Shown here: positions 1 through 64,000 of the stretch, piece after piece | How the letters are laid out: each line of letters opens with the position of its first letter | Numbering within the stretch: position 1 is the stretch's first letter | Assembly: GCA_964475855.1 (NCBI GenBank) | Contig: CAYZAV010000002.1 | Coordinates: forward strand, 51,933 to 115,932 | Reading direction: 5' to 3' | Length of the DNA: 64,000 bases | Source of the DNA: an uncultured Candidatus Saccharibacteria bacterium | Lineage (GTDB): Bacteria; Patescibacteriota; Minisyncoccia; Minisyncoccales; Staskawiczbacteraceae | The notes under the pieces: model-generated | Databases searched by the model: none | What the model was told of the DNA's origin: nothing | Seen by the model: the letters and a program-made list of their open reading frames with translations, nothing else | Translations under genes and position numbers: made by a program

Positions 1-1
1 T

Positions 2-2080
2 GCTTTTGGCTGCACTAATTGCAATGTTACAACTGATTGGCGTCCAGCTAGCACTCGCGATGGCGGAGGCGGGGGAAGCGGTAGCGGTACGGGAGGATCA
101 ACTAATAATAATCCGATCGCCGGCCCATTTTCTATTTCCATTAATGACGGCAATCAATACACCAATAATCGTTCGGTGGTACTTTTAATAGATGGCAGCA
201 TGAGCGCAGTTTCGATGGAACTTTCGAACACAGCGGATTTTTTAACAGCAGTCAAGGAAAATTACACAACTTCAAAAAATTGGGTTTTACCGGTAGGGGA
301 TGGCACAAAAACGGTGTATGTTCGGTTTTACGGTAGTAATGGCTTGGCTTCAAATCCGGTTGCTGACAGTATTGTACTAGATACCACAGCCCCTGATATT
401 TTGATTACTTCCCTGAAAAATTCTTATACAGAGAACGAAGAAGTAACTGTGGTTGGCACAACCGAAGCTGATGTCCAGGTAATGATGATCACTGATAACA
501 GATACGGGGTTTTTACTGCTGACCATGCCGGGAATTTCAATATTACGCTTGGTAAAAAATCCGCCGGCGCACATCACTTGGAATTTACCGCCCAAGATAC
601 TGCCGGAAATATTGGTAAAACAGTAACTGCAGATTTTTTGGTAGAAAAAACGGCCGTTGCGCCCACTCCTATTATCCCATTTTTTCCCAATATCCTGGCG
701 CCACCGCTAGCTCCGTTATTACATCAACTGCAAGAGGGTATTACTTCATTGATACCTAAGATTTTTTTGCCATTGGAAAAACCGGGGCCGACACCCGTAG
801 TGACTGTTCCCCTGCAGGCGCCATTGGCCTTTAAAACTCCTTTCCGCTATATCTCCACCCAAACGCTGGCCAAATTCGTACTGACCCCACTGCCCCAGGA
901 TATCAAGCTTTTGGCCCAAAAACTGCCGCAAATACAAAAAACGTTCAACCAAGTTGGCATTCAAAAACTGAACGACTTGGAAAAACTCAAAAACACCAAT
1001 TTAAAATTACCAACGCTTACCGAAACAGCGTTACCTGAAACAACTGTTGCCACAGGAAAGTTTGACACAATCAAGGGGATTCCGGTAGCCAGGCTTTCGG
1101 ATGTAGCCAAGGCTCGCATACCTTCTGCGGTTGTATTTGCCAAGGGCGCTGGGGGCCTGGTAGATTTTAACGTAGCTCTTTCCATAAATGATAAAGGAAA
1201 AACAGAGCAAAAAATAGAAACTATCGCCGGTCAGCCCTTGCAGTTGGTGGTGCGCGCTGACAAACCGGTAAAAAGCATAAAAGGCTATATTATTTTCAAA
1301 TCACGAAAATCGACTGCCCCGGTAACCGCTGTACCGCTCAATAATTTAACTGCTTCGCTACTGTTTACTAATCCAAATATGGCCCAAGATGTTTTAGCGC
1401 ATAGCCAAGTTCCGGTGGAAGGCTCAAAAGTGGCATTTGACACATTGGCCATGGCTGATACTAAAAAAGATATTGAACGGCGTCTAGTGCTTAGCACGTT
1501 TGAGTATGTAGACAATGGCAATGGACTTTATACTGCCACGGTTGACACGCCGGTAGTTGATGGCGAATATGAAATTATCACAGTTATGGATTATGAGGGT
1601 GAAGTAGTAGAGCAAAAAGAAATCAGGCTATTGACTGTGGTTGACCCGGAAGGCTATGTGTACGAAAAAAACGGGGACAAGGAAACCCGTATCGCCGGAG
1701 CTATTGTTTCACTATATTGGCTTAATTCTGATACTAAGCAGTATGAGCTTTGGCCAGCCCGGGATTATCAGCAGGAAAATTCCCAAACTACCGATGTGCG
1801 GGGAACATATTCATTTTTGGTACCCAACGGATATTTTTATTTAAAGGTCGATGCGCCCGGATATGTGAGTTACGACGGCAAGCCGTTTGAGGTAAAAGAG
1901 GGAAGTGGTGTGCACATCAATATTGAAATGAAAACCAAATATTGGTGGCTCAGCCTGCTTGATTGGAAAACAGTGTTGCTGGTAGTGATTGTCATCATGT
2001 TACTTTATAATTTTTATCGGGATAGGATGCGGGAAAAAAATGTACCCGTTTCACAAAAAAAATCAAACCATGGAATTTAA
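2..2080 (+). CDS. Large cell-surface protein, 5'-truncated by the window edge (Ig-like segments, CarboxypepD_reg-like beta-sandwich, C-terminal TM anchor)
   Basis: Frame 2 is open from nt 2; my translation AFGCTNCN...GGGGGSGSGTGG...SVVLLIDGSM runs into tracked ORF 176..2080. Ig-like TTAPDILITS / DTAGNIGKTV segments. C-terminal hydrophobic stretch LLVVIVIMLLY followed by a basic tail. Confidence 0.6.
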   Translation, partial: AFGCTNCNVTTDWRPASTRDGGGGGSGSGTGGSTNNNPIAGPFSISINDGNQYTNNRSVVLLIDGSMSAVSMELSNTADFLTAVKENYTTSKNWVLPVGDGTKTVYVRFYGSNGLASNPVADSIVLDTTAPDILITSLKNSYTENEEVTVVGTTEADVQVMMITDNRYGVFTADHAGNFNITLGKKSAGAHHLEFTAQDTAGNIGKTVTADFLVEKTAVAPTPIIPFFPNILAPPLAPLLHQLQEGITSLIPKIFLPLEKPGPTPVVTVPLQAPLAFKTPFRYISTQTLAKFVLTPLPQDIKLLAQKLPQIQKTFNQVGIQKLNDLEKLKNTNLKLPTLTETALPETTVATGKFDTIKGIPVARLSDVAKARIPSAVVFAKGAGGLVDFNVALSINDKGKTEQKIETIAGQPLQLVVRADKPVKSIKGYIIFKSRKSTAPVTAVPLNNLTASLLFTNPNMAQDVLAHSQVPVEGSKVAFDTLAMADTKKDIERRLVLSTFEYVDNGNGLYTATVDTPVVDGEYEIITVMDYEGEVVEQKEIRLLTVVDPEGYVYEKNGDKETRIAGAIVSLYWLNSDTKQYELWPARDYQQENSQTTDVRGTYSFLVPNGYFYLKVDAPGYVSYDGKPFEVKEGSGVHINIEMKTKYWWLSLLDWKTVLLVVIVIMLLYNFYRDRMREKNVPVSQKKSNHGI

Positions 2081-2456
2081 TAATAACCTCTTCATAGCCA
2101 ATAAAAAAACCCGCTGGCTTGCGTTGGCCGTGCTGGTTTTAGCATTTGCTGCACTCTTTTTCGGGGTAAAATATGTGGTTCTCGCCAGGGAAAACCAAAA
2201 GCTGCAAGAGCAAATCAATAACAATCAACAACAAAAGCAAGTGGTGGATTTTCTGGATTTGTTCGTTCAAAAAGTGCTTAAAACCGATAAAGAGGTTTCT
2301 TTTGAAGATCGCTTGAAGTTGGAAAATGCCATCAGAAACATTAATGATCCTGAATTGTTGGCCAAATGGGAAAAGTTTACCGGTGGAAATAATGAATCGG
2401 AAATCCAGCAAGGGGTAAAAGATTTACTGGAAGCATTGGTAAAGAGGATTATATAA
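2070..2456 (+). CDS. Hypothetical membrane-anchored coiled-coil protein
   Basis: ATG at 2070 (MEFNNN...) overlaps the upstream stop by 11 nt. TM segment WLALAVLVLAFAALFFGV followed by a Q/N-rich coiled region. ATG 2040 is an alternative start. Confidence 0.45.
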   Translation: MEFNNNLFIANKKTRWLALAVLVLAFAALFFGVKYVVLARENQKLQEQINNNQQQKQVVDFLDLFVQKVLKTDKEVSFEDRLKLENAIRNINDPELLAKWEKFTGGNNESEIQQGVKDLLEALVKRII

Positions 2457-2458
2457 GC

Positions 2459-2483
2459 AAAAAACGCCCTAAAGGCGTTTTTT
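2459..2483. terminator. Bidirectional intrinsic terminator between convergent genes
   Basis: aaaaACGCCctaaaGGCGTtttttt: a 5-bp GC stem flanked by an A-run and a T-run. Confidence 0.6.
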
Positions 2484-2496
2484 GCAGGGTAGAAAA

Positions 2497-2685
2497 TTAT
2501 ACTTTCGCTACCGCTTTCATGCATTTAGTGCAGGAAAGAACGCGTTTTCCGTTAGCCAACCGTGTCCACTGTAAATTCGGGTACTTGCGTACTTTTTGGG
2601 TGGGGTTGTATTTTCCCCTCAATTTTACCAGTTGCCAGGCCATGCCTGACTTTTTGCCGCAGACGGCACAAATTTTTGAAGCCAT
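2497..2685 (-). CDS. rpmB: 50S ribosomal protein L28
   Basis: 62 aa, MASKICAVCGKK...NLQWTRL..GKRV.L.CTKC. L28-like length and pattern. Confidence 0.7.
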   Translation of the reverse strand: MASKICAVCGKKSGMAWQLVKLRGKYNPTQKVRKYPNLQWTRLANGKRVLSCTKCMKAVAKV

Positions 2686-2777
2686 GAATTGCTGAGCAGA
2701 GCGAAGAAATTCACCTCGAAAATTAGGCTTAAGTAAATAGTATACCTTGAGGCCTAATTTGCGCGGGATACCTTATT
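2686..2777 (-). repeat. Dispersed ~95-bp leader-proximal element, copy 1 (abuts the rpmB start codon)
   Basis: Aligns by eye with 30973..31066 and 47575..47745. Contains stem cgaaaattaggc/gcctaatttgcg and the ggataccttatt box. Confidence 0.7.
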
Positions 2778-2848
2778 CGCTGATATTTGATACTATCAAT
2801 ATACTATCCTATCTTTCAATATTTTACAATACCTGGTATAAATCATAT

Positions 2849-3472
2849 ATGGATATCCTCATAACTATCTTTTCCTTAATCGTTTTGCTATTCTCGGTCA
2901 TTATCCACGAACTGGCACATGGTAGCGTGGCCTATTCACTGGGGGACCCGACAGCAAAATATGAAGGCCGCCTGACGTTTAACCCCATTAAACATCTGGA
3001 CCCGTTTGGTTCCATCATTTTGCCCCTCCTTCTATTTATAAGCGGCAGTTCAGTTTTGGTTGGCTGGGCCAAACCAGTACCCATTAACCCCTATAATTTT
3101 CGCGATCAAAAATGGGGTAGCCTAAAGGTAGCCATTGCCGGGCCAGCTTCCAATATAGTGCTAGCCTTGTTTTTTGGCCTTGCCATCCGTTTTTTGCCCG
3201 TCAGTTTTTTTGTGGCAGTTCCGGGAATACTTATCATTTTTTCTTTTATTGTGCAAATTAATTTGATGCTGGCATTTTTTAATTTAATCCCTATCCCGCC
3301 GCTGGACGGCCACTGGATTTTATTTTCTATCCTGCCTCCTGGTTTTGAGACGGCAAAAACTTTTTTACAACAGTACGGAATTTTCATCTTGATTTTCCTT
3401 ATTTTCATTGGCGCGCTGCAGGGCTTAAACACCATTGTGTTCAATCTTTTTTCACTTATTACAGGAATATAA
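2849..3472 (+). CDS. Site-2 protease family (M50) zinc metalloprotease, polytopic membrane protein
   Basis: HELAHG zinc motif in TM1 and a later PPLDGH motif. Start moved to ATG 2849 because 2747-2848 is the dispersed repeat. TGgTATAAA (2834-2842) lies 6 nt before the ATG. Confidence 0.75.
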   Translation: MDILITIFSLIVLLFSVIIHELAHGSVAYSLGDPTAKYEGRLTFNPIKHLDPFGSIILPLLLFISGSSVLVGWAKPVPINPYNFRDQKWGSLKVAIAGPASNIVLALFFGLAIRFLPVSFFVAVPGILIIFSFIVQINLMLAFFNLIPIPPLDGHWILFSILPPGFETAKTFLQQYGIFILIFLIFIGALQGLNTIVFNLFSLITGI

Positions 3473-3501
3473 TTGACATAGGAAAAAAGATTTGATAAGA
3501 T
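3473..3501 (+). promoter_or_regulatory. Sigma70-type promoter of rpsL; predicts a leaderless mRNA
   Basis: TTGACA(3473-3478)-17 nt-TAAGAT(3496-3501), then 7 nt to ATG 3509. Confidence 0.5.
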
Positions 3502-3508
3502 ACGTGCC

Positions 3509-3928
3509 ATGCCAACTATTCATCAATTAATCAAGAAACCCAGAAAGTCCGTTAAAGCCAAGAAAAAGGGTGTGGCTTTGCATTATGGGTTTAATACCTT
3601 GCAAAACCGGCCATCAATCTACCCTTCGCCATTCAAGCGGGGAGTATGTTTGAAGGTGTTTACCCAAACCCCAAGAAAACCAAACTCCGCTTTACGTAAA
3701 GTAGCCCGCGTAAAATTATCCAACGGTATGGAAGTTACCGCCTACATTCCCGGAGAAGGCCACAATTTACAAGAACACAGCGTGGTGCTTATTCGCGGAG
3801 GAAGGGTTAAGGATTTACCGGGAGTACGTTATCACATTGTCCGCGGCGTGCTTGATACGACAGGAGTGGAAAACAGGAAACAGGGAAGGAGCAGGTACGG
3901 AGCGAAAATGCCAAAAACTGATAAATAA
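3509..3928 (+). CDS. rpsL: 30S ribosomal protein S12
   Basis: [12 protein letters not shown]...[13 protein letters not shown] motifs; 139 aa. Confidence 0.97.
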
Positions 3929-3934
3929 AAACCC

Positions 3935-4405
3935 ATGCGAAGAGCTTATAAAAAACACATCATCGCCCCTGATACCGTTTACAATGATATTGCCGTTGCG
4001 CAATTCATTAACAAGGTAATGCAGCAGGGTAAAAAAACCACCGCACGAAAGATTGTGTATGGTGCTTTTGATATTATCAAAGAAAAAACCAAGCAGGAAC
4101 CTTTGGAACTATTTAAATTGGCCGTTGAAAATGCTTCTCCTCTATTAGAAGTAAAACCAAAACGTATTGGTGGCGCCACCTACCAGGTGCCTATGGAAGT
4201 CCGTCCGGAACGCAAAATGTTTTTGTCGTTAAAGTGGATTATTGATGGTGCCCGTGCCGCCAAAGGAAAAGGCATGGCCGAAAAGTTGGGCCAAGAGTTA
4301 ATCAACGTTTCCAAAAACGAAGGCGCAGCTATGAAAAGAAAAGCTGATATGCACCGTATGGCCGAAGCAAACAAAGCGTTTGCGCATTTCGCCCGTTCAC
4401 GCTAA
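3935..4405 (+). CDS. rpsG: 30S ribosomal protein S7
   Basis: 156 aa, [21 protein letters not shown]; follows rpsL. Confidence 0.97.
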
Positions 4406-4500
4406 AAATCTTTCGCTCCGATATTTCCCCGCAAAAGTCAACGGGGTTGATAACGGGGAATTGACTTTTGGAGAAAATATCTTCGCTTCAGATTTTTTAC

Positions 4501-4531
4501 AAAAAAACGCGCCAACGGGTTGCGTTGGCGC
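4501..4531 (-). terminator. Intrinsic terminator of the antisense small gene
   Basis: GCGCCAACG(4509-4517)/CGTTGGCGC(4523-4531) stem, with an A7 run on the plus strand (T-run on the minus strand). Confidence 0.6.
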
Positions 4532-4542
4532 TTTGTGAAAGT

Positions 4543-4728
4543 TTACTTGTTTTCAATTGTTTTTTCTCTGTAGAGTTTGAACTGGTCAACAGTAAACCAT
4601 TGCTTTTTTCCGCACCAACCACATCTGCAGAATATCCAGGTTTCATGATTGGTTTCTGTGGATTGAAATGGTTTCTTGGGTGGTTGGAAATCGTGGCCAA
4701 TTTCTTTGCAAAGGGCAGAGTCAGGCAT
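4543..4728 (-). CDS. Small hypothetical protein (61 aa, Cys-containing) antisense within the rpsG-fusA spacer
   Basis: AAGGAGGtcctt precedes the ATG. TTGACA-18-TATAAT lies upstream on the minus strand and a terminator lies downstream. Confidence 0.5.
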   Translation of the reverse strand: MPDSALCKEIGHDFQPPKKPFQSTETNHETWIFCRCGWCGKKQWFTVDQFKLYREKTIENK

Positions 4729-4800
4729 AAGGACCTCCTTAAGAAGTGAAATTCAACTTATATTTTAATTATATCATAATACATAATAATTTGTCAATAT

Positions 4801-6879
4801 ATGTCCAATAGAAGCCATCCACTAGAAAAATTGCGTAACTTTGGTATTATCGCCCACATTGATGCGGGCAAGACAACGGTTTCCGAACGGTTGCTTTTTT
4901 ATACCGGAGTTTCCCATAAAATCGGGGAAGTACACGAAGGAGATACCGTCATGGACTGGATGCCCCAGGAACGTGAACGCGGTATTACTATTACCGCCGC
5001 CGCTATTACTATGCAATGGAAGGGCATTCAAATGAACCTGATTGATACCCCTGGCCACATTGATTTTACGGCCGAAGTGCAGCGTTCTCTGCGCGTATTG
5101 GACGGCGCTGTGGTGGTGTTTGACGGAGTTGCCGGTGTTGAGCCGCAATCTGAAACCGTATGGCGCCAAGCTGACAAATACGGCACGCCGCGCATGTGTT
5201 TTATTAATAAATTAGACAGGATGGGGGGAAATTTTGAAAAGTCTTTCCAATCCATTTTAACCAAACTAACCAAAAACGCCGTGGCCATGAATTTGCCTAT
5301 CGGCGAAGAAGAACATCTTTCGGCTATTATTGATTTGCTGAAAATGAAGGCCATTTATTTTGAAGGGGAAAAAGGTGAGATTGTGGTTGAAAAAGAAATT
5401 CCGGCCGATATGTTGGAAAAGGCAAAACTGTGGCGTGAAAAAATGGTTGATAGGATTGCCGGTGAAGATGATGCGTTGACCAATAAATTACTGGAAGGCA
5501 AGGAAATTACGAACGAAGAACTGATGGCCACCATGCGCAAAGCCTGTTTGGCATTTAAATTGGTGCCCGTTTTTTGCGGCAGCGCCTTGAAAAACAAGGG
5601 AACCCAGTTGGTGTTGGACGGTGTGGTGGATTATTTGCCAAGCCCGATGGACATCGGCCAGGTAAAAGGGACTGATCCAAAAACTGGCGCAGAAATTGAA
5701 CGCAAATTCAGTGATGATGAGCCATTTGCCGCCTTGGTATTTAAAGTTGCTACCGACCCGTTTGTGGGACAGTTAACTTTTTTCCGTGTGTACTCGGGAG
5801 TATTAAACAAAGGAACCTATTTGTTAAATTCGGTAACCGGTGAACAAGAGCGCATCAGCCGTATTTTGCGTATGAAGTCCAATAGTCGTGAAGAACTGGA
5901 TGTCATTTACGCCGGGGAAATCGGCGCCACGGTTGGTCTTAAAAATACTGTCACCGGTCATACGTTGTGCGATATGGCAAAGCCCGTGATTTTAGAAAAA
6001 ATCTCTTTCCCTGAACCCGTTATCGCTATGCGCGTGGAACCAAAAACCAAAGCTGACCAGGAAAAGCTGATCATGTCTATCAGAAAGCTAACCCAAGAAG
6101 ATCCGACATTCCGCATCAAAGAAGATATTGAAACAGGCGAAACTATTATTTCTGGTATGGGTGAATTGCACTTGGATATTATTGCTGATAGGCTACGCCG
6201 CGAGTTTAATGTTGATGCAAACTTTGGAAAACCGCAGGTTGCTTATCGTGAAACTATCACTATGGAAGCCGAAGCCGAAGAAAAATATGTCCGCCAGTCT
6301 GGTGGAAAAGGACAGTACGGCCACGTGTGGCTTCGCGTCAAACCAAAGGAACGCGGGGCAGGGTTTGAATTTATTGATGAAATTAAGGGGGGTTCGGTGC
6401 CAAAAGAATTTATCAAGCCGACAGAAAAAGGGGTTATTGAAGCTATGGACAAAGGAGTGGTGGCCGGATACCCATTGGTTGATATTGAAGTTACCTTGTT
6501 TGACGGAAGTTATCACGACGTGGATTCTTCTGAATTTGCCTTTAAAATTGCCGGCTCTATGGCGTTGCAACACGCCGCCAAAGCAGCCAAGCCCGTTATT
6601 TTGGAACCGATCATGAAAACCGAAGTCATTACGCCCGACGGATTCTTCGGCACAGTTATTTCTGATTTATCCAGCCGCCGCGGCAAGATTGAAGAAACCA
6701 AAGAGCGCATGGAAATGAAGGTGATTGACGCTTCTGTTCCATTGAGCGAAATGTTCGGGTACGCAACTGCGCTTCGCAGTTTAACCGAAGGCCGCGCATC
6801 TTTTACGATGCAATTTGATAGATATGAACCGGTGCCGAACAATGTAGCCCAGCAGATTATAGAAGGGAAGGTAAAATAA
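4801..6879 (+). CDS. fusA: Elongation factor G
   Basis: AHIDAGKTT, DTPGH, NKLD GTPase motifs; 692 aa. Confidence 0.98.
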   Translation: MSNRSHPLEKLRNFGIIAHIDAGKTTVSERLLFYTGVSHKIGEVHEGDTVMDWMPQERERGITITAAAITMQWKGIQMNLIDTPGHIDFTAEVQRSLRVLDGAVVVFDGVAGVEPQSETVWRQADKYGTPRMCFINKLDRMGGNFEKSFQSILTKLTKNAVAMNLPIGEEEHLSAIIDLLKMKAIYFEGEKGEIVVEKEIPADMLEKAKLWREKMVDRIAGEDDALTNKLLEGKEITNEELMATMRKACLAFKLVPVFCGSALKNKGTQLVLDGVVDYLPSPMDIGQVKGTDPKTGAEIERKFSDDEPFAALVFKVATDPFVGQLTFFRVYSGVLNKGTYLLNSVTGEQERISRILRMKSNSREELDVIYAGEIGATVGLKNTVTGHTLCDMAKPVILEKISFPEPVIAMRVEPKTKADQEKLIMSIRKLTQEDPTFRIKEDIETGETIISGMGELHLDIIADRLRREFNVDANFGKPQVAYRETITMEAEAEEKYVRQSGGKGQYGHVWLRVKPKERGAGFEFIDEIKGGSVPKEFIKPTEKGVIEAMDKGVVAGYPLVDIEVTLFDGSYHDVDSSEFAFKIAGSMALQHAAKAAKPVILEPIMKTEVITPDGFFGTVISDLSSRRGKIEETKERMEMKVIDASVPLSEMFGYATALRSLTEGRASFTMQFDRYEPVPNNVAQQIIEGKVK

Positions 6880-6883
6880 CTTC

Positions 6884-7060
6884 GCGCCAGCATCCGGGTA
6901 TGAATAGACGCGGTTAATTCCGCCAGCGCGGACCGGCAAAAAAAAGACTCTATCAAGAGTCTTTTTTTTGCCTATTACCGCTCACCTCTCGGCAATTTTC
7001 CCGCTTCGCGGGACCGTGCAAAATTGCCTCCGAGATGCATTCATACCCGGATGCTGTCGC
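6884..7060. repeat. 177-bp structured palindromic (MITE-like) element, copy 1
   Basis: Same length as 39341..39517, with 8 differences by my alignment. 22-nt terminal inverted repeats and an internal 17-bp A8/T8-flanked hairpin. Confidence 0.75.
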
Positions 7061-7070
7061 TATGCACCTC

Positions 7071-7094
7071 AATACGCATGTCCACGTGCGTATT
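7071..7094. repeat. ACGCA/TGCGT hairpin (family member) directly 3' of element copy 1
   Basis: aatacgcatg-tcca-cgtgcgtatt. Same position as the 39524..39547 hairpin, with a compensatory t/a vs c/g change. Confidence 0.55.
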
Positions 7095-7104
7095 AAAAAT
7101 GGTA

Positions 7105-7136
7105 ATAAAAAAGCCTCCCACTTTTTAGTAGAAGGC
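7105..7136 (-). terminator. Probable terminator of the alphaCTD-like gene
   Basis: On the minus strand: gccttc-N12-ggaggc followed by tttttt. Confidence 0.4.
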
Positions 7137-7162
7137 TATGTTACGGGTTAGCATTAAGGTGG

Positions 7163-7558
7163 CTAGATTTCATCTCTCTGGAGAGCCAATCCTAGCCGTC
7201 GAAGTTTTTCTCGCACTTCATTAAGAGAGGTCATTCCGAAGTTACGAGAGCGATCGAGGAGGTCGTCAGCTGACAACTTAATCAGGTCGCCAAGGATAGC
7301 TTCACCCTGTGGACTGCCGGTAATGGCTCGTCTGCATCCTTTGCGTGCGCGCACCGATAGGTTTAGATCGCTGATTGACATTGCCAAGACCTTTTCTTGG
7401 GTTCTTTCTACTACGGTCGGAACCTCTTCAATTGTCATGGTGAACACGATCCGTTCGCCCGGATTCAGGATGCCATCCCGCTGAACCCAGTTCATCAGCA
7501 TGGTGCGGATCGATTCTTTCTTTTCATTGATGATTCGTACACGATCCTGTTGTTGCAT
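7163..7558 (-). CDS. Orphan RNA polymerase alpha C-terminal-domain-like (HhH) protein
   Basis: C-terminal half ISDLNLSVRARKGC...LGDLIKLSADDLLDRSRNFGMTSLNEVREKLRRLGLAL matches the alphaCTD pattern (LSVRaaNcL...dLl..rNfGkkSl.Ei...L...GLsL). GAGGT SD motif. G+C-rich. Confidence 0.7.
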   Translation of the reverse strand: MQQQDRVRIINEKKESIRTMLMNWVQRDGILNPGERIVFTMTIEEVPTVVERTQEKVLAMSISDLNLSVRARKGCRRAITGSPQGEAILGDLIKLSADDLLDRSRNFGMTSLNEVREKLRRLGLALQRDEI

Positions 7559-7595
7559 GATTACCTCATGTAAAAGTGCTAAAGACTCTGTCTCA

Positions 7596-7624
7596 ATAAT
7601 ATATTATAAAAATAATATTGTCAA
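7596..7624 (-). promoter_or_regulatory. Promoter of the alphaCTD-like gene
   Basis: Minus strand TTGACA(7624-7619)-17-TATTAT(7601-7596). Confidence 0.55.
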
Positions 7625-7661
7625 GTTTTTGGTGTGTAACCGATTTTGCGTGTTGAAGTGA

Positions 7662-7784
7662 GGGCGTTGTTGCCCAAGTGCACACGCGCAGGCGCGCGTT
7701 GTCGCGCCGAGCGCAAGGCAGATTTTCAATGCATACGAATATTAGGCATTGAAAAGACTGCCGGGCACTTGGGCAGCAACGCCC
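7662..7784. repeat. G+C-rich 123-bp inverted-repeat element with three internal hairpins
   Basis: gggcgttgttgcccaagtgc (7662-7681) pairs with gcacttgggcagcaacgccc (7765-7784), 1 mismatch. Inner hairpins acgcgc/gcgcgt, gcgc/gcgc and ggcagattttcaatgc/gcattgaaaagactgcc. Confidence 0.6.
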
Positions 7785-7836
7785 GAACGCAAATAGGCTT
7801 GCGTGTTTAAACTAAAAAATATGATACAATAATCCC

Positions 7837-8169
7837 ATGGCAGAATATATTTTCATTATTATTTTAGCTGCAATATTGGTGGTACTGGTAGCTATTTTGT
7901 TTACCCTTTGGATTATGAAGGCAAAAATGGTTGTCGCGCCAACGGGGGGATCACCGCATCTTGATGTCCGAAGGCACACCAAACAGCACAATTTAGAACT
8001 GATTTTGGCCTTGTTTGCCAAATATCCAACGCTTACCAATATGATCATCCGTGAAGAACTGGGCTTTGACGACCGGGTGATTGTAAACTATATGGATGAG
8101 CTGGAAGCTATGGGTAAAGTACGACAAATAGGGGATACGGGCAAATACGTGCACTATGAATTGAGGTAG
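7837..8169 (+). CDS. Hypothetical membrane-anchored winged-helix-like protein
   Basis: N-terminal TM IFIIILAAILVVLVAILFTLWI. The C-terminal ~60 aa has a wHTH-like pattern (ELGFDDRVIVNYMDELEAMGKV). Confidence 0.5.
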   Translation: MAEYIFIIILAAILVVLVAILFTLWIMKAKMVVAPTGGSPHLDVRRHTKQHNLELILALFAKYPTLTNMIIREELGFDDRVIVNYMDELEAMGKVRQIGDTGKYVHYELR

Positions 8170-8184
8170 TTTAACACGCATGCC

Positions 8185-8208
8185 AACACGCACACGGGTG
8201 TGCGTGTT
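8185..8208. repeat. ACGCA/TGCGT hairpin family member
   Basis: aacacgcaca-cggg-tgtgcgtgtt. No T-run follows on the plus strand. Confidence 0.55.
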
Positions 8209-8232
8209 AAAAATGAAGCAAATTTGTCAAAT

Positions 8233-8260
8233 TTGACACGCTTGCTTGGATGGTTACAAT
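8233..8260 (+). promoter_or_regulatory. Promoter within a TTGTCAAATTTGACA palindrome; predicts a leaderless mRNA
   Basis: TTGACA(8233-8238)-16-TACAAT(8255-8260), then 6 nt to ATG 8267. Confidence 0.5.
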
Positions 8261-8266
8261 GGATAT

Positions 8267-8443
8267 ATGAACGTTACTAAATGCGATTTGTGCAAAAAAG
8301 AAATTAAGGAAAGCAGATATGCGGTTACCGTTCGCTTTGATTGGAAAGGTTATGAGTTTTGCAAGAACTGTCGCGTGCCCTTCGTAAAACTATTAGAGAA
8401 ACATAAACTTATTAAAAAAGAAGACAAAAAGCATGAAGAGTAA
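8267..8443 (+). CDS. Small zinc-ribbon protein (CxxC...CxxC)
   Basis: MNVTKCDLCKKE...EFCKNCRVPF. Start set at ATG 8267; the track start at 8246 is TTG. Confidence 0.5.
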   Translation: MNVTKCDLCKKEIKESRYAVTVRFDWKGYEFCKNCRVPFVKLLEKHKLIKKEDKKHEE

Positions 8444-8642
8444 AAAAATCACTATTGAAGATTTGGCTGGGATGATGAAAAGAAGCTTCGATTCTACGGA
8501 TCAGAAAATGGCAGAAGGTTTTAAAAAAGTTGATGAGCGTTTTGATAAGATAGAGCATGAGTTGATTAAAAAGAATTCTGATGAGATTGAAGATCTTAGG
8601 ATACGGATGAAAGTGGTTGAAGATGCCATGGGGATTGAGTAG
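8433..8642 (+). CDS. Hypothetical charged coiled-coil protein (69 aa)
   Basis: Overlaps the upstream stop by 11 nt. No recognisable motif. Confidence 0.4.
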   Translation: MKSKKITIEDLAGMMKRSFDSTDQKMAEGFKKVDERFDKIEHELIKKNSDEIEDLRIRMKVVEDAMGIE

Positions 8643-8772
8643 TTTTCCCACCACAACGCGACCGCAGGTGTTTTTTAGTTGGGGAGTGTTGACTTATTGT
8701 GGTTATTATAATAATATAAAAAGTATTAACAAAAACTAAATAAAATTAATTAATATTTAATTTTTAAAAACT

Positions 8773-9966
8773 ATGGCAGACAAATTTGAGCGAACAAAGC
8801 CTCACGTAAACATTGGTACTATTGGTCACGTGGACCATGGCAAGACCACTACTTCGGCTGCAATCATGCACATCTCAAAGTTGCGTGGTTTGCATTCGTC
8901 CGGGGAAGGGGTTGACCAGATTGACAAGTCACCGGAAGAAAAAGCACGCGGAGTGACAATTTCTATTACCCACTTGGAATGTGAAACGCCAAAGAGGCAC
9001 TATGCTTTGATTGACTGCCCGGGCCACGCTGACTACATTAAGAACATGATTACGGGAGCCGCTCAGATGGATGGTGGTATTTTGGTGGTATCTGCTCCAG
9101 ACGGACCGATGCCTCAGACTAAAGAACACATTTTGCTGGCCAAGCAAGTTGGATTGCCATCCTTGCTGGTGTGGATGAACAAATGTGATATGGTAGATGA
9201 TCCTGAAATTTTGGATTTGGTTGAATCTGAAGTTCGTGAATTATTGAAAAAATATGGATTCCCAGGAGATGAAACCCCGATTATCCGTGGTTCTGCCGTG
9301 AAAGCCCTGGCCGCAACTTCTGTTGATGATGCCGCAGCTAAGCCGATTATTGAATTGCTTGATGCTTGTGATAATTATATTCCTGAACCGGTGCGTGAAT
9401 TAGACAAACCGTTTGCTATGGCTATTGAAGACGTGTTCAGCATTGAAGGCCGCGGAACCGTGGCTACTGGCAGGATTGAACGCGGAATTATCAGGCAAAA
9501 CGACGAAATTGAAGTGGTGGGAATCCGACCAACCCAAAAGTCTGTGGTGGTTTCCGTTGAAATGTTCCAAAAATCTTTGGACGAAGGACGTGCCGGAGAA
9601 AACGTTGGAATTTTATTGCGCGGATTGAAAAAAGAAGACATCGAACGCGGACAGGTGCTGTGCAAACCGGGTTCTATTAATCCTCACACCGAATTTGAAG
9701 CCGAAGTGTATGTGCTTGGCAAAGACGAAGGAGGCCGCCATACCCCATTTTTCACCGGATACAAACCGCAATTATATATCCGCACCTCTGATATTACCGG
9801 AGATGTAACATTGCCTGCCGGAACCGAAATGGTTATGCCGGGCGACACTGCCAATTTAACTGTTAAATTAATTGTTCCGGTTGCTTTGGAAGAAAAAGGA
9901 AAATTTGCCATCCGCGAAGGAGGCAAGACCGTGGGAGCAGGAGTGGTAACAAAGATCATTAAATAA
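8773..9966 (+). CDS. tuf: Elongation factor Tu
   Basis: [18 protein letters not shown]; 397 aa. Confidence 0.98.
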
Positions 9967-9975
9967 TTCCCTATC

Positions 9976-10344
9976 ATGGCAACAGCCAAAGCAGAACCAA
10001 AGAAAAAAGTACCGGCTCATAAAGAGTCTGAGGCTGTTGCTATGCCCAAGCTTCGTATAAAGCTAAAGGCTTACGACCACAAAATTATCGATAGTTCTGT
10101 AAAGCAGATTATCGATATTGCCAATCGGTCAGGAGTTGAGGTGGTTGGCCCGGTGCCACTGCCGACAGAGATTTTGAAATATACCGTAAACCGGTCAACG
10201 TTCGTGCATAAAAACGCCCGGGAGCAATTTGAAATGCGGGTGCATAAACGGGTGATTGATGTAATGAGTCCGAATCCGGAAATCATTGAAGCTCTGCGGG
10301 ACTTGAATCTACCATCGGGTGTAGATATATCTATCAAGATATAG
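9976..10344 (+). CDS. rpsJ: 30S ribosomal protein S10 (possible 22-aa N-terminal extension)
   Basis: RIKLKAYDHKIIDSS core. Alternative start at M23 (nt 10042). Confidence 0.93.
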   Translation: MATAKAEPKKKVPAHKESEAVAMPKLRIKLKAYDHKIIDSSVKQIIDIANRSGVEVVGPVPLPTEILKYTVNRSTFVHKNAREQFEMRVHKRVIDVMSPNPEIIEALRDLNLPSGVDISIKI

Positions 10345-10496
10345 CTACACAAGGGATGGGTCGGAAGGGAAGGATTCCCTTTCGTGTAGGAAAACAGCGA
10401 GCGAAGCGAGCGTTAGAAACCGGGGGTTTCTAAGGAGTGAGCCGGAACCGAAGAGCTAGCCTGAGCGAAGCGAGGGCGATAAGGCGAGCGACGGAG

Positions 10497-10525
10497 TTGA
10501 CATTTCCATTAAAATTTAGTAACCT
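10497..10525 (+). promoter_or_regulatory. Candidate promoter for the rplC operon
   Basis: TTGACA(10497-10502)-17-TAACCT(10520-10525). The -10 is weak (only the TAnnnT positions match). Confidence 0.3.
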
Positions 10526-10596
10526 CTTATTATATTACGACAGTCGTTAACTTTCCCGCCAAGCTTTGGCGAAGTGGGATAACAACATTGCCTCAA

Positions 10597-10617
10597 CTGG
10601 GCATTCGCCCAGTTTTT
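10597..10617 (+). terminator. Terminator-like hairpin in the rplC leader (candidate attenuator)
   Basis: CTGGGC-attc-GCCCAG followed by ttttt, 23 nt upstream of rplC ATG 10640. Confidence 0.5.
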
Positions 10618-10639
10618 CATTACTATTCTAAAAAATCGC

Positions 10640-11245
10640 ATGAAGTTTATCATCGGCAAAAAAATTGAAATGACGCAAATGTTTGATGCAAAAGGCAATG
10701 TTGCTCCAGTGACTTTGGTTGCTGCGGGACCTTGCGTGGTTTTGCAGAAAAAAACAAAAGAGCGCGAAGGATATGATGCCATGCAAATTGGCTTTATAAA
10801 ACTTGAAAAGAAAAACAAGATCAAGAAAACCATGAAGGGCAAGGAGTATCGCCATGTCAAAGAGCAGCGCGCCAGTGGAGCAGATCAGATGGCCGATACA
10901 AATGTGGGTGACCAAATTACCGTTGCAAATTTTAAAGAAGGAGATAGGGTGACGGTTATTGGCATGTCAAAAGGAAAAGGGTTTCAGGGTGGAGTTAAAA
11001 AGCACGGATTTGCCGGGCGTAATGCCAGTCACGGAGCCAAGCACGAACAGCGTCAGATTGGTTCAGTGGGACAACGTTTCCCCCAGCACGTGGTAAAGGG
11101 AAGGAAAATGCCTGGACGCATGGGATATGATCGGGTGACAGTTAAAAACCTGATTATCGCCAAAATTGATACAGAAAATAATATTCTTGCACTGAAGGGG
11201 GCTATTCCTGGCCATCGCGGGACACTTTTGGAAATTAAAGGATAA
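10640..11245 (+). CDS. rplC: 50S ribosomal protein L3
   Basis: GMSKGKGFQGGVKKHGF motif; 201 aa. Confidence 0.96.
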   Translation: MKFIIGKKIEMTQMFDAKGNVAPVTLVAAGPCVVLQKKTKEREGYDAMQIGFIKLEKKNKIKKTMKGKEYRHVKEQRASGADQMADTNVGDQITVANFKEGDRVTVIGMSKGKGFQGGVKKHGFAGRNASHGAKHEQRQIGSVGQRFPQHVVKGRKMPGRMGYDRVTVKNLIIAKIDTENNILALKGAIPGHRGTLLEIKG

Positions 11246-11282
11246 ATACTGGAAATTTCCAATTATCAATTTACAATTTACA

Positions 11283-11912
11283 ATGAAAACGATAGTTTAT
11301 AATCAAGAAGGAAAAGAGGCAGGTGAAGTCACGCTGCCAAAAGAAATATTCCAAGTTCAGATGAACGCTGATTTGGTGCACCAAGTGTTGATTTCTTATT
11401 CGGCCAACAAGCGGCAAGTTTCTGCTCACACTAAAAACCGCGGCGAAGTGCGTGGAGGAGGCCGCAAACCATGGAGGCAGAAAGGAACCGGACGTGCTAG
11501 GGCAGGTTCAACTCGCGGACCGATTTGGAAAGGTGGAGGAGTTTCCGGCGGCCCACGCAATGAAAAAGTATATGCACGTATTATCCCAGTCAAGATGCGT
11601 AAAAAAGCGTTGGCAATGGTATTGTCTGAAAAAGTAAAGAATAATTTATTCGTCATTGTGGATGGCTTGGACATGCAAACGGCAAAAACGAAGTCTATGG
11701 CAACCATGATTAAAAAGTTACCCGTTGCAAATGCCAGCAGATTGGTATTGTATACTACCGGAAAGAACGTATTTTTATCAGCCCGTAATATTGCCAAGAC
11801 AGGCGTAACTGAAATCCGTAATATGAATGTGGCTGATTTGCTCAATTACAAATATGTAGTTTTGAGCAAGGACGAAATTAAAGAAATTGAAAAAATGGTT
11901 AGCATTACATAA
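11283..11912 (+). CDS. rplD: 50S ribosomal protein L4
   Basis: RGGGRKPWRQKGTGRAR motif. Confidence 0.96.
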   Translation: MKTIVYNQEGKEAGEVTLPKEIFQVQMNADLVHQVLISYSANKRQVSAHTKNRGEVRGGGRKPWRQKGTGRARAGSTRGPIWKGGGVSGGPRNEKVYARIIPVKMRKKALAMVLSEKVKNNLFVIVDGLDMQTAKTKSMATMIKKLPVANASRLVLYTTGKNVFLSARNIAKTGVTEIRNMNVADLLNYKYVVLSKDEIKEIEKMVSIT

Positions 11913-11917
11913 GCAAT

Positions 11918-12385
11918 ATGGCATTACTTGATTTTTTAAAAAACAAAAAAGAGAAAGATAAGGCTAACGAAAAAAAAGCCGACCTTTTGGTTTCTAAAGA
12001 AACCAAAACGCAGACCGACGCAGATAAATCGCAGATTGGCGCAGATAAGATCAGCGATAATCAGCGTAACATCAGCGTAAATCAGCGATTTTTACCTGGT
12101 AAAAATGAGAAATTTTCTTATACTATAGTAAAAGAACCGCATATTTCTGAAAAGGGGACTATTTTGTCTGAAAAGAATAAATATGTGTTCCGGGTGTATG
12201 ATCGCGCCAATAAGCCTGAAATTAAAAAAGCGGTTGAAGGAATTTATGGCGTAAATGTATTGGCCGTAAATGTGGTACGTATTCCCAAGAAAAAACGAAA
12301 GCTTGGCAGGACGGAAGGTTTTAAAAAAGCCTACAGTAAAGCCATTGTAACTATTAAAGAGGGGCAAAAGATTGAGATATTCTAA
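11918..12385 (+). CDS. rplW: 50S ribosomal protein L23 with a ~60-aa repeat-containing N-terminal extension
   Basis: Core YVFRVYDRANKPEIKKAVEGIYGV. No internal Met lies before the core. Confidence 0.9.
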   Translation: MALLDFLKNKKEKDKANEKKADLLVSKETKTQTDADKSQIGADKISDNQRNISVNQRFLPGKNEKFSYTIVKEPHISEKGTILSEKNKYVFRVYDRANKPEIKKAVEGIYGVNVLAVNVVRIPKKKRKLGRTEGFKKAYSKAIVTIKEGQKIEIF

Positions 12386-12409
12386 TTATAAATTATATGC
12401 AGAGCATAT

Positions 12410-13240
12410 ATGAAAACATATAAGCCAACAACTCCATCCCGGCGCGGAATGTCCGGAATTGATTTTTCCCAGCTTACTAAAAAAAGAGCGGAAAAGAGTC
12501 TTTTGAAATATGTGCGCCGCAGCAATGGCCGTTCAAAAGCTTCGGGCCGCATTACCGTGCGCCATAAGGGCGGCGGGGTCAAAAAACTATACCGGATAAT
12601 TGAATTTGCACAGAAAAAAATGGATGCGCCTGCAAAAGTGATTGCCTTGGAATATGACCCAAACAGGACGGCGTTTATCGCTTTGATTGAGTATGCCGAT
12701 GCAACTAAGCAATATATCATTGCCCCGCAGAATTTGAAGGTGGGAGACAGTGTTGTATTTTCAGAAAAAGCCCCATTGACACAGGGCAATAGGACGATGC
12801 TTAAAAATGTACCTGTGGGAACGAACGTGTATAACATTGAAATGGAGCCTGGCAGGGGAGGGGTATTAGTTCGGTCAGCCGGATCCGCCGCCCAGATATT
12901 AGCCCATGAAGGATTGTTTACCAATTTGAAAATGCCTTCTTCTGAAATCAGGAAAGTGAAAAGCGAATGTTTTGCCACTCTTGGGGTTGTTTCTAATCCG
13001 GAAAACAGGTATTATAGGGTGGGTAAGGCTGGAAAATCCAGAATGAAGGGACGCAGACCACATGTACGTGGAAGCGCTATGAACCCGGTGGATCATCCGC
13101 ATGGAGGAGGAGAAGGACGACAGCCGATTGGATTGAAACATCCGAAAACACCATGGGGATTACCGGCACTCGGTGTGAAAACCAGATATCGGAAGAAGTG
13201 GACTAACAAATATATTATTCAACGAAGGAAAAAGAAGTAA
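12410..13240 (+). CDS. rplB: 50S ribosomal protein L2
   Basis: RSAGSAAQI and HPHGGGEGR motifs. Confidence 0.97.
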   Translation: MKTYKPTTPSRRGMSGIDFSQLTKKRAEKSLLKYVRRSNGRSKASGRITVRHKGGGVKKLYRIIEFAQKKMDAPAKVIALEYDPNRTAFIALIEYADATKQYIIAPQNLKVGDSVVFSEKAPLTQGNRTMLKNVPVGTNVYNIEMEPGRGGVLVRSAGSAAQILAHEGLFTNLKMPSSEIRKVKSECFATLGVVSNPENRYYRVGKAGKSRMKGRRPHVRGSAMNPVDHPHGGGEGRQPIGLKHPKTPWGLPALGVKTRYRKKWTNKYIIQRRKKK

Positions 13241-13243
13241 CCT

Positions 13244-13576
13244 ATGTCACGAAGTTTACGAAAAGGTCCGTATGTAGACCCAAGGTTGATGCAAAAAGTC
13301 CTCAATGTTCGCAAAGAGGAGAAGGTAATCATCAAAACCTGGGCAAGGCACTCAACGATTTCTCCGGAAATGGTGGGGTATACCTTTGGGGTGCATAACG
13401 GAAAAGAATTTGTGCCGGTCCATATCGGTGAGGACATGGTGGGACACAAATTGGGGGAATTTGCAGCTACTACCAAATTTGGCAGACACGGAGGAAAGAT
13501 GCAGCGTGATTTGGAGACGGGGGCGCAGCAAAAGGAAACAGCTAAGATTGTTGATGCCAAACCAGCTACGAAGTAA
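13244..13576 (+). CDS. rpsS: 30S ribosomal protein S19
   Basis: [21 protein letters not shown]. Confidence 0.96.
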
Positions 13577-13598
13577 CCAGTAACGAGTAATAAGTAAT

Positions 13599-14045
13599 AT
13601 GGAAATAAAAGTCCACCTAAATAATATCAGGATCGCGCCACGGAAAACCCGGCAAATGATTGACGTGGTCCGCAATAAGGACGTGGCAGAAGCCCGCGCC
13701 CAGCTTGAGTTTACCGTAAAACGCGCGGCAAATCCGGTTTTGAAATTACTCAATAGCGCCGTAGCTTCCGCAGTCAATGACTTTAAATTACAAGAAGAGA
13801 ATTTATATATTTCCAAAATTACCGCCGATGAAGGTCCAACCTTAAAGCGCAGTTTTCCAATGTCGCGCGGAAGGGCATATCCGATTATGAAGAGGACCAG
13901 CCATATTACTCTGATATTATCAGAGAAATCCCAAGCACGAAATCAGAAATCCGAAACAAAGCAGAAAAACGAAACAAATTCCGAAACAAAAATAGAAGAT
14001 AAAAAGCCAGCTAGGAAAAGGGCAGTAAAAAAAGTTACCAAGTAA
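13599..14045 (+). CDS. rplV: 50S ribosomal protein L22 with a Lys/Glu-rich C-terminal extension
   Basis: L22 core RIAPRKTRQMIDVVR...; the tail is encoded by cgaaacaaa-type repeats. Confidence 0.93.
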   Translation: MEIKVHLNNIRIAPRKTRQMIDVVRNKDVAEARAQLEFTVKRAANPVLKLLNSAVASAVNDFKLQEENLYISKITADEGPTLKRSFPMSRGRAYPIMKRTSHITLILSEKSQARNQKSETKQKNETNSETKIEDKKPARKRAVKKVTK

Positions 14046-14046
14046 T

Positions 14047-14712
14047 ATGACACATAAGGTCCACCCAAAAGCATTCAGGATTCGGGGAATGGAGGATTTC
14101 AATATCCGCGGTTTTTATGGCAACAAAATGCCACAATATTTGGAGGAAGATTTTTTAATAAAAGATTTTTTGAGGAAAACGCTGGCCGATGCTTCCGTGG
14201 CAAATATTTTAATTGAGCACTCCGCAAATAAACTGAATGTTATCATTGAAAGCGCCCGGCCGGGATTGATTATCGGTAGGGGTGGGGAGGGGGTGGAAGT
14301 ATTGAAAAAAGCCATTGAGCAGAAAATCCAGAAAAAAGGCAAACCCGTCTCCGCCAAGGCTACGGCGAGGCAAATCAAGATTGATATAAAAGAAATAAAA
14401 AATCCGTGGATTTCAGCTAACTTGGTCGGACAGATGGCCGCCCAGCAGATTATAAAAAGGATCCCGTTTAGACAAGTGCTCAAAAGGAGCATGGAGCGTG
14501 TGATGCAAAACAAGGAAGTGAAGGGAATCAGGATGGAAGTTTCCGGAAGATTGAATGGAAATGAAATTGCCCGGAAAGAATGGTTGCGCCAGGGTCGCCT
14601 GCCTCGCCAGACTATCCGTGCCGACATTGATTACGCCAAAAACGAAGCAAACTGCACCTATGGGGTGATTGGGATTAAGGTGTGGATTTATAAAGGGGAT
14701 AAATTTGAATAA
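14047..14712 (+). CDS. rpsC: 30S ribosomal protein S3
   Basis: KH-domain GLIIGRGGEGVE. Confidence 0.96.
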   Translation: MTHKVHPKAFRIRGMEDFNIRGFYGNKMPQYLEEDFLIKDFLRKTLADASVANILIEHSANKLNVIIESARPGLIIGRGGEGVEVLKKAIEQKIQKKGKPVSAKATARQIKIDIKEIKNPWISANLVGQMAAQQIIKRIPFRQVLKRSMERVMQNKEVKGIRMEVSGRLNGNEIARKEWLRQGRLPRQTIRADIDYAKNEANCTYGVIGIKVWIYKGDKFE

Positions 14713-14718
14713 ACGACT

Positions 14719-15135
14719 ATGAGCTTGATGATGCCCAAAAAAGTCAAACACCGCAAATGGCACCGCGGTAGGACCAAAGGTGTGGAACGACGCGCTTCTG
14801 AATTGAATTTCGGCAGCTTTGGGTTAAAAGCTATGGGGACTCGTTGGATTACCGCCCGCCAGATTGAATCTGCTCGCCGATATATTATCCGATACATGAA
14901 AAAAGGAGGTAAAATTTGGGTTAGGATTTTCCCGGACAAACCTATTACTTCAAAGGGTGAAGAAGTGCCATTGGGAGGAGGAAAAGGTGCTGTGCATCAT
15001 TATGTATATCCGATAAAACCGGGAAGAATTATTTTTGAAATAGACGGACTGAAAGAAGATGTTGCTCGGGAAGCCCTAAAGGGTGCCGGCATGAAATTGC
15101 CAATCAAGACCAAATTTATTAAACGGGAAATTTAG
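14719..15135 (+). CDS. rplP: 50S ribosomal protein L16
   Basis: MMPKKVKHRK... The true start may be ATG 14728. Confidence 0.95.
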   Translation: MSLMMPKKVKHRKWHRGRTKGVERRASELNFGSFGLKAMGTRWITARQIESARRYIIRYMKKGGKIWVRIFPDKPITSKGEEVPLGGGKGAVHHYVYPIKPGRIIFEIDGLKEDVAREALKGAGMKLPIKTKFIKREI

Positions 15136-15136
15136 C

Positions 15137-15328
15137 ATGAAAACCGCAGAATTACGGAAAAAAAATACCAAAGAATTGGAAAAATCGGTGGTGGATCTCA
15201 AAAAAAAGTTGAGCGACATCCGGTTTAAGTTTTCCAGCAATCAGATGAAGAACGTGAAAGAATTGAGCAATATCAAAAAAGAAATTGCCCGCAGTTTGAC
15301 TATTATCAACGAATTTACGAATAAATAA
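15137..15328 (+). CDS. rpmC: 50S ribosomal protein L29
   Basis: 63 aa, position between rplP and rpsQ, ELRKKNTKELEK pattern. Confidence 0.9.
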   Translation: MKTAELRKKNTKELEKSVVDLKKKLSDIRFKFSSNQMKNVKELSNIKKEIARSLTIINEFTNK

Positions 15329-15397
15329 CGAATTTGCGAATTAAAGTGTAATTAACGAGTGTATTAGCAAATTCGTAACACATTCGTAAATTCGCTG
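15309..15397. repeat. Word-built inverted repeat (ttcgtaaa/cgaattt words) spanning the rpmC 3' end and spacer
   Basis: acgaatttacgaat...acgaatttgcgaat pairs with gcaaattcgt...attcgtaaattcg. Related to 42563..42660. Confidence 0.6.
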
Positions 15398-15407
15398 ATT
15401 AACTAAC

Positions 15408-15641
15408 ATGCCAAAGAAGAAATTACAAGGAATTGTGGTGTCGGACAAGATGCAAAAGACCGTGGTGGTCAGCGTTGAAAGCGTTAAAGAGCATCCGAAA
15501 TATAAACGCCGCTACAAAACCCACAAAAAATACAAAGCCCACGACGAAAACAGCCAATACCATATTGGAGACACGGTTGTGATTGAAGAAACTATCCCGA
15601 TGAGTAAAGATAAGACATTTAAGGTAATTGCAAAAATTTAA
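15408..15641 (+). CDS. rpsQ: 30S ribosomal protein S17
   Basis: LQGIVVSDKMQKTVVV. Confidence 0.95.
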   Translation: MPKKKLQGIVVSDKMQKTVVVSVESVKEHPKYKRRYKTHKKYKAHDENSQYHIGDTVVIEETIPMSKDKTFKVIAKI

Positions 15642-15650
15642 GACCATACC

Positions 15651-16019
15651 ATGATACAATTACGTTCAATGTTACATGTGGCCGATAACAGTGGAGCAAG
15701 AATTATCCAGTGTGTTAATGTTCCCGGCGGAAGCGGTCGCAGATACGCCCAATTGGGTGATATCATTGTAGGAACGGTTAAAAAAGCCGATCCGCGAAAA
15801 ATCGTCAAAAAACACGAAGTAGTGAAGGCTGTTGTGGTTCGGCAGCGGAAGGAATTTCGGAGACTGGACGGCTCATATATCCGCTTTGATGACAATGCCG
15901 TGGTGGTGCTTGGTGATGGCAAATTGCCAAAAGGGGGTAGGGTATTTGGCCCGGTGGCAAAAGAAGTTAAGGAAAAAGGGTTTGACGAAATTGCCCAAAT
16001 GGCAGCGGAACTGCTGTAG
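15651..16019 (+). CDS. rplN: 50S ribosomal protein L14
   Basis: [17 protein letters not shown]. Confidence 0.97.
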
Positions 16020-16045
16020 TAATCAGTAACAAGTAACGAGTAACT

Positions 16046-16351
16046 ATGAAAGTTAAAAAAGGCGACAGCGTATTAATTATCTCAGGCAAAGACAGGGGTA
16101 GGACCGCCAAGATTTTAAAATCCTTTCCAAAGCAGGGCAGTATTTTGGTTGAAGGCATTAATTTAAAGAAAAAGCATATCAAGCCAAAGCGCCAGGGTGA
16201 AAAGGGTCAGGTTATCCAGGTTCCGGCGCCCTTGGACGCATCCAGTGTGAAATTCCTTTGTCCTAAATGCGGAAAGGCGGTGAGGGTTGGATATAAAATG
16301 GAAAAAGACCGGAAATTCAGGGTTTGTAAAAAATGCAATTCAGAAGTATAA
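16046..16351 (+). CDS. rplX: 50S ribosomal protein L24 (KOW domain plus C-terminal C4 zinc ribbon)
   Basis: VKKGDSVLIISGKDRG; CPKCGK...VCKKC, as in the Thermus-type L24. Confidence 0.93.
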   Translation: MKVKKGDSVLIISGKDRGRTAKILKSFPKQGSILVEGINLKKKHIKPKRQGEKGQVIQVPAPLDASSVKFLCPKCGKAVRVGYKMEKDRKFRVCKKCNSEV

Positions 16352-16360
16352 ATTCTAATT

Positions 16361-16924
16361 ATGGATAAGTTATCAGAAAAATATAAAAAAGAGGCAATAC
16401 CGGCCATGATGAAAAAGTTCGGATTTACCAATCCGATGGCGGTTCCTAAAATTACCAAAGTAACGCTAAACAGTTCCTTTGGAAAAGAAGCAGTTACCAG
16501 AACTTCTTCCGAACGCGACAAGCTGATTACCTTTATTACCCATGATATCGGTTTGATTGCCGGGCAAAAACCCCGCACAGTACGGTCAAAAAAATCCATT
16601 GCCGGATTCAAACTGCGGGAAGGATTGGAAATTGCCAGCATGGTAACATTAAGAAAAAGCAAGATGTGGGATTTTCTGGAGCGATTGATTTATTTATCCC
16701 TGCCAAAGTCACGTGACTTTAAGGGATTAAACCCGATGTCAGTTGACAAGGGGGGAAACCTGAACATTGGCTTTCGTGAGCACATCAACTTCCCAGAAAT
16801 TTTCACGGACAAGGAAAAAACTATCTTTGGCTTGGAAGTCACCGTTTCAACTAATGCTAAAAACCAAGAACAAGGATTACAATTGCTGAAACTAATGGGG
16901 TTCCCAATAAGAGATAAAAAATAA
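16361..16924 (+). CDS. rplE: 50S ribosomal protein L5
   Basis: 187 aa; position and L5-like sequence. Confidence 0.95.
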
Positions 16925-16925
16925 C

Positions 16926-17111
16926 ATGGCAAAAACTTCCCAAATCGCAAGCGCAAAAAAGAAACCAAAATACTCAACCAGACTAGTGAGGCGCTGTTTT
17001 AAGTGCGGAAGGAGAAGGGGTTTTATGCGAGCATTTGGATTGTGCAGGATTTGTTTCAGGGAGCTTGCCAACCAGGGAGAAATTCCGGGAGTAACAAAAT
17101 CAAGCTGGTAA
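16926..17111 (+). CDS. rpsN: 30S ribosomal protein S14, type Z (zinc-binding, 61 aa)
   Basis: [23 protein letters not shown]. Confidence 0.95.
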
Positions 17112-17151
17112 CCATATATATTTCAATATTTAAATATTTAAATTTTTCGCA

Positions 17152-17541
17152 ATGACAGATCCAATCACAGACATGTTAAACAGGATACGAAACGCCCAGG
17201 CCGTACAAAAGCCGGAGGTTTTAGTCCCTTTTTCAAATTTGAAAAACGAAATTGCCATGATTCTGGCAAAAGAGAATTTCCTGGCCGATGTCAAAAAAAT
17301 GGCCAAGGGGAAGGGGAAAGTGCTAAAAATTACCCTGAAATATGATAATGGAGTTTCAGCGATTGAGGGCTCCAAGCGGGTATCAAAGCCGGGTCAGCGT
17401 ATTTATGTGGGAAATGACAGTATTAAGAAGGTGAAGGGAGGATTTGGCGTTTCCGTCATTTCCACACCAAAAGGATTAATGACGGGGCTGCAGGCAAAAC
17501 AGGCCAAGTTGGGCGGGGAAGTATTACTGGAGGTCTGGTAA
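17152..17541 (+). CDS. rpsH: 30S ribosomal protein S8
   Basis: MTDPITDMLNRIRNA. Confidence 0.96.
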   Translation: MTDPITDMLNRIRNAQAVQKPEVLVPFSNLKNEIAMILAKENFLADVKKMAKGKGKVLKITLKYDNGVSAIEGSKRVSKPGQRIYVGNDSIKKVKGGFGVSVISTPKGLMTGLQAKQAKLGGEVLLEVW

Positions 17542-17581
17542 AATTTAGGAAAATAAGATATAATTACCAATCAATTTATTT

Positions 17582-18133
17582 ATGTCAAGGATAGGAAAAA
17601 AATCAATTATCGTTCCGACAACTGTTAAGGTTGAATTTGAAGGCCAGAATATAAAAGTGACTGGTCCTAAGGGAACACTCAATACCATAATGCACCGCGA
17701 TATCAAAGCGGAAGTAAAGGATGGAATGGTTTTTGTGATGCCTCGAAAGCAAATCCCTACTAAGAAAGAAAAAGGATTGTGGGGGCTATACCGTGCACTT
17801 ATTTCCAATATGGTTTTGGGGGTGGAAAAAGGATTTGAAAAAAAACTGGAAATTGAAGGAGTGGGTTTTAAAGCGGCGCTGCAAGGCGATGAGTTGGTAA
17901 TGAATTTGGGATTTGTAAATCCGGTGAAAATAAAAAAACCCGAAGGAATAACGTTTACGGTTGAAAAAAACGTAATTATCGTTTCTGGCATTAGTAAGGA
18001 ACTAGTGGGGCAGACTGCAGCCGAAATCCGGGAAACCAAAAAAGCAGAACCATATAAAGGAAAAGGAATTAAATACCAAGGAGAACAGGTAAGGAGAAAA
18101 GAAGGAAAGAAAGTGGTAGCGGCGAAAAAATAG
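17582..18133 (+). CDS. rplF: 50S ribosomal protein L6
   Basis: MSRIGKKSIIVP...; 183 aa. Confidence 0.95.
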   Translation: MSRIGKKSIIVPTTVKVEFEGQNIKVTGPKGTLNTIMHRDIKAEVKDGMVFVMPRKQIPTKKEKGLWGLYRALISNMVLGVEKGFEKKLEIEGVGFKAALQGDELVMNLGFVNPVKIKKPEGITFTVEKNVIIVSGISKELVGQTAAEIRETKKAEPYKGKGIKYQGEQVRRKEGKKVVAAKK

Positions 18134-18149
18134 AAATTGTTAAAAAACT

Positions 18150-18491
18150 ATGTCATTTAAACAAGAAAAACGGAAAAGGATCCATGGAAGGATCAGGTCT
18201 CGCCTTATGGGAACTGCCATACGTCCGCGGCTTTCGGTATTCAAATCATCAAACCATATGTATGCCCAGCTGATTGATGATGATAGTGCAAAGGTACTGG
18301 TGATGGTTTCTGATATAAAAATGAAAAAAGGAAAAAAAACCGAACACTCCCTTGAAATTGGAAAATTGATTGCCAAAGAGGCATTGGCTAAAAAAATCGA
18401 AACGGTTGTTTTTGACCGTGGTGGTTTCGTATTCCATGGAAGGGTGAAGGCAGTAGCTGATGGTGCGCGCGAAGGCGGACTGAAGTTCTAA
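18150..18491 (+). CDS. rplR: 50S ribosomal protein L18
   Basis: RPRLSVFKSSNHMYAQLIDD...FDRGGFVFHGRVKA. Confidence 0.95.
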   Translation: MSFKQEKRKRIHGRIRSRLMGTAIRPRLSVFKSSNHMYAQLIDDDSAKVLVMVSDIKMKKGKKTEHSLEIGKLIAKEALAKKIETVVFDRGGFVFHGRVKAVADGAREGGLKF

Positions 18492-18529
18492 ATTTATAAT
18501 TATTCTAATTGACCTAATTATTCTAAAAA

Positions 18530-19072
18530 ATGGCTGAAGAAATAAAACAACAACCAGTGGTGCCAAAAACCGAAGGTCGCAATACCGAAGGGTTTAGGCC
18601 CCAAAGGAAATTTGGCTCACGACCCGGTGCCGTTAATGACGGATTTGATACTAAACTGCTTGATTTGGCACGCGTGACCCGTGTGACCGGTGGTGGAAAG
18701 CGGATGAGTTTCCGGGCTGTAGTGGTTGCCGGTGATAAAAAATCTAAGGTTGGCATTGGTATCGATAAGGGAAAAGACGTTTCCCAGGCTATTGAAAAAG
18801 CTACCAGCCGTGCCAAGAAAAATCTGATTACGGTTATTACCGTTAATGGCACTATTCCCCATCAAGTTGAGGCTAAGTCAGGACCGGCCGTTATTTTGCT
18901 CAAACCCCAGAGCCAGGGACGCGGATTGGTTGCCGGCGGCGCCGTTCGGGTTATTTGCGAATTAGCCGGAATCAAAAACATTTCTTCAAAAATCTTGTCG
19001 GGATCCAAGAATAAACTAAACAACGCCAGAGCAACTATGGAGGCGTTACGGAAATTGAAAATAAGGCAATAA
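18530..19072 (+). CDS. rpsE: 30S ribosomal protein S5
   Basis: RVTRVTGGGKRMSFRAVVVAGD. Confidence 0.96.
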   Translation: MAEEIKQQPVVPKTEGRNTEGFRPQRKFGSRPGAVNDGFDTKLLDLARVTRVTGGGKRMSFRAVVVAGDKKSKVGIGIDKGKDVSQAIEKATSRAKKNLITVITVNGTIPHQVEAKSGPAVILLKPQSQGRGLVAGGAVRVICELAGIKNISSKILSGSKNKLNNARATMEALRKLKIRQ

Positions 19073-19074
19073 TT

Positions 19075-19506
19075 ATGCAAATCCACCAATTACAACCAAA
19101 ACACTCCTCAAAAGACCGTAAAATTGTTGGCAGGGGAGGCAAGAAAGGAACCTATTCCGGAAAGGGAGGAAAGGGTCAAACTGCCCGCGCCGGCCGAAAA
19201 TTAGCGCCGATTATCCGAGAATTGATCAAGCGATATCCAAAATTGAAAGGATACCGAGCTTTTAAGATAGGAAATACCACTCGGGTGGTGAATTTGGAAA
19301 TTCTGGAAAAACATGCAAAGGATGGCGATGTTATTAATCCTGAACAGTTGATTGCCAAGGGGATTGTGCGTATGATAAAAGGAAAGACTCCAGAAATTAA
19401 AATTTTGGGAACAGGCGAATTTTCAAAAAAAGTAACCATTGAAAATTGCAGGGTCTCAGCCAGCGCCAAGGTGGCCATTGAGAAAGCGGGAGGGAAAGTC
19501 ACATAA
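19075..19506 (+). CDS. rplO: 50S ribosomal protein L15 (starts 3 nt after the rpsE stop; no rpmD between them)
   Basis: GRGGKKGTYSGKGGKGQTARAG. Confidence 0.95.
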   Translation: MQIHQLQPKHSSKDRKIVGRGGKKGTYSGKGGKGQTARAGRKLAPIIRELIKRYPKLKGYRAFKIGNTTRVVNLEILEKHAKDGDVINPEQLIAKGIVRMIKGKTPEIKILGTGEFSKKVTIENCRVSASAKVAIEKAGGKVT

Positions 19507-19567
19507 CACGTAACATAGAACAGATAACAAATACGTTTTGTTTTATGTTCCATGTTTCATGTTCCAT
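19499..19567. repeat. Word-built inverted repeat (aacat/atgtt heptamers) between rplO and secY
   Basis: cacataacacgtaacatagaacagataacaaa / ttttgttttatgttccatgtttcatgttccatg. Confidence 0.6.
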
Positions 19568-19572
19568 GAAGA

Positions 19573-20850
19573 ATGTGGTACGACAAAATTACGTTATTAT
19601 TTCGCAATAAGGAACTAAGGAATAAATTCGGAATAGTATTATTCCTTTTTTTGGTATTCCGTATCGCCGCCAATGTGCCGATTCCGGGTATTGGCGCTGA
19701 AAGTTTGCGCCGGTTTTTTGAACAAAACCAAGTATTTGGTTTGTTGAATATTTTTTCTGGTGGCGCTTTAAGTAACTTTTCCATTGTGCTATTGGGACTT
19801 GGGCCGTATATTACCTCTACCATTATCTTACAGCTTCTGACCATGATTTTCCCTTCCCTTGAAAAAATGTATAAGGAAGAAGGAGAAGCTGGCCGGCAAA
19901 AGTTCAACCAATATGGTAGGCTTTTGGCCATTCCACTAGCTGCTTTTGAAGGATATGGAATGTTAACCCTTTTCCAGCGACAAGGAGTCATTACCGGGCT
20001 GACCCCGATGATTTTAGTAAGCTCTATTATTACCATTATTGCCGGTTCCATCTTTTTAATGTGGATCGGGGAACTGATTACCGAACAGGGAATGGGAAAC
20101 GGCATTTCACTGCTGATTTTTGCCGGTATTGTCGCCCAGTTACCCATTAATATTTTCCAAACATTTGTTTCGTGGGATCCAAGTAAAATCCCTTCTTATC
20201 TGTTATTCTTTGTGCTTTCGGTGGCTATTATTGCTGCAGTAGTGCTAATTACTGAAGCCCGTCGGAATATTCCGGTTTCTTATGCCAAGCGTGTGCGAGG
20301 GTCAAAAATGTTTGGCGGTCAGTCAACGTATCTGCCGCTTAACGTTAACCCCGCCGGAGTTATCCCTATTATTTTTGCCTTGAGCATCTTATTATTCCCA
20401 GGCATGATTGCCGGATTTTTCGGAGGTGTGCCGGGCATGGTGGGAAACATTGCCACTTCGGTTGCAGCGTTTTTTGCCGATGTGTGGGTGCACGGTATTT
20501 TATACTTTTTGCTGGTTATTTTGTTTACGTATTTTTACACCGCGGTTACCTTTGACCCGAAAGCCATTGCTGAAAATTTACAGAAAATGGGAGGATTTAT
20601 ACCCGGGGTGCGGCCAGGAGAATCAACTACTAAATTTTTAAGCCATATTTTAAACCGCGTATTGTTTACGGGCGCCATTTTTCTTGGCTTAATCGCTGTG
20701 TTACCAACCATTGTTGGCGGACTTACTGGCGTTACCGGATTTGCCTTTTTGATCGGTGGAACTTCTCTGTTGATTGTAGTTTCTGTGGTACTTGATACCA
20801 TACGCCAGGTCAATTCTCAGCTTGAAATGCGGGAATACGATACATTCTAA
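19573..20850 (+). CDS. secY: Preprotein translocase subunit SecY
   Basis: 425 aa polytopic protein, FRIAANVPIPGI, position after rplO. Confidence 0.95.
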   Translation: MWYDKITLLFRNKELRNKFGIVLFLFLVFRIAANVPIPGIGAESLRRFFEQNQVFGLLNIFSGGALSNFSIVLLGLGPYITSTIILQLLTMIFPSLEKMYKEEGEAGRQKFNQYGRLLAIPLAAFEGYGMLTLFQRQGVITGLTPMILVSSIITIIAGSIFLMWIGELITEQGMGNGISLLIFAGIVAQLPINIFQTFVSWDPSKIPSYLLFFVLSVAIIAAVVLITEARRNIPVSYAKRVRGSKMFGGQSTYLPLNVNPAGVIPIIFALSILLFPGMIAGFFGGVPGMVGNIATSVAAFFADVWVHGILYFLLVILFTYFYTAVTFDPKAIAENLQKMGGFIPGVRPGESTTKFLSHILNRVLFTGAIFLGLIAVLPTIVGGLTGVTGFAFLIGGTSLLIVVSVVLDTIRQVNSQLEMREYDTF

Positions 20851-20856
20851 AATAGT

Positions 20857-21567
20857 ATGAGCAAAAGGGTTATTATTTTATTTGGCCCTCCTGGGGCCGG
20901 AAAAGGGACACAGTCAGAGCTTCTTTCTGAAAAGATGGGGCTTTATTTGTTTGAAACTTCCAAAATTTTAGAGCGGGAATTTAAAAAGGCTGAAAAACTG
21001 GATGAACATGCTCAAGACCGGTTTGTGGAGATTGAAGGCGAGAAATTTGATGTGCTTAATGAGCTGGCTATTTGGAAGCGCGGAGAGTTGTGTAGTCCTC
21101 CATGGGTAACTTATCTTAGCATGAAAGAATTCCAGCGCCTCTTTGACGATGGTGATAATTTGATTATTGCCGGTTCCCCGCGCACTGTTTACGAGGCTGA
21201 GCGCGAAATGCCGTTGTTGGCGAGGTTGTACGGCAAAGAAAATATCAACATTTTTATGTTGGAAATTTCTGCAGAGGCCACTATTTTCCGTAATAGTCAC
21301 CGCAAGATTTGCGAGCTGATGCGTCATTCCATTTTATTTAATAAAGAGAGCGAAAAACTGACATTATGTTCCCTAGATGGATCAAAGTTGGTTACCCGCA
21401 AAGATTTGGACGACCCGGAAACCATTAAAACCCGTCTACATCAATACAAAGACCGGACATTGCCCCTGTTTGACTATTTTAATAATAATGGCTTTAACGT
21501 TACAAAAATTAACGGCGAACGGTCGGTGGCAGAGGTACATGAAGATATTTTTAAAGCAATACGATAA
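20857..21567 (+). CDS. adk: Adenylate kinase
   Basis: GPPGAGKGTQ P-loop; position. Confidence 0.9.
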   Translation: MSKRVIILFGPPGAGKGTQSELLSEKMGLYLFETSKILEREFKKAEKLDEHAQDRFVEIEGEKFDVLNELAIWKRGELCSPPWVTYLSMKEFQRLFDDGDNLIIAGSPRTVYEAEREMPLLARLYGKENINIFMLEISAEATIFRNSHRKICELMRHSILFNKESEKLTLCSLDGSKLVTRKDLDDPETIKTRLHQYKDRTLPLFDYFNNNGFNVTKINGERSVAEVHEDIFKAIR

Positions 21568-22314
21568 ATGGGGCTGATAAAAACTTCAGAGGAAATTCAA
21601 ATAATGAAAGAGGGTGGTAAAATTTTGGCAACGGTCTTGAAAGAAATCGAAAAAATGGCCGTGCCGGGAATTACCACCTTGGAACTGGACAGAGCCGCCG
21701 AGGCTCTTATTTTGGCTGCCGGAGCTAAACCCGCATTCAAGGGTTACGAAAAATTTCCCTATTCTTTGTGCGCTTCGGTCAACGATACTATTGTACATGG
21801 CTTTCCCTCTGACTATGTATTAAAAAATGGCGACATTGTGGGGTTGGACTTAGGGGTGAAATGGAAGGGCTATAACACCGATATGGCGGTTACCGTGGCG
21901 GTGGGCGAAGTTTCTTTTGAAGCTCGTCGATTATTGCAGGCTACTAAAAAAGCCTTGCGTTTGGGCATTAAAAAGGCTCGCTCGGGCATCACTACGGGCG
22001 ATATTGGCAACACCATCCAACGATTTTTGGAAGACCAGGGTTTTGGCGTGGTGCGGGATTTGTGCGGCCACGGCATCGGTAAAGAAGTACACGAAGATCC
22101 GCAAGTGCCAAACTACGGCGAACGTCACAAAGGCACGGTATTAAAAGAGGGGATGGTGATTTGCATTGAACCTATGGTCACTATCGGTGACTGGCAGATA
22201 AAGCGCGCCAAAGATAACTACGGATTTTCAACCAGAGATGGCTCACTCTCAGCTCATTTTGAGCATACGCTGGCCATTACCAAAGATGGTTGCAGGGTAT
22301 TGACAGAGTATTAA
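21568..22314 (+). CDS. map: Methionine aminopeptidase type I
   Basis: 248 aa, pita-bread fold pattern (GHGIG, HFEHT). Confidence 0.93.
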   Translation: MGLIKTSEEIQIMKEGGKILATVLKEIEKMAVPGITTLELDRAAEALILAAGAKPAFKGYEKFPYSLCASVNDTIVHGFPSDYVLKNGDIVGLDLGVKWKGYNTDMAVTVAVGEVSFEARRLLQATKKALRLGIKKARSGITTGDIGNTIQRFLEDQGFGVVRDLCGHGIGKEVHEDPQVPNYGERHKGTVLKEGMVICIEPMVTIGDWQIKRAKDNYGFSTRDGSLSAHFEHTLAITKDGCRVLTEY

Positions 22315-22381
22315 ATTTATCCTATTATTAAAATAGATAAGGGTAGGTTGCCCTTTAAAATTTCTTTTACTGGAGGTTTTT

Positions 22382-22729
22382 ATGGATCGCTTTGAGATAC
22401 TGCTGACGCTTTGGATCACGGTTCTCGTTACGGCAACGGCATGGTTGGGTATTGTAATGATGCTCTGTCATGAGAGTAGAAAAGCTCGTCAATGCAAGAA
22501 CATGGTGAAGGGTAAGGAGTATCATATCCTTGTGCTTTCCGATGACACGTGCTATTGGATGGTAATCAAGGGCAAGGATGATGAGTTTCCGTTTACCGTC
22601 GCGCTTACGTTAAAACAGTTAACGGGGCTCAAGATTGGCGATATTGTCCAATGGAATGGAATTAGTCTTACCAAATTCAGATTACTGTCTGATGAAGACA
22701 TCGCGCAAATGGATGCATTTATGCGTTAA
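22382..22729 (+). CDS. Hypothetical single-TM protein (SD-bearing cassette)
   Basis: GGAGGtttttATG. TM LTLWITVLVTATAWLGIVMML. Terminator downstream. Confidence 0.55.
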   Translation: MDRFEILLTLWITVLVTATAWLGIVMMLCHESRKARQCKNMVKGKEYHILVLSDDTCYWMVIKGKDDEFPFTVALTLKQLTGLKIGDIVQWNGISLTKFRLLSDEDIAQMDAFMR

Positions 22730-22739
22730 ATTAGTAAGT

Positions 22740-22765
22740 CCTCGCTAAATCAGCGAGGCTTTTTT
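22740..22765 (+). terminator. Intrinsic terminator
   Basis: CCTCGCT-aaatc-AGCGAGG followed by cttttttc. Confidence 0.65.
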
Positions 22766-22794
22766 CTTGTAATAATTTTTGTTATAATTAATAT

Positions 22795-23517
22795 ATGAAA
22801 CCATTAATCGTAGCCAATTGGAAATTAAATCCTGAAACACAAAAAGAAGCAAAGGAGCTTTTTGATGCAGTGAAAAAGGGGGTGAAAAACGCTGCGGTTG
22901 AAGTGGTTATTTGTCCGCCGTTTATTTATTTGGCGGAGTTGCATGGTTTGCCGCTTGGAGCCCAAAATGTAGGACAGGAGGAAAAAGGTGCTTTTACGGG
23001 CGAAGTTTCGGCCATGCAATTAAAAGATATGGGGGTGGAATATGCGTTAGTGGGGCACTCTGAACGCCGCAACAAATTTTCTGAAACGGATGAAATGGCC
23101 AACCAAAAAATGCAGATTACATTGAAAGCAGGCTTAAAACCTATTCTATGTATCGGCGAAAAAGAAGGCGAAGATAAAGCAGGAGTTATTGATCGGCAAA
23201 TCACCATTGCACTAAAGGGTATTTCTTTAAAAGAGTTAAAACACATTGTCATTGCCTATGAACCTGTCTGGGCTATTGGTACGGGCAAAAATTGCGGCGT
23301 TAATGAAACGTTGTCTTCTATTTTATTGGTGCGAAAAATCTTGACTAATTTATATAAAAGGGAAGCGGCTGATGCTATGCGTATTCTCTATGGCGGCAGT
23401 GTCAAAGCCGAAAATTCGGCAGCTTATTTGAAAGAAGCTGGCACTAATGGCCTTTTGGTGGGTGGATCATCACTAAAGGCGGAAGAATTTATTGCTATTG
23501 TAAAGTCGGCACAGTAG
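22795..23517 (+). CDS. tpiA: Triosephosphate isomerase
   Basis: ANWKLN, GHSERR, AYEPVWAIGTG motifs. TATAAT(22783-22788) lies 6 nt before the ATG. Confidence 0.95.
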   Translation: MKPLIVANWKLNPETQKEAKELFDAVKKGVKNAAVEVVICPPFIYLAELHGLPLGAQNVGQEEKGAFTGEVSAMQLKDMGVEYALVGHSERRNKFSETDEMANQKMQITLKAGLKPILCIGEKEGEDKAGVIDRQITIALKGISLKELKHIVIAYEPVWAIGTGKNCGVNETLSSILLVRKILTNLYKREAADAMRILYGGSVKAENSAAYLKEAGTNGLLVGGSSLKAEEFIAIVKSAQ

Positions 23518-23552
23518 TTTGACATTCTTGTCTTCCGGCGTATATTGAAGGC

Positions 23553-24086
23553 ATGGAATCAGGAATAAAAAATGGCCAATTTTTCAGCCCGTCAAAGGGT
23601 AATTTGGGGTTTGACGCAGTTATCAAAGAAATTTTTGAGTATATTTCCGCCGAGCCCGGATTTTTTTACGACATTGTAGTGGGGTGCGATTCGCCTTCCA
23701 TTGATAAGCCGTTTTTTCCCATTGCCATTGTTGTTTTGCGAAAAGGGCAGGGTGGACGGTTTTTCCTTAAAAAAATGCAGTACCCAGATGCTTATTTAAA
23801 ACGCTTTACGGATGTGAAGCGTAACTGGAAACAGCGCATTTTGCAAGAAGTATATTTAAGTTGCGAACTGGCGCTGGAATTGCGCGAAACGTTAGAACGG
23901 GAATTCGGTGCGGCGCGGGCCGGCTTTAATTATCAATTTGCCTATATTCACGCCGACGTGGGAGAACATGGCAAAACCAAAGAAATGGTGCGCGAAGTTA
24001 CCGGGCTTATCAAAGGCCACGGTTTTGAACCGAAAATAAAACCATTTTCATTCGCGGCTTCGGTGGTGGCTGATAGATATACCTAA
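23553..24086 (+). CDS. YkuK/DUF458-like RNase H-fold protein
   Basis: The pattern F.SPSKGNL.F...I..GCDS...AIVV.RKGQGG...IKP.SFAASVVADRYT resembles the B. subtilis YkuK family (recalled from memory). Confidence 0.5.
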   Translation: MESGIKNGQFFSPSKGNLGFDAVIKEIFEYISAEPGFFYDIVVGCDSPSIDKPFFPIAIVVLRKGQGGRFFLKKMQYPDAYLKRFTDVKRNWKQRILQEVYLSCELALELRETLEREFGAARAGFNYQFAYIHADVGEHGKTKEMVREVTGLIKGHGFEPKIKPFSFAASVVADRYT

Positions 24087-24195
24087 ACTTTGATATGGAG
24101 TTTGGCAGGCGTGTAATGGGTTTATGGGAAAAAATATCGAAGAAAAAGATATTGTGGACTGGATTTAAAAATGTGGATAAAAATCTTGCAAAAAT

Positions 24196-24225
24196 AAAAA
24201 AGCGGAAAGGTTAGTTCTTTCCGCT
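24196..24225 (-). terminator. Terminator of the 4xHTH gene
   Basis: AGCGGAAAG/CTTTCCGCT stem with an A-run on the plus strand. Confidence 0.6.
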
Positions 24226-24273
24226 TGCGTGTGCCCGCGAAGGCGCTTTTTTCTCGCACCAGGATGGTGCTTT

Positions 24274-24957
24274 TTAAGGCTCAAAGATTTCCTCTCCGAA
24301 TTCTTCGCTGGTCTTGCTGACTAGTTGCTCGACACGTTGACGGCTGACACCTATTGCCTCGCCAATTTCTCGCAGGGTTTTACCCTTTTTGACCATCTTG
24401 ATGATGGTTTGCATCCGCCCACTTTCAAGATCTCTCCAAGTGGCAGACGTTCTTGAATCGAGCAGGTTTTCTTTGATAAGCTCGTGGGCATATAGGTCTA
24501 CTTTTCTTACTGAGACGCCAAGTAATGCTGCAATCTTGCCATTGGCAAGGCCTAGGTTCCGTAATAGTACCACGCGCTTTTTATAGCTTTGTCGTTGTTC
24601 TTTCGTAAAATGCTGCCTATGTGGCACAAGCCTTTTCTCTCTAATAAGCTGGGAGGCAATAACGATTACGATGCCAGAGGTAAGACCAAGCTTTTTGGCA
24701 ATGGCTTTATTGTCTAGGCCTTTGTTTCGTAGTCTGATAATCCCTTCTTCGCGCCGGATGTGTTCCTGTTCAGAAACAGTGAAGTTCCCCTTTTTCTGTT
24801 TTTTGACTTTTCCTTTCTTGATAAGCTGGTGGACCGTGTTTATTACTACGCAATACGGAAGCCCTGTTTTCTCTACAACCTCATTGTTACTGAAGCCTTG
24901 ACTGCGCAGTGCAATGATTTGCGATTCGCGGCGTTGCCGTTCTTGGTCGGATAGCAT
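24274..24957 (-). CDS. Protein built of four tandem ~57-aa sigma70-region-4/LuxR-like HTH modules
   Basis: Four internal repeats of the form R..II.LR..G.sn..IA..LG.s...V......LI..g. AAGGAG SD motif. G+C-rich. Confidence 0.65.
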   Translation of the reverse strand: MLSDQERQRRESQIIALRSQGFSNNEVVEKTGLPYCVVINTVHQLIKKGKVKKQKKGNFTVSEQEHIRREEGIIRLRNKGLDNKAIAKKLGLTSGIVIVIASQLIREKRLVPHRQHFTKEQRQSYKKRVVLLRNLGLANGKIAALLGVSVRKVDLYAHELIKENLLDSRTSATWRDLESGRMQTIIKMVKKGKTLREIGEAIGVSRQRVEQLVSKTSEEFGEEIFEP

Positions 24958-25004
24958 AACGATGCTCCTTATTTAGTTTTGTAGGTGCGGGTGATATGAG
25001 TATT

Positions 25005-25033
25005 GTTATATATCATTTTTATTGATATGTCAA
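25005..25033 (-). promoter_or_regulatory. Promoter of the 4xHTH gene
   Basis: Minus strand TTGACA(25033-25028)-17-TATAAC(25010-25005). Confidence 0.5.
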
Positions 25034-25089
25034 ATGGTGCGGATCGCTGTAATTTGCGGAAACCGTCAAGATTTAGTAGTATAAGGTAT

Positions 25090-26802
25090 ATGAAATCCGC
25101 AGAACTTCGCCAAAAATTCCTGGATTTTTTTGAGAAAAAGGGGCATACAATTGTCTCTAGCGCTTCTTTAATTCCTGCAGAAACGGGAGCTGGGCAAAAG
25201 ACATTATTTATTACGGCGGGAATGCAGCCTTTGATACCGTTTTTATTAGGGGAAACGCATCCCGGGGGCAAGAGAATTGTTAATATTCAAAAATGCTTCA
25301 GGACCATTGATATTGATGAAGTCGGCGATGATACACATAACACTTTTTTCCAAATGTTGGGAAATTGGTCGCTGGGGGACTATTGGAAAAAAGAATCTAT
25401 TTCCTGGAGTTTTGAATTTTTAACGAAAGAATTGAATATTCCAATAGAAAAATTGGCAGTTTCTTGTTTTATTGGTGATGAACATGCGCCAAAAGATAAA
25501 GAGTCCGCTGAAATCTGGGAAAGCTTGGGAGTTACGAAAGAAAGAATCGCTTTTTTGCCAAAAGAGGATAACTGGTGGGGTCCGGTTGGAGAAACCGGTC
25601 CGTGCGGCCCCGACACAGAGATTTTTTATTGGAAAGCAAATGATGTGCCCGTGCCAAAAGAATTTGATTCGACTAATAAAAATTGGGTTGAGATTTGGAA
25701 TAATGTTTTCATGCAATATGTTAAGGATACCAATGGCAACTATGTTTTGGCAGAACAAAAAAATGTAGATACGGGTATGGGCTTTGAAAGGACGCTGGCT
25801 ATTTTGAATGGTTTTGAAAATATATACGAAACAGATTTGTTTGCGCCGGTTATGCATTTATTCCCAGGTCATGTTGATGAACGTAAAAAACGGATTATCG
25901 CCGACCACGCCAGGGCATCGGTATTTTTAATTTCAGATGGGGTGATTCCTTCAAATAAAGACCAAGGATATATATTGCGAAGATTGTTAAGAAGAATGAT
26001 GGTACATATGCGAGGCATTGAGCACGATATCTTTGAGCCGATTAAGAAAAATATAGAAATATACCAAGAAATATATGCTTTAGATGAGGGTAAAATTATA
26101 CCGGTAGTTAAAGAAGAGGCCGAGAAATTTGAAAAAACATTGGCGGCAGGATTAAAAGTGATTGAAAAAATAACCACTATTACCGGCAAAGAAGCTTTTT
26201 TACTCTATGAAACATATGGTTTTCCATTGGAAGTTTTAGAAGAAATACGCGAAGTTGTAAATCGAGAAGATTTTTTTGAAGAGTTAAAAAAACACCAAGA
26301 ATTATCTCGCACTGCTTCTGTGGGAATGTTTAAAGGGGGACTGGCGGATCATGATCCAAAAACTATAACATTGCACACAGCGCACCATTTGCTGTTGGCG
26401 GCTTTGCAGCAACTGTTAGGGTCAGAAGTAAAGCAAAAAGGCAGTAATATTACGCAAGAACGGTTACGGATTGATGTTTCGCTTGGGCGGAAAATTACCA
26501 AAGAAGAATTATTGGAGGTGGAAAATTTGGTTAATGAAAAAATTTCTGGCGCTCTGGATGTGGTAAAAAAAGAAATGTCGCTTTCGGAGGCACAGCAAAT
26601 TGGTGCAGAAATGGAATTTGGTGTAAAATACGGTAATACGGTGTCAGTTTACTTTATAGAAGAAAAAGATGGCACGTCGTTTAGTAAAGAATTTTGCGGC
26701 GGCCCGCATGTAAAAAATACATCGGAAATAGGTAAGTTTAAGATAATAAAAGAAGAAGCTTCTTCGCAGGGGGTGAGGAGGATAAAAGCAATCTTAGAGT
26801 AA
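25090..26802 (+). CDS. alaS: Alanyl-tRNA synthetase, compact form (570 aa, no C-Ala domain)
   Basis: MKSAELRQKFLDFFEKKGH start. Editing motifs HTAHHLL and CGGPHV. Start set at ATG 25090 with TTGCGG-17-TAGTAT-7 nt upstream. Confidence 0.9.
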   Translation: MKSAELRQKFLDFFEKKGHTIVSSASLIPAETGAGQKTLFITAGMQPLIPFLLGETHPGGKRIVNIQKCFRTIDIDEVGDDTHNTFFQMLGNWSLGDYWKKESISWSFEFLTKELNIPIEKLAVSCFIGDEHAPKDKESAEIWESLGVTKERIAFLPKEDNWWGPVGETGPCGPDTEIFYWKANDVPVPKEFDSTNKNWVEIWNNVFMQYVKDTNGNYVLAEQKNVDTGMGFERTLAILNGFENIYETDLFAPVMHLFPGHVDERKKRIIADHARASVFLISDGVIPSNKDQGYILRRLLRRMMVHMRGIEHDIFEPIKKNIEIYQEIYALDEGKIIPVVKEEAEKFEKTLAAGLKVIEKITTITGKEAFLLYETYGFPLEVLEEIREVVNREDFFEELKKHQELSRTASVGMFKGGLADHDPKTITLHTAHHLLLAALQQLLGSEVKQKGSNITQERLRIDVSLGRKITKEELLEVENLVNEKISGALDVVKKEMSLSEAQQIGAEMEFGVKYGNTVSVYFIEEKDGTSFSKEFCGGPHVKNTSEIGKFKIIKEEASSQGVRRIKAILE

Positions 26803-26897
26803 ATTATTCTAATTATACTAATTGCTCTAATTATTCTAACTATTTGGGTATTGGCATTTGATTAGGTCAATTAGAATAATTAGGTTAATTAGAAATT
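26802..26897. repeat. Word-built inverted repeat (ttctaatt words)
   Basis: aattattctaattatactaattgctctaattattctaac pairs with attaggtcaattagaataattaggttaattagaaatt. Confidence 0.6.
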
Positions 26898-26905
26898 TCA
26901 CAAGT

Positions 26906-28237
26906 ATGGCTAAAAAAATCTACGATATCTTGCCGCCAAAATTGGCGAACAAAGTGGAGGGTGCGGTAAAAGAAATGGGTTTGGCTCCAAAGCCTAAACG
27001 GACGCGCGGCGCCAAGAAAGCAGTATCAACTGCCAAGGCTTCTGTTTTAGATAAATCTTCGGTGGTACGGGCCGGCGTGGTAAAGGGAAAAAAAATCCCG
27101 TTAAAAGAATTGCTTATTGGTGGCGGGGTGATTATCTGTTTGCTTGGAGTGTATTTATTCACCACCTTGCCTAGCGCCCAAATCCGCATATCACCCGCCA
27201 CAGAACAGCTGAAACTAGAAGCAAGAATAACCGCTGACACGGACCAAAAAACGGTTGATAGTGCCAAGAAAATAATCCCGGCGCGATATGTTGAAGAACA
27301 ACAAGGGGGGAGCCAGGAATTTCCCGCAACCGGCAGCGCCTCCAATGATGGCAAGGCAGCCGGAACTATCAGGGTTTATAATAAGGTCAGCCCGTCAACA
27401 CCCATCGTATTAAAAGAGGGTACCCACTTTTTATCGGATTCAGGGAAATATTTTGTGATATCAGACAGGATTACGGTGCCGGCTATGCAAGGAAAAACTG
27501 CCGGGTCGGTTAGTGTGAAGGTCCAAGCAGAGGAATCGGGTGATGCATATAATATTGGTGCTTCAAAATTTTCCGTTCCCAAATTATCGGGTACTACTTA
27601 TTATTATGGCATTTGGGCTGAGTCTACTTCTGCTATGGCGGGAGGCTATCTGGGCGATGTTAAAAAAGTAACCGCTGATGACCTTGATAATGCGCGCGAC
27701 GTGTTCACTAAAAAATTGTTAGCCGAGGCAGAAGTTTCCCTGAAAAGCAAATTAGGCAGCGACGAAATATTACTGGATGGCGCGTTTTCCAAGAACGTAG
27801 TTGAGGCCTCGGCCAGTGCCAAGGCAAATGCGGTTGCTGAAAAATTCACCCAAACGGCCAAGGTGAAAGTGACGGCGTTGGTGGTTAAAAGATCGGATTT
27901 AGAACAACTGGTAAAAGCTAATTTGGTTTCCAACTTGTCTGACGGGAAAACATATTTGCCGGAAAGTGTGAATGTTGCATATGGTATCGATTCAGTTGAT
28001 ATCCAGGGTGGCGTGGCAAAAATTACGATGAAATCTTCGGCTGCTACGTATTATGCCGTAAATGTCAATGACTTGCTTGACCGAGTTGCCAACAAACCGG
28101 CGGATGAAATCAAGAATGCGATAACTGCCAAATATGGCGAAAAAGTCTCGGCCACTACGGTTGAGTTCTGGCCATTTTGGGTCACCAAGGCGCCAAGTAA
28201 TAAGGATAAAATTACCATCGAGGTTGTTTTTCCGTAA
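26906..28237 (+). CDS. Hypothetical membrane-anchored extracytoplasmic protein
   Basis: Start at MAKKIYDILPP. TM LLIGGGVIICLLGVYLFTTL. No confident family assignment. Confidence 0.5.
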   Translation: MAKKIYDILPPKLANKVEGAVKEMGLAPKPKRTRGAKKAVSTAKASVLDKSSVVRAGVVKGKKIPLKELLIGGGVIICLLGVYLFTTLPSAQIRISPATEQLKLEARITADTDQKTVDSAKKIIPARYVEEQQGGSQEFPATGSASNDGKAAGTIRVYNKVSPSTPIVLKEGTHFLSDSGKYFVISDRITVPAMQGKTAGSVSVKVQAEESGDAYNIGASKFSVPKLSGTTYYYGIWAESTSAMAGGYLGDVKKVTADDLDNARDVFTKKLLAEAEVSLKSKLGSDEILLDGAFSKNVVEASASAKANAVAEKFTQTAKVKVTALVVKRSDLEQLVKANLVSNLSDGKTYLPESVNVAYGIDSVDIQGGVAKITMKSSAATYYAVNVNDLLDRVANKPADEIKNAITAKYGEKVSATTVEFWPFWVTKAPSNKDKITIEVVFP

Positions 28238-28242
28238 TAGAC

Positions 28243-28271
28243 TTGACCTTTGGAATGAAATTTGATAATAT
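28243..28271 (+). promoter_or_regulatory. Promoter of the infA-rpmJ-rpsM... unit
   Basis: TTGACC(28243-28248)-17-TAATAT(28266-28271), 12 nt before ATG 28284. Confidence 0.55.
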
Positions 28272-28283
28272 CAGATTTATTAT

Positions 28284-28535
28284 ATGGATGAGGTAAAAGA
28301 CAGTCTGCCAAACGGGCAAGACTCAAAGAAAGTCATCAAATTGGAAGGCAGAGTGATAGAGGCTTTACCCAACGCCTTTTTTAAGGTAGTATTGGAGGAC
28401 GGGAAAGAATTGATGGGGTTTTTGTCAGGAAAGATGAGACTCAACCGTATTAAGATTTTACCGGGAGATAAAGTGACGCTGGAAATGAGTCCGTATGACG
28501 ACAAAAAAGGAAGAATAGTATATCGACTTAAATAA
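28284..28535 (+). CDS. infA: Translation initiation factor IF-1
   Basis: [19 protein letters not shown]...ILPGDKV S1-like fold pattern. Confidence 0.93.
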
Positions 28536-28537
28536 TT

Positions 28538-28654
28538 ATGAAAGTTCGGCCATCAATAAAACCAATGTGCAATGATTGCCAGATTGTAAAACGATCGGGT
28601 ACGCTTTACGTTATTTGCAAGAAAAATCCAAAACATAAACAGCGACAAGGTTAA
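28538..28654 (+). CDS. rpmJ: 50S ribosomal protein L36
   Basis: Not in the ORF track (38 aa). My translation: [38 protein letters not shown]. Confidence 0.93.
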
Positions 28655-28658
28655 TATT

Positions 28659-29048
28659 ATGCCAAGAATAGCGGGAGTTACTATCCCAGAAAATAAACGT
28701 ATCATTATTGCCATCACCTATATTTACGGAATAGGGAACTCTTTGAGTAAGAAAATTTTAGAACAAACTAAAATTGATCCGAGCAAATTTGCCAAAGACC
28801 TGACAGCTGAAGAAGTGAATGCCCTGAAAGAGTGCATTGATCAAACCACCAAAATTGAAGGAGATTTACGCAGACAAGTGATGATTAATATAAAACGACT
28901 GAAAGATATTGGAACTTGGAGGGGGTCAAGACACGCTAAACGGTTACCGGTACGCGGACAAAGGACAAAGACAAATACCCGGACGGTGCGCGGAAACGTA
29001 AGAAAAACAATGGGATCAGGAAGAAAACCATCTGCTTCCCCAACATAA
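28659..29048 (+). CDS. rpsM: 30S ribosomal protein S13
   Basis: MPRIAGVTIPENKR... Confidence 0.96.
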   Translation: MPRIAGVTIPENKRIIIAITYIYGIGNSLSKKILEQTKIDPSKFAKDLTAEEVNALKECIDQTTKIEGDLRRQVMINIKRLKDIGTWRGSRHAKRLPVRGQRTKTNTRTVRGNVRKTMGSGRKPSASPT

Positions 29049-29059
29049 TCTGAAAATAT

Positions 29060-29512
29060 ATGGGAAAAAAACAAGTCGCAGAACAAAACCAGGAGCAGGC
29101 AATGAAAGACTCGGAGAAGATCGAGGCGAATTTGAATAAGGAAGTAAAGGTAAAAGCTTCCGAAAAAGTAGCCGAAGCCAGAGTTTATATTTCTTCTTCC
29201 TATAATAACACCATTATTACCCTTACCAATGCCAGGGGGCAGGTATTGTCTTCGAAATCAGCCGGGGCGGTGGGATTTAAAGGAACCAAAAAATCAACCT
29301 CATTTGCCGCTTCACGGGTTTCTGAAGCCATTGCCAATATTTGTAAAAAATTGGGGGTTGAGAAATTGGATGTGTTTATCAAAGGCATCGGGGCGGGCAG
29401 GGAATCGGCCGTCAGGACGCTGGTAAACCAAGGACTGAATGTGGTTTCTATTAAAGATGTAACACCAATTCCGCACAACGGGGTAACTCCAAGAAAAGTA
29501 AGAAGGGTATAG
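29060..29512 (+). CDS. rpsK: 30S ribosomal protein S11 (about 20-aa N-terminal extension)
   Basis: SSSYNNTIITLTNARG core. Confidence 0.95.
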   Translation: MGKKQVAEQNQEQAMKDSEKIEANLNKEVKVKASEKVAEARVYISSSYNNTIITLTNARGQVLSSKSAGAVGFKGTKKSTSFAASRVSEAIANICKKLGVEKLDVFIKGIGAGRESAVRTLVNQGLNVVSIKDVTPIPHNGVTPRKVRRV

Positions 29513-29521
29513 TAACATACT

Positions 29522-30112
29522 ATGGCTGAAACAAAACAAACAACAAAACCAGGGGCGTTCACCGATCCGTTTGCCAAAAAACAGGGCATGGGAGGAGGGC
29601 CTGAAAAAAAACGGCAGAAAGCGGCTTCCGAATACAAAAAATCTCTGCAAGAAAAGCAGACCTTGAAACGTCTGTACGGATTATCTGAAAAGCAGTTTAA
29701 AAAGTATGTGAAAAATGCCCTGGAAAAAATGGGCAGGGTTGAAAACGTATCCGACGAACTGATAAAGTATCTTGAAAAGCGACTGGATAATGTGGTCTTT
29801 AGGCTGGGATTTGCAAAAACCAGGGCTCATGCGCGCCAGCTTGTTTCTCATGCTTATTTTAAGATTAATGGAAAACCGGTAAATATCCCATCCTACCAAG
29901 TACAAAAGAATGACGTTATTTCCCTGAAAGATATCAAAAAGAAAAAGGGAGTGTTTGTTGAATTGCCAGGAGAATTGAAAAAGATGGAAGCTCCGCTATG
30001 GCTGAAAATGGACAAAGAAAAATTAGAAGCCCTGACTATTGGCGAGCCATCGTTAGCAGAAGTGAATCCGCCAGTTGAAATTTCATTAATATTCGAATTT
30101 TATTCACGTTAA
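29522..30112 (+). CDS. rpsD: 30S ribosomal protein S4
   Basis: S4-domain LDNVVFRLGFAKTRAHARQLVSH. Confidence 0.95.
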   Translation: MAETKQTTKPGAFTDPFAKKQGMGGGPEKKRQKAASEYKKSLQEKQTLKRLYGLSEKQFKKYVKNALEKMGRVENVSDELIKYLEKRLDNVVFRLGFAKTRAHARQLVSHAYFKINGKPVNIPSYQVQKNDVISLKDIKKKKGVFVELPGELKKMEAPLWLKMDKEKLEALTIGEPSLAEVNPPVEISLIFEFYSR

Positions 30113-30119
30113 TTAATCG

Positions 30120-30180
30120 CATGGAGCACGTGATATGGAACAATTAACCTAAGGTTATGTTTCATGTTTCATGCTTCATG
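30120..30180. repeat. Word-built inverted repeat (catg/gtttcat words) between rpsD and rpoA
   Basis: catggagcacgtgatatggaacaattaacc-taa-ggttatgtttcatgtttcatgcttcatg. Confidence 0.6.
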
Positions 30181-30190
30181 ATTAAAGTAT

Positions 30191-30970
30191 ATGATACCGC
30201 TACCAGTAGCGCCAATTGTAATCAAAAAAGGCAAAAACCAAGCCGTTTTTGAAGTGCAGGGATTGTATCCTGGTTATGGGGTAACCGTGGGAAACACTTT
30301 GCGCAGAGTATTGCTTTCCTCATTGGAGGGCGTAGCTGTTACCGAGGTGAAAATCAAAGGCGTGGCACACGAATTTTCCACCATTGCCGGCGTGCAGGAA
30401 GATGTGATTATGATTTTGTTGAACCTGAAAAATTTAAGGTTTAAAATACACGAAGGCACCACCCAAAAAGTGATACTTTCAGTAAAAGGTGAAAAAGAAG
30501 TGACCGGGGCCGATTTTGCACTTTCACCACAGGTGAAACTGGCGAATCCAGAGCTTCATATTGCCACCATTACTGATAAAAAAACTGAATTGGAAATTGA
30601 GATAAAAATTGAAAAAGGAATTGGGTATGAGCCAAAGGATCATCGGAAAATAAAAAGCACGGAAATTGGAGCGATTATATTGGATGCTATTTTTACACCG
30701 ATTAAAAACGTTAATTTTCAAGTGGAAAGCATGCGTATCGGCGACCGGACCGACTTTGACAAGTTATCACTTCAGATGGAAACCGACGGAACTCTGACCC
30801 CAGAAGAAGCGTTCTACGAAGCGTGCGATATTATCATCAAACACTTCAGTATTATTTTCGAAGGAAAAGGAATGGTAATGCCTGAAGCGATAACAGAAGG
30901 AGGGGAAGAAGAAAAACCGGCCAAAAAAGCAGCTGCCAAGAAAAAAGCGGTTGCTAAGAAAAAGAAATAA
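30191..30970 (+). CDS. rpoA: DNA-directed RNA polymerase alpha subunit, N-terminal domain only (259 aa, Lys-rich tail, no CTD)
   Basis: NTD motifs GNTLRRVLLSS, FTPIKNVNFQVE, RIGDRTDFDKL. Ends ...EEEKPAKKAAAKKKAVAKKKK*. Confidence 0.9.
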   Translation: MIPLPVAPIVIKKGKNQAVFEVQGLYPGYGVTVGNTLRRVLLSSLEGVAVTEVKIKGVAHEFSTIAGVQEDVIMILLNLKNLRFKIHEGTTQKVILSVKGEKEVTGADFALSPQVKLANPELHIATITDKKTELEIEIKIEKGIGYEPKDHRKIKSTEIGAIILDAIFTPIKNVNFQVESMRIGDRTDFDKLSLQMETDGTLTPEEAFYEACDIIIKHFSIIFEGKGMVMPEAITEGGEEEKPAKKAAAKKKAVAKKKK

Positions 30971-30972
30971 AG

Positions 30973-31066
30973 AATAAGGTATCCCGCGGAAATCAGGCCG
31001 CAAGGTATACGATATAATTAAGACTGATTTCCGAGGTGAATTTACTCACTTCGTTCATAAATTCAA
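30973..31066 (+). repeat. Dispersed ~95-bp leader-proximal element, copy 2 (fills the rpoA stop to rplQ ATG gap)
   Basis: aataaggtatcccgcggaaatcaggccgcaaggtatacgatataattaagactgatttccgaggtgaatttactcacttcgttcataaattcaaATG. Confidence 0.75.
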
Positions 31067-31417
31067 ATGCGAAAAAAGAATAAAGGCAGAAAATTATCAA
31101 GGCTCAAAAACCAACGGGTGGCGGTGTTAAGGACACTGGCAACCAGTCTTTTTTTGCATGAAAAAATAGAAACCACAGAAGCCAAAGCCAAGGAGTTGCG
31201 CATTGTGGCTGAAAAAATGATTACCCGGGCCCGGGAAAATTCCCTCGCCAACCGGCGCGTATTGGCAAAAGAAATAAATCCCGAAATATTAAAAAAACTG
31301 ATGGCTGACATTGCGCCAAGATACGCCACGCGACCGGGTGGATATACTCGGATTATCAAGCTTGGGCCCCGAAAGTCTGACAGCGCCAGAATGGCCATCA
31401 TAGAACTTGTGAAGTAA
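31067..31417 (+). CDS. rplQ: 50S ribosomal protein L17
   Basis: 116 aa, [10 protein letters not shown]...[15 protein letters not shown]. Confidence 0.95.
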
Positions 31418-31421
31418 AACT

Positions 31422-31787
31422 ATGGAAGAAATAATAAAACGGGAACAACATATCATTGACGCGACTGACAAAGTATTGGGCCGATTGGCTACCCAAGTGG
31501 TTATTTTGCTTCGCGGAAAAAACAAGCCGGGGTTTGAAGCTTACAAAGATATGGGAGATTATGTCACTATTAAAAATGTGGATAAGCTTAGATTTACCGG
31601 AAACAAATTCAAGAATAAAATTTATTACCACCACACCTTGTATATGGGAGGATTGAAAGAGGCTACTATGAAAGAGCTGTCTGAAAAGAAAGGGCACTCC
31701 GAAGTTTTTAGGAAAGCAGTAATGGGTATGCTTACCAAAAATAAACTACGCGCGAGGCAAATAAAGCGTTTACGCTTTGAAAAGTAA
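31422..31787 (+). CDS. rplM: 50S ribosomal protein L13
   Basis: IIDATDKVLGRLATQVV.LLRGK. Confidence 0.94.
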   Translation: MEEIIKREQHIIDATDKVLGRLATQVVILLRGKNKPGFEAYKDMGDYVTIKNVDKLRFTGNKFKNKIYYHHTLYMGGLKEATMKELSEKKGHSEVFRKAVMGMLTKNKLRARQIKRLRFEK

Positions 31788-31802
31788 CCAGTAATCCGCA
31801 AA

Positions 31803-32360
31803 ATGGCAACAAAAACAACAACTAAAAAAACTACGGAAGAAAAGGAAGTGATAAAACCAATTGTGCCGGTGGTATCGGTTTTGCCGGTCAAAAAAGTTGA
31901 GGTGGATGATGATTTTGATTCGTTAAGCCCCGAAGATTTTCCAACTGAAAAAGATGTGGCCGCTAAGCCAGATCGGTATTTCGAAGCAACTGGCCGCAGA
32001 AAAACCGCAGTTGCCCGTGTGAGGATTTTTACCCGAGGTGAGAAGCAGTTTTTGGTAAACGGTGCGCCATATCAGCAGTATTTTACCTTGGTAGCTGACC
32101 AAGACATGGTAACCGCTTCCATGCGCAAAATGAAATGCCTGGATAAATTTAAAGTTACCGTAATCGTAAAGGGCGGAGGACGCAGCGCTCAAGCTGAGGC
32201 TGTCCGTCATGGAACTGCTCGGGCCTTGGTAGATTTTAATAATAATTTTAAAAAGCGCTTGCGTAAAGTAGGTTATCTGACTCGCGACCCAAGAATGAGA
32301 GAAAGAAAGAAGTTCGGATTGAAGAGGGCTAGAAAGTCCCCACAGTGGGCAAAGAGATAA
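31803..32360 (+). CDS. rpsI: 30S ribosomal protein S9 (about 55-aa N-terminal extension)
   Basis: ATGRRKTAVARV...; C-terminal ...RKSPQWAKR. Confidence 0.94.
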   Translation: MATKTTTKKTTEEKEVIKPIVPVVSVLPVKKVEVDDDFDSLSPEDFPTEKDVAAKPDRYFEATGRRKTAVARVRIFTRGEKQFLVNGAPYQQYFTLVADQDMVTASMRKMKCLDKFKVTVIVKGGGRSAQAEAVRHGTARALVDFNNNFKKRLRKVGYLTRDPRMRERKKFGLKRARKSPQWAKR

Positions 32361-32377
32361 GACGTATCATTCGCAAC

Positions 32378-32405
32378 AAAAAGCACCGAAAAACGGTGCT
32401 TTTTG
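32378..32405 (+). terminator. Intrinsic terminator after rpsI
   Basis: AGCACCG-aaaaa-CGGTGCT followed by ttttg. Confidence 0.7.
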
Positions 32406-32417
32406 TTGCAGTTTCGA

Positions 32418-32446
32418 TTGACAGAATTTGGTTAAGGCACTAGTAT
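32418..32446 (+). promoter_or_regulatory. Promoter of the 71-aa cassette gene
   Basis: TTGACA(32418-32423)-17-TAGTAT(32441-32446). Confidence 0.55.
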
Positions 32447-32489
32447 GCATCTAGTTCTGAATTTCTCTTGTCTTTAGGAGGCAGAAACG

Positions 32490-32705
32490 ATGATGTATCT
32501 TTTCTTGGCTACGGATGGAGATCCGCACTTGAGCATGGAAAAGCCACCGAAAGATTCCCTCTGGGTGGAGGTTAAGATCGATGGAGGTTTCCTTGTTTTG
32601 GCCAATCGCTACTTTCCGATCGTTGCCAAGGCAGGAATGGAATTGCAAAAGAAGCTCCGAGAAATCGAATTTACCACAGACTTGGCAAGACGCGATGAGT
32701 TGTAA
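32490..32705 (+). CDS. Small hypothetical protein (71 aa, SD-bearing cassette)
   Basis: AGGAGG(32476-32481) precedes the ATG; has its own promoter and terminator. Confidence 0.5.
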   Translation: MMYLFLATDGDPHLSMEKPPKDSLWVEVKIDGGFLVLANRYFPIVAKAGMELQKKLREIEFTTDLARRDEL

Positions 32706-32716
32706 TTAGATCGATA

Positions 32717-32746
32717 GGGGGGGTACTTCAGTACCCTCTTTTTTAT
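32717..32746 (+). terminator. Intrinsic terminator
   Basis: GGGTAC-ttca-GTACCC followed by tctttttt. Confidence 0.65.
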
Positions 32747-32754
32747 TGTGTAAT

Positions 32755-32777
32755 GAAAAAGCCGCCCTTGTGGCGGC
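32755..32777 (-). terminator. Terminator of the PEGA-domain gene
   Basis: GCCGCC-cttgt-GGCGGC preceded by an A-run on the plus strand. Confidence 0.6.
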
Positions 32778-32797
32778 TCATATTCAGACAAAAGCTT

Positions 32798-34162
32798 TTA
32801 CGGCACCAACTTTTCGGAAATCACCAAGGTCCTTTCAGTTAACAAATACACTTTTTTATCTCGGTCGCTGAAAAATATGGTTGGGTTTTTTATTTCAATA
32901 TTCAGCGTAGTGCCAGTGGTATCAATCACGGAAATAGTTTTTGGCAGCGGTGCCACGTTTACATTTCCACGGGCGTCAATTTCGGAAATAATAACACTGT
33001 CTTCTGCGGTAAATATCACGTAATCATTGTTGAACCAATGAACTTCGCTGATGGTGGCGGTAACATTGCCTAGTGATATTTTCCCGGCTACAGGCTCTTT
33101 TAAGATAGTGTAGAATATTTCGTGTGGAGTAAAAAAGGTAATTTTTTCCTGATCAGGGGAAAGCTTCAAACCCTGTACTTGTTCAAAAAATGGCACGAAC
33201 ATATTATTGGCACGGTCCAGGGAAAAGGTGCTATCGCCCTGCTTCAAAAACACCATGTCATCAAGGACCACCAAGCTATAATTAGCAGTTTTTTGGATCG
33301 TAAATGCCTGATTAGTAAGCTTGGTGCTTGTTACGCCAAGCAGGGTGGTTTGATATAAAAATCCATCATAGGAAAAAACTACGAGATTGTTTCCGGTCGT
33401 TGCATACGTCGCTATATTTTTTACCAACGGCGCTGCCGCAAGCGATGAATAAAGATTTTTATCTTTGATGAAAAACAATTCAGTGCTATTGTCCGGGTTA
33501 AATGAAACTTGCCGGACTTGTTTGAGTGCTGGTAGGGGAGTAATGGCAAGAGTATCGGCCAATATATCCAGTAAAAAATAACTGCCGGAAAGAGTGACAA
33601 GCGCTTTTTTTGAATCGTTTGACCAGGTAATACTGGCTATTTTCCCATGTACCGCCGCCAGGCTATAGGTTTTTGCTGGCCTGTTGTTTTGCGCGCCCAC
33701 TTCAAATTCAATAGTGTTTTTGGTAATAATAGCTGTCAGTAGTGTGATTTGGTCGGGGGCAAGCGAGAAATAATCCACGTTATTTTTTGCTAAACTGAAG
33801 GCGGGACTTTCTTTAAATAATATTACCTCTTCCAGTTTAGTAACTTCACTGTCTTTTACGGGTAAGGTTTTTTGATAACTGATGTAGGCATCTTTTTTAA
33901 TGCTTACCGAATGATTGCCGTGTACCAGGTTTTGGACAAAAATAGAGGGATTAAAATAGGTGGTCCTTTCTGAAGGTTGCGTATCAATGGAAATTTCTGC
34001 GCCGGTGGGAATTGCCTTGACATAAATGCCGCCGGTGGAAATAATTTCATGGTTGATAAAATCAAATCGGTAGCCCAGGGCATAAAAAACAAGCAGTGGG
34101 GTAGCTGCTAAAAAGACCAGGGCGCAACTAGCCAGAATCAATAAACGGGTTCTTAGTTTCAT
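32798..34162 (-). CDS. Membrane-anchored PEGA-domain protein with a beta-rich extracytoplasmic region
   Basis: N-terminal TM. PEGA-like GGIYVKAIPTGAEISID...GNHSVSIKKDAYISYQKTL. Confidence 0.6.
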   Translation of the reverse strand: MKLRTRLLILASCALVFLAATPLLVFYALGYRFDFINHEIISTGGIYVKAIPTGAEISIDTQPSERTTYFNPSIFVQNLVHGNHSVSIKKDAYISYQKTLPVKDSEVTKLEEVILFKESPAFSLAKNNVDYFSLAPDQITLLTAIITKNTIEFEVGAQNNRPAKTYSLAAVHGKIASITWSNDSKKALVTLSGSYFLLDILADTLAITPLPALKQVRQVSFNPDNSTELFFIKDKNLYSSLAAAPLVKNIATYATTGNNLVVFSYDGFLYQTTLLGVTSTKLTNQAFTIQKTANYSLVVLDDMVFLKQGDSTFSLDRANNMFVPFFEQVQGLKLSPDQEKITFFTPHEIFYTILKEPVAGKISLGNVTATISEVHWFNNDYVIFTAEDSVIISEIDARGNVNVAPLPKTISVIDTTGTTLNIEIKNPTIFFSDRDKKVYLLTERTLVISEKLVP

Positions 34163-34193
34163 GCGGTTATCCTAGCAGAAAGAGGGGTATATT

Positions 34194-34895
34194 TCAACCA
34201 GACTTGGCTTGGAGTAGTTTCTTTGTATATTCTTTAAATTCCACCTGTTCACTGATGGGATTGAAGGTTTCCAGGGCAATGTAATTGCCGAATAAAAAAT
34301 CGGGGAGTGTTTTGATGTAATCAAAATCTTTTAAGCTTTTAATGGTGTGCATATCTACATTTTTTTGCCCGTCCCAGCCGTTTAAGTGGTTGCATTTAAA
34401 AATATGCTTTTGCCTCCGGCGCCAGACATAGTCAAAATCTTTTGATAATTTTTCCATACCGCACTTAAAATGCGCAAGATCAACGCAAAATCCGCCGATT
34501 TTTTCTACCTGGACGGTTTTGGAAACAAAATCATCAAAATTCATTTCCAGGTAAATGTTCCGGTAAAACCCATGCCACTTTTCCATATCATGGCGAGCAA
34601 AATTTTCTTCGTGGCAGGTGAAATACTTGGTGCCAAAGCGGTCACGGAGCCATAGTAATTCTTCACTATGCATGTCATGGCGCAGATGCACTACAGGGAT
34701 GCTTTTAACGCCAGAATCCAATAGCGCTGCGTATATTTCCTGTTTTTCCTGTCTATTATACAGTTCCAAAAATAGGGCGATTTCGGTAATGTCGCGTTTT
34801 TTAATTTCTTTTAGTTTATTCTGCCACGGCTCAATGGGAGAGTGGTGAGCATATTCTTTTCCGTAGCCGGTAATGGAAACTAAAACATGTTTCAT
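34194..34895 (-). CDS. Hypothetical protein (His-rich, possibly a TIM-barrel-like hydrolase/isomerase)
   Basis: Start at MKHVLVSITGYG (ATG 34895). No confident family. AT-rich, no SD. Confidence 0.45.
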   Translation of the reverse strand: MKHVLVSITGYGKEYAHHSPIEPWQNKLKEIKKRDITEIALFLELYNRQEKQEIYAALLDSGVKSIPVVHLRHDMHSEELLWLRDRFGTKYFTCHEENFARHDMEKWHGFYRNIYLEMNFDDFVSKTVQVEKIGGFCVDLAHFKCGMEKLSKDFDYVWRRRQKHIFKCNHLNGWDGQKNVDMHTIKSLKDFDYIKTLPDFLFGNYIALETFNPISEQVEFKEYTKKLLQAKSG

Positions 34896-34924
34896 ATTAG
34901 GTAATAATAGCCCAAAAAATTCCA

Positions 34925-34955
34925 TAAAAAAAGCCCTTTCGCGGGTGCGAAAGGG
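34925..34955 (-). terminator. Terminator of YfiH-like paralog 1
   Basis: CCCTTTCGC-gggt-GCGAAAGGG with an A-run on the plus strand. Confidence 0.65.
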
Positions 34956-34964
34956 TATGGTATT

Positions 34965-35882
34965 TTACAGCTTTTCGAAGCCGTCGTTGGTGAGACAACT
35001 GTCTAGGAATGCGATTGCCATATTGCGGCCATCGGTGGCTTGCCTGCCTGCTTTGAAGCGGTTATGCGACCAGAACAAGGGCTTACCGTTTTCTTCTGCG
35101 CAGCAGGTACACCGGTCATTGACCAAGATGCGATTTTCGGGAATGCCGGCGATGCGCAGCATGAACTTGCACAGGGCATAAAGGTCCACGGTCAGATGTC
35201 CCTCGCCAAAGGGACTTTTAGCAGTAGTTTTCTGCAAACACATACGAAGGATAGCGCCGAGGCGGGTTTTTGACGGATCAGAGATTTCCGGCTTGTCGGC
35301 ATATTCGGGCAGCCAACAGCATGGGCCAATGCCATAGCCAATATAGGCGCGGGTTCGGGAAACATTGAAATGTTCCATGGCCGTCATGAGGATATTGGGT
35401 TCCTTGGAGTCTTCCCTGATCAGTGCGCGGTATCCGGCGTGGAGCACCGCCATTCTGTCTTCCTCAACCAAAGCGATGATCGGGCAGTCGGCGTTGAAAA
35501 AAGCAACAGCGTTTTTTTCGCCAAACACGATGCCGCCATCGGCCGGGCTTTTTGTCCGGGTCATGACAATCTCGGTTCTTTCCTCTTGCCCAATGACCAC
35601 GCTGTTATCATAGCAGGCGCCGTCAACCGGGTCATCCTTGGGATCTCCTGGGCCGTAGATGGGAGTCATCACCGTGCGGGCATGGACATCGTCGTCTTGG
35701 CCAAGATACACCACCCGGTTAGTAAAGGCGGGCTTGGGACAAAACAGGGTGTTGGGGCGCAAGGCCAGGAAATCCTGGCGCGCGTGAAACACTTTTTGCA
35801 TGAAATCTTCACGCGAAAGGTTAGTGGGGCTGCAGTTCCATTGCATGCCCACCAGAGACCGGTACAAACGCAAATCTGCCAT
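34965..35882 (-). CDS. YfiH/PgeF (DUF152, Cu-oxidase_4)-like protein, divergent paralog 1
   Basis: FFNADCPIIAL....AVLHAGYRA, GIGPCC, VDLY..C...L...GIPE..I....CTCC....FWSHNR...DGRNMAIAFL follow the YfiH motif order. GGAG SD motif. G+C-rich. Confidence 0.6.
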   Translation of the reverse strand: MADLRLYRSLVGMQWNCSPTNLSREDFMQKVFHARQDFLALRPNTLFCPKPAFTNRVVYLGQDDDVHARTVMTPIYGPGDPKDDPVDGACYDNSVVIGQEERTEIVMTRTKSPADGGIVFGEKNAVAFFNADCPIIALVEEDRMAVLHAGYRALIREDSKEPNILMTAMEHFNVSRTRAYIGYGIGPCCWLPEYADKPEISDPSKTRLGAILRMCLQKTTAKSPFGEGHLTVDLYALCKFMLRIAGIPENRILVNDRCTCCAEENGKPLFWSHNRFKAGRQATDGRNMAIAFLDSCLTNDGFEKL

Positions 35883-35931
35883 TACTAATCTCCAAAAAAG
35901 TCCTGAGCATTGTTAAGGGGCGAATGCCATT

Positions 35932-35960
35932 AATGTATCACAAATAAATAATATTGTCAA
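35932..35960 (-). promoter_or_regulatory. Promoter of YfiH-like paralog 1
   Basis: Minus strand TTGACA(35960-35955)-17-TACATT(35937-35932). Its ttgacaatattattt core is shared with the 7596..7624 promoter. Confidence 0.55.
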
Positions 35961-35974
35961 ATATTTTCGTCAAT

Positions 35975-36000
35975 AAAAAACCTCTCCGGGTAGAGAGGTT
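35975..36000 (-). terminator. Terminator of YfiH-like paralog 2
   Basis: AACCTCTC-cgggta-GAGAGGTT with an A-run on the plus strand. Confidence 0.65.
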
Positions 36001-36008
36001 CTGATTAT

Positions 36009-36812
36009 TTATTCCAGCCAGGCGAGACTGAAACTTCGGCCATCAATTTCTTGTTGATGGGGTTTTTGCAGGGTGCATCCTTTGCGGATGGTGGCTTGGT
36101 AGCGAAGGTGCGACCAGAACACAGGTTGGCCGTTTTCTGTGGCGCAGCAGGTGCATTTGCGATCGATTTGGATGTTTTTTTTGGGTACACCGGCCATGTG
36201 AAGCAGTTGCTCTATTAATTTGTTAAGATCAACTGATACCTGCCCGGCGCCAAACGGACTTTGCTTGGCAGTGTGGCTAAGGCAACTTTCTACCAAGTCT
36301 TTGTGTTGGCAAGGGATTGGCCTATAGATTTCCTCATCTTCAAGGTCGGGAACAAAGCAGCATGGGCCGATACCTCCAAACACCAATACTTTGATTTGTT
36401 TGGGATTGAAGTGTTTCATGGCAGTTTCAATGATGCCATCTTCTTTTTGATCTTGGCGGATCAGGCATCGGTAACCCGTATGCAGCAATGCCAGTCGGTT
36501 TTTTTCATGCAAACAAACCATCGGGCAGTCTGCGTTGAAAAAACCGATTGCCACTTTTGGTACTTGCACCAAAGCCCCATCGGCGGGGTTGTGCGTACGT
36601 ACCAGCCAATTGAGCCAGGCACTGCCATCTTGGGGAAATGAGACAATATTGGTGGTAAAACCTGTCCTGGGTGCATACACCATATGCAGTCTTTCTTGCA
36701 ATTCTCCCACAAAAATCCGTGAACTGTTAGCCAAAAATTGGCTCATGGGCTGAAGCGTAGGATGAAAATTGCCATTCTCTTTGCCAAAAATCCGGCAGCG
36801 TAACGTACTCAT
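36009..36812 (-). CDS. YfiH/PgeF (DUF152)-like protein, divergent paralog 2
   Basis: FFNADCPMVCLHEKNRLALLHTGYRC, GIGPCC, CTCCATENGQPVFWSH. Start at ATG 36812, preceded by AAGGAGtattgca. Confidence 0.6.
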   Translation of the reverse strand: MSTLRCRIFGKENGNFHPTLQPMSQFLANSSRIFVGELQERLHMVYAPRTGFTTNIVSFPQDGSAWLNWLVRTHNPADGALVQVPKVAIGFFNADCPMVCLHEKNRLALLHTGYRCLIRQDQKEDGIIETAMKHFNPKQIKVLVFGGIGPCCFVPDLEDEEIYRPIPCQHKDLVESCLSHTAKQSPFGAGQVSVDLNKLIEQLLHMAGVPKKNIQIDRKCTCCATENGQPVFWSHLRYQATIRKGCTLQKPHQQEIDGRSFSLAWLE

Positions 36813-36939
36813 TGCAATACTCCTTTTAACTTTTTCAAGGAACAAATATTCCAACATATGCGGAATTACTAAAATCGTACCACTTTTTTTAAAAAAAACA
36901 AGCCAAAACAGGGGTTGGGACATGATAGGACAGGCGAGG

Positions 36940-36968
36940 TTGACATCTTGGTAAAAAGGGAATAGAGT
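36940..36968 (+). promoter_or_regulatory. Promoter of murA-mreB
   Basis: TTGACA(36940-36945)-17-TAGAGT(36963-36968). Confidence 0.5.
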
Positions 36969-37006
36969 ATAGCATACGCAAATTACAAAATATAAGTTAT
37001 ATAAGG

Positions 37007-38266
37007 ATGGAAAAATTTATCATAAATGGCAATAGGGAGTTGGCCGGAGAAATTGAGGTAAGGGGGTCAAAAAACGCTGCGGGCCCGGTGCTGGCGGCGA
37101 CTTTGCTTACCCGCGAGCCGTGCATTATTGATAATATTCCGCTGATTGATGATGTTAAAAATACTATAAAAGTGCTGGAAAGTTTGGGGGCAACGGTTGA
37201 ATGGCTCGGCGAACGTAAAGTAAAAATTACGGCTGCGAACATTAATCCCGAACATATTGATCTTGAAAAAGTTTCAAAAACCCGCATGTCGGTGGCGTTG
37301 TTTGGTTCACTCTTGGGCCGCCTTAAGAAATTCAGTATTTCAGCGCCGGGGGGAGATGCCATAGGATTGCGTCCGATTACCGTGCAATTAAAGGCTTTGG
37401 AAAAAATCGGCGCGCGCATTGAACGCGAAGGCAGTGTGTATAACGTGGAGCGTGATGAATTAATGGGTAAAGAAATCATGTTAGGGGAATTCAGTCCAAC
37501 CGCCACCCAGTCACTGATGTTGGCCGCTGTTTTGGCAAAAGGAAAAACGATAATCAAAGGGGCGGCTTCAGAGCTTTCCGTGCAGGATACTTCCAAAATG
37601 CTGGTGAGTATGGGCGCGCGCATTACCTGGCGCGGCAGCCATACTATTGAAATTGAAGGTGTTGAAACACTTCACGGCTGTGAACATTCCGTTGAATCGG
37701 ATAATTTGGAAGCAGGAACCTTTATTATCATTGCCGCCCTGACTCCCGGCCGCGTGGTTATCAAAAACATCAATTTTGAATATTTGGATTTCTTTTTATA
37801 TAAATTAGAAGAGATGGGAGTTAATTTTGACCGCGGCGACAAGCAAATCACCGTATTTTATTCCCCGTTTTTAAAGCCGGTAAAAATACAGGCGTTGCCG
37901 CACCCCGGATTTCCGACTGATTTGTTGCCCGTTATTTTACCACTCTTGATAAAAGCCCAAGGGAAAAGTTTGATCCATGACCCGCTGTACGAAAATCGTT
38001 TGGGTTATTTACAAGAACTTCGTAAAATGGGCGCTGATGTGGAGATGGTAGATCCTCATCGGGCATTTGTATTTGGGCCAAACCAGATTGAAGGAGCGGT
38101 AGTAAATTCCCTGGACGTCCGCGCCGGGGCCGTTTTGGTGGTGGCGGGTTTGATGGCCAAGGGTCAGACCGTGGTCCATGACATCTTCCATATTGACCGT
38201 GGATATGAGAAGATAGAAGAAAGATTGCGGGGCATTGGCGCGGATATTAAAAGAGTTTCAGTTTAA
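37007..38266 (+). CDS. murA: UDP-N-acetylglucosamine 1-carboxyvinyltransferase
   Basis: 419 aa, GSKNAAGPVLAATLL start, EPSP/MurA fold pattern. Confidence 0.93.
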   Translation: MEKFIINGNRELAGEIEVRGSKNAAGPVLAATLLTREPCIIDNIPLIDDVKNTIKVLESLGATVEWLGERKVKITAANINPEHIDLEKVSKTRMSVALFGSLLGRLKKFSISAPGGDAIGLRPITVQLKALEKIGARIEREGSVYNVERDELMGKEIMLGEFSPTATQSLMLAAVLAKGKTIIKGAASELSVQDTSKMLVSMGARITWRGSHTIEIEGVETLHGCEHSVESDNLEAGTFIIIAALTPGRVVIKNINFEYLDFFLYKLEEMGVNFDRGDKQITVFYSPFLKPVKIQALPHPGFPTDLLPVILPLLIKAQGKSLIHDPLYENRLGYLQELRKMGADVEMVDPHRAFVFGPNQIEGAVVNSLDVRAGAVLVVAGLMAKGQTVVHDIFHIDRGYEKIEERLRGIGADIKRVSV

Positions 38267-38280
38267 TTTAATTTTTCAAC

Positions 38281-39288
38281 GTGTTTAATAATAAAATTGC
38301 CATTGATCTTGGAACGTGCAATTCTTTGGTGTATGTGCGCGGAAAGGGTGTTGTGTTAAGCGAGCCTTCCGTGGTGGCTGTTTCGCTGTCAGACAACCGG
38401 ATTTTGGCTGTGGGCCAGGCCGCCAAAGAAATGATCGGCCGCACTCCGGCTGACATTAAAGTATATCGCCCATTAAAAGATGGCGTTATTGCTGATTACA
38501 AAGTCACCCAGGCCATGATGCGGCATTTTATTACCAAGGCTTCACCAAATTTCCGTATCTTTAAACCAGAATTGGTTATTTCCGTTCCCGCCGGCATTAC
38601 CTCAACCGAACGCCGCGCAGTTATTGAAGCTGCCATTTCTTCGGGCGCCCGCAGCGCATTTGTGGCCAAAGAACCTATTTTGGCGGCCATTGGCGCGGGT
38701 ATTCCTATTAATTCCTCCAGCGGCCACATGATTATCAACATTGGCGGTGGAACTTCTGAAGTTGCCGTAATTTCGTTGGGTGGCATTGTTACTTCCCGGT
38801 CAGCTCGCGTGGCGGGAGACAAGCTGGACGCAGCCATTGCCGAATATATCAAACGCAAATATAACTTAGCTATTGGTACCCAGTCTGCCGAGGAAATAAA
38901 AATAAAAGTGGGCACGGCTTTACCGCAGAAAGAATTAAAGTTTATGGAAATCCAGGGCCGCGACTTGATTTTGGGCCTGCCACGCAACATTAAAATTTCC
39001 AACAACGAAATTTGCGAAGCGATGACGGATGTGTTGGCTGAAATTGTACAGGTTGCCAAGCACGTATTAAGTGAAACTCCGCCCGAGCTTTCCGCAGACA
39101 TTATGAACAAAGGAATTATTATGTCCGGCGGCGGTAGCTTGCTGCCAAAAATTAATGAATTGGTTGCCCAAAGCACCGGCGTGCCATGCTTTATTGCCGA
39201 AGAACCGTTGCTTTGCGTGATTAAAGGAACAGGAACGGTACTTGAACATTTGGAGGAATACAAGAAAGTGGTGATGTCGAAAAAATAG
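38281..39288 (+). CDS. mreB: Rod-shape protein MreB, paralog 1 (GTG start)
   Basis: IAIDLGTCNSLVYV, actin-fold phosphate motifs, GGGSLL. Confidence 0.92.
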   Translation: MFNNKIAIDLGTCNSLVYVRGKGVVLSEPSVVAVSLSDNRILAVGQAAKEMIGRTPADIKVYRPLKDGVIADYKVTQAMMRHFITKASPNFRIFKPELVISVPAGITSTERRAVIEAAISSGARSAFVAKEPILAAIGAGIPINSSSGHMIINIGGGTSEVAVISLGGIVTSRSARVAGDKLDAAIAEYIKRKYNLAIGTQSAEEIKIKVGTALPQKELKFMEIQGRDLILGLPRNIKISNNEICEAMTDVLAEIVQVAKHVLSETPPELSADIMNKGIIMSGGGSLLPKINELVAQSTGVPCFIAEEPLLCVIKGTGTVLEHLEEYKKVVMSKK

Positions 39289-39299
39289 AATAAACTAAG

Positions 39300-39321
39300 C
39301 CACCTCTCTGGGTGGTTTTTT
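39300..39321 (+). terminator. Intrinsic terminator after mreB
   Basis: CCACC-tctctg-GGTGG followed by tttttt. Confidence 0.6.
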
Positions 39322-39340
39322 GATGTTGTTTGTTCGATCC

Positions 39341-39517
39341 GCGACAGCATTCGGGTATGAATAGACGCGGTTAATTCCGCCAGCGCGGACCGGTAAAAAA
39401 AAGACTCTGCGAAGAGTCTTTTTTTTACCTATTACCGCTCACCTCTCGGCAATTTTCCCGCTTCGCGGGACCGTGCAAAATTGCCTCCGAGATGCATTCA
39501 TACCCGAATGCTGTCGC
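39341..39517. repeat. 177-bp structured palindromic (MITE-like) element, copy 2
   Basis: Perfect 22-nt terminal inverted repeats gcgacagcattcgggtatgaat / attcatacccgaatgctgtcgc. Same orientation as copy 1. Confidence 0.75.
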
Positions 39518-39523
39518 TACACG

Positions 39524-39547
39524 AACACGCAAGCACATCTGCGTGTT
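39524..39547. repeat. ACGCA/TGCGT hairpin directly 3' of element copy 2
   Basis: aacacgca-agcacatc-tgcgtgtt. Confidence 0.55.
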
Positions 39548-39604
39548 GGTATTTCTATTATTTTTGCAAAAAAATACCCACGGCGCGATGGGCGTGAGCT
39601 TTTG

Positions 39605-39817
39605 TTAGTGAGTCGCTGTGATTTCAATGAGTTCCAAGTTGAACCGGGTGGAGCATTTTTGTTCTTCTCGGGCTTTTTTGAAATCTTGCCATTGGTTGAA
39701 GGCATCGGTCTCTGTGTCGGCATGGAAAATCCTATCTTGGACAGACGCAAGCCTGCCATCGGCCCATCTCTGGACTTCTTTGTATATGACACGCCAGCAT
39801 TTTTGAAAACCCATCAT
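39605..39817 (-). CDS. Small hypothetical protein (70 aa, cassette)
   Basis: MMGFQKCWRV... GAAAGG lies 8 nt before the ATG; has its own promoter. G+C-richer than the flanks. Confidence 0.45.
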   Translation of the reverse strand: MMGFQKCWRVIYKEVQRWADGRLASVQDRIFHADTETDAFNQWQDFKKAREEQKCSTRFNLELIEITATH

Positions 39818-39869
39818 ACTAGTTGCCTTTCTTGATAAAGAGCATTGCCCTAAGTAAGTAGGTAATCCT

Positions 39870-39898
39870 ATATTACATCTTTTAAAAGTATTTGTCAA
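39870..39898 (-). promoter_or_regulatory. Promoter of the 70-aa cassette gene
   Basis: Minus strand TTGACA(39898-39893)-17-TAATAT(39875-39870). Confidence 0.5.
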
Positions 39899-39936
39899 CT
39901 CTTTTATTGCGACTATCGTTTTGCTACAATGATGCC

Positions 39937-40719
39937 ATGAACCAGTTGGAATTTTTGAAGAAAATGTGGGATGGTGGGCAATTGGCTCATGCTTATATTT
40001 TTTCGGGGGCTGACATGGTGGGGTTGAAAAAAGCGGCCAATGAATTGCTCGGACATGCCGGCTGTAAATTTCCGGATGTGATTACACTTTCCAGTGCGCA
40101 AAGCGACAGTTCCATTAAAAATGAAAAGGATATGATGGAAATCGATATTGATCAGATTCGTCGTGTCCAGCAATTTTTATCATATAAATCATATAACGGG
40201 GGACTGAAAGCCGTGGTGGTTGAACATGCAGAACGGATGAACGTCGAAGCCCAAAACTGTTTTTTGAAAAATTTGGAAGAACCAAAGGGCCAGACATTGA
40301 TCATGTTATTATGCGACAAGCCTGAATATTTATTGCCCACCATTGCCTCACGCTGTCAGACAATCCGGTTTTCCGCAAAAAGCGAAGCGCAAGAAGCAGT
40401 ATTGCCCCAAGTTTTGCAAAATGTAATTAATGGGGACTTGGCTGAAAAATTCAAGTTTGCCAAAACAGCCAACCTGGAGGGAGAAAATTTCGAGAATATG
40501 TTAGCGGGTCTACAGCGACATTTTCGGAATTTACTTCTGGATAAAATCCAGGGAGAGACTAATCTACCTGCCTCGCCGGCAGGCGGGCGAATTACATCCG
40601 AATATACGAATGAAAAGATGGTATCGGTACTGCGGCAGATTGAAACATTGCAGCACCAGGCGGCAACCACCAATCTTAATAACAAACTGGCATTGGAAAT
40701 ATTATTACTTGAGTTATAA
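39937..40719 (+). CDS. holB: DNA polymerase III delta' subunit
   Basis: LAHAYIFSG..., NCFLKNLEEP, LPTIASRCQ motifs. Start at MNQLEFL. Confidence 0.8.
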   Translation: MNQLEFLKKMWDGGQLAHAYIFSGADMVGLKKAANELLGHAGCKFPDVITLSSAQSDSSIKNEKDMMEIDIDQIRRVQQFLSYKSYNGGLKAVVVEHAERMNVEAQNCFLKNLEEPKGQTLIMLLCDKPEYLLPTIASRCQTIRFSAKSEAQEAVLPQVLQNVINGDLAEKFKFAKTANLEGENFENMLAGLQRHFRNLLLDKIQGETNLPASPAGGRITSEYTNEKMVSVLRQIETLQHQAATTNLNNKLALEILLLEL

Positions 40720-40791
40720 AGTTCATAAAGTTATAAAGTTCATAAAGATACGAAGAACTTTAAAAACTTTACGAACTTTCAAACTTTATAA
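40715..40791. repeat. Word-built inverted repeat (aaagtt 9-mers)
   Basis: ttataaagttcataaagttataaagttcataaag pairs with actttaaaaactttacgaactttcaaactttataa. Paired aaagtt cores are separated by 3-nt mismatches. Confidence 0.6.
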
Positions 40792-40800
40792 TTAAAATTT

Positions 40801-41358
40801 ATGGCAGCACTAAAAGAATTTATGGATCGGGCAAAGCCGGAATTTGAAAAGGCAATCAAATTTTTGGAGGGTGAAATAGCCAAAATCCGCACATCGCGGG
40901 CGACTCCGGCGTTAATTGAAGACATTGAGGTTGATTGTTTTGGTCAAAAATTTTCCCTAAAACAGTTAGCGGCCATTTCCGCGCCTCAATCAAACCAACT
41001 GGTTATTCAACCTTGGGATCAGTCATATATAGAACCGATTGAGAAAGCCATTTTAAAATCCGGCCTTGGCATGTCGGCGGCGGTTGATAAAAATTTGATC
41101 CGGTTGAGCCTGCCCACACTGACGGAGGAATATCGCCACAGTCTGGTGAAGGTGCTCAATGAAAAAGCGGAAGATTGCCGACAGGTGCTGCGCCGCCAGC
41201 GCGAAGATATTTGGAACAAAATCCAGGCTGCCCAAAAAACCAAAGATCTTTCCGAAGACGATAAATTCCGAGGCAAAGATGAATTACAGAAACTGATTGA
41301 CGAATTTAATAAAAAAATCAAGGAATTAGTGGAGAGAAAAGAACAGGAAGTCTCCTAG
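40801..41358 (+). CDS. frr: Ribosome recycling factor
   Basis: 185 aa, IRTSRATPALIEDIEVD pattern. Confidence 0.93.
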   Translation: MAALKEFMDRAKPEFEKAIKFLEGEIAKIRTSRATPALIEDIEVDCFGQKFSLKQLAAISAPQSNQLVIQPWDQSYIEPIEKAILKSGLGMSAAVDKNLIRLSLPTLTEEYRHSLVKVLNEKAEDCRQVLRRQREDIWNKIQAAQKTKDLSEDDKFRGKDELQKLIDEFNKKIKELVERKEQEVS

Positions 41359-41359
41359 T

Positions 41360-41429
41360 AAAATTTACAATATACAATACACAATATACAAACAAATTTT
41401 GTAAATTGTAGATTGTGTATTGTATATTT
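41360..41429. repeat. Word-built inverted repeat (tacaata heptamers)
   Basis: tacaatacacaat (41372-41384) pairs perfectly with attgtgtattgta (41412-41424). Confidence 0.6.
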
Positions 41430-41433
41430 AGTA

Positions 41434-42561
41434 ATGATAATTACTTTGTTGATTGCATTTTTAAGTCTTATTGCCCTCATGATCATCCATGAATTCGGGC
41501 ATTTTATCATTGCTAAAAAATTCGGGGTGAAGGTGGAGGAATTCGGCATTGGATATCCGCCGCGGCTTTTTGGCAAGCAATTTGGCGATACGCTGTATTC
41601 CATAAATTTGGTGCCACTTGGCGCGTTTGTGAAAATTTATGGAGAAGAGGGCGAGGTAGTTTCTGACGTTGATAATTACCGTAGTTTTTCGGGACTTGCC
41701 ATTTACAAGCGTATGTTGATTGTCCTTGGCGGGGTGATTGCGTTTTGGATTGCCAGCATTATTATTTTTTCAGTAATGTTTTTGACCGGCGCCACAATGC
41801 CTGTTGGTGACCAGGATGTGGCCGGATTCACCGATATCACCATCACTATTTCTGAAGTGGCGGAAAATTCCCCAGCTCACGATTCGGGACTCAAAGAGGG
41901 TGATAAGATAGTCAGTGTCCAAGTTGGCCAAGTACGCACGGATATCAAAAAAGTGGCAGATTTTCAGAAAATCGTGCAAGAGAATAAAAGTAAACAAATA
42001 ATCGTAGCCGTTGTGCGTCAAGGGGAAGAACTTTATATTCCATTAATCCCGCGAGTTGAATATCCCGAAGGTCAGGGGCCGACAGGGGTGGTGTTGGAGC
42101 GTCTTGACACTATTATCCAAAAAGCCCCCTGGTATGAAGCTCCGTTCCGTGGAGCCGCGTATTGCTGGAAGGTGACCGTTGATATCACCTATGGCATATT
42201 TTCTTTTTTTGCCAATATCTTCCGGGGACAGGGTGTTCCTTCGGGCGCTGAATTCGCCGGGCCGGTGGGGATTACCATTTTCCTGGCACGCGCAGCAAGT
42301 TACGGAGCAGGATTTTTCCTTTACTTTATCGGGTCTATTTCTGTGCTTTTGGCTATCTTTAATTTACTGCCCATCCCGGCGCTAGACGGGGGGAAGTTAC
42401 TATTTTTAATCATTGAAAAGGTGAAGGGGTCGGCCGTTTCAGTAAAAATAGAGGGTTGGCTGACTATTTTCTTTTTTATTCTATTGATTTCCATGTCGCT
42501 ATTTATTACCATAAAATTTGATTTCCCGCGAGTAATGGAATTTTGGAAAGCAGGGTTGTAA
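41434..42561 (+). CDS. rseP: RIP metalloprotease RseP (M50 with PDZ domain)
   Basis: HEFGHF zinc motif, PDZ-like AENSPAHDSGLKEGDKIVSV, LPIPALDGG. Confidence 0.88.
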   Translation: MIITLLIAFLSLIALMIIHEFGHFIIAKKFGVKVEEFGIGYPPRLFGKQFGDTLYSINLVPLGAFVKIYGEEGEVVSDVDNYRSFSGLAIYKRMLIVLGGVIAFWIASIIIFSVMFLTGATMPVGDQDVAGFTDITITISEVAENSPAHDSGLKEGDKIVSVQVGQVRTDIKKVADFQKIVQENKSKQIIVAVVRQGEELYIPLIPRVEYPEGQGPTGVVLERLDTIIQKAPWYEAPFRGAAYCWKVTVDITYGIFSFFANIFRGQGVPSGAEFAGPVGITIFLARAASYGAGFFLYFIGSISVLLAIFNLLPIPALDGGKLLFLIIEKVKGSAVSVKIEGWLTIFFFILLISMSLFITIKFDFPRVMEFWKAGL

Positions 42562-42562
42562 T

Positions 42563-42660
42563 CAGCGAATTTGCTAATATATTACGAATTTACGAATGTG
42601 GCGAACGAGCGATCACGTAAAGTGTATTCGTAAATTCGTAACTAATTCGTAAATTCGTTG
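42563..42660. repeat. Word-built inverted repeat (ttcgtaaa words), related to 15309..15397
   Basis: cagcgaatttgctaatatattacgaatttacgaatg pairs with tattcgtaaattcgtaactaattcgtaaattcgttg. Confidence 0.6.
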
Positions 42661-42668
42661 ATGATACT

Positions 42669-43916
42669 ATGTTACAGTCAAAATTATTTTATAAATCCCA
42701 GAAAAACAAAACGGGCAATGCGGATTCGGTTTCGCATGATCTTTTGGTGCGCTCAGGATATGTGGATCAACTGATGAGCGGAGTGTATTCTTTTTTACCA
42801 CTAGGGTACCGGGTTTTAAAAAATATTGAAAATATCATTCGTGAAAACATGGAAGCCGTGGGTGGGCAAGAATTATTGTTGCCTGTTTTGCAGCCCAAGG
42901 AAAATTGGCAAAAAACAAACCGGTGGGATACATTGGATATTTTGTTTAAGGTAAAGGGATCTGGAGATAAGGAATATGCCATGGGGCCGACTCATGAGGA
43001 GGTGATTACGCCGTTGGCAAAAAAGATGGTATTTTCTTACCGCGATTTACCGTTTTATGTTTTCCAAATACAAACAAAATTCCGGGATGAATTGCGTGCT
43101 AAATCAGGAATTTTACGGACGCGTGAATTTTTGATGAAAGATTTATATTCCTTCCACACTGCGCAAGCTGATTTGGATGCTTATTATGAAAAATTAGCCA
43201 AAACGTACACTGCTATTTTTAAGGCTTGCGGCATTGGTAAAATAACGTATCGCACGTTAGCGTCGGGGGGTAGTTTTTCAAAATATTCCGATGAATACCA
43301 AATGGTGACAGATGCAGGTGAGGATATTATTTATGTGTGTAAAAAATGTGGCATAGCAATCAATAAGGAAATAAAACATGAAAATATCGCGTGTCCGAAA
43401 TGCCAGTCATCTGAATTCGAAGAAAAAAAATCTATTGAAGTGGGGAATATTTTTAATCTTGGCACGGGATTTTCAAAGCCTTTTGATTTGAAATTTACGG
43501 ACAAGGATGGCCATGACAAACCGGTGTTGATGGGCTGCTATGGCATCGGGCTTGGCAGGCTGATGGGCGCGATTGTGGAGGCAAGCCACGATGATAATGG
43601 GATTATCTGGCCAAAAAGCGTGACACCGTTTTTAGTTCATGTAATCAGCCTGGGTACGGATAAAAAAATTAAGACATCGGCAGAGAAACTTTACAAGAGT
43701 TTACAGGAAAATAATATTCAAGTATTATGGGACGATAGGGAAAACAAAGGTGCCGGTGAAAAGTTTGCTGAATCTGATTTATTAGGCATTCCGTACCGGC
43801 TCGTAATTTCTGAAAAAACACTGGCGGCGGGTAGCGTGGAAATAAAAGAACGCGGGAAGGAGAAAGTGAAACTGATAAAATTGGCAGACGTAATAAAAAG
43901 TATCAATGTTAAATAA
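42669..43916 (+). CDS. proS: Prolyl-tRNA synthetase, short form without the INS editing domain, with a Cys4 insertion
   Basis: Class II motifs. Zinc-ribbon-like CKKCG...CPKC insert. 415 aa. Confidence 0.88.
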   Translation: MLQSKLFYKSQKNKTGNADSVSHDLLVRSGYVDQLMSGVYSFLPLGYRVLKNIENIIRENMEAVGGQELLLPVLQPKENWQKTNRWDTLDILFKVKGSGDKEYAMGPTHEEVITPLAKKMVFSYRDLPFYVFQIQTKFRDELRAKSGILRTREFLMKDLYSFHTAQADLDAYYEKLAKTYTAIFKACGIGKITYRTLASGGSFSKYSDEYQMVTDAGEDIIYVCKKCGIAINKEIKHENIACPKCQSSEFEEKKSIEVGNIFNLGTGFSKPFDLKFTDKDGHDKPVLMGCYGIGLGRLMGAIVEASHDDNGIIWPKSVTPFLVHVISLGTDKKIKTSAEKLYKSLQENNIQVLWDDRENKGAGEKFAESDLLGIPYRLVISEKTLAAGSVEIKERGKEKVKLIKLADVIKSINVK

Positions 43917-44973
43917 AGCAAAAGGACTATTCTCGTTTTTAACCATGGACATGGCCATTGATTTGGGCACGGCCAATTCATTGGTGTATGTAAAAGACCG
44001 GGGTATCATAATTAATGAGCCAAGCGTGGTTGCGGTTAACAATAAAACCGGCCAGATTTTAGCCATCGGTGAAGAAGCCAAAAAAATGGTGGGACGTACT
44101 CCTTCGTATATTACCGCTACTCGACCGTTGGTTAATGGGGTAATTTCCGACTTTGAAGTGACCGAGCAAATGCTCAAATATTTCATTGAAAAGGCCGTGG
44201 CCGGCAGCAAGAAATGGTTTGGCTTTGGTTATATGCCACGGGTTATTATCGGCATTCCATGCGGGGTAACAGAAGTAGAAAGAAAGGCCGTGATTGACGC
44301 GGCTAAAAACGCGGGTGCAAGGAAGGTTTTTTTGATTGAGGAACCGCTGGCTTCTGCCATCGGCGCCAAATTACCCATTAACGAACCGGGTGGGAATTTT
44401 ATTGTAGACATTGGCGGCGGGACCACTGAAGTAGCCGTAATTTCTTTGGGCGGCATTGTCGTTTTCCGTAGTTTGAAAATAGCGGGGGATAAATTAAATG
44501 ATGATATTATCCAGTTTGCCCAAAAAGAGTATAAATTGTTGATTGGCGAACGCACTGCCGAAATGATAAAAATTGCCATTGGCAGCGCCATGCCGCTCAA
44601 AGATAAAAAAGACATGCCTATGCGCGGGCGGAATTTAGTGACGGGGCTGCCCGAAGAAGTGGTGGTCTTTAACGATGATATTCAGCGCGCGTTGGAAAGA
44701 TCTGTCCGTCAAATTGTGACAGCTATTAAAACCACTATTGAAGAAACTCCGCCGGAATTGTTGAGCGATGTGATGACCAATGGAATTTACCTGGCCGGCG
44801 GCGGAAGTTTGCTTAAGGGCTTGGACCAGCTTATTGCCCGTGAAACCAAGATGCCATGCCAAATCATTGATGACCCGCTGACCTCTGTGGTGCGGGGAAG
44901 TGGCATTACCCTGGAAAACACTGAAGTCTTGGCCGGATTACTGGCAAAAGACGAGGAATTATTTCTATCATAA
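43906..44973 (+). CDS. mreB: Rod-shape protein MreB, paralog 2
   Basis: GLFSFLTMDMAIDLGTANSLVYV. Overlaps the proS stop by 11 nt. Confidence 0.92.
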   Translation: MLNKAKGLFSFLTMDMAIDLGTANSLVYVKDRGIIINEPSVVAVNNKTGQILAIGEEAKKMVGRTPSYITATRPLVNGVISDFEVTEQMLKYFIEKAVAGSKKWFGFGYMPRVIIGIPCGVTEVERKAVIDAAKNAGARKVFLIEEPLASAIGAKLPINEPGGNFIVDIGGGTTEVAVISLGGIVVFRSLKIAGDKLNDDIIQFAQKEYKLLIGERTAEMIKIAIGSAMPLKDKKDMPMRGRNLVTGLPEEVVVFNDDIQRALERSVRQIVTAIKTTIEETPPELLSDVMTNGIYLAGGGSLLKGLDQLIARETKMPCQIIDDPLTSVVRGSGITLENTEVLAGLLAKDEELFLS

Positions 44974-44990
44974 GTATAATTGCTTCTCCG

Positions 44991-45019
44991 ATAACCACGC
45001 ACAAACTGTGCGTGGTTAT
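44991..45019. repeat. ACGCA/TGCGT hairpin family member
   Basis: ataaccacgcaca-aac-tgtgcgtggttat (13-bp stem). Confidence 0.6.
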
Positions 45020-45036
45020 GTTATATAGTCCACTAG

Positions 45037-45065
45037 TTGAGGAAAATGGTGAGTTTTGCTAGAAT
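45037..45065 (+). promoter_or_regulatory. Promoter of gatCA; predicts a leaderless mRNA
   Basis: TTGAGG(45037-45042)-17-TAGAAT(45060-45065), then 6 nt to ATG 45072. Confidence 0.55.
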
Positions 45066-45071
45066 AATATT

Positions 45072-45356
45072 ATGATTTCAAAAGAAGACGTACAGCATAT
45101 TGCCAAGTTGGCGCGATTGGAACTGGGTCAGCAAGAAGCGATAAAAATGCAGCAGGATATGTCGGCGATTTTAGATTATTTTGATTTGTTGAAAAAAGCG
45201 CCAAAAGTTACAAAGGTTACAAAAGTGACAAAGGTAAAAAATAATGGATTGCGCGACGATAAGGTGGGGCAACAAAATAGTGCTTTGGCGGGAGAACTAA
45301 TCAATGCCGCGCCGGATAAAAAGGATGGATATGTCAAAGTTAAGGCAATACTATAA
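45072..45356 (+). CDS. gatC: Glu/Asp-tRNA amidotransferase subunit C (contains a KVTKVTKVTKV repeat)
   Basis: 94 aa, VQHIAKLARLEL...ILDYFD..., precedes gatA. Confidence 0.88.
   Translation: MISKEDVQHIAKLARLELGQQEAIKMQQDMSAILDYFDLLKKAPKVTKVTKVTKVKNNGLRDDKVGQQNSALAGELINAAPDKKDGYVKVKAIL
45207..45233 (+). repeat. Three tandem in-frame 9-bp units (same family) inside gatC
   Basis: gttacaaag gttacaaaa gtgacaaag, translated (K)VTKVTKVTK. Confidence 0.8.
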
Positions 45357-46796
45357 ATGGATCTTACGTTATTAACCATCGCCCAATTGCATGAGGGGTT
45401 CAAAAAAAAGCAATTTACTTCAACCGAGGTAACCCAAGCGTATTTGGATCGGATTGAAAAAATAGATAGCAAGATCGGGGCGTATTTGTCGGTTGATAGG
45501 GAGGGGGCTTTGGAGCAAGCGTTGTTGGCGGATAAGATTATCCAGACACACCCTTCGACTAGCGCTCAGGGCAAGAAAGATTTTCCGGTATTGACGGGCG
45601 TGCCGTGCTCTATTAAAGACGCCATTTTAGTGAAGGGGCAAAAGGCAACTTCGGCTTCAAAAATTTTGGAAAACTATGAAGCTTCCTACGATGCCACGGT
45701 AATTTCGCGCCTCAAAAAACAGAACGCCGTAATTTTGGGAAAAACAAATTTGGATGAATTTGCCATGGGGGCGAGCACGGAAAATTCGGCATACGGTGTT
45801 ACCAGAAATCCACACGATGTCAGCAGGGTGGCAGGTGGAAGTTCGGGGGGCTCGGCGGCTTCAGTGGCAGCACATATGGCAGCGTATTCATTAGGATCAG
45901 ACACAGGCGGTTCTATTAGGTTGCCAGCTTCGTTTTGCGGGGTGGTGGGGCTTAAATCCACGTATGGCACGGTTTCGCGCAGTGGGCTGATTGCCCTGGC
46001 TTCTTCGCTTGACCAAATCGGGCCGTTTGCAAAAACGATTGAAGATGCAAAAATAGTATTTGAAGCTATTTCAGGAAAAGATGCGTTGGATGCAACTTCT
46101 ACCGAATATGAATTTAAAGAAATTGAACGACCACTCAAAGGTTTGAAAATTGGTGTTCCAAAAGAATATTTTTCAAAGGGACTGGATAAAGAGGTTGAAA
46201 AGATCATTAACGGCAGCATTGAAAAAGCGAAAGAGGCTGGCGCAAAAATAATTCCCATCAGCTTGCCGAGCGTGGCCTACGCGGTGGCTTGTTATTATAT
46301 AACGTTAACTTCCGAGGCTTCGTCCAATCTGGCTCGGTTTGACGGAATAAAATATGGGCTGTCGAAACCGGGCGAAAATTTATTGGATGTTTATGTAAAA
46401 AGCAGAGGCGCAGGATTTGGATCCGAGCCAAAACGTCGCATAATGCTTGGTACATATAGCCTTTCCAGCGGATACTATGACGCCTATTACAAAAAAGCGC
46501 AGCAGGTACGCGAATTGATCAAACAAGATTTTGCCGCGGCATTTAAAAAAGTAGATGTGATTTTTGCGCCCGTTTCGCCGTATCCGGCATTTCGCGTGGG
46601 TGAAAAAGCGGCTGACCCGCTGGCGATGTATTTGGTGGATATTTACACGGTTTCCGTGAACTTGGCCGGAATTCCAGCACTTTCCATGCCTGCCGGCGCC
46701 GTTGAAAAACTTCCGGTTGGCCTGCAGATCATCGGAAATCATTTCGAAGAAAATATTATTTTGGCTGTGGCAGGGGCCATGGAAAAAATGCTATAA
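45357..46796 (+). CDS. gatA: Glu/Asp-tRNA amidotransferase subunit A
   Basis: Amidase signature GGSSGGSAASVA...GSDTGGSIR. Confidence 0.95.
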   Translation: MDLTLLTIAQLHEGFKKKQFTSTEVTQAYLDRIEKIDSKIGAYLSVDREGALEQALLADKIIQTHPSTSAQGKKDFPVLTGVPCSIKDAILVKGQKATSASKILENYEASYDATVISRLKKQNAVILGKTNLDEFAMGASTENSAYGVTRNPHDVSRVAGGSSGGSAASVAAHMAAYSLGSDTGGSIRLPASFCGVVGLKSTYGTVSRSGLIALASSLDQIGPFAKTIEDAKIVFEAISGKDALDATSTEYEFKEIERPLKGLKIGVPKEYFSKGLDKEVEKIINGSIEKAKEAGAKIIPISLPSVAYAVACYYITLTSEASSNLARFDGIKYGLSKPGENLLDVYVKSRGAGFGSEPKRRIMLGTYSLSSGYYDAYYKKAQQVRELIKQDFAAAFKKVDVIFAPVSPYPAFRVGEKAADPLAMYLVDIYTVSVNLAGIPALSMPAGAVEKLPVGLQIIGNHFEENIILAVAGAMEKML

Positions 46797-46886
46797 TTCT
46801 ATTGATAATAGAATTCGCGGAACCTCGCGGAAATTAACACGGAAAAACGCAGAAGTATGCAGCGTAGTTCCGCGTGAAATTCCGCG
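46794..46886. repeat. Word-built inverted repeats (ttcgcggaa words)
   Basis: Palindrome aattctatt-gat-aatagaatt, then ttcgcggaacctcgcggaaatt pairing with agttccgcgtgaaattccgcg. Confidence 0.55.
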
Positions 46887-46912
46887 TCATTCAGCGCATT
46901 TTATGCAATAAA

Positions 46913-47452
46913 ATGTCTTGGGAACAACTTTACGATTTATTAAAAATAAAAGAATTTATTTATTTTATTTCTTCGCCTGCCATCCAGGAACAGCTTTTTG
47001 GTGTCAAAATTATTTTTTTATTTTTCACCGTTTTTTTTCTGGCAGGGATTATTTATTTTTATCTTAACAGCAGTTATTTGCAGTACCAATTTTTGCAAGA
47101 CACCACAGAATTTTTTTCCTGGCAGCCCTATGGTTTGCGCGAGGTTAATAAACGCTGGGGCCAGATTACTAAGCGCATTGTTTCCGGCACAGAAACCGAG
47201 TATAGACTTGCCCTGATAGAAGCTGACGATTTTTTGTACCAGGTACTGGAGGAAAAAGGATACCAAGGTGAAACGTTTGAAGAATTGCTGGCCGCGGCCA
47301 AAATGAAAATCCCCAACTATGTTGAAGTAGTCGGGGCGCATAAGGTGCGCAACGAAATTGTCTATAATACCGATTATTCGATTGACGTGGAAAACGCCCG
47401 GCAGTTACTTTCTATTTACGAAAGCACCATAAAAACCATTTTTACTTCGTAA
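46913..47452 (+). CDS. Hypothetical membrane protein
   Basis: Start at MSWEQLYDLL. TM VKIIFLFFTVFFLAGIIYFYL. Confidence 0.45.
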   Translation: MSWEQLYDLLKIKEFIYFISSPAIQEQLFGVKIIFLFFTVFFLAGIIYFYLNSSYLQYQFLQDTTEFFSWQPYGLREVNKRWGQITKRIVSGTETEYRLALIEADDFLYQVLEEKGYQGETFEELLAAAKMKIPNYVEVVGAHKVRNEIVYNTDYSIDVENARQLLSIYESTIKTIFTS

Positions 47453-47466
47453 TGGTTTTGGCGAAA

Positions 47467-47574
47467 TTACCTTAGAAATCCAACGCCCACCGAAAATGCC
47501 ACCATGCTGATTGCCACTAGGCTGATGAGGGCTACCCAAACGCCTTTAAGTATCTTTTTTTGGTTAAATTTCAT
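47467..47574 (-). CDS. Possible 35-aa small membrane protein
   Basis: My translation: MKFNQKKILKGVWVALISLVAISMVAFSVGVGFLR. Its ATG abuts the dispersed element exactly as at rpmB and rplQ. Confidence 0.3.
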   Translation of the reverse strand: MKFNQKKILKGVWVALISLVAISMVAFSVGVGFLR

Positions 47575-47745
47575 GAATTTATGAACGAAGTGAATAAATT
47601 CACCTCGGAAATCAGGCTTAATTATATCGTATACCTTGCGGCCTGATTTCCGCTGGATACCTTATTCGGAAATCAGGCTTAATTATATCGTATACCTTGC
47701 GGCCTGATTTACGCGGGATACCTTATTTTCTCGCAGGATACCTTT
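47575..47745 (-). repeat. Dispersed leader-proximal element, copy 3, with a tandem 61-bp duplication
   Basis: Units 47606-47666 and 47667-47727 differ at 2 positions. A partial third ggatacctttatt box follows. Confidence 0.75.
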
Positions 47746-47766
47746 ATTGTTTAATATTACTTTTTT

Positions 47767-48165
47767 ATGATACCGCGTTTAAAGAAAAAAAACCAGAAAC
47801 ATCCGTATAAAAAGATGCTGATAATGCTTGGCGGAGTTTGTCTTTTACTGATTGCCACCGGGTTGGTGGTGGCTAGTATTAATATGTACCAAAAAAAACG
47901 TGAGCTTTCTTACCAAGTCAAAAGCCTGGAAAATAAAATGCTCCAAATGCAGCAAAAAAACCAGGAACTCAAGCAAGGCATTGCAAAATCCGACGATGAG
48001 CAGTATATAGAAAAGGTGGCGCGCGAAGAACTTGACCTGCAAAAACCGGGGGAAAAAGTATTTTCATTTATCCGGGCAGAAAAGGAAGCGTCCGCAGAGG
48101 TAGAACAATCAGTAAATTTTTGGCAAGCATGGGTCGCCTGGGTTGCGGGTATTGTTCAGTGGTAG
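47767..48165 (+). CDS. FtsB/DivIC-like septum formation initiator
   Basis: N-terminal TM, coiled coil, VAREELDLQKPGEKVF motif. The 3' end overlaps tRNA-Gly by 21 nt. Confidence 0.65.
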   Translation: MIPRLKKKNQKHPYKKMLIMLGGVCLLLIATGLVVASINMYQKKRELSYQVKSLENKMLQMQQKNQELKQGIAKSDDEQYIEKVAREELDLQKPGEKVFSFIRAEKEASAEVEQSVNFWQAWVAWVAGIVQW

Positions 48166-48215
48166 AATGCGACCTTCCCAAGGTCGAGACACGGGTCCGA
48201 TTCCCGTTACCCGCT
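48145..48215 (+). tRNA. tRNA-Gly (CCC)
   Basis: Hand-folded cloverleaf: acceptor gcgggta/tacccgc, anticodon loop ttCCCaa, T arm acggg-tccgatt-cccgt. No encoded CCA. Confidence 0.85.
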
Positions 48216-48230
48216 CAGGGTTTTTTGTGT

Positions 48231-48303
48231 GCCACCTTAGCTCAGTTGGCAGAGCACCACTTTCGTAAAGTGGGGGTCCGCGGTTCGATCCCGCGAGGTG
48301 GCT
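48231..48303 (+). tRNA. tRNA-Thr (CGT)
   Basis: Acceptor gccacct/aggtggc, anticodon loop ttCGTaa, T arm cgcgg-ttcgatc-ccgcg. Confidence 0.88.
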
Positions 48304-48423
48304 CCCTTGAAAATATAGGTTGACAATAAGGGGCATTAGGATAACATAGCTATAATAAGGCATATGGGAAAGTTTGTCATGATCGGCAAACTGATATGTC
48401 TTATGTGGTATAGGAGTTGCGCG

Positions 48424-48888
48424 ATGAGCAATAAGGGATTTTCTGGGGTTGCCGGGTCATCGTTTTTGGAATCGCCCGACGATGGACCCGTTTTCAGCAG
48501 TTTCCGGGTGGTCAGTCCGCCTGTCGAGCCAATCCGTCGGCCGCAAGTTGGTGTGTCAGAGCAACAGCAATTTGATGCCATGGCAGAGAGGGGATTAATT
48601 GTTTTTATGAGTGTTCTCACATTGATGCGCACCGGAAAAACGCAAAATGTCTTACAGACCATTGCCGAAGGTGAGAATATGCACATTATCGCCTGTTTCC
48701 TGGCACAAGCTTTTCACGGAAACCTTTCCATGCATGTGGTCCGTAAAAAAGCCCGTGGCTACGATGAGCTGCGCAAATTTGTCAGCGCCCGTGTTGCCGA
48801 GTTGCGCCGGCAAAAACAAGAATTCCCGGAAAATTATTCCGGTCTTGCCAATAGGCTCTTTACCAACAGACATCTTTCGCTTCCTTAA
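48424..48888 (+). CDS. Hypothetical protein (154 aa, G+C-rich cassette next to tRNAs)
   Basis: AGGAGttgcgcgATG at 48424. No recognisable motif. Terminator downstream. Confidence 0.5.
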   Translation: MSNKGFSGVAGSSFLESPDDGPVFSSFRVVSPPVEPIRRPQVGVSEQQQFDAMAERGLIVFMSVLTLMRTGKTQNVLQTIAEGENMHIIACFLAQAFHGNLSMHVVRKKARGYDELRKFVSARVAELRRQKQEFPENYSGLANRLFTNRHLSLP

Positions 48889-48914
48889 CTCTTTTGCGAA
48901 ATAAGATACCCATG

Positions 48915-48943
48915 CCTCCAGCGCTCAAGCGCCGGAGGTTTTT
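48915..48943 (+). terminator. Intrinsic terminator
   Basis: CCTCCAGCGC-tcaa-GCGCCGGAGG followed by ttttt. Confidence 0.65.
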
Positions 48944-48982
48944 AATTTTCACATTTTTAAAAAATATGGTAAAATTCCCAAT

Positions 48983-50057
48983 ATGGATACGAGGTTAACT
49001 ATTCAAGAGTTAGAGCAAAAGGTCCACGTATTGGTGGACCGGCTTTGATGTGGATAGCAAGGAAAAAGAGCTACAGGAGCTGGAGCGCCAGGCGGGCATG
49101 CCAGATTTTTGGAATGACCACGCCTCGGCGGCAGTAGTTAGTCAGCAGATTTCAGGATTAAAAGAAGAACTGCAAACGGTTGAAGCACTTAAAAAAGAAC
49201 TACAGGATTTAAAAGAGTTGAATGCTTTGGATCAGGTTGATGAAATGGCTTTTGTAAGTTTGAGAAAACGAATTGAAAAAGAAGAATTTCGGATTTTTTT
49301 AAGCGGCAAGCATGACAAAAGCAACGCCATTCTGGAAATTTTTTCGGGAGCGGGCGGAGTGGATGCCCAGGATTGGGTGACTATGGTATTAAGGATGTAC
49401 CAGCGTTATTGTGCGACAAAGGGGTTTGAGGTGAATATTTTGCACCAGTCGTTTGGCGAAGGCGGCGGGCCTGATGGGCGCATTGGTACCAAAAATGTGA
49501 CCTTAGAAATACGTGGAAAATATGCTTATGGTTTTTTGAAAAAAGAAGCGGGGGTGCATCGGTTGGTCAGGCAATCACCCTTTTCCGCCCAAAAATTACG
49601 TCATACTTCATTTGCTTTGGTGGAAGTGATGCCCGAGATTGAAGAAAGCGCAGAATTAGAGCTAAAACCGGAAGAATTGCGGGTTGATACGTTTCGCGCT
49701 TCCGGCCCCGGCGGGCAGTATGTTAATAAAACCGAATCGGCTATTCGCATTACACATATTCCCACCGGCATTGCCGTTGCCAGCCAGTCTGAACGGAGTC
49801 AGGGCAGAAACCGCGAGCACGCCATGAAAATTTTATACTCAAAACTACACCAACTAAAAGAACAGCAGCACAAAAAAGAATTGAAAGAAATAAAAGGCGA
49901 CAGCGTCAGTGCAAGTTGGGGAAACCAGATCAGAAGTTATGTGCTACACCCATATAAAATGGTCAAAGATTTACGTACCCAATATGAAACTTCCCAGGCA
50001 GAAAAAGTATTGGACGGTGATTTGGAGGAATTCATTCAGGCTGAACTAAAAATATAA
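48983..50057 (+). CDS. prfB: Peptide chain release factor 2, requires a programmed +1 frameshift at CTT TGA (49043-49048)
   Basis: ORF0 is MDTRLTIQELEQKVHVLVDRL, ending at stop TGA 49046-49048. The +1 frame continues DVDSKEKELQ..., with SPF and GGQ motifs downstream. Confidence 0.9.
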
Positions 50058-50737
50058 TGATCCAATTTCAAAAAGTTACTAAAATTTACGAGCCCAATGT
50101 GACGGTACTCCAAGACGTTTCTTTTGATGTAAAAGAGGGGGAGTTTGTTTCCATTGTGGGGAAATCCGGAGCTGGAAAAACAACGCTCATCCGTATGGTG
50201 CTTGGGTTAGAAACGCCTACGTATGGCAGTGTATTTTTCAACGGTCAAAACGTCAGCCAGGTGGATGGCGCAGCTCTTCAGCAAATCCGCCGGAAAATCG
50301 GGGCTATTTACCAGGATTATAAATTACTGTCAGGAAGGACGGTGTACGAAAATGTAGCGTATGTCATGGAAACCAGTGGCCGGGAAAATTCTGAAATTGA
50401 ACAAGAAGTGCCAAAAGTATTGGAAGTGATTGGTTTGCAGGATAAAATGGAAAATTTCCCGCATGAACTTTCTGGCGGCGAACAACAAAGACTGGCCATT
50501 GCCCGTGCCTTGGTGAATTACCCGGATGTGATTATTGCCGATGAACCGACGGGCAACTTAGACCCGTATAATGCCTATGAAGTGTTAAGCTTGCTGGAAA
50601 AAATCAACCGAGCCGGAAAAACCGTGATTTTAGCAACCCACGACCGCGAGATGGTAAACCGACTGCAAAAACGCGTCATCACACTGGAAAATGGCCGAGT
50701 CATAAGGGATGAAGTTAAAGGAAGATTTGTTATTTAA
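50057..50737 (+). CDS. ftsE: Cell division ATP-binding protein FtsE
   Basis: Walker A GKSGAGKTT, LSGGEQQR signature; precedes ftsX. Confidence 0.9.
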   Translation: MIQFQKVTKIYEPNVTVLQDVSFDVKEGEFVSIVGKSGAGKTTLIRMVLGLETPTYGSVFFNGQNVSQVDGAALQQIRRKIGAIYQDYKLLSGRTVYENVAYVMETSGRENSEIEQEVPKVLEVIGLQDKMENFPHELSGGEQQRLAIARALVNYPDVIIADEPTGNLDPYNAYEVLSLLEKINRAGKTVILATHDREMVNRLQKRVITLENGRVIRDEVKGRFVI

Positions 50738-50750
50738 TTATTCTAAATAA

Positions 50751-51665
50751 ATGCTTACCAATTTTAAACGGGTAGTAAACTTTGCACTGGTTGATTTTCA
50801 TCGTAACAAGGGCATGTCCGTGGCCGCTATTTTTGTGCTGACCATTACCATTTTATTGGTGACGGGATTATTTTTTTTGCAGGGTATTAACCATTACCTG
50901 ATCCAAAGCCTGCAAAACAAAATTGACATCACGGCATATTTTCAAGAAAACACTTCAGAGGAAGATATCTTGGGTGTGCGGGAAGAACTGATTAAAGATG
51001 CTCCGGAAATAAAAAACATTGAGTATGTTTCGCGCGAAGATGCGCTGGCAAATTTTAACGAAAAGCATAAAGACAATCCTGTTTTTTCCCAGGCACTTAG
51101 TGAGGTGGGGGACAATCCGTTTTTACCATCACTAAACATTACCACCAGCGGCACTGCCAATGATTACGAACAAGTGGCAAAAACGTTGGAGCAGGAAAAA
51201 TTCAGCCCATTCATAGAAAAGGTTGATTTTTCGCAGAAAAAGGATACTATAGAGAAAGTATTTTCGCTTACCTCAAGCGTAAATCGGGTGGGTATTAGTT
51301 TGGGGTTAGTGCTGATATTGATTGTTATCTTGGTGGTCTTTAACACCATAAAACTGGTAGTTGATGCTTCGCGCGAAGAAATCGCCACCCAGCGCATTGT
51401 GGGGGCTTCCAGCTGGTTTGTGCGCGCGCCGTTTGTGATTGAGGGGGCGCTGTTTGGGGCCATTGCCTTTATCCTTTGTTTTTTCATGGCCCTGGCCGTT
51501 TGCTACTTTTTATCGCCCATATTAGAGTTGATTATGCCAGGTTTTTCCCTGTTTTCCTATTTCCTTTCCAATATGCTGCTATTGATCGCCATCCAGTTTG
51601 GGGTAGGGGTAGGGCTAGGCGTAGTAGCAAGTTTTATTGTGGTGAGGAAATATTTGAAAGCGTAA
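50751..51665 (+). CDS. ftsX: Cell division permease-like protein FtsX
   Basis: 304 aa, 4 TM with a large periplasmic loop; follows ftsE. Confidence 0.85.
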   Translation: MLTNFKRVVNFALVDFHRNKGMSVAAIFVLTITILLVTGLFFLQGINHYLIQSLQNKIDITAYFQENTSEEDILGVREELIKDAPEIKNIEYVSREDALANFNEKHKDNPVFSQALSEVGDNPFLPSLNITTSGTANDYEQVAKTLEQEKFSPFIEKVDFSQKKDTIEKVFSLTSSVNRVGISLGLVLILIVILVVFNTIKLVVDASREEIATQRIVGASSWFVRAPFVIEGALFGAIAFILCFFMALAVCYFLSPILELIMPGFSLFSYFLSNMLLLIAIQFGVGVGLGVVASFIVVRKYLKA

Positions 51666-51673
51666 TAATATAT

Positions 51674-51752
51674 GTGACAAAAGTAGCAAAGGAAGCAGAA
51701 GATACAAAGGCCTTTGAGCCATCTGTATCCTTTGTTACGTTTGAAACTTTTT
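51674..51752. repeat. Hairpin built from GTKRCAAAG-type 9-mers
   Basis: gtgacaaaa gtagcaaag gaagcagaa gatacaaag pairs with cctttgagccatctgtatcctttgttacgtttgaaac. Confidence 0.55.
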
Positions 51753-51758
51753 GATCAT

Positions 51759-51829
51759 TGCGGGATCGTCTAATGGTAGGACACATCCCTCTGAAGGATG
51801 TTATCTTGGTTCGAGTCCAAGTCCCGCAG
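51759..51829 (+). tRNA. tRNA-Gln (CTG)
   Basis: Acceptor tgcggga/tcccgca (U1-A72), anticodon loop ctCTGaa, T arm cttgg-ttcgagt-ccaag. Confidence 0.85.
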
Positions 51830-51963
51830 CAGTCTAGGCCTACCGAGACGGGTCATAAAACCCGCTCGGTAACCAGATTCTTTTCCTTTGATAGCAAACC
51901 GGCTGAGCGCCGCATTCAGAACAGAAATTCGCCCAAAAGGCGATTTTTTGTTAGAATCAACTT

Positions 51964-52434
51964 ATGAAGATGAGCAACTTTCTTAAATTAATCACCTGTG
52001 TCATTGTTTCAGAAGCGGCCGGAGTCATTGGCTCTTTTTTTACTGTTTCCGCCATCCCAACTTGGTACGCAACGCTTCAAAAGCCTCCGCTCAATCCTCC
52101 TGGATGGCTTTTCGGCCCTGTCTGGGTGACCCTTTATTTATTGATGGGTATCTCACTATGGTTGATTTGGAAAAGCAACGCCAAAGAAAAGAAAAAAGCA
52201 CTATGGCTATTTTTTGCCCAGTTAATATTAAATGCCATTTGGTCACCAGTATTTTTCGGGGTGCAATCAATTGGCGGATCGTTGGCGATCATTGTACTTC
52301 TGTGGGTTGTCATTGTTTTGACGATTCTGGTATTCACTAAAATATCAAAAACTGCGGCTTGGCTGTTGATTCCATATATTCTCTGGGTAAGTTTTGCCGC
52401 GTATTTAAATTTTGGTATTTGGATTTTAAATTAA
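51964..52434 (+). CDS. tspO: TspO/MBR family tryptophan-rich sensory protein
   Basis: WYATLQKPPLNPPGWLFGPVWVTLYLLMG... 5-TM pattern. Confidence 0.85.
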   Translation: MKMSNFLKLITCVIVSEAAGVIGSFFTVSAIPTWYATLQKPPLNPPGWLFGPVWVTLYLLMGISLWLIWKSNAKEKKKALWLFFAQLILNAIWSPVFFGVQSIGGSLAIIVLLWVVIVLTILVFTKISKTAAWLLIPYILWVSFAAYLNFGIWILN

Positions 52435-52446
52435 TCAAATAACCTT

Positions 52447-53028
52447 ATGAAGCGCATTTCTATTATGGCAATTTTAATAGTAGGCGTTGGCACTGTCATT
52501 GGGGTGGGTTATTTTTTATCTAAAGAGAAAATAACTCCTGTTACCACGAAAACTTCGGGCAGTGAAACAATGAATACGGTAAAACTGGTGGATTTTTCTC
52601 AAATCAACTCAGAATTTTTGTTTTCGGCAGAAATCCCAAAAGAATTAGAGGTAGAATATATTCCCCAGTTAAAAGCAATAAACATATATAATCCGTCCTT
52701 GACTAGTCAAACTAGTATAGAAAAATCCCAACTATATATCAGTTTTTTTAAAGCAAACAGATTTTTAACTTTAAATACGGTAGATATTACCAAGCAAGAT
52801 AAAATAACCATCAAAGAGCGTGAAGCAATTTTATACGAAATCACGAAAAAAGATGGTATACCCAATTTTTACGGTCAGCCAATGTGGCGCAATACCAAGC
52901 ACGAGGCACTCGATATTCGTTTGACTCAAACTAATCCAAGTTATTTTTACTCATTTGCTCAAAATCCAAATTTGTCTCAGAAAATATTTGATGATGTTAT
53001 AAATTCTCTTATTTTTATTGATAATTAA
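52447..53028 (+). CDS. Hypothetical membrane-anchored protein
   Basis: N-terminal TM. Its last 35 nt plus stop are duplicated at 56171..56207. Confidence 0.45.
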   Translation: MKRISIMAILIVGVGTVIGVGYFLSKEKITPVTTKTSGSETMNTVKLVDFSQINSEFLFSAEIPKELEVEYIPQLKAINIYNPSLTSQTSIEKSQLYISFFKANRFLTLNTVDITKQDKITIKEREAILYEITKKDGIPNFYGQPMWRNTKHEALDIRLTQTNPSYFYSFAQNPNLSQKIFDDVINSLIFIDN

Positions 53029-53030
53029 AT
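52994..53030 (+). repeat. 37-bp direct repeat, left copy
   Basis: atgttataaattctcttatttttattgataattaaat, 36/37 identical to 56171..56207. Confidence 0.8.
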
Positions 53031-53113
53031 AAAAAATTATTCAAATGGGATTGTAAAGTAAACTTGACATATTAGTTTGAATTACACTACAATAAAACCA
53101 ATAACATGTATGT

Positions 53114-53320
53114 ATGAAAGAATCCATATTAAATCAAGTTTACCAGTTGCGGAACAGGGCTGGTATTACTCAAGAAGCGCTAGCCGATGCGGTTTCTGTA
53201 ACCCGACAAACTATTATTGCAATTGAAAAAGGGAATTATATTCCCTCGGTTCTTTTGGCATTAAAGATAGCAAAATTCTTTAAAAAACCATTGGAGGAAA
53301 TTTTTAACTTTAAACAATGA
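53114..53320 (+). CDS. XRE-family HTH transcriptional regulator (68 aa)
   Basis: [34 protein letters not shown]. Confidence 0.85.
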
Positions 53321-53685
53321 TGAAAAATAATTTTTTGCAGGAAGTAGTAGTTTCTTTGATACTTATCCTATTGTTAATATTATTGCTTAACCCATTTCAT
53401 TTTTGGATGCCTACGAATATTTTAATGATAATATTGGTGGGGTTAATGGTTATTTTTGCGATATTTGCCAGTTTTGTTTGGAGAGAAAATGCCAAAGATG
53501 AGCGAGAACTTTTACACCGGATGTTCGCAGGAAGAGTAGCATATCTTGTTGGCACCGGCACATTAGTGCTAGCTATTATTGTTCAGTGTTTCAGTCATCA
53601 ACTCGATCCTTGGTTAGTGCTTGTTTTAGTTTTGATGATTCTGTCAAAGATTTATGGCATTATGTATAGCAGAACAAAAAATTAG
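53317..53685 (+). CDS. Small polytopic membrane protein co-transcribed with the HTH regulator
   Basis: 4-nt overlap with the upstream gene; three or four hydrophobic helices. Confidence 0.55.
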
Positions 53686-53771
53686 TTATCCACAACGAGA
53701 ATGTAAAGCCGTCTTTACATTCTTTTTTGTTTAAATTACACTATAAGTATATTATTAAACACAAAAAAATT

Positions 53772-54365
53772 ATGAAAAATAATTTACAAAAAGGATTTAT
53801 GAGTCCCGTCGCTATTGGAATAATTGCCGTCGTTGTTGTTGTGGTTATTATGTTTGGTTATTATATTATTCAAAAAGAACCACGGGAGGTAAGTGATAAA
53901 ACAACCCAAGAAAAAGCTATGATGCAAAAGGATGAAACATCAATGACAGAAGCAGAAAAAATGGAACAGAAAGCCATGATGGAGAAAACGGCGATGGAAG
54001 AAAAAGAAGCCATGACGAAAACCGAAACTACAAAAACCGAAACCATGATGAAGGCAGGTTCTTATGAGGCCTATAGTTCTGAAAAAGTGGCAATGGCTTC
54101 TGCTACCCATCAAGTAGTTTTATTTTTTAGGGCTGGATGGTGCCCATCTTGCAGGGCTGTTGACGCTGACATTAAGGCCAATATGTCAAAAATTCCTGGG
54201 AGTCTGGCTATTTTAGATGTTGACTATGATAATTCAACTGCTTTAAAACAAAAATATGGCGTAACCTATCAGCACACCTTTGTGCAAGTTGATAGTAGTG
54301 GGAATCTTATAAAAAAGTGGAGTGGCAGCCCAACCCTCTCTGCGTTGGTGGCAGAAGTAAAATAG
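53772..54365 (+). CDS. Membrane-anchored thioredoxin-fold protein with a Met-rich linker
   Basis: Start at MKNNLQKGF, then a TM, then the Met-rich KAMMQKDETSMTEAEKMEQKAMMEKTAMEEKEAM. WCPSC active site. Confidence 0.7.
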   Translation: MKNNLQKGFMSPVAIGIIAVVVVVVIMFGYYIIQKEPREVSDKTTQEKAMMQKDETSMTEAEKMEQKAMMEKTAMEEKEAMTKTETTKTETMMKAGSYEAYSSEKVAMASATHQVVLFFRAGWCPSCRAVDADIKANMSKIPGSLAILDVDYDNSTALKQKYGVTYQHTFVQVDSSGNLIKKWSGSPTLSALVAEVK

Positions 54366-54381
54366 ATTAAAGTAACATACC

Positions 54382-56148
54382 ATGATTCTTTTTGTCATTT
54401 CCTTTATTGCCGGGGTATTAACGGTGCTGGCACCGTGTATTTTACCGTTACTTCCTGTCATTATTGGTGGCGCACTAGGCACTGAAAAAAAGTTTAACAC
54501 AAAAAAGGCGCTGACCATTATTGTGTCTTTGGGAGTTTCGGTCATTTTGTTTACCCTGCTTTTGAAAGCCAGCACGCTTTTTATTGATATTCCCGAATAT
54601 GTTTGGAAATGGATTTCCGGTGGCATTATTTTGGTGCTTGGACTGGTGACCGTTTTCCCTGGTCTGTGGGAAAATTCTTTTCTTGCCAAATTAAACACCA
54701 AATCAAATGCGGTCATTGGGCTTGGGTATCAAAAAAAGAGCTTTCTGGGTGATATCATTATTGGTGCGGCGCTTGGGCCGGTGTTTTCAACCTGTAGCCC
54801 AACTTATTTTATCATTTTAGCCACAGTTTTGCCTGTTAGCCCATTTCTTGGAATGTTGTATTTGCTTTCGTACACTGCGGGGCTTTGTTTGGCATTGCTC
54901 TTAATAGCTATTGTTGGCAAAAAAATTATCAATAAACTTGGCATGGTAGCCAATCCCCATGGCTGGTTTAAAAAAACGCTGGGGGTATTATTTATTATTG
55001 TTGCCCTAGCTATTATTTGGGGCTTTGATAAAAAAACTCAGTTATTTTTGTTAGACGCTGGTTTTTTTGACATAACAAAAGTTGAGCAATATTTATTACA
55101 AAAGAATGCGACTCCGGTGGCAGAGCCAGATATAAAAAGTGAAGTAAAAGATATGCAAGAATCGGGCGCCCAAAAAGATGAAGCACCAGTAGCACAATAT
55201 TTAACCGAAAAACAAAAACAATCAAAATTTAAAAAAGTTCCCGAATTAAGCAGTCCTGATGGTTTTATTAATACCGGCGGAAAGCCCATTACCTTAGAAA
55301 GCTTGCGTGGTAGAGTGGTGCTACTGGATATTTGGACCTATAGTTGTATTAATTGCCAAAGAACATTGCCGTATGTAAACGACTGGTATGCCAAATATAG
55401 AGATCAGGGTTTAGAAATTATTGGCCTTCATACCCCAGAATTCGCTTTTGAAAAATTGCAGGCAAATGTTCAAAAGGCCGTAGAAAACTTTAACATACAG
55501 TATCCGGTGGTTTTAGATAATGATTATTCAACTTGGCAGGCGCTGGGAAACCAATACTGGCCCAGAAAATACTTGGTAGACATTGATGGTTATATTGTTT
55601 ATGACCACATTGGAGAGGGTGCGTACCAAGAAACAGAAAAAGCCATTCAAGGGGCTTTAAAAGAGCGGGCGTATCGCATGGGCATAAAAGATGCTGTTTT
55701 AAAAAATATATCCACTCCTGGCAATATTGTTACGGTTGATAGTAGCAAGGTAAAAAGTCCTGAAATATATTTTGGATCAGCAAGAAATCAGTACCTTGCC
55801 AATGGTAAAAGCCAAATTTCCGGCCAGCAAACTTTTTTGTTGCCATCAACTATTGAACCCAATAATTTGTATCTTGCTGGCAATTGGAATATAGCTTCTG
55901 AATATGCGGCAAATCAAGGCAAGGCGAGCATTGTGTTCGGTTATGAAGCAAAAAATGTGTATATGGCGGCGGGGTCTGATGCGGGGGTTGAAGTTGAAAT
56001 TTACCAAGACGATGTTTTGGTAAAGAAAATCATGATTAATGACGAAAAACTTTACACCCTAATTAGTGGCAGTGATTACGGTAAGCATGTGCTACGCATT
56101 GAGATTCCTTCTGAAGAATTGAAGGCATTTACTTTTACCTTTGGGTAG
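54382..56148 (+). CDS. DipZ-like protein: CcdA/DsbD-type thiol-transfer membrane domain fused to a TlpA-like thioredoxin and a C-terminal beta domain
   Basis: N-terminal CcdA-like TMs (LAPCILPLLPV), a thioredoxin domain with WTYSCINCQ, and a ~170-aa C-terminal domain. Confidence 0.7.
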   Translation: MILFVISFIAGVLTVLAPCILPLLPVIIGGALGTEKKFNTKKALTIIVSLGVSVILFTLLLKASTLFIDIPEYVWKWISGGIILVLGLVTVFPGLWENSFLAKLNTKSNAVIGLGYQKKSFLGDIIIGAALGPVFSTCSPTYFIILATVLPVSPFLGMLYLLSYTAGLCLALLLIAIVGKKIINKLGMVANPHGWFKKTLGVLFIIVALAIIWGFDKKTQLFLLDAGFFDITKVEQYLLQKNATPVAEPDIKSEVKDMQESGAQKDEAPVAQYLTEKQKQSKFKKVPELSSPDGFINTGGKPITLESLRGRVVLLDIWTYSCINCQRTLPYVNDWYAKYRDQGLEIIGLHTPEFAFEKLQANVQKAVENFNIQYPVVLDNDYSTWQALGNQYWPRKYLVDIDGYIVYDHIGEGAYQETEKAIQGALKERAYRMGIKDAVLKNISTPGNIVTVDSSKVKSPEIYFGSARNQYLANGKSQISGQQTFLLPSTIEPNNLYLAGNWNIASEYAANQGKASIVFGYEAKNVYMAAGSDAGVEVEIYQDDVLVKKIMINDEKLYTLISGSDYGKHVLRIEIPSEELKAFTFTFG

Positions 56149-56170
56149 TTTTTTGTATATTTTTTTGGTA

Positions 56171-56207
56171 ATGTTATAAATTCTCTTATTTTTATTGACA
56201 ATTAAAT
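56171..56207 (+). repeat. 37-bp direct repeat, right copy
   Basis: atgttataaattctcttatttttattgacaattaaat. Confidence 0.8.
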
Positions 56208-56296
56208 CTTTTGTTTTTGAATCAGAGTGTATATTGGGAGAATAAGTGGTATAATAAATTAGTCGATTATATAAATTGTAATAATGTTAAAAATAC

Positions 56297-56500
56297 ATGA
56301 AAATAATAAAATGCTCGCAAGTTGGGGGCGATACATGTTCTTTTGAGGTAACCGCAGAAACAATGGAAGATGCAAAAGCGCAAATGGGTGCGCATGCAAA
56401 GGAAGCTCATGCTGATATGATGGCAAAATCAACACCGGAAAGCATGGCAGAATGGAACACTATGTTTGAAAAGTTGTGGGCTGAAACTCCGGAAAATTAA
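56297..56500 (+). CDS. DUF1059-like small metal-binding protein
   Basis: MKIIKCSQVGGDTCSFEVTAETMEDAKAQMGAHAKEAH pattern. Confidence 0.6.
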   Translation: MKIIKCSQVGGDTCSFEVTAETMEDAKAQMGAHAKEAHADMMAKSTPESMAEWNTMFEKLWAETPEN

Positions 56501-56521
56501 ATAATATATGGTTTTAAAGAA

Positions 56522-56543
56522 AATCACCCGACGGGTGATTTTT
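56522..56543 (+). terminator. Intrinsic terminator
   Basis: AATCACCC-gac-GGGTGATT followed by ttt. Confidence 0.6.
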
Positions 56544-56574
56544 GTTTAGGACTATCTTTGATATAATAAGTGGC

Positions 56575-58094
56575 ATGGAAATCAATTGGTATTCAAAATC
56601 AATTTCTGATGTCTTGGATGGGCTTGTCTCCAGTCAACAAGGGTTGGATGCAAAAGAAGCGGATGCAAGATTGAAGCAGTACGGAAAAAATACTTTGCCG
56701 GAAGGAAAACCTGACGGACTTTTGATTATTTTTTTGCGGCAATTTAAAAGCCCCTTGATCTATATTCTTTTGGCTGCCGGAGTGGTGGTTTTTTCATGGG
56801 AGAAACGGTTGATTCTTTGATTATTTTGGCGGTACTTATCTTTAATGCCGTAGTGGGAACGGTGCAAGAAGGCAGGGCTCAAAACACCCTAATGGCACTA
56901 AAAAAATACACGGTAAAAAAAACCGTTGTGGTGCGTGACGGCAGGGAAATCATTTTGAAGGGCGAAGATATTGTTCCTGGTGACGTTATTATTCTGCAAG
57001 AAGGTGAGAAGATTCCGGCTGATGCGCGGGTTATGGTATCAAATAATCTTAAGGTAGACGAGTCTGCATTTACCGGTGAATCAACTCCGATTCACAAAAT
57101 TGCCGAACCATTGCACGGAGAGCATATATCCGTTGCCGAACAGAAAAATAGCATTTTCAAAGGAACCCACATTGTTTCGGGAAATGGCAGGGCGGTGGTG
57201 GTAGCCACGGGAATTAACACCCAGCTAGGAAAAATAGCTAAGCAAATTTCAGCCATAGATACGGAAATACCACTGAAGGCGAATATCCGTTATTTGTCCC
57301 GCGCTATTATTTTGGTAGTTGCGGTTATGAATATTATACTGCTCGGCACAGGATTATTTTTGGGCAAAGGCTTAAAAGGGGTAGTAGATGCTGTAGAATA
57401 CTTCGCTGGGAATACGAAATTGGTTTCTGACTTAAAGCTTTCTTTTGAGGCAAATAATATTCAGACAGAAACATTGCAGGGGAAGACTCCTATTATTCTT
57501 GCAAGCAAGAAAGAAGTTATCGCTGTCATAATGGTTGCTGATGCAATTAAGCCAGAAGCTATTGAGGCTGTTAGAAATCTGCACAAGCTTGGCATTAAAA
57601 CGGTTATGCTTACAGGAGACAGTAAAAATACCGCCAGTGCTATTGCCAAAGAGGTGGGTATTGATGAAGTGATTGCGGAGGTGCTCCCTGAAGACAAGTT
57701 AAATACCATAAAAGAATTTCAAAAGAAAGGAAGAATAGTTGCTATGGCTGGAGACGGGGTTAACGATGCCCCCGCACTTGCACAGGCTGATGTGGGTATT
57801 GCTATGGGAACAGGAACTGATGTAGCCATAGAAACTGCTGGAATTACGCTTCTTAATGGCGACATTTCAAAATTGGTAAAAGCCTTAAAGCTTTCAAAAA
57901 TGACGATGCGGGGCATTAGGCAAAACTTATTCTGGGCTTTTATTTATAACTTAGTTGGTATTCCTCTTGCCGCAGGTTTATTTTTCCCAATATTCGGTTG
58001 GACACTAAACCCTATTTTTGCTGGTCTTGCCATGGCTTTCTCAAGCGTAAGTGTGGTAAGCAACAGTTTGCGTATTAAAACAAAAAAGCTATAA
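56575..58094 (+). pseudogene. Degraded chimeric P-type ATPase: P2-type N-terminus joined to a P1B (CopA-like) C-terminus, frameshifted, no DKTGT
   Basis: Cation_ATPase_N-like start and TGES A-domain. Frameshift at the T6 run 56789-56794. From about nt 57366 the sequence switches to the CopA-like GIKTVMLTGD...GDGVNDAPALAQADVGIAMG...NLFWAFIYN. No DKTGT or PEGL anywhere. Confidence 0.7.
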
Positions 58095-58096
58095 TT

Positions 58097-58582
58097 ATGA
58101 TGATAAAATCCATGGAAAATACAAAAGACAGCATGGCAAAAGACCACGCATTGAAATTTTTAAAAAGCCATACCACGATGGTGCTTGCCAGTATGTCCAA
58201 TAATGTGGAACCCGCGGCGGCAACGGTGTATTTTGTTTCCGATGATAATTTTAACTTGTTTTTTCTTACGTCGGCAAAAAGTAAAAAGGCTGATAATTTA
58301 AAAACAAACGGTAAGGTGGCATTTGTGATTGGCTGGGGTCCTGAAATAATTACTATTCAAGGGGCGGGGGTGGCAAAGGATCTTCCTGAAAAGGAGGCAG
58401 AGATATTTTTCGATCTGATCAAGAAAAACGCATTTACTTCGGTCAACCAATGGCCTATCTTAAAGTTTGCCGATGAGGGTTATTGCGCCTTTAAAATTAC
58501 TCCCTCCTGGATCTCGTATCTGAATTTGAACAAGGAATTGTATCCGGATATCGCCAGTAATGAGTTTTATAAAATAATATAG
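58097..58582 (+). CDS. Pyridoxamine 5'-phosphate oxidase-like FMN-binding split-barrel protein
   Basis: 161 aa; general-stress-protein-26-like pattern (VLASMSNNVEPAAATVYFV...). Family call from memory. Confidence 0.45.
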   Translation: MMIKSMENTKDSMAKDHALKFLKSHTTMVLASMSNNVEPAAATVYFVSDDNFNLFFLTSAKSKKADNLKTNGKVAFVIGWGPEIITIQGAGVAKDLPEKEAEIFFDLIKKNAFTSVNQWPILKFADEGYCAFKITPSWISYLNLNKELYPDIASNEFYKII

Positions 58583-58608
58583 AGCAACCCATCAGGATTT
58601 CGCGGCAA

Positions 58609-58637
58609 TTGACGTGTCTCTTAATATGTTATATAAT
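58609..58637 (+). promoter_or_regulatory. Near-consensus promoter of the 286-aa G+C-rich gene
   Basis: TTGACG(58609-58614)-17-TATAAT(58632-58637). Confidence 0.6.
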
Positions 58638-58729
58638 AGAGCTATTAAACTAAGGTGTTTAATCCCAGTGGTGAGGCTTTCGCCATATGCACTTTGATAC
58701 CAGTACAACTGGTAGAAAGGATGATGACG

Positions 58730-59590
58730 ATGTCCAAGACATTGATCACGTCTCGTGAGGCAAAGGGTCTCGAGATCGCCAACTTCTTTGATGTCGTTTT
58801 GAATGAGGCCGGGCTCGACCAAGAGCGGGGCCAGCGCCTCATTGAGAACGGCGGCGAGTTCCAGGAAGGCCTCAAGGACCTCATCAAGAGGTTTTCGGTC
58901 ACGAATCAGTTCGCCAACGAGGAAGTGGCTTCCGGCTATGGTTATCTCTCGGGTTACAAGCCCAAGAGCGTCGCCAGGCAGGTCAAAATCCTCAATGGGC
59001 TGTTCCCGAATTTGGGTTCTGCCAACAAGAGACTGTTTGGCAAACCGCTTCCCGAAAACGCCGAAGGATTGTTCGCAATCCCGCGGTGGGAGTGCTTTTC
59101 CACAACCTACAACGAGGCAGTGGTAAGGGTACTCGACCAGATCAAGCTGATCTGTGGTGGCAAGTTCTACAACTACCGCGAAAACCAGCTCGGTCCAAAG
59201 TTTCTCCGCCAGCACGCCAAAACCGTCAAGGCATTCAGTATGCTGGGCGAACAGCAGACGGGCTACGAGATTCTCGTGGTTGCCTGTCAGTTCGGCCTTC
59301 GGCACCGTGGACGCAGTGTCCGCCGGGCCCGCGAAGTCATGAACTCTTTGGAGTTCGGTCTCGGCGCTTTCGCCAACGGCTGCATGATTCTGACCCACCC
59401 GGAACGCCTCCAGTACTACGACGATCTTTGGATCGATTGTGCCGGTGATGAGTTTTCCGATGGCGGTGTTGGTTCCTTCGGCCACGCTCCGTGCTTCAGG
59501 TTCTATGGCGGCAAGGTCCTCTTCGACTCGAGGCCTCTCGGCGCTGCCTTCGGCAACTGTGGTTCGTCGTCTGGTCTGCTCTCGCAGTAA
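58730..59590 (+). CDS. Hypothetical protein, strongly G+C-rich cassette (286 aa from ATG 58730; GTG 58655 is an alternative)
   Basis: GAAAGGatgatgacgATG. Conserved-looking blocks GLFAIPRWE, QFGLRHRGRSVRRAREVM, ILTHPERLQYYDDLWIDCAGDEF. No family recognised. Confidence 0.6.
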   Translation: MSKTLITSREAKGLEIANFFDVVLNEAGLDQERGQRLIENGGEFQEGLKDLIKRFSVTNQFANEEVASGYGYLSGYKPKSVARQVKILNGLFPNLGSANKRLFGKPLPENAEGLFAIPRWECFSTTYNEAVVRVLDQIKLICGGKFYNYRENQLGPKFLRQHAKTVKAFSMLGEQQTGYEILVVACQFGLRHRGRSVRRAREVMNSLEFGLGAFANGCMILTHPERLQYYDDLWIDCAGDEFSDGGVGSFGHAPCFRFYGGKVLFDSRPLGAAFGNCGSSSGLLSQ

Positions 59591-59612
59591 CCTTGAAATT
59601 TGTTCGTGGTAT

Positions 59613-59651
59613 ATGGCATTGTTTGTTTCACAAACAATGCCATCTTTTTTT
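59613..59651 (+). terminator. Strong intrinsic terminator
   Basis: ATGGCATTGTTTG-tttca-CAAACAATGCCAT followed by ctttttttt. Confidence 0.75.
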
Positions 59652-59661
59652 ATAGAAAAAA

Positions 59662-60264
59662 CTATTTTACGAAAAATCTTTTAGTGCCGTACGTATATAT
59701 GATGGCCAGGGCGCCGGTGATGCCATAGAAAATCCAGATGATGCGCAAGGGGGGCGATTGCAAATCGCTGCCCAAATTCAAGGAATGGAAAAAACTTAAC
59801 AAAAACCCCAGATTGCTAGTGATTAATACTTTTTGCCAGTGTTTGGCGAAAAATCCCTGCTGTTTGAAGGGTTTTGTGATGTCGTAAACGATAAGCAGTA
59901 ACCAGGAAATAATGCCAAGCCAGATATATAGCGTGCCATAGTAAAAAAAGATATTGCTTACGCTATAGCCAACCCCGGCAAACAGCAATATCGGGTGCAG
60001 GCCAAAGCAAAGTAAAATAAGTTTGGCAGTAATATTAACAAACCGGTCAAAATTGATGTGCTGGCGCAGCCAGGGTTCAAACACACCACTGATGGAATGT
60101 AGCCATAACATGGAAACCGCAGCCAGCCCAAGAAGTGGGAATATATTCAAGGAAATGTTAGTAATTTCCATTTGCCATTGCAAATGTTGGGCGCGCACCC
60201 AAAGCGGGTAACATACCGCCAACCAACCAAAAGCGATAATGAAATATTTTGGAAATTTGTTCAT
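59662..60264 (-). CDS. Hypothetical polytopic membrane protein (about 6 TM, several conserved His)
   Basis: 200 aa, hydrophobic throughout. Confidence 0.5.
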   Translation of the reverse strand: MNKFPKYFIIAFGWLAVCYPLWVRAQHLQWQMEITNISLNIFPLLGLAAVSMLWLHSISGVFEPWLRQHINFDRFVNITAKLILLCFGLHPILLFAGVGYSVSNIFFYYGTLYIWLGIISWLLLIVYDITKPFKQQGFFAKHWQKVLITSNLGFLLSFFHSLNLGSDLQSPPLRIIWIFYGITGALAIIYTYGTKRFFVK

Positions 60265-60298
60265 GGGTTTATATTATCATATGTGGTATATTTCAGCT

Positions 60299-61168
60299 AT
60301 GAATAAGTTAATAGTATATTTGATAGTGGGACTGGTTTTTTGCATGCCAGTGGCGACAAACGCGCAAACTCCCCTGGAGCAGCAAATTTTGGTATTGCAA
60401 ACAAAAATCAAGCAACTGCAATTATTGCTGGCTGACATGGTTTTGCAAGAACAAACTTCGGCTGGTTCATATATTGCCGTTGATGTATTAGACGGCTCGG
60501 TTATTTCCGCTAAAAATAGCGTAGGGAAATTTCCCATTGCTTCTATTACTAAATTAATGACTGCCGCTGTGATAGTTGAGAATACTGATCTTAGTCAAAC
60601 AGTTACCTTGACTGAAGACATGCTGCGGCCAGAAGGATACAGTCCATCGCTATTTTTAGGGGCAACGGTAACCGTAAAAGATCTTTTGTGTGCCATGTTA
60701 ATCCAGTCAACGAATGATGCGGCCCAAGCTCTGGCTTATGCTGCCGGGCACGAAACATTTATAGAAAAGATGAACCAGAAGGCGGGGGACCTTGGTATGG
60801 TTGATACCCATTTTGAAGATGCCCACGGGCTCGGCCTACAAAACCGATCTACGGCGGCTGACCTGGCTAAATTAATTACGTATATATATCAAAACCATCC
60901 GGAGCTGTTTAGCACAACCAAGGATAATAACTTTTGGTTACCGGATTCGGACGGCCGATTGCTAAAATTCCAAAACTTGAATGTATTTTACAAAAACCCT
61001 GATTTTATTGGCGGCAAAACGGGGTATTTGATTGAAGCGCGCCAGTCCATCGCTTCGGTTTTTACGGTGAAGGGCAGGCCAGTGGCAATTATGTTGCTAT
61101 ATTCCGAGCATCGGCAGGCGGATATTTTAAAAATCATTGAATTTCTAAAAATACCGACCCACTTTTGA
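60299..61168 (+). CDS. D-alanyl-D-alanine carboxypeptidase (S11, PBP5-like)
   Basis: SITK (SxxK), STN (SxN), KTG motifs. Signal peptide from ATG 60299. TGgTATATT lies 6 nt upstream. Confidence 0.82.
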   Translation: MNKLIVYLIVGLVFCMPVATNAQTPLEQQILVLQTKIKQLQLLLADMVLQEQTSAGSYIAVDVLDGSVISAKNSVGKFPIASITKLMTAAVIVENTDLSQTVTLTEDMLRPEGYSPSLFLGATVTVKDLLCAMLIQSTNDAAQALAYAAGHETFIEKMNQKAGDLGMVDTHFEDAHGLGLQNRSTAADLAKLITYIYQNHPELFSTTKDNNFWLPDSDGRLLKFQNLNVFYKNPDFIGGKTGYLIEARQSIASVFTVKGRPVAIMLLYSEHRQADILKIIEFLKIPTHF

Positions 61169-61204
61169 CTTATGCACGTTTTTTTGGTAAAGTTTGCTTA
61201 ACGT

Positions 61205-61279
61205 GGGCCCGTAGTTCAGTGGTAGAACGCTGTCCTGATAAGACAGAGGTCAAAGGTCCGATTCCTTTCGGGCCCACCA
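61205..61279 (+). tRNA. tRNA-Ile (GAT), CCA encoded
   Basis: Acceptor gggcccg/cgggccc, anticodon loop ctGATaa, T arm aaagg-tccgatt-ccttt, 3' acca. Confidence 0.88.
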
Positions 61280-61288
61280 AATAATCGT

Positions 61289-61606
61289 ATGTTTCAAATG
61301 AATAAAAAAAATATCATTACGGTTGCCATTATTGCCGTCATTATTGTGATTGCGGCAATTGCTTTTGGCTGGTATTACTATAGCGTTTCCGGGCCAGTGG
61401 TGCCGGCAGATACTAATCAGTCAGAAAATACTTCCCCTGAAGATAGTGGGATTGAAATACAAACCGGGTCCCAAACCGGGCTTAATATCTGTATCGATAA
61501 ATGCGGTGACGGCGTGTGTCAAAAAGTAGATTTGAAGTGTGTTGATAATTTGAATTGTATCTGTTTGGAAGATACTAACGAATGTCCGCAAGATTGTTCA
61601 AAGTAA
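61289..61606 (+). CDS. Small secreted/anchored Cys-rich protein
   Basis: N-terminal TM. C-terminal CIDKCGDGVCQKVDLKCVDNLNCICLEDTNECPQDC (10 Cys). Confidence 0.5.
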   Translation: MFQMNKKNIITVAIIAVIIVIAAIAFGWYYYSVSGPVVPADTNQSENTSPEDSGIEIQTGSQTGLNICIDKCGDGVCQKVDLKCVDNLNCICLEDTNECPQDCSK

Positions 61607-61615
61607 CCAATACAT

Positions 61616-62143
61616 ATGGGTACGGAGCTTAAATTACTGTTAAGTGCAGTAATTTCATTATTGGTAATGGGCATAGTGTATGCGTTGGGCGGCGACCAGG
61701 TGGCTTCTTGGAAAAATAGCGCGGCTTATTCATCCGCCATTGCCAAAGACAGCGCAGTCTGCCTGGCACCAAAGAAAGCCATAGTGGTAGATGTGATTGA
61801 TGGCGATACGCTAATTGTGGAAGGTGGCGCCCATGTGCGGTTGATTGGCATCGATGCCGAAGAAGTTTCTTTTCCTTGTTTTGGATATGCTAAAAACCGC
61901 TTGGAAGAATTGGTGATGGGAAAAGAAATCAGTCTGGAACGCGACGTAACAGATACCGACCAATACAAGCGTTGTTTAAGGACAGTATTTTTAGAAAATG
62001 AAAATATTAACGTGAAGCTCGTGCGTGAAGGGTTAGTGGCAGCGCGCTTTTATCCGCCGAATGTAAAGTATATGGCTGACCTGACAACGGCTGAAATGTA
62101 CGCCATGGAAAATAATATCGGTTGTAAATGGGCGAACAATTAA
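61616..62143 (+). CDS. Thermonuclease (staphylococcal nuclease homolog)
   Basis: VIDGDTLIV...VRLIGIDAEE...RCLRTVFL...NVKLVREGLV. Confidence 0.8.
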   Translation: MGTELKLLLSAVISLLVMGIVYALGGDQVASWKNSAAYSSAIAKDSAVCLAPKKAIVVDVIDGDTLIVEGGAHVRLIGIDAEEVSFPCFGYAKNRLEELVMGKEISLERDVTDTDQYKRCLRTVFLENENINVKLVREGLVAARFYPPNVKYMADLTTAEMYAMENNIGCKWANN

Positions 62144-62164
62144 TAAAAAACTGAATTCACTCCT

Positions 62165-62389
62165 ATGAAAATAATCATCAAGGCAAGGCCGGGGGCCAGG
62201 CAGGACACGGTAGAAAAAGTGGATGAAGCCAATTATATTGTTTCGGTTATTGCCCCGCCCAAAGACGGTAAGGCAAATGCAGCTATTATCAAGTTGCTGG
62301 CAAGCCACTTTGATGTCAGCCAGTCACTGGTAGAAATTGTCTCCGGTCACATGGCGCGGGTAAAGGTGGTAGAGATACATACGTCGTAA
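62165..62389 (+). CDS. DUF167 (YggU) family protein
   Basis: KARPGARQDTV...APPKDGKANAAIIKLLA... Confidence 0.7.
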   Translation: MKIIIKARPGARQDTVEKVDEANYIVSVIAPPKDGKANAAIIKLLASHFDVSQSLVEIVSGHMARVKVVEIHTS

Positions 62390-62405
62390 AAAACAAGCCG
62401 CAGAG

Positions 62406-62433
62406 TTGATTTTTTCGGGGCACAGAGTACACT
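62406..62433 (+). promoter_or_regulatory. Promoter of ftsZ; predicts a leaderless mRNA
   Basis: TTGATT(62406-62411)-16-TACACT(62428-62433), then 7 nt to ATG 62441. Confidence 0.45.
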
Positions 62434-62440
62434 ATACATA

Positions 62441-63952
62441 ATGGCAAAGCCCAAGAAAAAAAAGAAACTAGTGCTTGCACGAAAAAAACCGGTAAAAAAA
62501 CCGAAAAAAGTTTTAGTAAAGAAAAAACCGATTACCAAGAGAATAAAAGCCAAGACCTTCCGCGGAGTTTCGCGTAAAATTCAGATTGATTCCGCGCCGG
62601 TAGCAGCCTTTCCGGCGGAGGCATTTTTCAAGGCGAAAATAAAAGTAATTGGCATTGGCGGGGGAGGTGGGTCTATTGTTTCCGAAATTGGCAGGTCTTT
62701 GAACAAGGCCACATTTGTGGTGGCGGATACTGATGAACGCGCGTTTAAAAAACGCCAGGGCATCAAACAGTTTTTATTCGGCCAGGAATTGACACATGGT
62801 TTGGGTACCGGATTAAACACCGACTTGGCACAGCGGGCCGCTGAAAGTGAAAAAGAAAATATCGCTAAATTATTTGACGGCCAGGATATTGTTATTTTTA
62901 TCGCCTGTTTGGGCGGAGGATTAGGAAGTGGTGCCACCCAAATATTCGCCGAGGCGGCCAAAGATTTCGGGGGAATTACCTTTGGTATTTTTACGCTGCC
63001 ATTTAAATTTGAAGGCAAAAACAAGCAAAAAATCGCAGCCAAGGCGTTGCGGGAACTACGTAAATCACTTAATGTTTCCATTACTATTCCCAACGAGCGT
63101 ATTTTTAAAATCATCCAGGAAAACACGGCCATTACTGATGCGTTCAGTACGGTTAACCGCAGCCTGATAGAATCGTTGGAAAGTTTGATAGATTTGATTT
63201 ACAATCCCGGTGTCATTAATATTGACTTCGCCGATCTGCGCGCTATTTTAAAGGGACGGGGGAATTTGGCGTTTTTAAATACGGCCGAGGCTTCCGGGGC
63301 TAATAGGGCGGATACCATCATTCATGAAATTTTGCATAACCCCCTATACCAAAGTAATAATTTTTCCGCCGAAAAAGTGCTATTTAACATTGCGAGCGGG
63401 GGAAATTTAAGCATGTTTGAGGTGGATAAAATAAGCCGGGTCATTTCTGAACATAACCAGTCCGCCAAGATTATTTTCGGGATTTCCAAAGACAATTCTC
63501 TGAAAAATAAAATCAAGACGACGCTGCTCATGACGGGGGCACCGCTTGGGGTGGAGCCCGATGCTACAAAGGTTACAAAGGTTGCAAAGGTGGCAGAGGT
63601 CGCAAAGGCTCCGGAAGCTACAAAGGTGACAAAGGCTACAAAAGTGGCAAAGACCACAAAGGTGGCAAAGGTGGTCTCGCCTTCGCCTAAGGCTTCGGCG
63701 AAACAAAGAAAGAAAAAAGTGGTGCCGGCGTCAAAAACCCCACCGCTTCAAAATGTTCCCGTTTTTTCCAATGTGTACGAGCCGGCCGAAAATTCGCGTA
63801 AATTGAGCATTGTTGAGCCACCACAGAAAAAAGCCATCAGGCGCACAGCATTGGAAGTGAAAAAAGCCGAAGAAATACAAGAACAAAGGCAATCCGATCA
63901 GGAAAAAGAGTGGGAAATTCCAGCATTTTTAAGAAAAATAAAGATCAAATAA
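62441..63952 (+). CDS. ftsZ: Cell division protein FtsZ with a ~60-aa Lys-rich N-terminal extension and a repeat-built C-terminal linker
   Basis: GIGGGGGS, ACLGGGLGSGA tubulin-signature region. C-terminal peptide EWEIPAFLRK. Confidence 0.9.
   Translation: MAKPKKKKKLVLARKKPVKKPKKVLVKKKPITKRIKAKTFRGVSRKIQIDSAPVAAFPAEAFFKAKIKVIGIGGGGGSIVSEIGRSLNKATFVVADTDERAFKKRQGIKQFLFGQELTHGLGTGLNTDLAQRAAESEKENIAKLFDGQDIVIFIACLGGGLGSGATQIFAEAAKDFGGITFGIFTLPFKFEGKNKQKIAAKALRELRKSLNVSITIPNERIFKIIQENTAITDAFSTVNRSLIESLESLIDLIYNPGVINIDFADLRAILKGRGNLAFLNTAEASGANRADTIIHEILHNPLYQSNNFSAEKVLFNIASGGNLSMFEVDKISRVISEHNQSAKIIFGISKDNSLKNKIKTTLLMTGAPLGVEPDATKVTKVAKVAEVAKAPEATKVTKATKVAKTTKVAKVVSPSPKASAKQRKKKVVPASKTPPLQNVPVFSNVYEPAENSRKLSIVEPPQKKAIRRTALEVKKAEEIQEQRQSDQEKEWEIPAFLRKIKIK
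63563..63670 (+). repeat. Twelve tandem in-frame 9-bp units (GTKRCAAAG family) inside ftsZ
   Basis: gctacaaag gttacaaag gttgcaaag gtggcagag gtcgcaaag gctccggaa gctacaaag gtgacaaag gctacaaaa gtggcaaag accacaaag gtggcaaag. Confidence 0.85.
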
Positions 63953-64000
63953 AGTTGATAGTTATTAGTTTATAGTTTTAGTTAAGTGGTTATCAGTTAA

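Follow-up and report, generated by a model that had tools for sequence, protein, structure and literature searches.

Tandem-word foldback repeats in operon spacers of Staskawiczbacteria and their likeness to cyanobacterial heptamer hairpins

The spacers of the window, i.e. the whole 64-kb stretch of DNA analysed, which derives from a Candidatus Staskawiczbacteria-like CPR bacterium, hold hairpin repeats that are real and non-random. These foldbacks sit almost only within transcription units, from a stop codon to the next start codon or tRNA, and are probably co-transcribed with their neighbours. As judged by comparison between genomes, their word families constitute a library common to Staskawiczbacteria and other Paceibacterota (CPR). 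The foldbacks look like the counterpart of the cyanobacterial STRR heptamer hairpins and are not a new kind of element. With a probability of about 0.5, we favour the explanation that they form a library of self-propagating foldback repeats, which would grow by word slippage, spread by copying from spacer to spacer and be retained only within operons.

Foldbacks and word runs in the window

In the foldback between holB and frr, four AAAGTT-type words stand opposite four AACTTT-type words at 40715-40791 and form a 27-bp AU-rich hairpin. The 5' arm, (ATAAAGTT/CATAAAGTT) x4, takes in the holB stop codon (TAA, 40717-40719), while the 3' arm, (GAACTTTAA/AAACTTTAC...) x4, stops 9 nt short of the frr ATG (40801), and the loop between the arms measures 13 nt. 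TRF detects arrays of period 9 (and 17) at 40712-40747 (4.2 copies) and 40756-40788 (3.8 copies), and RNAfold predicts four helices of 5-8 bp each, between 1x1, 1x2 and 2x2 internal loops. The predicted energy is -22.2 kcal/mol, compared with -9.4 +/- 2.5 kcal/mol for shuffled sequence (z = -5.17), and 0 of 200 shuffles were as stable; the antisense strand folds even more stably, at -28.9 kcal/mol. Exact matches of 20 and 19 nt to the arms are present in one related locus (L080). The word family also occurs in metagenome contigs, with at least 22 AAAGTT foldback matches (at least 19 loci) among 240 loci; the patterns used to scan sequence collections for AAAGTT and CTAATT arrays were too permissive.

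Ten sites had been listed in the initial annotation as spacer foldbacks of tandem words (Table 1), and each was compared with 300 dinucleotide shuffles. Nine gave z values from -3.1 to -6.7, with 0-1 of the 300 shuffles folding as low, which agrees with that description. The arm period of 7-9 nt beats all 300 shuffles at six of the ten sites. Arrays of period 6-10 are 4.3-fold enriched in intergenic DNA, which holds 11 of the 27 arrays and makes up 9.4% of the window (p = 1.6e-5). Among periodic hairpins, period 7 is the commonest (44 of 74). The arms comprise 25-45 nt of tandem words and the whole elements 60-140 nt; they fill about 90% of the spacer, starting ~4 nt past the stop codon and ending ~6 nt ahead of the ATG, with a median of 27 bp, of which 23% are G:C pairs. 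Mismatched stretches between the paired blocks are present as initially described, with the difference that they are internal loops of 1-3 nt and not always of 3 nt.

Table 1 Foldbacks and solo (one-arm) word runs in the window
Position	Strand	Feature	Location	Evidence and remarks
40712..40791	+	AAAGTT/AACTTT foldback	holB upstream, frr downstream	TRF arrays, RNAfold, shuffles
41360..41429	+	TACAATA/TATTGTA heptamer foldback	frr-rseP spacer	z = -5.76; periodicity 0/300 shuffles
42562..42662	+	ACGAATTT/AAATTCGT foldback, CGAAT family	rseP-proS spacer	z = -6.16
15301..15399	+	second CGAAT-family foldback	rpmC (L29)-rpsQ (S17) spacer	z = -6.73
19499..19567	+	CATGTTY/RAACATG heptamer foldback	rplO (L15)-secY spacer	z = -3.08
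30113..30185	+	CATGTTTC-family foldback	rpsD (S4)-rpoA spacer	z = -6.64
26802..26897	+	TTCTAATTA/TAATTAGAA 9-mer foldback	alaS-GlxA-like ORF spacer	z = -5.77; family alignment A1, nine species
46797..46900	+	TTCGCGGAA/TTCCGCG foldback	gatA-hypothetical ORF spacer	z = -3.73; periodicity only 10/300
51674..51752	+	ACAAAGG/CCTTTGT foldback	ftsX-tRNA-Gln (51759) spacer	z = -4.63; periodicity 0/300
63953..64000	+	AGTTNNN word array	after ftsZ	cut by window end, partner arm out of view; z = -1.5, not significant as seen
18486..18526	+	solo TTCTAATTA-word array	directly upstream of rpsE	TRF
13571..13597	+	solo AGTAACN heptamer run	ends 1 nt before rplV (L22) ATG	TRF
16025..16044	+	solo AGTAACN heptamer run	ends 1 nt before rplX (L24) ATG	TRF
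31787..31800	+	two AGTAAYC words	rplM-rpsI spacer	
11254..11284	+	solo AATTTAC heptamer run, 4.4 copies	directly upstream of ORF starting 11283	TRF
17118..17147	+	solo ATATTTAA octamer run, 3.8 copies	upstream of ORF starting 17152	TRF

Several of the other foldbacks are linked to one another or to related loci. The word of the frr-rseP foldback is common to a solo array in a related locus (L064). The rseP-proS foldback, whose termini are ATCAGCGAAT...ATTCGTTGAT, is paired by the repeats D4 and I4 with the foldback between L29 and S17, where the end of the L29 ORF falls within the 5' arm. The rplO-secY foldback has matches in five related loci (L029, L027, L005, L030 and L014). The rpsD-rpoA foldback has a 90% match over 68 nt in a further related locus (L008); it contains four G.U pairs and is predicted at -28.7 kcal/mol in sense vs -19.7 kcal/mol in antisense. 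As for the AGTAACN runs without an opposed arm, TRF recovered those before L22 and L24, and two copies are found between rplM and rpsI.

Word families and their turnover

The 64 kb of the window contain eight or more different words, two of which are used twice. The initial proposal that each spacer uses a different word is only loosely true within the window, and the words belong to families common to other genomes. Word stretches of 18-68 nt recur at 92-100% identity, the "variable" bases included, in other species and at non-orthologous junctions. Word-family cores are invariant across species whose proteins are ~60-65% identical, and subfamilies are genome-specific. In the TTCTAATTA family, cores and outer arms are invariant in nine species, with variable loops and interior. 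The CGAAT family exhibits the termini ATCA[AG]CGAAT...ATTCGTTGAT, and its copies are most alike within one genome. Among the recurrent words, AAATTAG is found in seven genomes and AAATTCT in six.

An origin by slippage plus inversion had also been suggested. Whole-word slippage is visible: in one related locus (L056), a single arm carries GTCTGAA in three perfect copies, and the orthologous hairpins of two others (L003 and L006) carry word variants in scrambled order. Generation of the word in situ in each spacer is not supported, as the same words occur at non-orthologous junctions and their cores are invariant in nine species. Whole hairpins also come and go: in a trio of 92% identical loci (L052, L056 and L057), some carry whole hairpins where others have spacers of 4-26 nt. 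At each orthologous junction, a long (>=18-bp) hairpin is present in only 10-25% of the species, and most have spacers of 30 nt or less.

The predicted strain-level variation in length was not observed, since assemblies that are 99.9-100% identical show no copy-number polymorphism. Identity is 100% over up to 20.6 kb for the source contig (ENA ERZ27247820 k141_502662) and three further assemblies, and the (TTGTAAA)n spacer is unchanged in five assemblies of the L064 species (99.9-100% identical), from which it follows that slippage proceeds slowly over such times. No close relative of the window organism was found in the collections searched, the best RseP match being 73% identical. Other dispersed intergenic repeats are present in the same genome. 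No CTAATT foldback was found among the matches listed in 120 viral contigs, and thus nothing there ties the elements to phages. As a foldback reads alike on both strands, the orientation of an element cannot be deduced from it.

Placement and comparison with known repeats

In a census of the spacers of the window and of 80 related loci, which cover only ~20 kb around rseP per genome, periodic hairpins occupied 67 of the 524 spacers between co-directional genes, 4 of the 100 between divergent genes and none of the 77 between convergent genes (Fisher p = 1e-5). Foldbacks also occur next to tRNAs: the window has one ahead of tRNA-Gln, and metagenome contigs carry them between tRNA genes.

Tandem-heptamer hairpins of the STRR type have been known in cyanobacteria for many years, with CCCCAGT, TTGGTCA and CAACAGT as the words of STRR1-3. 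For these words, the window holds no tandem copies and the 80 related loci a single TTGGTCA doublet, in L014. As the STRR1-3 words are absent and the host belongs to the CPR, the foldbacks would be of the same kind as the STRR and not of the same sequence family. In filamentous cyanobacteria, STRR hairpins of 7-bp words lie between hupS and hupL; in 2009 their function was reported as unknown, and transcript stability or translational coupling was proposed (PMC2670836). Both systems comprise tandem short, mostly 7-bp words in non-coding DNA (the predominant period here), opposed arrays that give a hairpin between genes that are co-transcribed, presumably so here, and a set of word families in each genome, with many scattered copies. 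In contrast to the STRR, the CPR elements occur in an unrelated lineage, have A+T-rich words of other sequence, use 8-9-nt words too, and usually fill the whole stop-to-start spacer. Invariance of the cores across species and operon-only placement are documented here for the CPR foldbacks, and we do not claim that the STRR differ in these respects.

Direct repeats of the heptamer TAACTGA are found in Beggiatoaceae, cyanobacteria and Bacteroidetes, almost always in direct orientation, with one inverted case in 170 sets (MacGregor 2015, PMC4679880). Like some of the runs described here, they lie within a few nucleotides of start codons, in spacers without a canonical RBS and including ribosomal protein operons, a likeness that fits the solo AGTAACN runs 1 nt before the ATG of L22 and L24. 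However, a single word is involved there, whereas many words, usually in opposed arrays, are involved here; TAACTGA doublets are absent from the window and the 80 loci.

REP/BIME and REPIN sequences are described as dispersed extragenic palindromes, often in operons, whose RNA hairpins affect mRNA stability, and they resemble the foldbacks in the evolution of families within a genome (PMC3116915, PMC3733652). REPs are G+C-rich palindromes of 20-40 bp that carry a GTAG or CGTC tag and are associated with RAYT (Y1 transposase), whereas the CPR foldbacks have tandem-word arms and A+T-rich stems. We rejected this assignment, as no GTAG/CGTC tag flanks the nine hairpins; no RAYT was found among the ~40 window proteins scanned or tabulated, which represent 64 kb of a genome whose source contig alone measures 404 kb.

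MITE-like elements (Correia/NEMIS, ERIC) resemble the foldbacks in that their inverted termini are conserved around a variable interior, that they are polymorphic for presence or absence, and that they are transcribed with their neighbours into hairpins, as is presumed for the foldbacks. Among the latter, the TTCTAATTA and CGAAT families show such conserved termini and variable interiors; the flanks of the CGAAT family exhibit no consistent target-site duplication, and no arm pair flanks an ORF, as in an autonomous element, in any locus. The CPR elements differ in being much shorter (60-140 nt), with many families in a ~1-Mb genome. Inverted arms of short tandem subrepeats are also known from eukaryotic Foldback transposons. 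Integron attC sites are imperfect palindromes of 57-141 nt located directly after the stop codons of co-directional genes, with a structure more conserved than their sequence. The foldbacks share this location and imperfect symmetry, but their neighbours are core housekeeping genes and not cassettes, and the RYYYAAC/GTTRRRY core sites are present in 0 of nine hairpins, which excludes an attC assignment.

TIGR arrays, which occur in CPR bacteria and are missed by standard repeat finders, consist of dual repeats and spacers with box C/D-like motifs, are processed to 36-nt guide RNAs and adjoin a tas gene with a Nop domain (PMC12045711). In contrast, the foldbacks have a period of 7-9 nt with one hairpin per spacer, and a TIGR array was rejected, since no Nop-domain protein is found within 10 kb of frr (30.8-51.4 kb) or among the scanned proteins. 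Rfam identified only four tRNAs at gathering score in the window, and relaxing the cut-off to E <= 1 added nothing but generic microRNA-precursor hairpin models, whose scores fall far short of the threshold.

Origin, possible roles and significance

Each element consists of two opposed arrays of a 7-9-nt word round a short loop, in one copy per spacer. According to the explanation that we favour, replication slippage would make the arms gain or lose whole words. The conserved 5-6-nt core would let every word pair with every anti-word and the hairpin thereby outlast slippage, and the 1-3 variable bases, not being mirrored between the arms, would give the periodic mismatches. Duplication of copies to new spacers within a genome may generate the genome-specific subfamilies. 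Once co-transcribed, the RNA would fold on itself, so that the ~75-120-nt insert loops out; this, together with the foldback bringing neither a terminator nor a promoter, could account for the operon-only placement. Looping out would leave the stop codon and the next start ~10 nt apart, in a host that makes no use of Shine-Dalgarno sequences. For the host, the hairpins would be dispensable and at most modulate the stability or processing of mRNA segments, similar to what was proposed for the cyanobacterial STRR.

Several observations count against such repeats. No transposase that could mobilise them is present among the ~40 window proteins scanned or tabulated, and no target-site duplication is evident. 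If the element were selfish and tolerated, convergent spacers would be expected to hold foldbacks too, yet none of the 77 does. In addition, the word cores are invariant without covariation, which suggests sequence-specific recognition, and the evidence for pairing at the RNA level is mixed. Mismatches of the G.U type exceed those of the A.C type overall (80 vs 51) and in one family (22 vs 7), but another family exhibits ~5 vs 9, the holB-frr hairpin is the more stable in antisense, and a C-to-T strand bias (GC skew +0.12) could mimic the excess. As the word cores are invariant, compensatory change cannot prove the hairpin structure.

The foldbacks could instead be RNA punctuation selected by the host, i.e. 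RNase III-type cleavage sites or protective stem-loops at 5' or 3' ends that set cistron-specific half-lives, with the words being incidental. RNase III is specific for double strands and needs a stem of sufficient length, for which stems of 27 bp are long enough. The strict operon-internal placement, before and between tRNAs included, and the overall G.U excess point the same way, and in Anabaena variabilis stem-loops at processing sites lengthen the half-life of the nifH1 transcript (PMC4284476). Nevertheless, we consider this role doubtful, given that no junction keeps its hairpin across species, most having short spacers instead, that whole hairpins differ between 92%-identical genomes, that selection on structure alone would permit covariation where the cores are invariant, and that the G.U signal is inconsistent between families.

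The invariant cores could also imply that the word arrays are read by some sequence-specific trans-acting system, which we regard as improbable. One version is a general initiation or coupling device of bacteria without Shine-Dalgarno sequences (CPR, cyanobacteria, Bacteroidetes, Beggiatoaceae), in which the opposed array would serve as an internal anti-element and loop the spacer out; the other is a new mobilisation enzyme, specific for the hairpin or the word.

A device for translational coupling or shunting, by which the stop and start codons are brought together so that a ribosome re-initiates without Shine-Dalgarno pairing, with the solo word runs as unstructured A/U-rich landing pads, seems quite unlikely. 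It would suit genomes without a Shine-Dalgarno signal: such motifs are at background here, at 8.7% upstream of starts vs 9.8-13% at control positions, and follow 0 of 56 periodic hairpins. The stem is, moreover, closely flanked by the stop codon and the ATG, TAACTGA runs stop 1 nt short of the start codon in RBS-poor Beggiatoaceae spacers (PMC4679880), and coupling has already been proposed for the STRR hairpins (PMC2670836). However, the same foldbacks lie before and between tRNA genes, where there is no translation, relatives do with spacers of 1-26 nt, and a word of either polarity can abut the ATG.

Iterated DNA-binding sites for ribbon-helix-helix (RHH), multi-HTH or nucleoid proteins, or for a recombinase, are a very unlikely explanation. 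RHH repressors such as omega and MetJ typically have tandem plus inverted sites of 7-8 bp, and the layout of the words, with invariant cores at a fixed spacing of 7-9 bp and no covariation, is similar. The window also encodes a candidate binder of the words, a protein of four sigma-4/LuxR-type HTH repeats (24274-24957), for which an indexed search found no relatives and PDB similarity was weak, to sigma-4/NarL. Yet the number of different words would require a small genome to encode many matching proteins, and the sites are found within operons and not at promoters.

A role in termination is unlikely, and the foldbacks are hardly credible as intrinsic terminators or attenuators, even of an unusual type that needs no T-run. 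The hairpins are stable and directly follow stop codons, but convergent spacers, where terminators must be, hold none, and foldbacks are present inside the S10-spc ribosomal protein cluster, e.g. between L29 and S17. The initial annotation had noted that few of them have T-runs and had set them apart from ordinary terminators, and both statements hold: a T-run follows 7 of 45 (16%), the low G:C content of the stems agrees with this, and canonical terminators with a GC stem and a T-run exist elsewhere in the window (e.g. 22730-22770, 32385-32410 and 34933-34956). It is the general absence of T-runs that separates the foldbacks from terminators, and a scan of 38-48 kb for promoter and terminator consensus sequences gave nothing specific and no terminator-like site at any hairpin. 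Finally, although the spacers are A+T-rich, a chance product of low-complexity sequence is refuted by the shuffles, as only 0-1 of 200-300 shuffled sequences with preserved dinucleotides fold as stably as observed, and by the identical cores in many genomes.

The same architecture in streamlined CPR genomes means that tandem-heptamer hairpins are not a cyanobacterial oddity, and ties the phenomenon to lineages without Shine-Dalgarno-led initiation. Foldbacks are found at about one in eight operon junctions of the sampled region, with words drawn from a cross-species library, and account for most cases in which an otherwise compact operon has a long spacer. The upstream gene can take its stop codon and C-terminal residues from a foldback, as in L29. 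As markers, the foldbacks are useful for tracing recent divergence among CPR genomes that are nearly identical.

Word hairpins of the holB-frr spacer and the window

The spacer between holB and frr holds a foldback made of two opposed word arrays, with a period of 9 on both sides of the loop (TRF). The first word of the 5' arm contains the holB stop codon (TAA, 40717-40719), and 9 nt separate the last word from the frr ATG (40801). The predicted RNA fold comprises four helices of 5-8 bp each, with 1x1, 1x2 and 2x2 internal loops between them, and reaches -22.2 kcal/mol, versus -9.4 ± 2.5 kcal/mol for 200 dinucleotide shuffles (z = -5.17; 0/200 as stable). Among the nine further spacers listed in the initial annotation, eight had z values between -3.1 and -6.7, at most one of 300 shuffles being equally stable, and the 7-9-nt arm periodicity exceeded all 300 shuffles in six of the ten listed spacers. 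The exception is the array at 63953-64000, which the window edge truncates. As energies and periodicity both go beyond the shuffles, the periodic inverted word repeats described by that annotation are real and not a by-product of A+T-richness, the artefact for which it had proposed this control, and a chance origin of the hairpins is very improbable.

In the window, where nearly all genes are on the + strand, foldbacks are located at the junctions L29/S17, L15/SecY, AlaRS/GlxA-like ORF, S4/RpoA, HolB/Frr, Frr/RseP, RseP/ProRS, GatA/hypothetical ORF and FtsX/tRNA-Gln. The window belongs to a metagenomic contig of 403,851 bp (ENA ERZ27247820). The closest RseP relatives, at 59-66% identity, are nearly all labelled Staskawiczbacteria, which places the window in a Candidatus Staskawiczbacteria-like CPR bacterium.

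Coordinates of the foldbacks and of other features in the window and in related loci (L numbers)
Feature	Position	Strand	Description
Focal foldback, 5' arm	from 40712	+	(T)ATAAAGTT CATAAAGTT ATAAAGTT CATAAAG, then 13-nt loop
Focal foldback, 3' arm	to 40791	+	GAACTTTAA AAACTTTAC GAACTTTCA AACTTTAT, after 13-nt loop
L29 ORF	15137-15328		3' end lies within the CGAAT foldback (5' arm); last ~9 codons, from about 15301, and stop codon come from the repeat
Solo array	18486-18526		one-armed array of foldback words; also in L001 and L064
rpoA	30191-30970	+	alpha-operon gene, 259 aa, N-terminal RNA_pol_L/RNA_pol_A_bac domains only
Alpha C-terminal domain	7163-7558	-	PF03118 on separate 131-aa ORF, 23 kb from rpoA; rpoA apparently split
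Long palindromic element	6883-7062; 39340-39519		180 nt, G+C-richer, copies 96% identical; both enclose perfect terminator-like stem AAAAAAAAGACTCT...AGAGTCTTTTTTTT; whole-spacer fold -105 to -125 kcal/mol
Dispersed repeat, four copies	2683-2779; 30972-31065; 47572-47668; 47633-47729	both	94-97 nt; one copy in rpoA/rplQ spacer, two tandem; internal hairpin AAATCAGGC...GCCTGATTT; family distinct from word foldbacks
Structured spacer	10345-10639		295 nt, G+C-rich, -86 kcal/mol; after ORF 9976-10344, just upstream of S10-spc ribosomal protein cluster; no Rfam match at gathering score
Blocks GGGTCGG...CCCGTGTAGGAAA	L057:7230-7440; L064:16600-16780		like those of 10345-10639
HTH-repeat protein	24274-24957	-	227 aa, four tandem ~55-aa sigma-4/LuxR-type helix-turn-helix repeats
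ftsZ repeat	63563-63674		9-nt x12 (also 18-, 27-nt) tandem repeat in C-terminal part; coding repeat, not hairpin
DnaA-box-like 9-mers	L072:17695-17952		several TTATCCACA-like 9-mers in spacer, both orientations; may be a replication origin
Palindromic repeat CCCCGCCCTCTA...TAGAGGGCGGGG	L002:5073-5165; L060:6785-6897; L067:1569-1716; L067:7455-7654		G+C-rich, distinct family, repeatedly found in spacers across several related genomes

Placement and level of constraint

ORF calling covered the window plus 80 related loci of about 20 kb around rseP (1.3 Mb); all spacers of 35-400 nt were folded, and periodic-armed hairpins of 15 bp or more were counted. They are present in 67 of 524 co-directional spacers, in 4 of 100 divergent ones and in none of the 77 convergent ones (Fisher p = 1e-5); among the divergent four, one is a 5' leader that follows a promoter-like site, and another stems from a miscalled gene. 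Typically, an element comprises 27 bp with 23% G:C pairs and spans 74 nt, about 90% of its spacer, starting 4 nt past the stop codon and stopping 6 nt short of the ATG. The dominant period is 7 (44 of 74 hairpins), followed by 8 (10) and 9 (8). A T-run follows only 7 of 45 hairpins, in agreement with the scarcity initially noticed, and canonical terminators (GC-stem and T-run) are found at other window sites; it is most unlikely that the hairpins serve as terminators. GGAG/GAGG/AGGA motifs occur at -18..-4 of 8.7% of the starts in the window and L001-L080, versus 9.8-13% for control positions; none of the 56 genes that follow periodic hairpins is preceded by one. Initiation in the Paceibacterota sampled here appears, from these motif counts, to be SD-independent.

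As a foldback reads alike on both strands, orientation is unusable and wobble pairing is the sole handle on whether RNA or DNA is constrained. In symmetric DNA alignments of the arms, G.U-type versus A.C-type mismatches number 80 versus 51 in periodic hairpins, 129 versus 90 in other long hairpins and 22 versus 7 in the TTCTAATTA family, with the opposite direction in another family (about 5 versus 9). The G.U excess could alternatively stem from a C-to-T bias of the coding strand, which is G-rich (GC skew about +0.12), and the antisense focal hairpin (-28.9 kcal/mol) is more stable than the sense one. Because this evidence is mixed, an RNA-level constraint is argued mainly from the operon-internal placement. 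That the words act as DNA-binding arrays has a low probability. The HTH-repeat protein is conceivable as a candidate binder of tandem DNA words; an indexed search returned no relatives, and its PDB similarity, to SigA region 4 and NarL, is weak.

Word families and turnover

The arms of the window hairpins have matches of 18-68 nt, 92-100% identical, at different gene junctions of other species, even though identity between the flanking proteins is no more than about 60-65%. By sequence comparison, the words are thus families common to several species, which contradicts the earlier proposal of a word private to each spacer. The focal AAAGTT hairpin and one from a Yanofskybacteria locus (RseP identity 36%) have exact stretches of 20 and 19 nt in common, including 'variable' triplets. 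Among the matches listed, AAAGTT/AACTTT foldbacks with differing loops occur in many metagenome contigs, in at least two cases between two co-directional tRNA genes. In an alignment of nine full TTCTAATTA-family copies, each from a different species, the 5' arm has three CTAATT words and the 3' arm three AATTAG words, all of them invariant; the interior varies in length and sequence, and the downstream gene differs from species to species. In the CGAAT family, the termini ATCA[AG]CGAAT...ATTCG.TGAT are present in all copies, and three genomes each carry two copies that are closer to each other than to those of other genomes. Recurrent canonical words include AAATTAG (7 genomes), AAATTCT (6) and AATAATTAG (6).

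Three Nealsonbacteria-like loci, 91-92% identical in DNA, differ by entire word-hairpins of 75-120 nt, which are lineage-specific and correspond to 4-26-nt spacers in the other loci. In one such hairpin, three perfect GTCTGAA copies of the 5' arm face an imperfect 3' arm, a pattern that points to recent slippage confined to one arm; orthologous hairpins of loci L003 and L006 contain the same word variants in a different order. One-arm slippage and reordering would explain why cores pair while 1-3 variable bases mismatch periodically. The slippage half of the suggested slippage-plus-inversion origin is therefore indicated, whereas separate invention in each spacer is contradicted by the shared families. 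At every orthologous junction examined, spacers are at most 30 nt in most species, and a long (at least 18-bp) hairpin is present in 10-25% of species and a periodic one in 2-16%. The highest share is at rpsD/rpoA (long 8/18, periodic 4/18), and none of these junctions retains a hairpin in all species. The L064 species has gaps of 3 nt at holB-frr and 1 nt at frr-rseP. The anticipated strain variation in repeat number was absent: repeats are unchanged across the assemblies compared, four for the window organism and five for the L064 species (99.9-100% identical).

Origin and possible role of the foldbacks

Among known systems, the foldbacks come nearest to the STRR hairpins of filamentous cyanobacteria. 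STRR sequences are hairpin-forming and 'usually made up of 7 bp repeats', e.g. between hupS and hupL; their function is stated as unknown, with transcript stability or translational coupling as possibilities (PMC2670836). Two solo AGTAACN runs of the window, which end 1 nt before the L22 and L24 starts, resemble the TAACTGA heptamer runs of Beggiatoaceae (PMC4679880); those, too, lie just 5' of start codons where spacers are RBS-poor, ribosomal protein operons among them. A Nostoc preprint describes effects of heptamer runs on expression, the mechanism not being given. REP/REPIN elements, Correia/ERIC-type MITEs, attC sites, TIGR arrays and Rfam families were each rejected, as families, after tests of their defining features, and a full-text literature search of incomplete coverage found no description of such foldbacks in CPR bacteria.

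We consider, with a probability of about 0.5, that the foldbacks are a library of self-propagating repeats rather than conserved regulatory sites. This reading is based on their sporadic presence at any junction with fast gain and loss, on genome-specific subfamilies and conserved termini with free interiors, and on other dispersed repeats in the same genome. It does not account for word cores that stay invariant and show no covariation, for the predominance of period 7, or for the lack of a mobilising enzyme in the genome parts examined. A host-selected role in processing or stability is doubtful; the operon-internal placement speaks for it, and the finding that no orthologous junction examined keeps a hairpin across species speaks against it. 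A coupling or shunt role, with elements spanning nearly the whole gap from stop to start and the same gap being short in most species, is quite improbable. As a self-propagating repeat, a self-folding insert inside an operon would bring neither promoter nor terminator, and once it loops out, the stop codon and the next start would stay about 10 nt apart. The absence from convergent spacers argues that foldbacks persist only where the transcript matters.

Follow-up and report, generated by a model that had tools for sequence, protein, structure and literature searches.

Two features lie ahead of the gatC start codon: a terminator-like hairpin that follows mreB and, downstream of it, a promoter-like element in which a -35 hexamer, a TG dinucleotide, and a -10 hexamer lead directly up to the ATG (Table 1). 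In-frame stops occur inside or just past the -10 box at both gatC and tpiA; at gatC, the stop is a TAG within the box itself, which excludes a start codon farther upstream. The window, by which we mean the whole 64,000-nt stretch of DNA that was analyzed, has a G+C content of ≈0.43 and carries nearly all of its genes on the plus strand. Among species-representative genomes, the closest relatives of its GatA protein, at 62-73% identity, come from Candidatus Staskawiczbacteria MAGs and other CPR MAGs, and the GatA relatives assign the window to the Parcubacteria group of the ultra-small CPR/Patescibacteria bacteria. In the gatC orthologues of loci L007, L008, L009, L012, and L013, which fall in this identity range, the TGnTAnnAT element holds its place, 6-8 nt ahead of the ATG, while the flanks diverge; it is not kept near the gatC ATG in relatives L010 and L011.

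We took independent start codons from the public gene calls on a 404-kb metagenomic contig that contains this sequence (ENA ERZ27247820, k141_502662), between window positions -7151 and 73952. The resulting set comprises 94 genes over 81 kb of one genome, divided into 60 first genes, those with a divergent neighbor or with 30 nt or more separating them from the preceding gene, and 34 operon-internal genes. The public start codons match those of the original prediction at nine of its eleven genes, namely M50, rpsL, tpiA, alaS, frr, gatC, the ATPase N-terminal fragment, PBP5, and ftsZ. At the other two, the zinc-ribbon ORF (8267-8443), a clean CxxC...CxxC reading frame, is missing from the public calls, and prfB is called at GTG 49050 in place of ATG 48983 because those calls take no account of its +1 frameshift (MDTRLTIQELEQKVHVLVDRL-stop, CTT TGA). 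The same calls include one ORF that runs across two tRNAs. A search of the intergenic regions against Rfam returned four tRNAs only and no leader or riboswitch.

The original prediction held that many first genes of transcription units carry a -10 box 6-8 nt from the ATG, and it listed eleven of them. All eleven quoted upstream strings are present as written, together with their -10 hexamers, their spacings (6, 7, 6, 6, 7, 8, 6, 7, 7, 6, and 7 nt in order along the window), and five -35/spacer combinations. Seven additional first genes share the arrangement, bringing the number of candidates in the window to 18, and gap, just outside it, makes 19. The pattern is therefore real, but its reach is narrower than "many" might convey: 18-19 of ≈60 first genes in 81 kb correspond to ≈30% of transcription units, not to most of them. 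The start codon is ATG in all 19 candidates, as it is in 90 of the 94 genes overall, and so does not discriminate between the two. The candidates also differ in quality. The M50 case is weak, with a hexamer (TATAAA) that departs from the conserved last T; alaS is weaker in that its -35 matches at only three of six positions, frr in that its box stands 8 nt away with neither TGn nor a -35, and hyp174 in that it has an alternative promoter. At tuf, rplC, secY, rpoA, eno, and others, no -10 box is found in the 8 nt ahead of the ATG; these genes appear to be leadered, also without Shine-Dalgarno (SD) motifs.

Table 1. Promoter-start modules and associated features, by position in the window (lowercase n positions of TGn are given as the base found)
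Feature	Position	Strand	Elements, 5' to 3'	Listing
M50 peptidase	2834..2851	+	TGgTATAAA, 6 nt, ATG 2849; start as in public call	original
rpsL	3473..3511	+	TTGACA, 17 nt, TGaTAAGAT, 7 nt, ATG 3509	original
Hypothetical protein, 110 aa (hyp110)	7822..7839	+	TGaTACAAT, 6 nt, ATG 7837	new
Zinc-ribbon ORF	8233..8269	+	TTGACA, 16 nt, TACAAT, 6 nt, ATG 8267	original
tpiA	22780..22797	+	TGtTATAAT, 6 nt, ATG 22795; intrinsic terminator 22736-22761 and T-tract directly 5'	original
RNaseH-like gene	23519..23555	+	TTGACA, 16 nt, TATATT, 6 nt, ATG 23553	new
alaS	25054..25092	+	TTGCGG, 17 nt, TAGTAT, 7 nt, ATG 25090; Pfam profile position 1 at residue 5	original
Hypothetical protein, 454 aa (hyp454)	34160..34177	-	TGcTAGGAT, 6 nt, ATG 34162; best -35 TTGAAA (5/6)	new
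holB (DNA polymerase III delta')	39922..39939	+	TGcTACAAT, 6 nt, ATG 39937	new
frr	40787..40803	+	TATAAT, 8 nt, ATG 40801	original
Terminator-like hairpin after mreB	44991..45019	+	13-bp stem, centroid -20.1 kcal/mol; MFE of 67-nt stretch z = -4.2; 18 nt 5' of gatC -35	
gatC	45037..45074	+	-35 TTGAGG 45037-45042, 17-nt spacer, TGc 45057-45059, -10 TAGAAT 45060-45065, AATATT (6 nt), ATG 45072	original
Hypothetical protein, 174 aa (hyp174)	48351..48366	+	TATAAT, 7 nt, ATG 48364	new
prfB ORF0	48967..48985	+	-35 TTCACA (5/6); TGgTAAAAT, 7 nt, ATG 48983; +1 frameshift site CTT TGA near 49043	original
tspO	51949..51966	+	TGtTAGAAT, 6 nt, ATG 51964; terminator hairpin 51929-51943 abuts TGn	new
P-type ATPase N-terminal fragment (ATPase_N)	56559..56577	+	TGaTATAAT, 7 nt, ATG 56575; preceded by terminator hairpin 56524-56538	original
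Divergent extended -10 pair, back to back, 34-bp gap	60262..60301	both	TGaTAATAT, 6 nt, ATG 60264 (-, hypothetical protein, 200 aa, hyp200); TGgTATATT, 6 nt, ATG 60299 (+, PBP5-like)	new (-); original (+)
Promoter before tRNA-Ile (non-coding gene, 5' end 61205)	61165..61204	+	TTGACT, 17 nt, TGgTAAAGT, 11 nt	
ftsZ	62406..62443	+	TTGATT, 16 nt, TACACT, 7 nt, ATG 62441	original

Distance and form of the -10 box

An excess over neighboring spacings and over shuffled sequence had been proposed as the test of the predicted set, and its null is rejected on both counts. Among the 60 first genes, 17 have a TAnnnT hexamer ending 6-7 nt before the start codon, compared with 5.95 expected from other spacings (Poisson p 1.6e-4), and 10 have the longer form TGnTAnnnT at this distance, compared with 0.25 expected (Poisson p 2e-13). 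Neither figure was matched or exceeded in any of 2000 dinucleotide-shuffled versions of the upstream regions. The arrangement is confined to the heads of transcription units: across the 34 internal genes, plain TAnnnT occurs at 6-7 nt in three and TGnTAnnnT in none. For the plain hexamer, the enrichment is only ≈3-fold.

The same preference appears when gene calls are left aside. The window holds 11 copies of the string TGNTANNNT-N6-ATG, compared with 2.46 ± 1.41 in shuffled sequence, and 0 of 100 shuffles reach 11; eight of the 11 matches are gene starts, as are all three matches to TGNTANNNT-N7-ATG. At a control spacing, TGNTANNNT-N10-ATG, the window holds one match and shuffles hold 2.34. 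De novo motif discovery by EM on the 60 upstream regions was less informative. At width 9, the search converged on an uninformative A-rich motif; at width 12, it returned TggTAAAATtCa, which ends 3-4 nt from the ATG in known cases, with the occupancy parameter saturated. This second motif lends weak support to the promoter pattern.

The candidate elements have the composition of housekeeping promoters. The -10 hexamer is preceded by TGn in 12 of the 19 and by a perfect TTGACA -35 at 16-17 nt in three of the 19, whereas only 0.5% of background TAnnnT hexamers have such a -35. A TG one base 5' of the -10 hexamer, the extended -10, makes up for a -35 that is weak or missing, and the two features are inversely related here: elements with TGn mostly match the -35 at only two to three of six positions, and a perfect or good -35 accompanies three elements that have no TGn, those of the zinc-ribbon, RNaseH-like, and ftsZ genes. 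This composition supports the view that the candidate elements would behave as sigma-70 promoters.

Shine-Dalgarno motifs, upstream context, and relatives

That core genes lack SD motifs, as the original prediction maintained, is borne out by our counts. SD 4-mers occur at -18 to -5 in 8% of window ORFs and in 5% at a control position, and the same script places them at background in all related CPR loci; applied to control loci, it finds them in 50% versus 9% for Firmicutes and 57% versus 6% for Melainabacteria. Neither the window nor any of the other loci examined contains a 16S rRNA sequence. Strong SD motifs do occur in a small number of genes: an HTH gene (24957, minus strand), hyp70 (32493), two Cu-oxidase-like genes, hyp115, and an alpha-CTD-like ORF. 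The contrast first drawn between core genes and SD-bearing "G+C-rich cassettes" thus holds for this handful, several of which are G+C-richer, but it does not extend to every gene of the cassettes, since hyp454 there is one of the leaderless candidates.

Upstream of the start codon, candidates and other genes differ. An A at -3 is found in three of 18 leaderless candidates and in 42 of 76 other genes (55%; p 0.004), and noncandidate genes are A-rich and G-poor just upstream. A low frequency of A(-3) in the candidates would be expected if the nucleotides ahead of those ATGs lie outside the mRNA. A pyrimidine stands at -1 in 16 of 18 candidates and in 55 of 76 other genes, so that a Y(-1)R(+1) rule does not discriminate between them. 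Within the 7-nt cases, it is present in six of seven (the exception being ftsZ), which favors a predicted start at the A of the ATG.

Conservation in relatives is patchy from gene to gene. L009, L010, and L013 do not retain the arrangements seen at holB and frr; conversely, some relatives have acquired a box of this kind at hyp179, divIC, and hyp105. Across the CPR loci, TGnTAnnnT lies 5-8 nt ahead of 16 further ORF heads; in Firmicutes loci, the same script finds it in two of 541 ORFs, and Firmicutes loci of similar G+C have no spacing peak.

Predicted transcript starts and other readings

RNA polymerase usually starts at a purine ≈7 nt past the -10 box, and from the observed geometry, we infer both where transcription would start and how these messages would be translated. 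A sigma-70-type housekeeping promoter would place the last T of its -10 box at a distance of 6-7 nt (range 5-8) from the start codon, usually in the extended form TGnTAnnnT with little or no need for a -35 and otherwise as a plain -10 with a good TTGACA. Because of the polymerase's preferred distance, transcripts are predicted to begin at the A of the ATG in the 6-nt cases and at the A or one base earlier in the 7-nt cases, yielding a leaderless mRNA, a term that experimental work applies to 5' UTRs of 0-5 nt ahead of a 5'-terminal AUG or GUG. In Escherichia coli, Mycobacterium, and Deinococcus, leaderless mRNAs are translated by direct binding of the 70S ribosome or of a 30S-IF2-fMet-tRNA complex to the 5'-terminal AUG. 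By analogy, the candidate messages, with no ribosome-binding site, may recruit either form in the same way. The internal genes and leadered first genes are likewise SD-less, in an A-rich and G-poor context, and the organism therefore appears to initiate without SD/anti-SD pairing in general. We assign a probability of roughly 0.8 to this reading, in which candidate leaderless mRNAs arise from sigma-70 promoters set on the ATG in ≈30% of units and initiation is generally SD-free.

The alternative that survives best, although we consider it unlikely, accepts the promoters as real but proposes that the main transcripts are leadered, being supplied by read-through or by promoters farther upstream, so that the ATG-proximal -10 is secondary or internal and minor in expression. 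Short gaps behind the preceding gene at rpsL (36 nt), the RNaseH-like gene (35 nt), hyp454 (31 nt), and ftsZ (51 nt) are compatible with this proposal, and leadered read-through transcripts could coexist with leaderless ones at these four genes. Two candidates also have alternative -10 boxes farther upstream: M50 (TACAAT, 18 nt upstream) and hyp174 (TTGACA-16-TAACAT, for a leader of ≈17 nt). Elsewhere, the surroundings argue against it. Terminator-type hairpins (z -3.3 to -5.9), several with T-tracts, end 6-30 nt before the -10 box at gatC, tpiA, tspO, ATPase_N, and frr, and the one at tspO has a T-tract that continues into the TGn; hairpins this close leave no room for another promoter, and those directly 5' of gatC, tpiA, tspO, and ATPase_N are strong. 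Long gaps or divergent neighbors precede holB (648 nt), hyp110 (278 nt), alaS, and the PBP5/hyp200 pair. The sharp peak at 6 nt, moreover, implies that the spacing between promoter and ATG is under selection, and a secondary promoter would have no need of this.

Much less probable is the suggestion that the TA-rich motif is a translation-initiation element, either a non-SD ribosome-binding site or an A/U-rich enhancer of Bacteroidetes type, situated within longer leaders. A genome without SD motifs, whose other genes have an A-rich, G-poor upstream context, makes such an element conceivable. Yet the internal genes, which would need it most, are those in which TGnTAnnnT is absent, and the motif carries TGn and matched -35 hexamers, is abutted by terminators, and is found at candidates that lack the A(-3) context of other genes. 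It also precedes genes that are not translated, as TGnTAnnnT is found ahead of tRNA-Ile (Table 1) and 17 nt ahead of tRNA-Gln, and is therefore not a translation signal.

Misannotation, in which the true start codons lie downstream and ordinary leaders have been mistaken for coding sequence, is a shade less probable still. It could draw on FtsZ, which has a Lys-rich N-terminal extension of 65 residues ahead of the tubulin domain, and on the several candidates that are hypothetical proteins without a family match. Pfam profile coordinates, however, back the N termini of tpiA, alaS, ATPase_N, holB, tspO, frr, and gatC, with alignments starting two to five residues from the proposed start in the four cases of tpiA (residue 3 at profile position 1), alaS (5 at 1), ATPase_N (5 at 1), and holB (3 at 5). 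The N termini of frr, gatC, and rpsL are canonical, that of gatC (MISKEEV) is conserved in relatives, and the independent gene calls agree. Chance, under which TAnnnT would be no commoner at 6-7 nt than elsewhere in A+T-rich intergenic DNA and the examples would be selected, might appeal to the abundance of the plain hexamer (2385 in the window) and to the noise of a generic promoter/terminator scan (68 promoter-like sites versus 45 expected), but it is rejected by the Poisson and shuffle statistics, the count made without gene calls, and the flat Firmicutes profile, and it is the least credible account of all.

Beyond candidate leaderless mRNAs at individual genes, a wider proposal can be made more tentatively, at somewhat short of even odds: that this Staskawiczbacteria-like lineage has a fully SD-free regime in which about one third of units are leaderless through an extended -10 set on the ATG, while the other genes start translation either from an A-rich, G-poor context or, where gaps are very short, through re-initiation. 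Such a regime would combine features of the "leaderless" and "non-SD" classes of genome. The CPR ribosome is reduced, with bS21 often absent, bS1 short, and the anti-SD lost in about half of Parcubacteria, and the SD-free regime might be tied to this reduction. To our knowledge, translation start in CPR bacteria, with their reduced ribosomes, is essentially unstudied. If confirmed, the arrangement would offer concrete promoter-start modules (e.g., those of gatC, tpiA, and holB) for CPR expression tools, better annotation of gene starts in MAGs such as this one, where the public calls miss the zinc-ribbon ORF and extend an ORF across two tRNAs, and a lineage in which leaderless or SD-independent initiation can be studied free of a competing SD pathway.

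Comparison with known systems

The closest counterpart is group C of GeneMarkS-2, in which a Pribnow box lies 6-8 nt before the start of operon first genes in 25-50% of operons (PMC6028130). The window resembles it in its peak at 6-7 nt, its restriction to first genes, and its predicted share of ≈30% of units. The genomes of this group come mainly from Actinobacteria and Deinococcus-Thermus, whereas the present case is from Parcubacteria (CPR), and their remaining genes use SD sites, whereas SD motifs here are at background in all gene classes. Group B, the Bacteroidetes type, is similar in having no SD enrichment, and nonleaderless genes here are A-rich and G-poor with A at -3; however, every gene in group B is preceded by the same non-SD motif, and these genomes are not predicted to be leaderless, unlike the ≈30% of units that are candidates here. 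In the "TA-led" genes of Zheng et al. (2011), the box lies ≈10 bp upstream of the start codon, and the leaderless arrangement turns over between orthologues of related genomes (PMC3160421); turnover between orthologues is seen here as well.

Mycobacterium tuberculosis provides an experimental reference of equal spacing, with TANNNT 7-12 bp before the transcription start site and 26% of genes with a primary start site being leaderless (Cortes et al. 2013; PMC3898074), whereas the cases here are predictions. Aminoacyl-tRNA synthetase genes are often leaderless in that organism, and alaS and gatC are candidates here. The promoters differ, in that TGn accompanies 7% of -10 motifs in M. tuberculosis as opposed to 12 of 19 candidates here, and no -35 is detectable there while some candidates here have a perfect TTGACA. 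GTG starts are common in M. tuberculosis but all candidates here start with ATG, and it has no leaderless ribosomal-protein gene, whereas rpsL is a candidate here. With extended -10 sigma-70 promoters in general, the candidates share the inverse relation by which TGn offsets a poor or absent -35; unlike typical extended -10 promoters, they are seemingly the majority promoter type near genes and are positioned relative to the start codon.

For the lineage itself, Tsurumaki et al. (2022) found that, of the 16S genes of Parcubacteria, only 48% had the anti-SD motif, and did not mention leaderless mRNAs (PMC9297842), and our full-text literature search found no papers tying leaderless mRNA to CPR, Patescibacteria, or Parcubacteria. 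The predicted leaderless pattern reveals no new mechanism. Set against these systems, it is a known type of gene organization in a lineage new for it, with missing SD motifs and heavy use of the extended -10 as its variant features.

RNA polymerase alpha domains and Shine-Dalgarno motifs

The rpoA gene of the ribosomal cluster encodes only the N-terminal domains of the alpha subunit and lacks the C-terminal domain (CTD). A separate ORF with an RNA_pol_A_CTD domain is found on the opposite strand, at a distance of 23 kb. Because this ORF has a higher G+C content (0.50) and carries a Shine-Dalgarno (SD)-like GAGG, it may be of foreign origin rather than part of a split native alpha subunit. Strong SD motifs (AAGGAG, AGGAGG, GGAGG) appear at the usual spacing at a few genes, the rest of the genome being without SD. 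Several of these genes have above-average G+C, and they may be recent acquisitions.

In five Gastranaerophilales/Melainabacteria loci (L054, L067, L075, L076, and L078), the extended -10 motif TGnTAnnnT is found exactly 6 nt before the ATG in 3 of 95 first-ATG ORFs. These sequence matches hint that some genes may be leaderless there too, despite the use of SD (57%).

Features of the window and of one locus reaching beyond it
Feature	Position	Strand	Description
rpoA	30191-30970	+	ribosomal cluster; 259 aa; RNA_pol_L and insert domain
RNA_pol_A_CTD ORF	7163-7558	-	131 aa
Genes with strong SD motifs	24957(-), 32493, 35882(-), 36812(-), 22382		by motif and spacing
prfB	48983-50057		programmed +1 frameshift (..VDRL, CTT TGA T)
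64-aa ORF	48129-48323		public call; overlaps tRNA-Gly and tRNA-Thr (48145-48305)
Zinc-ribbon ORF	8267-8443		
FtsZ N-terminal extension	62441-62635		65 residues
Repeat-built leaders	19533-19572, 30150-30190, 15365-15407, 42625-42668, 13575-13598, 16020-16045		in the window
Repeat-built leaders	L089		outside the window; eno, gpm, gap, trxB

Coding features and gene calls

No clear SD-like stimulator precedes the prfB shift site (GGTGGACCGG), which would be consistent with a lack of SD pairing in this organism. FtsZ carries a very lysine-rich extension (MAKPKKKKKLVLARKKPVKKPKK...) ahead of its tubulin domain. The public gene calls include a 64-aa ORF across two tRNA genes, almost certainly spurious, and omit the zinc-ribbon ORF.

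Leaders and upstream context of non-leaderless genes

Non-leaderless genes have intergenic leaders composed of short imperfect tandem repeats. The units are CATGTTT/CATGAAG, ATTCGTAA, AGTAAC, AAAACTAA, and TTGTAAA, and which of them is reused varies with the gene; comparable repeats occur in relatives, such as TTGAAAA/TTGATAA in L013, a locus with a gatC orthologue.

Across the whole window, raw base frequencies upstream of the non-leaderless genes are rich in A and poor in G. By the same raw measure, A occupies position -3 in 55% of all 76 genes outside the predicted leaderless set and in 65% of the 34 operon-internal genes, where G accounts for 0-6% at -1 to -4. As raw frequencies, these A-rich, G-poor upstream bases are reminiscent of the Kozak-like context reported for Bacteroidetes.

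Follow-up and report, generated by a model that had tools for sequence, protein, structure and literature searches.

A dispersed two-hairpin element of ~92 nt directly before start codons in a Patescibacteriota genome: a candidate mobile leader module

Introduction

What is the role of a short repeat that ends immediately before the start codons of unrelated genes? This question is raised by positions 47575-47745 of the 64,000-nt stretch of DNA analysed here (the window), where a preliminary description had noted a dispersed element of about 95 bp and had offered several readings of it, among them a mobile promoter or leader module and a shared autoregulatory leader. By its L17 and S12 homologues, the genome belongs with the Parcubacteria, in the neighbourhood of Candidatus Staskawiczbacteria. 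Genomes of CPR bacteria, Parcubacteria included, are tiny, and the lineage is usually held to be repeat-poor; we know of no explanation for how start codons are chosen on polycistronic mRNAs in these bacteria. Here we propose, with a probability of about 0.55, that the element is a lineage-restricted, non-autonomous mobile 5'-leader or intercistronic module of ~92 nt which acts as folded RNA.

Results

The ~92-nt element was found at three loci of the window, 2686-2777 (minus strand), 30973-31064 (plus strand) and 47575-47666 (minus strand), and at the third locus an array continues upstream of the complete element with a tandem copy of 61 nt and a further, partial box, reaching position 47747. 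Sequence, motif counts and repeat pairs all agree with the three loci as they had been described. When the window was scanned with up to three mismatches, the box AATAAGGTATCCCGCG was matched six times where 0.54 matches were expected, a number that was reached by none of 100 shuffles; for the loop motif and the CGAGGTGAAT motif, about zero matches are expected by chance. The match to the box at 43241 is unrelated to the element. As repeat pairs with 94-nt arms, the copies upstream of rplQ and of a 35-aa gene are 97% identical and those upstream of rpmB and rplQ 82%, and the identity matrix of the window copies likewise spans 82-97%. The tandem 61-bp duplication at the third locus was recovered by TRF (47605-47727, period 61, 2.0 copies, 96% matches); its two units differ at two positions, and a truncated third box follows at 47732-47747. 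Copies were searched with a covariance model of the element, R1, whose scores are included in the features of the three loci:

47575..47666, minus: whole element (5' box, P1, P2 and tail), ending directly at the ATG of the 35-aa gene (R1 119.9 bits, E=3.9e-29)
47667..47727, minus: tandem second "5' box + P1" unit, 61 nt, without P2 or tail (TRF; R1 partial match 57.8 bits)
47728..47747, minus: partial third unit (ATAAAGGTATCCTGCG + AGAA), cut where the P1 5' arm begins (sequence)
47641..47649, minus: P1 5' arm (AAATCAGGC) of the proximal unit (consensus structure, pair counts)
47618-47640, minus: P1 loop, 23 nt, with the second AAGGTAT box and TATAAT (consensus structure)
47609..47617, minus: P1 3' arm (GCCTGATTT) of the proximal unit (consensus structure, pair counts)
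47600..47607, minus: P2 5' arm (CGAGGTGA), invariant across copies (consensus structure, copy alignment)
47586..47593, minus: P2 3' arm (TCACTTCG) (consensus structure)
47575-47585, minus: 11-nt G-poor tail, then ATG (consensus structure)
47467..47574, minus: 35-aa membrane-peptide gene downstream of the element, conserved in relatives without the element
47754..47759, minus: -10-like TAATAT, 6 nt upstream of the array, candidate native promoter (sequence; alignment with the TGGTATAAA region of relatives)
30973..31064, plus: element copy between the rpoA stop (30970) and the rplQ ATG (31067), flanks AG and AA (R1 114.9 bits)
31067..31417, plus: rplQ, encoding L17 (Pfam PF01196, E=1.4e-36)
2686..2777, minus: copy ending directly at the ATG of the L28-like gene, the most diverged (82-84% to the others), with a U-A pair in P1 (R1 107.9 bits)
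2497..2685, minus: probable rpmB, a divergent L28 of 62 aa (TIGR00009 E=1.2e-3, full length, below the cut-off; orthologues in relatives L032 and L033)
2790..2819, minus: promoter-like TTGAAA-18-TAGTAT, 12 nt upstream of the element copy at rpmB (consensus match only)

Read towards the gene, the element starts with AATAAGGTATCC-NGCG-N and continues with the 5' arm of a first hairpin, P1 (AAATYAGGC), a 23-nt loop (CNCAAGGTATACNATNTANTTAA) and the 3' arm GCCTRATTT; one base further, the second hairpin, P2, is formed by CGAGGTGA, a 6-nt loop and TCRCTYYG (3' arm), and a G-poor, unpaired tail of 11-14 nt with AATTC at its end leads to the ATG. The 5' box, AAGGUAUCC.GCG, is invariant, and the P1 loop holds a second AAGGUAU (AAGGTAT) box. 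There are thus two AAGGTAT boxes per element and four and a half in the array of the third locus, spaced by 28 nt within every unit and by 33 nt from one unit of the array to the next. The TATAAT that had been placed in the loop is missing from the rpmB copy, which has TATACT/TTTACT instead; what every copy keeps is at least one TAnnnT hexamer per P1 loop (TATAAT, TATACT or TATATT), located in the most variable stretch of that loop.

The gene downstream of the copy at 2686-2777 had been named rpmB. It matches L28 over its full length, but weakly and below the cut-off, and we refer to it as probable rpmB; it is absent from the output of the gene caller. The upstream neighbours of the window copies are rpoA or the divergent genes M50 and divIC. 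A native -10-like box precedes the copy at rpmB and that at the 35-aa gene by 6-12 nt, and from the TAATAT at 47754..47759 the array would be transcribed as the 5' UTR of the 35-aa gene.

Comparison with related genomes reveals that the sites are polymorphic. Relatives whose L17 is 78-85% identical have no element at rplQ, and the ATG of this gene follows the stop of rpoA after 4-6 nt, while the junction in the present genome reads TAA-AG-[92 nt]-AA-ATG. The rpmB site is empty in L033, whose S12 is 98% identical and whose 54-nt rpmB/M50 spacer contains TACAAT-N6-ATG. Similarly, the site at the 35-aa gene is empty in L030 and L031, where the peptide (MRINKKKILKGIWIALISMVGISMVAFSVGVGFLR) is encoded divergently from divIC with a 71-nt spacer; as both relatives share the gene without the element, the 35-aa ORF is, judged by this conservation, a real gene whose site was once empty. 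The rpsL/rpsG spacer in the window comprises 6 nt and no element, and a metagenome contig with an 83% identical S7 (L009) carries a copy flush with the rpsG ATG. Because orthologous sites in close relatives are empty, the element is an insertion and not an ancestral leader.

Copies outside the window were obtained with an exact-pattern scan, which misses diverged copies, and bring the number of independent loci to seven: the three in the window and L003, L004 (the same locus as L008), L006 and L009. In L006 the copy follows rnpA and adjoins the yidC ATG, in L004 it adjoins the ATG of a 117-aa ORF of unknown function, and in L003 it lies after gpmA, and its other side shows ATA and further repeats in place of a gene. 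BLAST similarity between the copy-bearing regions is confined to the element. The L009 host and the present genome share ~75% nucleotide identity in rpsG/rpsL, while element copies are 84-92% identical between hosts and the P1 unit 97-100%. The element is thus more similar than expected under neutrality, through strong constraint or through recent exchange. With R1, no further or diverged copies were detected beyond the three loci in ~80 kb of this genome, whose source contig measures 403,851 bp, nor in ~70 kb of non-redundant sequence from relatives. The exact-pattern scan yielded no copy in GTDB representative genomes, with two chance matches inside coding repeats of Firmicutes, and none in viral contigs. 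The element interrupts short-read assemblies of the same organism, whose contigs end within it, in the manner of a multi-copy repeat.

These data bear directly on the proposal of a shared autoregulatory leader, that is, a leader or riboswitch that senses a ribosomal protein or a metabolite. The RNA is structured, and three of the seven loci lie upstream of genes for r-proteins (L17, L28-like and S7). However, the same genes occur in close relatives without the element, the sites at rplQ, rpmB, rpsG and the 35-aa gene being empty in relatives or in this genome. The downstream genes are functionally mixed, as they also include yidC, the 35-aa membrane-peptide gene and the ORF of unknown function, and no Rfam family matches. 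In addition, the near-identity of copies within one genome points to a recent spread. An autoregulatory leader is thus highly improbable, and this part of the preliminary description was abandoned.

With respect to placement, it had been claimed that the element always abuts a start codon and ends at the ATG. Six of the seven independent loci do end 0-2 nt before an ATG, and the orientation is sense throughout; L003, without a gene, is the exception. Within the window, the rpmB and 35-aa gene copies are flush with the ATG, whereas the rplQ copy stops 2 nt short of it (AATTC-AA-ATG). The further copies from metagenomes, tabulated by distance and orientation, follow the same pattern, being sense and flush with an ATG except in L003. 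Since the window copies lie on the minus, plus and minus strand and the GC skew is positive over the whole window, orientation follows the gene and not the replication strand. We estimated the probability of this arrangement from a pre-insertion spacer of ~54-95 nt in the three divergent-promoter contexts, where a sense end within 0-2 nt of the ATG would occur with a probability of ~0.03-0.04 per locus. Three copies are located inside operons, where the position is nearly forced and the orientation free. For all six gene-adjacent copies to be flush and sense, the estimate is of the order of 1e-5 or less. In each setting, the element stands in place of a coupling spacer of 4-6 nt or of a leaderless-type promoter junction.

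Structure prediction with RNAalifold recovers both P1 and P2, the latter of which had been missed in the first reading of the element. P1 comprises 9 conserved base pairs around the 23-nt loop and can be extended to the 12 bp originally given in some copies only; P2 comprises 8 bp (CGAGGUGA/UCRCUUCG). Over the seven distinct copies, 97.5% of the cells are paired, compared to 25-48% in slid-register controls, and the stem is hence conserved in the additional copies. The covariation of the stem was also borne out, although for the shorter helix: P1 has three compensatory cells at two pairs (C-G to U-A, C-G to G-C and A-U to U-A), of which the window itself holds one pair only, the C-G to U-A change in the rpmB copy, while the L003 copy (AAATGTGGC/GCCACATTT) adds the two others. 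The changes in P2 are one-sided G-C/G-U and U-A/U-G switches (five cells at three pairs), besides one A-C mismatch. The covariation score was reached by none of 500 shuffles. The compensatory and wobble-compatible changes thus lend the helices moderate support, drawn from seven sequences only. The G-U pairs of P2 assign the fold to the sense strand, since the opposite strand would have A-C mismatches in their place. An outer helix, GAAUAAG/UUUAUUC, was predicted for one copy and is not conserved in the others.

What does not vary among the copies is the unpaired 5' box, the greater part of the P1 loop and the 5' arm of P2; substitutions are found in the stems and in the loop of P2. This higher conservation of unpaired sequence relative to the stems may reflect a partner that recognises specific sequences, and the boxes would fit recognition by a protein, e.g. 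a mobilising enzyme, at least as well as RNA folding. One might also consider an operator shared by a regulon, in which the AAGGTAT boxes bind one trans-acting protein, as DNA or RNA, and co-regulate the genes that carry them. Boxes that are invariant in all copies next to variable stems, and that are multiplied at the third locus, would be in line with such a function, but the target genes are mixed in function and differ between related genomes, no candidate regulator came to light, and neither of the two box spacings, 28 and 33 nt, corresponds to a whole number of helical turns, which leaves a shared operator quite improbable.

Rfam searches at the gathering score identified only tRNAs in the window. 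The complete copy at 47575-47666 yielded nothing at E<=10, and the array only two chance-level overlaps at this threshold (E=5.8-9.1, far below gathering), both in the outermost units at 47718-47747. The energy required to open positions -12 to +12 around the start codon is below the shuffle mean at five of six loci, none of which is individually significant; accessibility is thus slightly better than in shuffles, a weak sign of an insulation of the start site.

The genome is poor in Shine-Dalgarno (SD) sequences, with SD-like 4-mers at -9 to -12 in about nine of 72 genes. TAnnnT hexamers ending at -7 to -9 from the ATG are enriched (21 of 72 genes), a pattern that marks mRNAs with no leader or a very short one. 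Promoters of the canonical type are present as well, as in rpsL (TTGACA-17-TAAGAT-7-ATG). The tail of the element has no TAnnnT ending at -7 to -9 from the ATG in any copy, and a leaderless promoter in this position was rejected. The GAGGUGA of P2 is unlikely to serve as a ribosome-binding site, being located ~25 nt from the AUG and paired in a host that is poor in SD sequences; as the anti-SD motif is reported to be absent from about half of, or at least many, Parcubacteria (PMC9297842), an SD role of this motif is doubtful in any case. A 'split RBS' helix, UGAAUU/AAUUCA, is possible; it is invariant except for one pair lost in L009. A 10-codon upstream ORF from the GTG in GAGGTGA was dismissed, as substitutions fall mostly on first codon positions and the position of the stop is not conserved.

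The element had also been proposed as a possible mobile promoter, in which a TAnnnT of the P1 loop would be the -10 box and transcription would start in the 3' arm of P1, giving a leader of ~48 nt with P2. At least one such hexamer is retained in the loop of every copy, if in its most variable part, and the element agrees with the operational definition of a putative mobile promoter, which asks for a minimum of 50 nt and 80% identity in front of non-homologous coding sequences of one genome. Yet no -35/-10 pair is present in any window copy, in a genome that does use canonical TTGACA/TATAAT promoters such as that of rpsL. The three copies within operons would not need a promoter, two further copies are placed directly downstream of native -10-like boxes, and neither the covariation of P1 nor the invariant 5' box would be explained by transcription from the P1 3' arm. 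A mobile promoter is accordingly unlikely, although the hexamer retained in each loop may act as a -10-only promoter. In the combined proposal of a mobile promoter or leader, it is the leader that is favoured by the empty sites, the differing genes, the sense orientation and the hairpins.

Discussion

We suggest that insertion has placed the element ahead of the start codons of unrelated genes, downstream of either the native promoter or the preceding cistron. From this position, co-transcription of the element would be expected, either as a 5' leader or as intercistronic RNA. The module would most likely act post-transcriptionally, as a self-contained folded leader for the processing or stability of the mRNA, in which two closed hairpins and the unpaired, G-poor tail present the AUG and keep the start region single-stranded. 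As the element precedes essential genes, its RNA must be compatible with the selection of the start site or supply it. Co-transcription and a function at the RNA level are inferred from position and structure, and it is the distribution of the copies that suggests the term mobile. The module is probably neither a promoter nor an r-protein operator.

Does the element belong to a known class? Putative mobile promoters (PMPs) are sequences of at least 50 nt and at least 80% identity upstream of non-homologous genes (Matus-Garcia, Nijveen & van Passel 2012; PMC3488235), and a PMP family of Treponema brennaborense is conserved from about -5 of the start codon to -120 (PMC3488235). The present element fits this class by length, identity and the non-homology of its genes. 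PMPs are, however, an operational class without defined structure or mechanism, while the element has two covarying hairpins, lacks a complete promoter, is flush with the ATG and also occurs inside operons.

Dispersed copies with presence/absence polymorphism between genomes are, likewise, a feature of MITEs, and the Correia/NEMIS elements of Neisseria, co-transcribed MITEs, are similarly small, non-autonomous dispersed repeats beside genes. NEMIS RNA hairpins influence the fate of the mRNA, and cleavage by RNase III has been described (reviewed in PMC2229807). In contrast to Correia elements, which have terminal inverted repeats, a TA target duplication and an IHF site and occur in either orientation, the element lacks inverted repeats, shows no detectable duplication and is found in one orientation at a fixed distance to the ATG. 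Its ends, AATAAGGTATCC... and ...CATCAATTC, are not complementary, and no flank is repeated at the seven loci, where the empty sites come from other species and short duplications could escape. A classical MITE was rejected on these grounds. An element with true terminal inverted repeats is present elsewhere in the window (6883-7062 and 39340-39519).

With REP, BIME and REPIN sequences, which are mobilised by RAYTs, the element has in common that they are short, dispersed intergenic hairpins, sometimes in tandem, that form RNA hairpins in mRNA. REPs, however, measure 20-40 nt, lie mostly after genes and often as inverted pairs, and have a conserved GTAG-type head, whereas the element consists of 92 nt with two unlike hairpins, lies only before genes and forms direct, not inverted, tandems. 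Two further candidates did not hold. A TIGR array is contradicted by a 61-nt unit repeated ~2.3 times without spacer variation and by the absence of a Tas (Nop-domain) protein from the Pfam tables. For an integron attC site, the arms are, by inspection, in the opposite arrangement to RYYYAAC...GTTRRRY. Stabilisers in 5' UTRs, such as the 5'-terminal stem-loop of ompA or the STAB-SD of Bacillus cry3A, are leaders of single genes and not dispersed repeats. They share with the element a hairpin near the mRNA 5' end and an SD-like GAGGUGA ~25 nt from the AUG, but in the dispersed element this motif is paired inside P2.

The same features could be read as those of a purely selfish hairpin element. 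P1, P2 and the boxes would then be recognition structures for an enzyme acting on single-stranded DNA, for example an HUH/RAYT-like transposase or a tyrosine recombinase that places the element beside the ATG, and the RNA would be functionless and tolerated. Such an element would account for insertion sites that are polymorphic between genomes, unpaired boxes that are more conserved than the stems, the tandem amplification of the box and P1 unit, and P1 units that are nearly identical across hosts with genes of ~75% identity; G-T pairs are, moreover, also tolerated in folded single-stranded DNA. An orientation that follows the gene and not the replication strand is difficult to reconcile with it, as is the lack of a conserved 4-5 nt target other than the ATG, of inverted repeats and of duplications. 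P1 and P2 are also unlike each other, contrary to the left and right ends of IS200/IS605 elements. A derivative of this family was rejected, as the flanks share the start codon only and there is no replication-strand bias. Neither a transposase nor a RAYT gene appears in the Pfam gene tables, which cover most of the ~80 kb with the exception of 41359-52446 of the window. Finally, the expression of essential genes must survive the insertion, so that at least the compatibility of the RNA is selected. Taken together, a purely selfish element is a real, if doubtful, possibility.

If the favoured reading of a folded leader module applies, the element is a small co-transcribed dispersed repeat of a familiar general kind, and it is its sense-only placement flush with start codons in a CPR genome that deserves attention. 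A structured RNA module would be tolerated directly before essential genes (those for L17, S7 and YidC and the L28-like gene). The element would also document an active small repeat family in a lineage regarded as repeat-poor.

Other hairpins occur at start codons in these genomes. In the window, a distance of 5-13 nt separates the ATG from the end of hairpins formed by AATTCGTAA, TGTTTCATG and TAATTATTCTAA repeats. L032 has (AGTAACC)n palindromes that stop 1 nt short of the ATG at rpsG and ~6 nt short of the true ATG of S19 (rpsS), a start that was missed by the gene caller, and a different palindrome is found upstream of rpmB. These families are unrelated to the 92-nt element, and the occurrence of several unrelated families before ATGs suggests that the space preceding start codons has repeatedly been colonised by hairpins in this clade. 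It might be speculated, as a rather improbable extension, that the element and the families of the relatives are cassettes directed to start codons and adapted to SD-independent translation. Integration would then be specific to the ATG boundary, or only flush insertions would survive, namely where the folded RNA marks or processes the transcript in such a way that ribosomes can begin at an unstructured 5' end, or at one with a very short leader or none. Such a cassette would represent a bacterial counterpart of the transcript 'punctuation' of organelles.

The element and its sibling hairpins provide cis-sequences with which initiation, mRNA processing and the insulation of genes within operons could be tested in CPR bacteria. 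On the practical side, short-read assemblies are interrupted at the element, and its annotation yields spurious ORFs or wrongly placed starts.

Palindromic repeats in intergenic spacers

Low-complexity palindromic repeats of several families (AATTCGTAA, TGTTTCATG, TAATTATTCTAA and CAATTTACAA) reside in the spacers of the window, occurring as the following pairs:

15301-15401 and 42559-42666
19543-19576 and 30155-30188
18494-18526 and 26798-26894
11253-11283 and 41369-41429

[quoted passage not shown] In L032, a relative that lacks the focal element, other palindromes occupy the spacers of the r-protein operon: (AGTAACC)n/(GGTTACN)n, AATTTGAAATTT and GATATTA..GCGCGAGCCC. In two cases the palindrome terminates 1-6 nt upstream of the ATG. 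The positions in L032 are:

10412-10507, 15304-15387, 18166-18254
further: 9018-9115, 9848-9998, 13471-13597, 14801-14925, 17217-17330

For rpsS, rplC and rplB of this relative, the gene caller had wrongly set the starts downstream of the true ATGs. In the metagenome contigs (OBEQ01) that carry the focal element, a short repeat, (G)AACACTTATGCCCGAC / GGGCACTTATGCCCGAC, with the hairpin GGGCA..TGCCC, occurs several times adjoining it (L003, 1-180; L009, 1285-1310).

Translation starts

An examination of 72 gene starts across the window revealed a Shine-Dalgarno-poor genome in which -10 boxes end 7-9 nt upstream of many ATGs, e.g. those of rpsL, the M50 peptidase gene and the genes at 23553 and 59662. 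These two features suggest that leaderless or very short-leader mRNAs are widespread in the host.

Effects of the focal element on assembly and annotation

The focal element fragments assemblies: in independent Logan short-read assemblies of the same organism, contigs terminate within it at the rplQ and rpmB loci (position 1 of L012/L013 and of L027/L028). It also gives rise to spurious N-terminal extensions, such as that of the 241-aa 'M50' ORF from 2747.

Other repeats and genes

A further repeat of the window, about 180-190 nt long, is a classical MITE-like element. Its two copies, 96% identical, have terminal inverted repeats of about 22 nt (GCGACAGCATYCGGGTATGAAT / ATTCATACCCGRATGCTGTCGC) and, internally, a palindrome resembling a terminator (GGCAAAAAAAAGACTCT...AGAGTCTTTTTTTTGCC):

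6883-7062, after fusA
39340-39519, after mreB

A 9-nt periodic repeat, ACAAAGGTK, is located inside the FtsZ C-terminal linker, where it codes for ATKV/AKV repeats; related repeats occur elsewhere:

63548-63680, FtsZ linker
45192-45252 and 51659-51710, related repeats

Further genes of note are:

30191-30970 (+), RpoA of only 259 aa
7163-7558 (-), 131-aa ORF with an alpha-CTD domain (PF03118), apart from rpoA
2497-2685 (-), highly divergent L28-like gene
38281-39288 and 43906-44973, a paralogous pair of MreB-like genes lying about 5.7 kb apart

No match to a C-terminal domain was obtained for the 259-aa RpoA; with the separate alpha-CTD ORF, the RNA polymerase alpha subunit looks as if it were split between the two genes. 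The L28-like gene has diverged so far that it falls below the cut-off in both Pfam and NCBIfam and is left uncalled by the gene caller of the public collection; L032 and a further relative, L033, both carry orthologues. The MreB-like paralogues share nucleotide blocks that are 70-83% identical.
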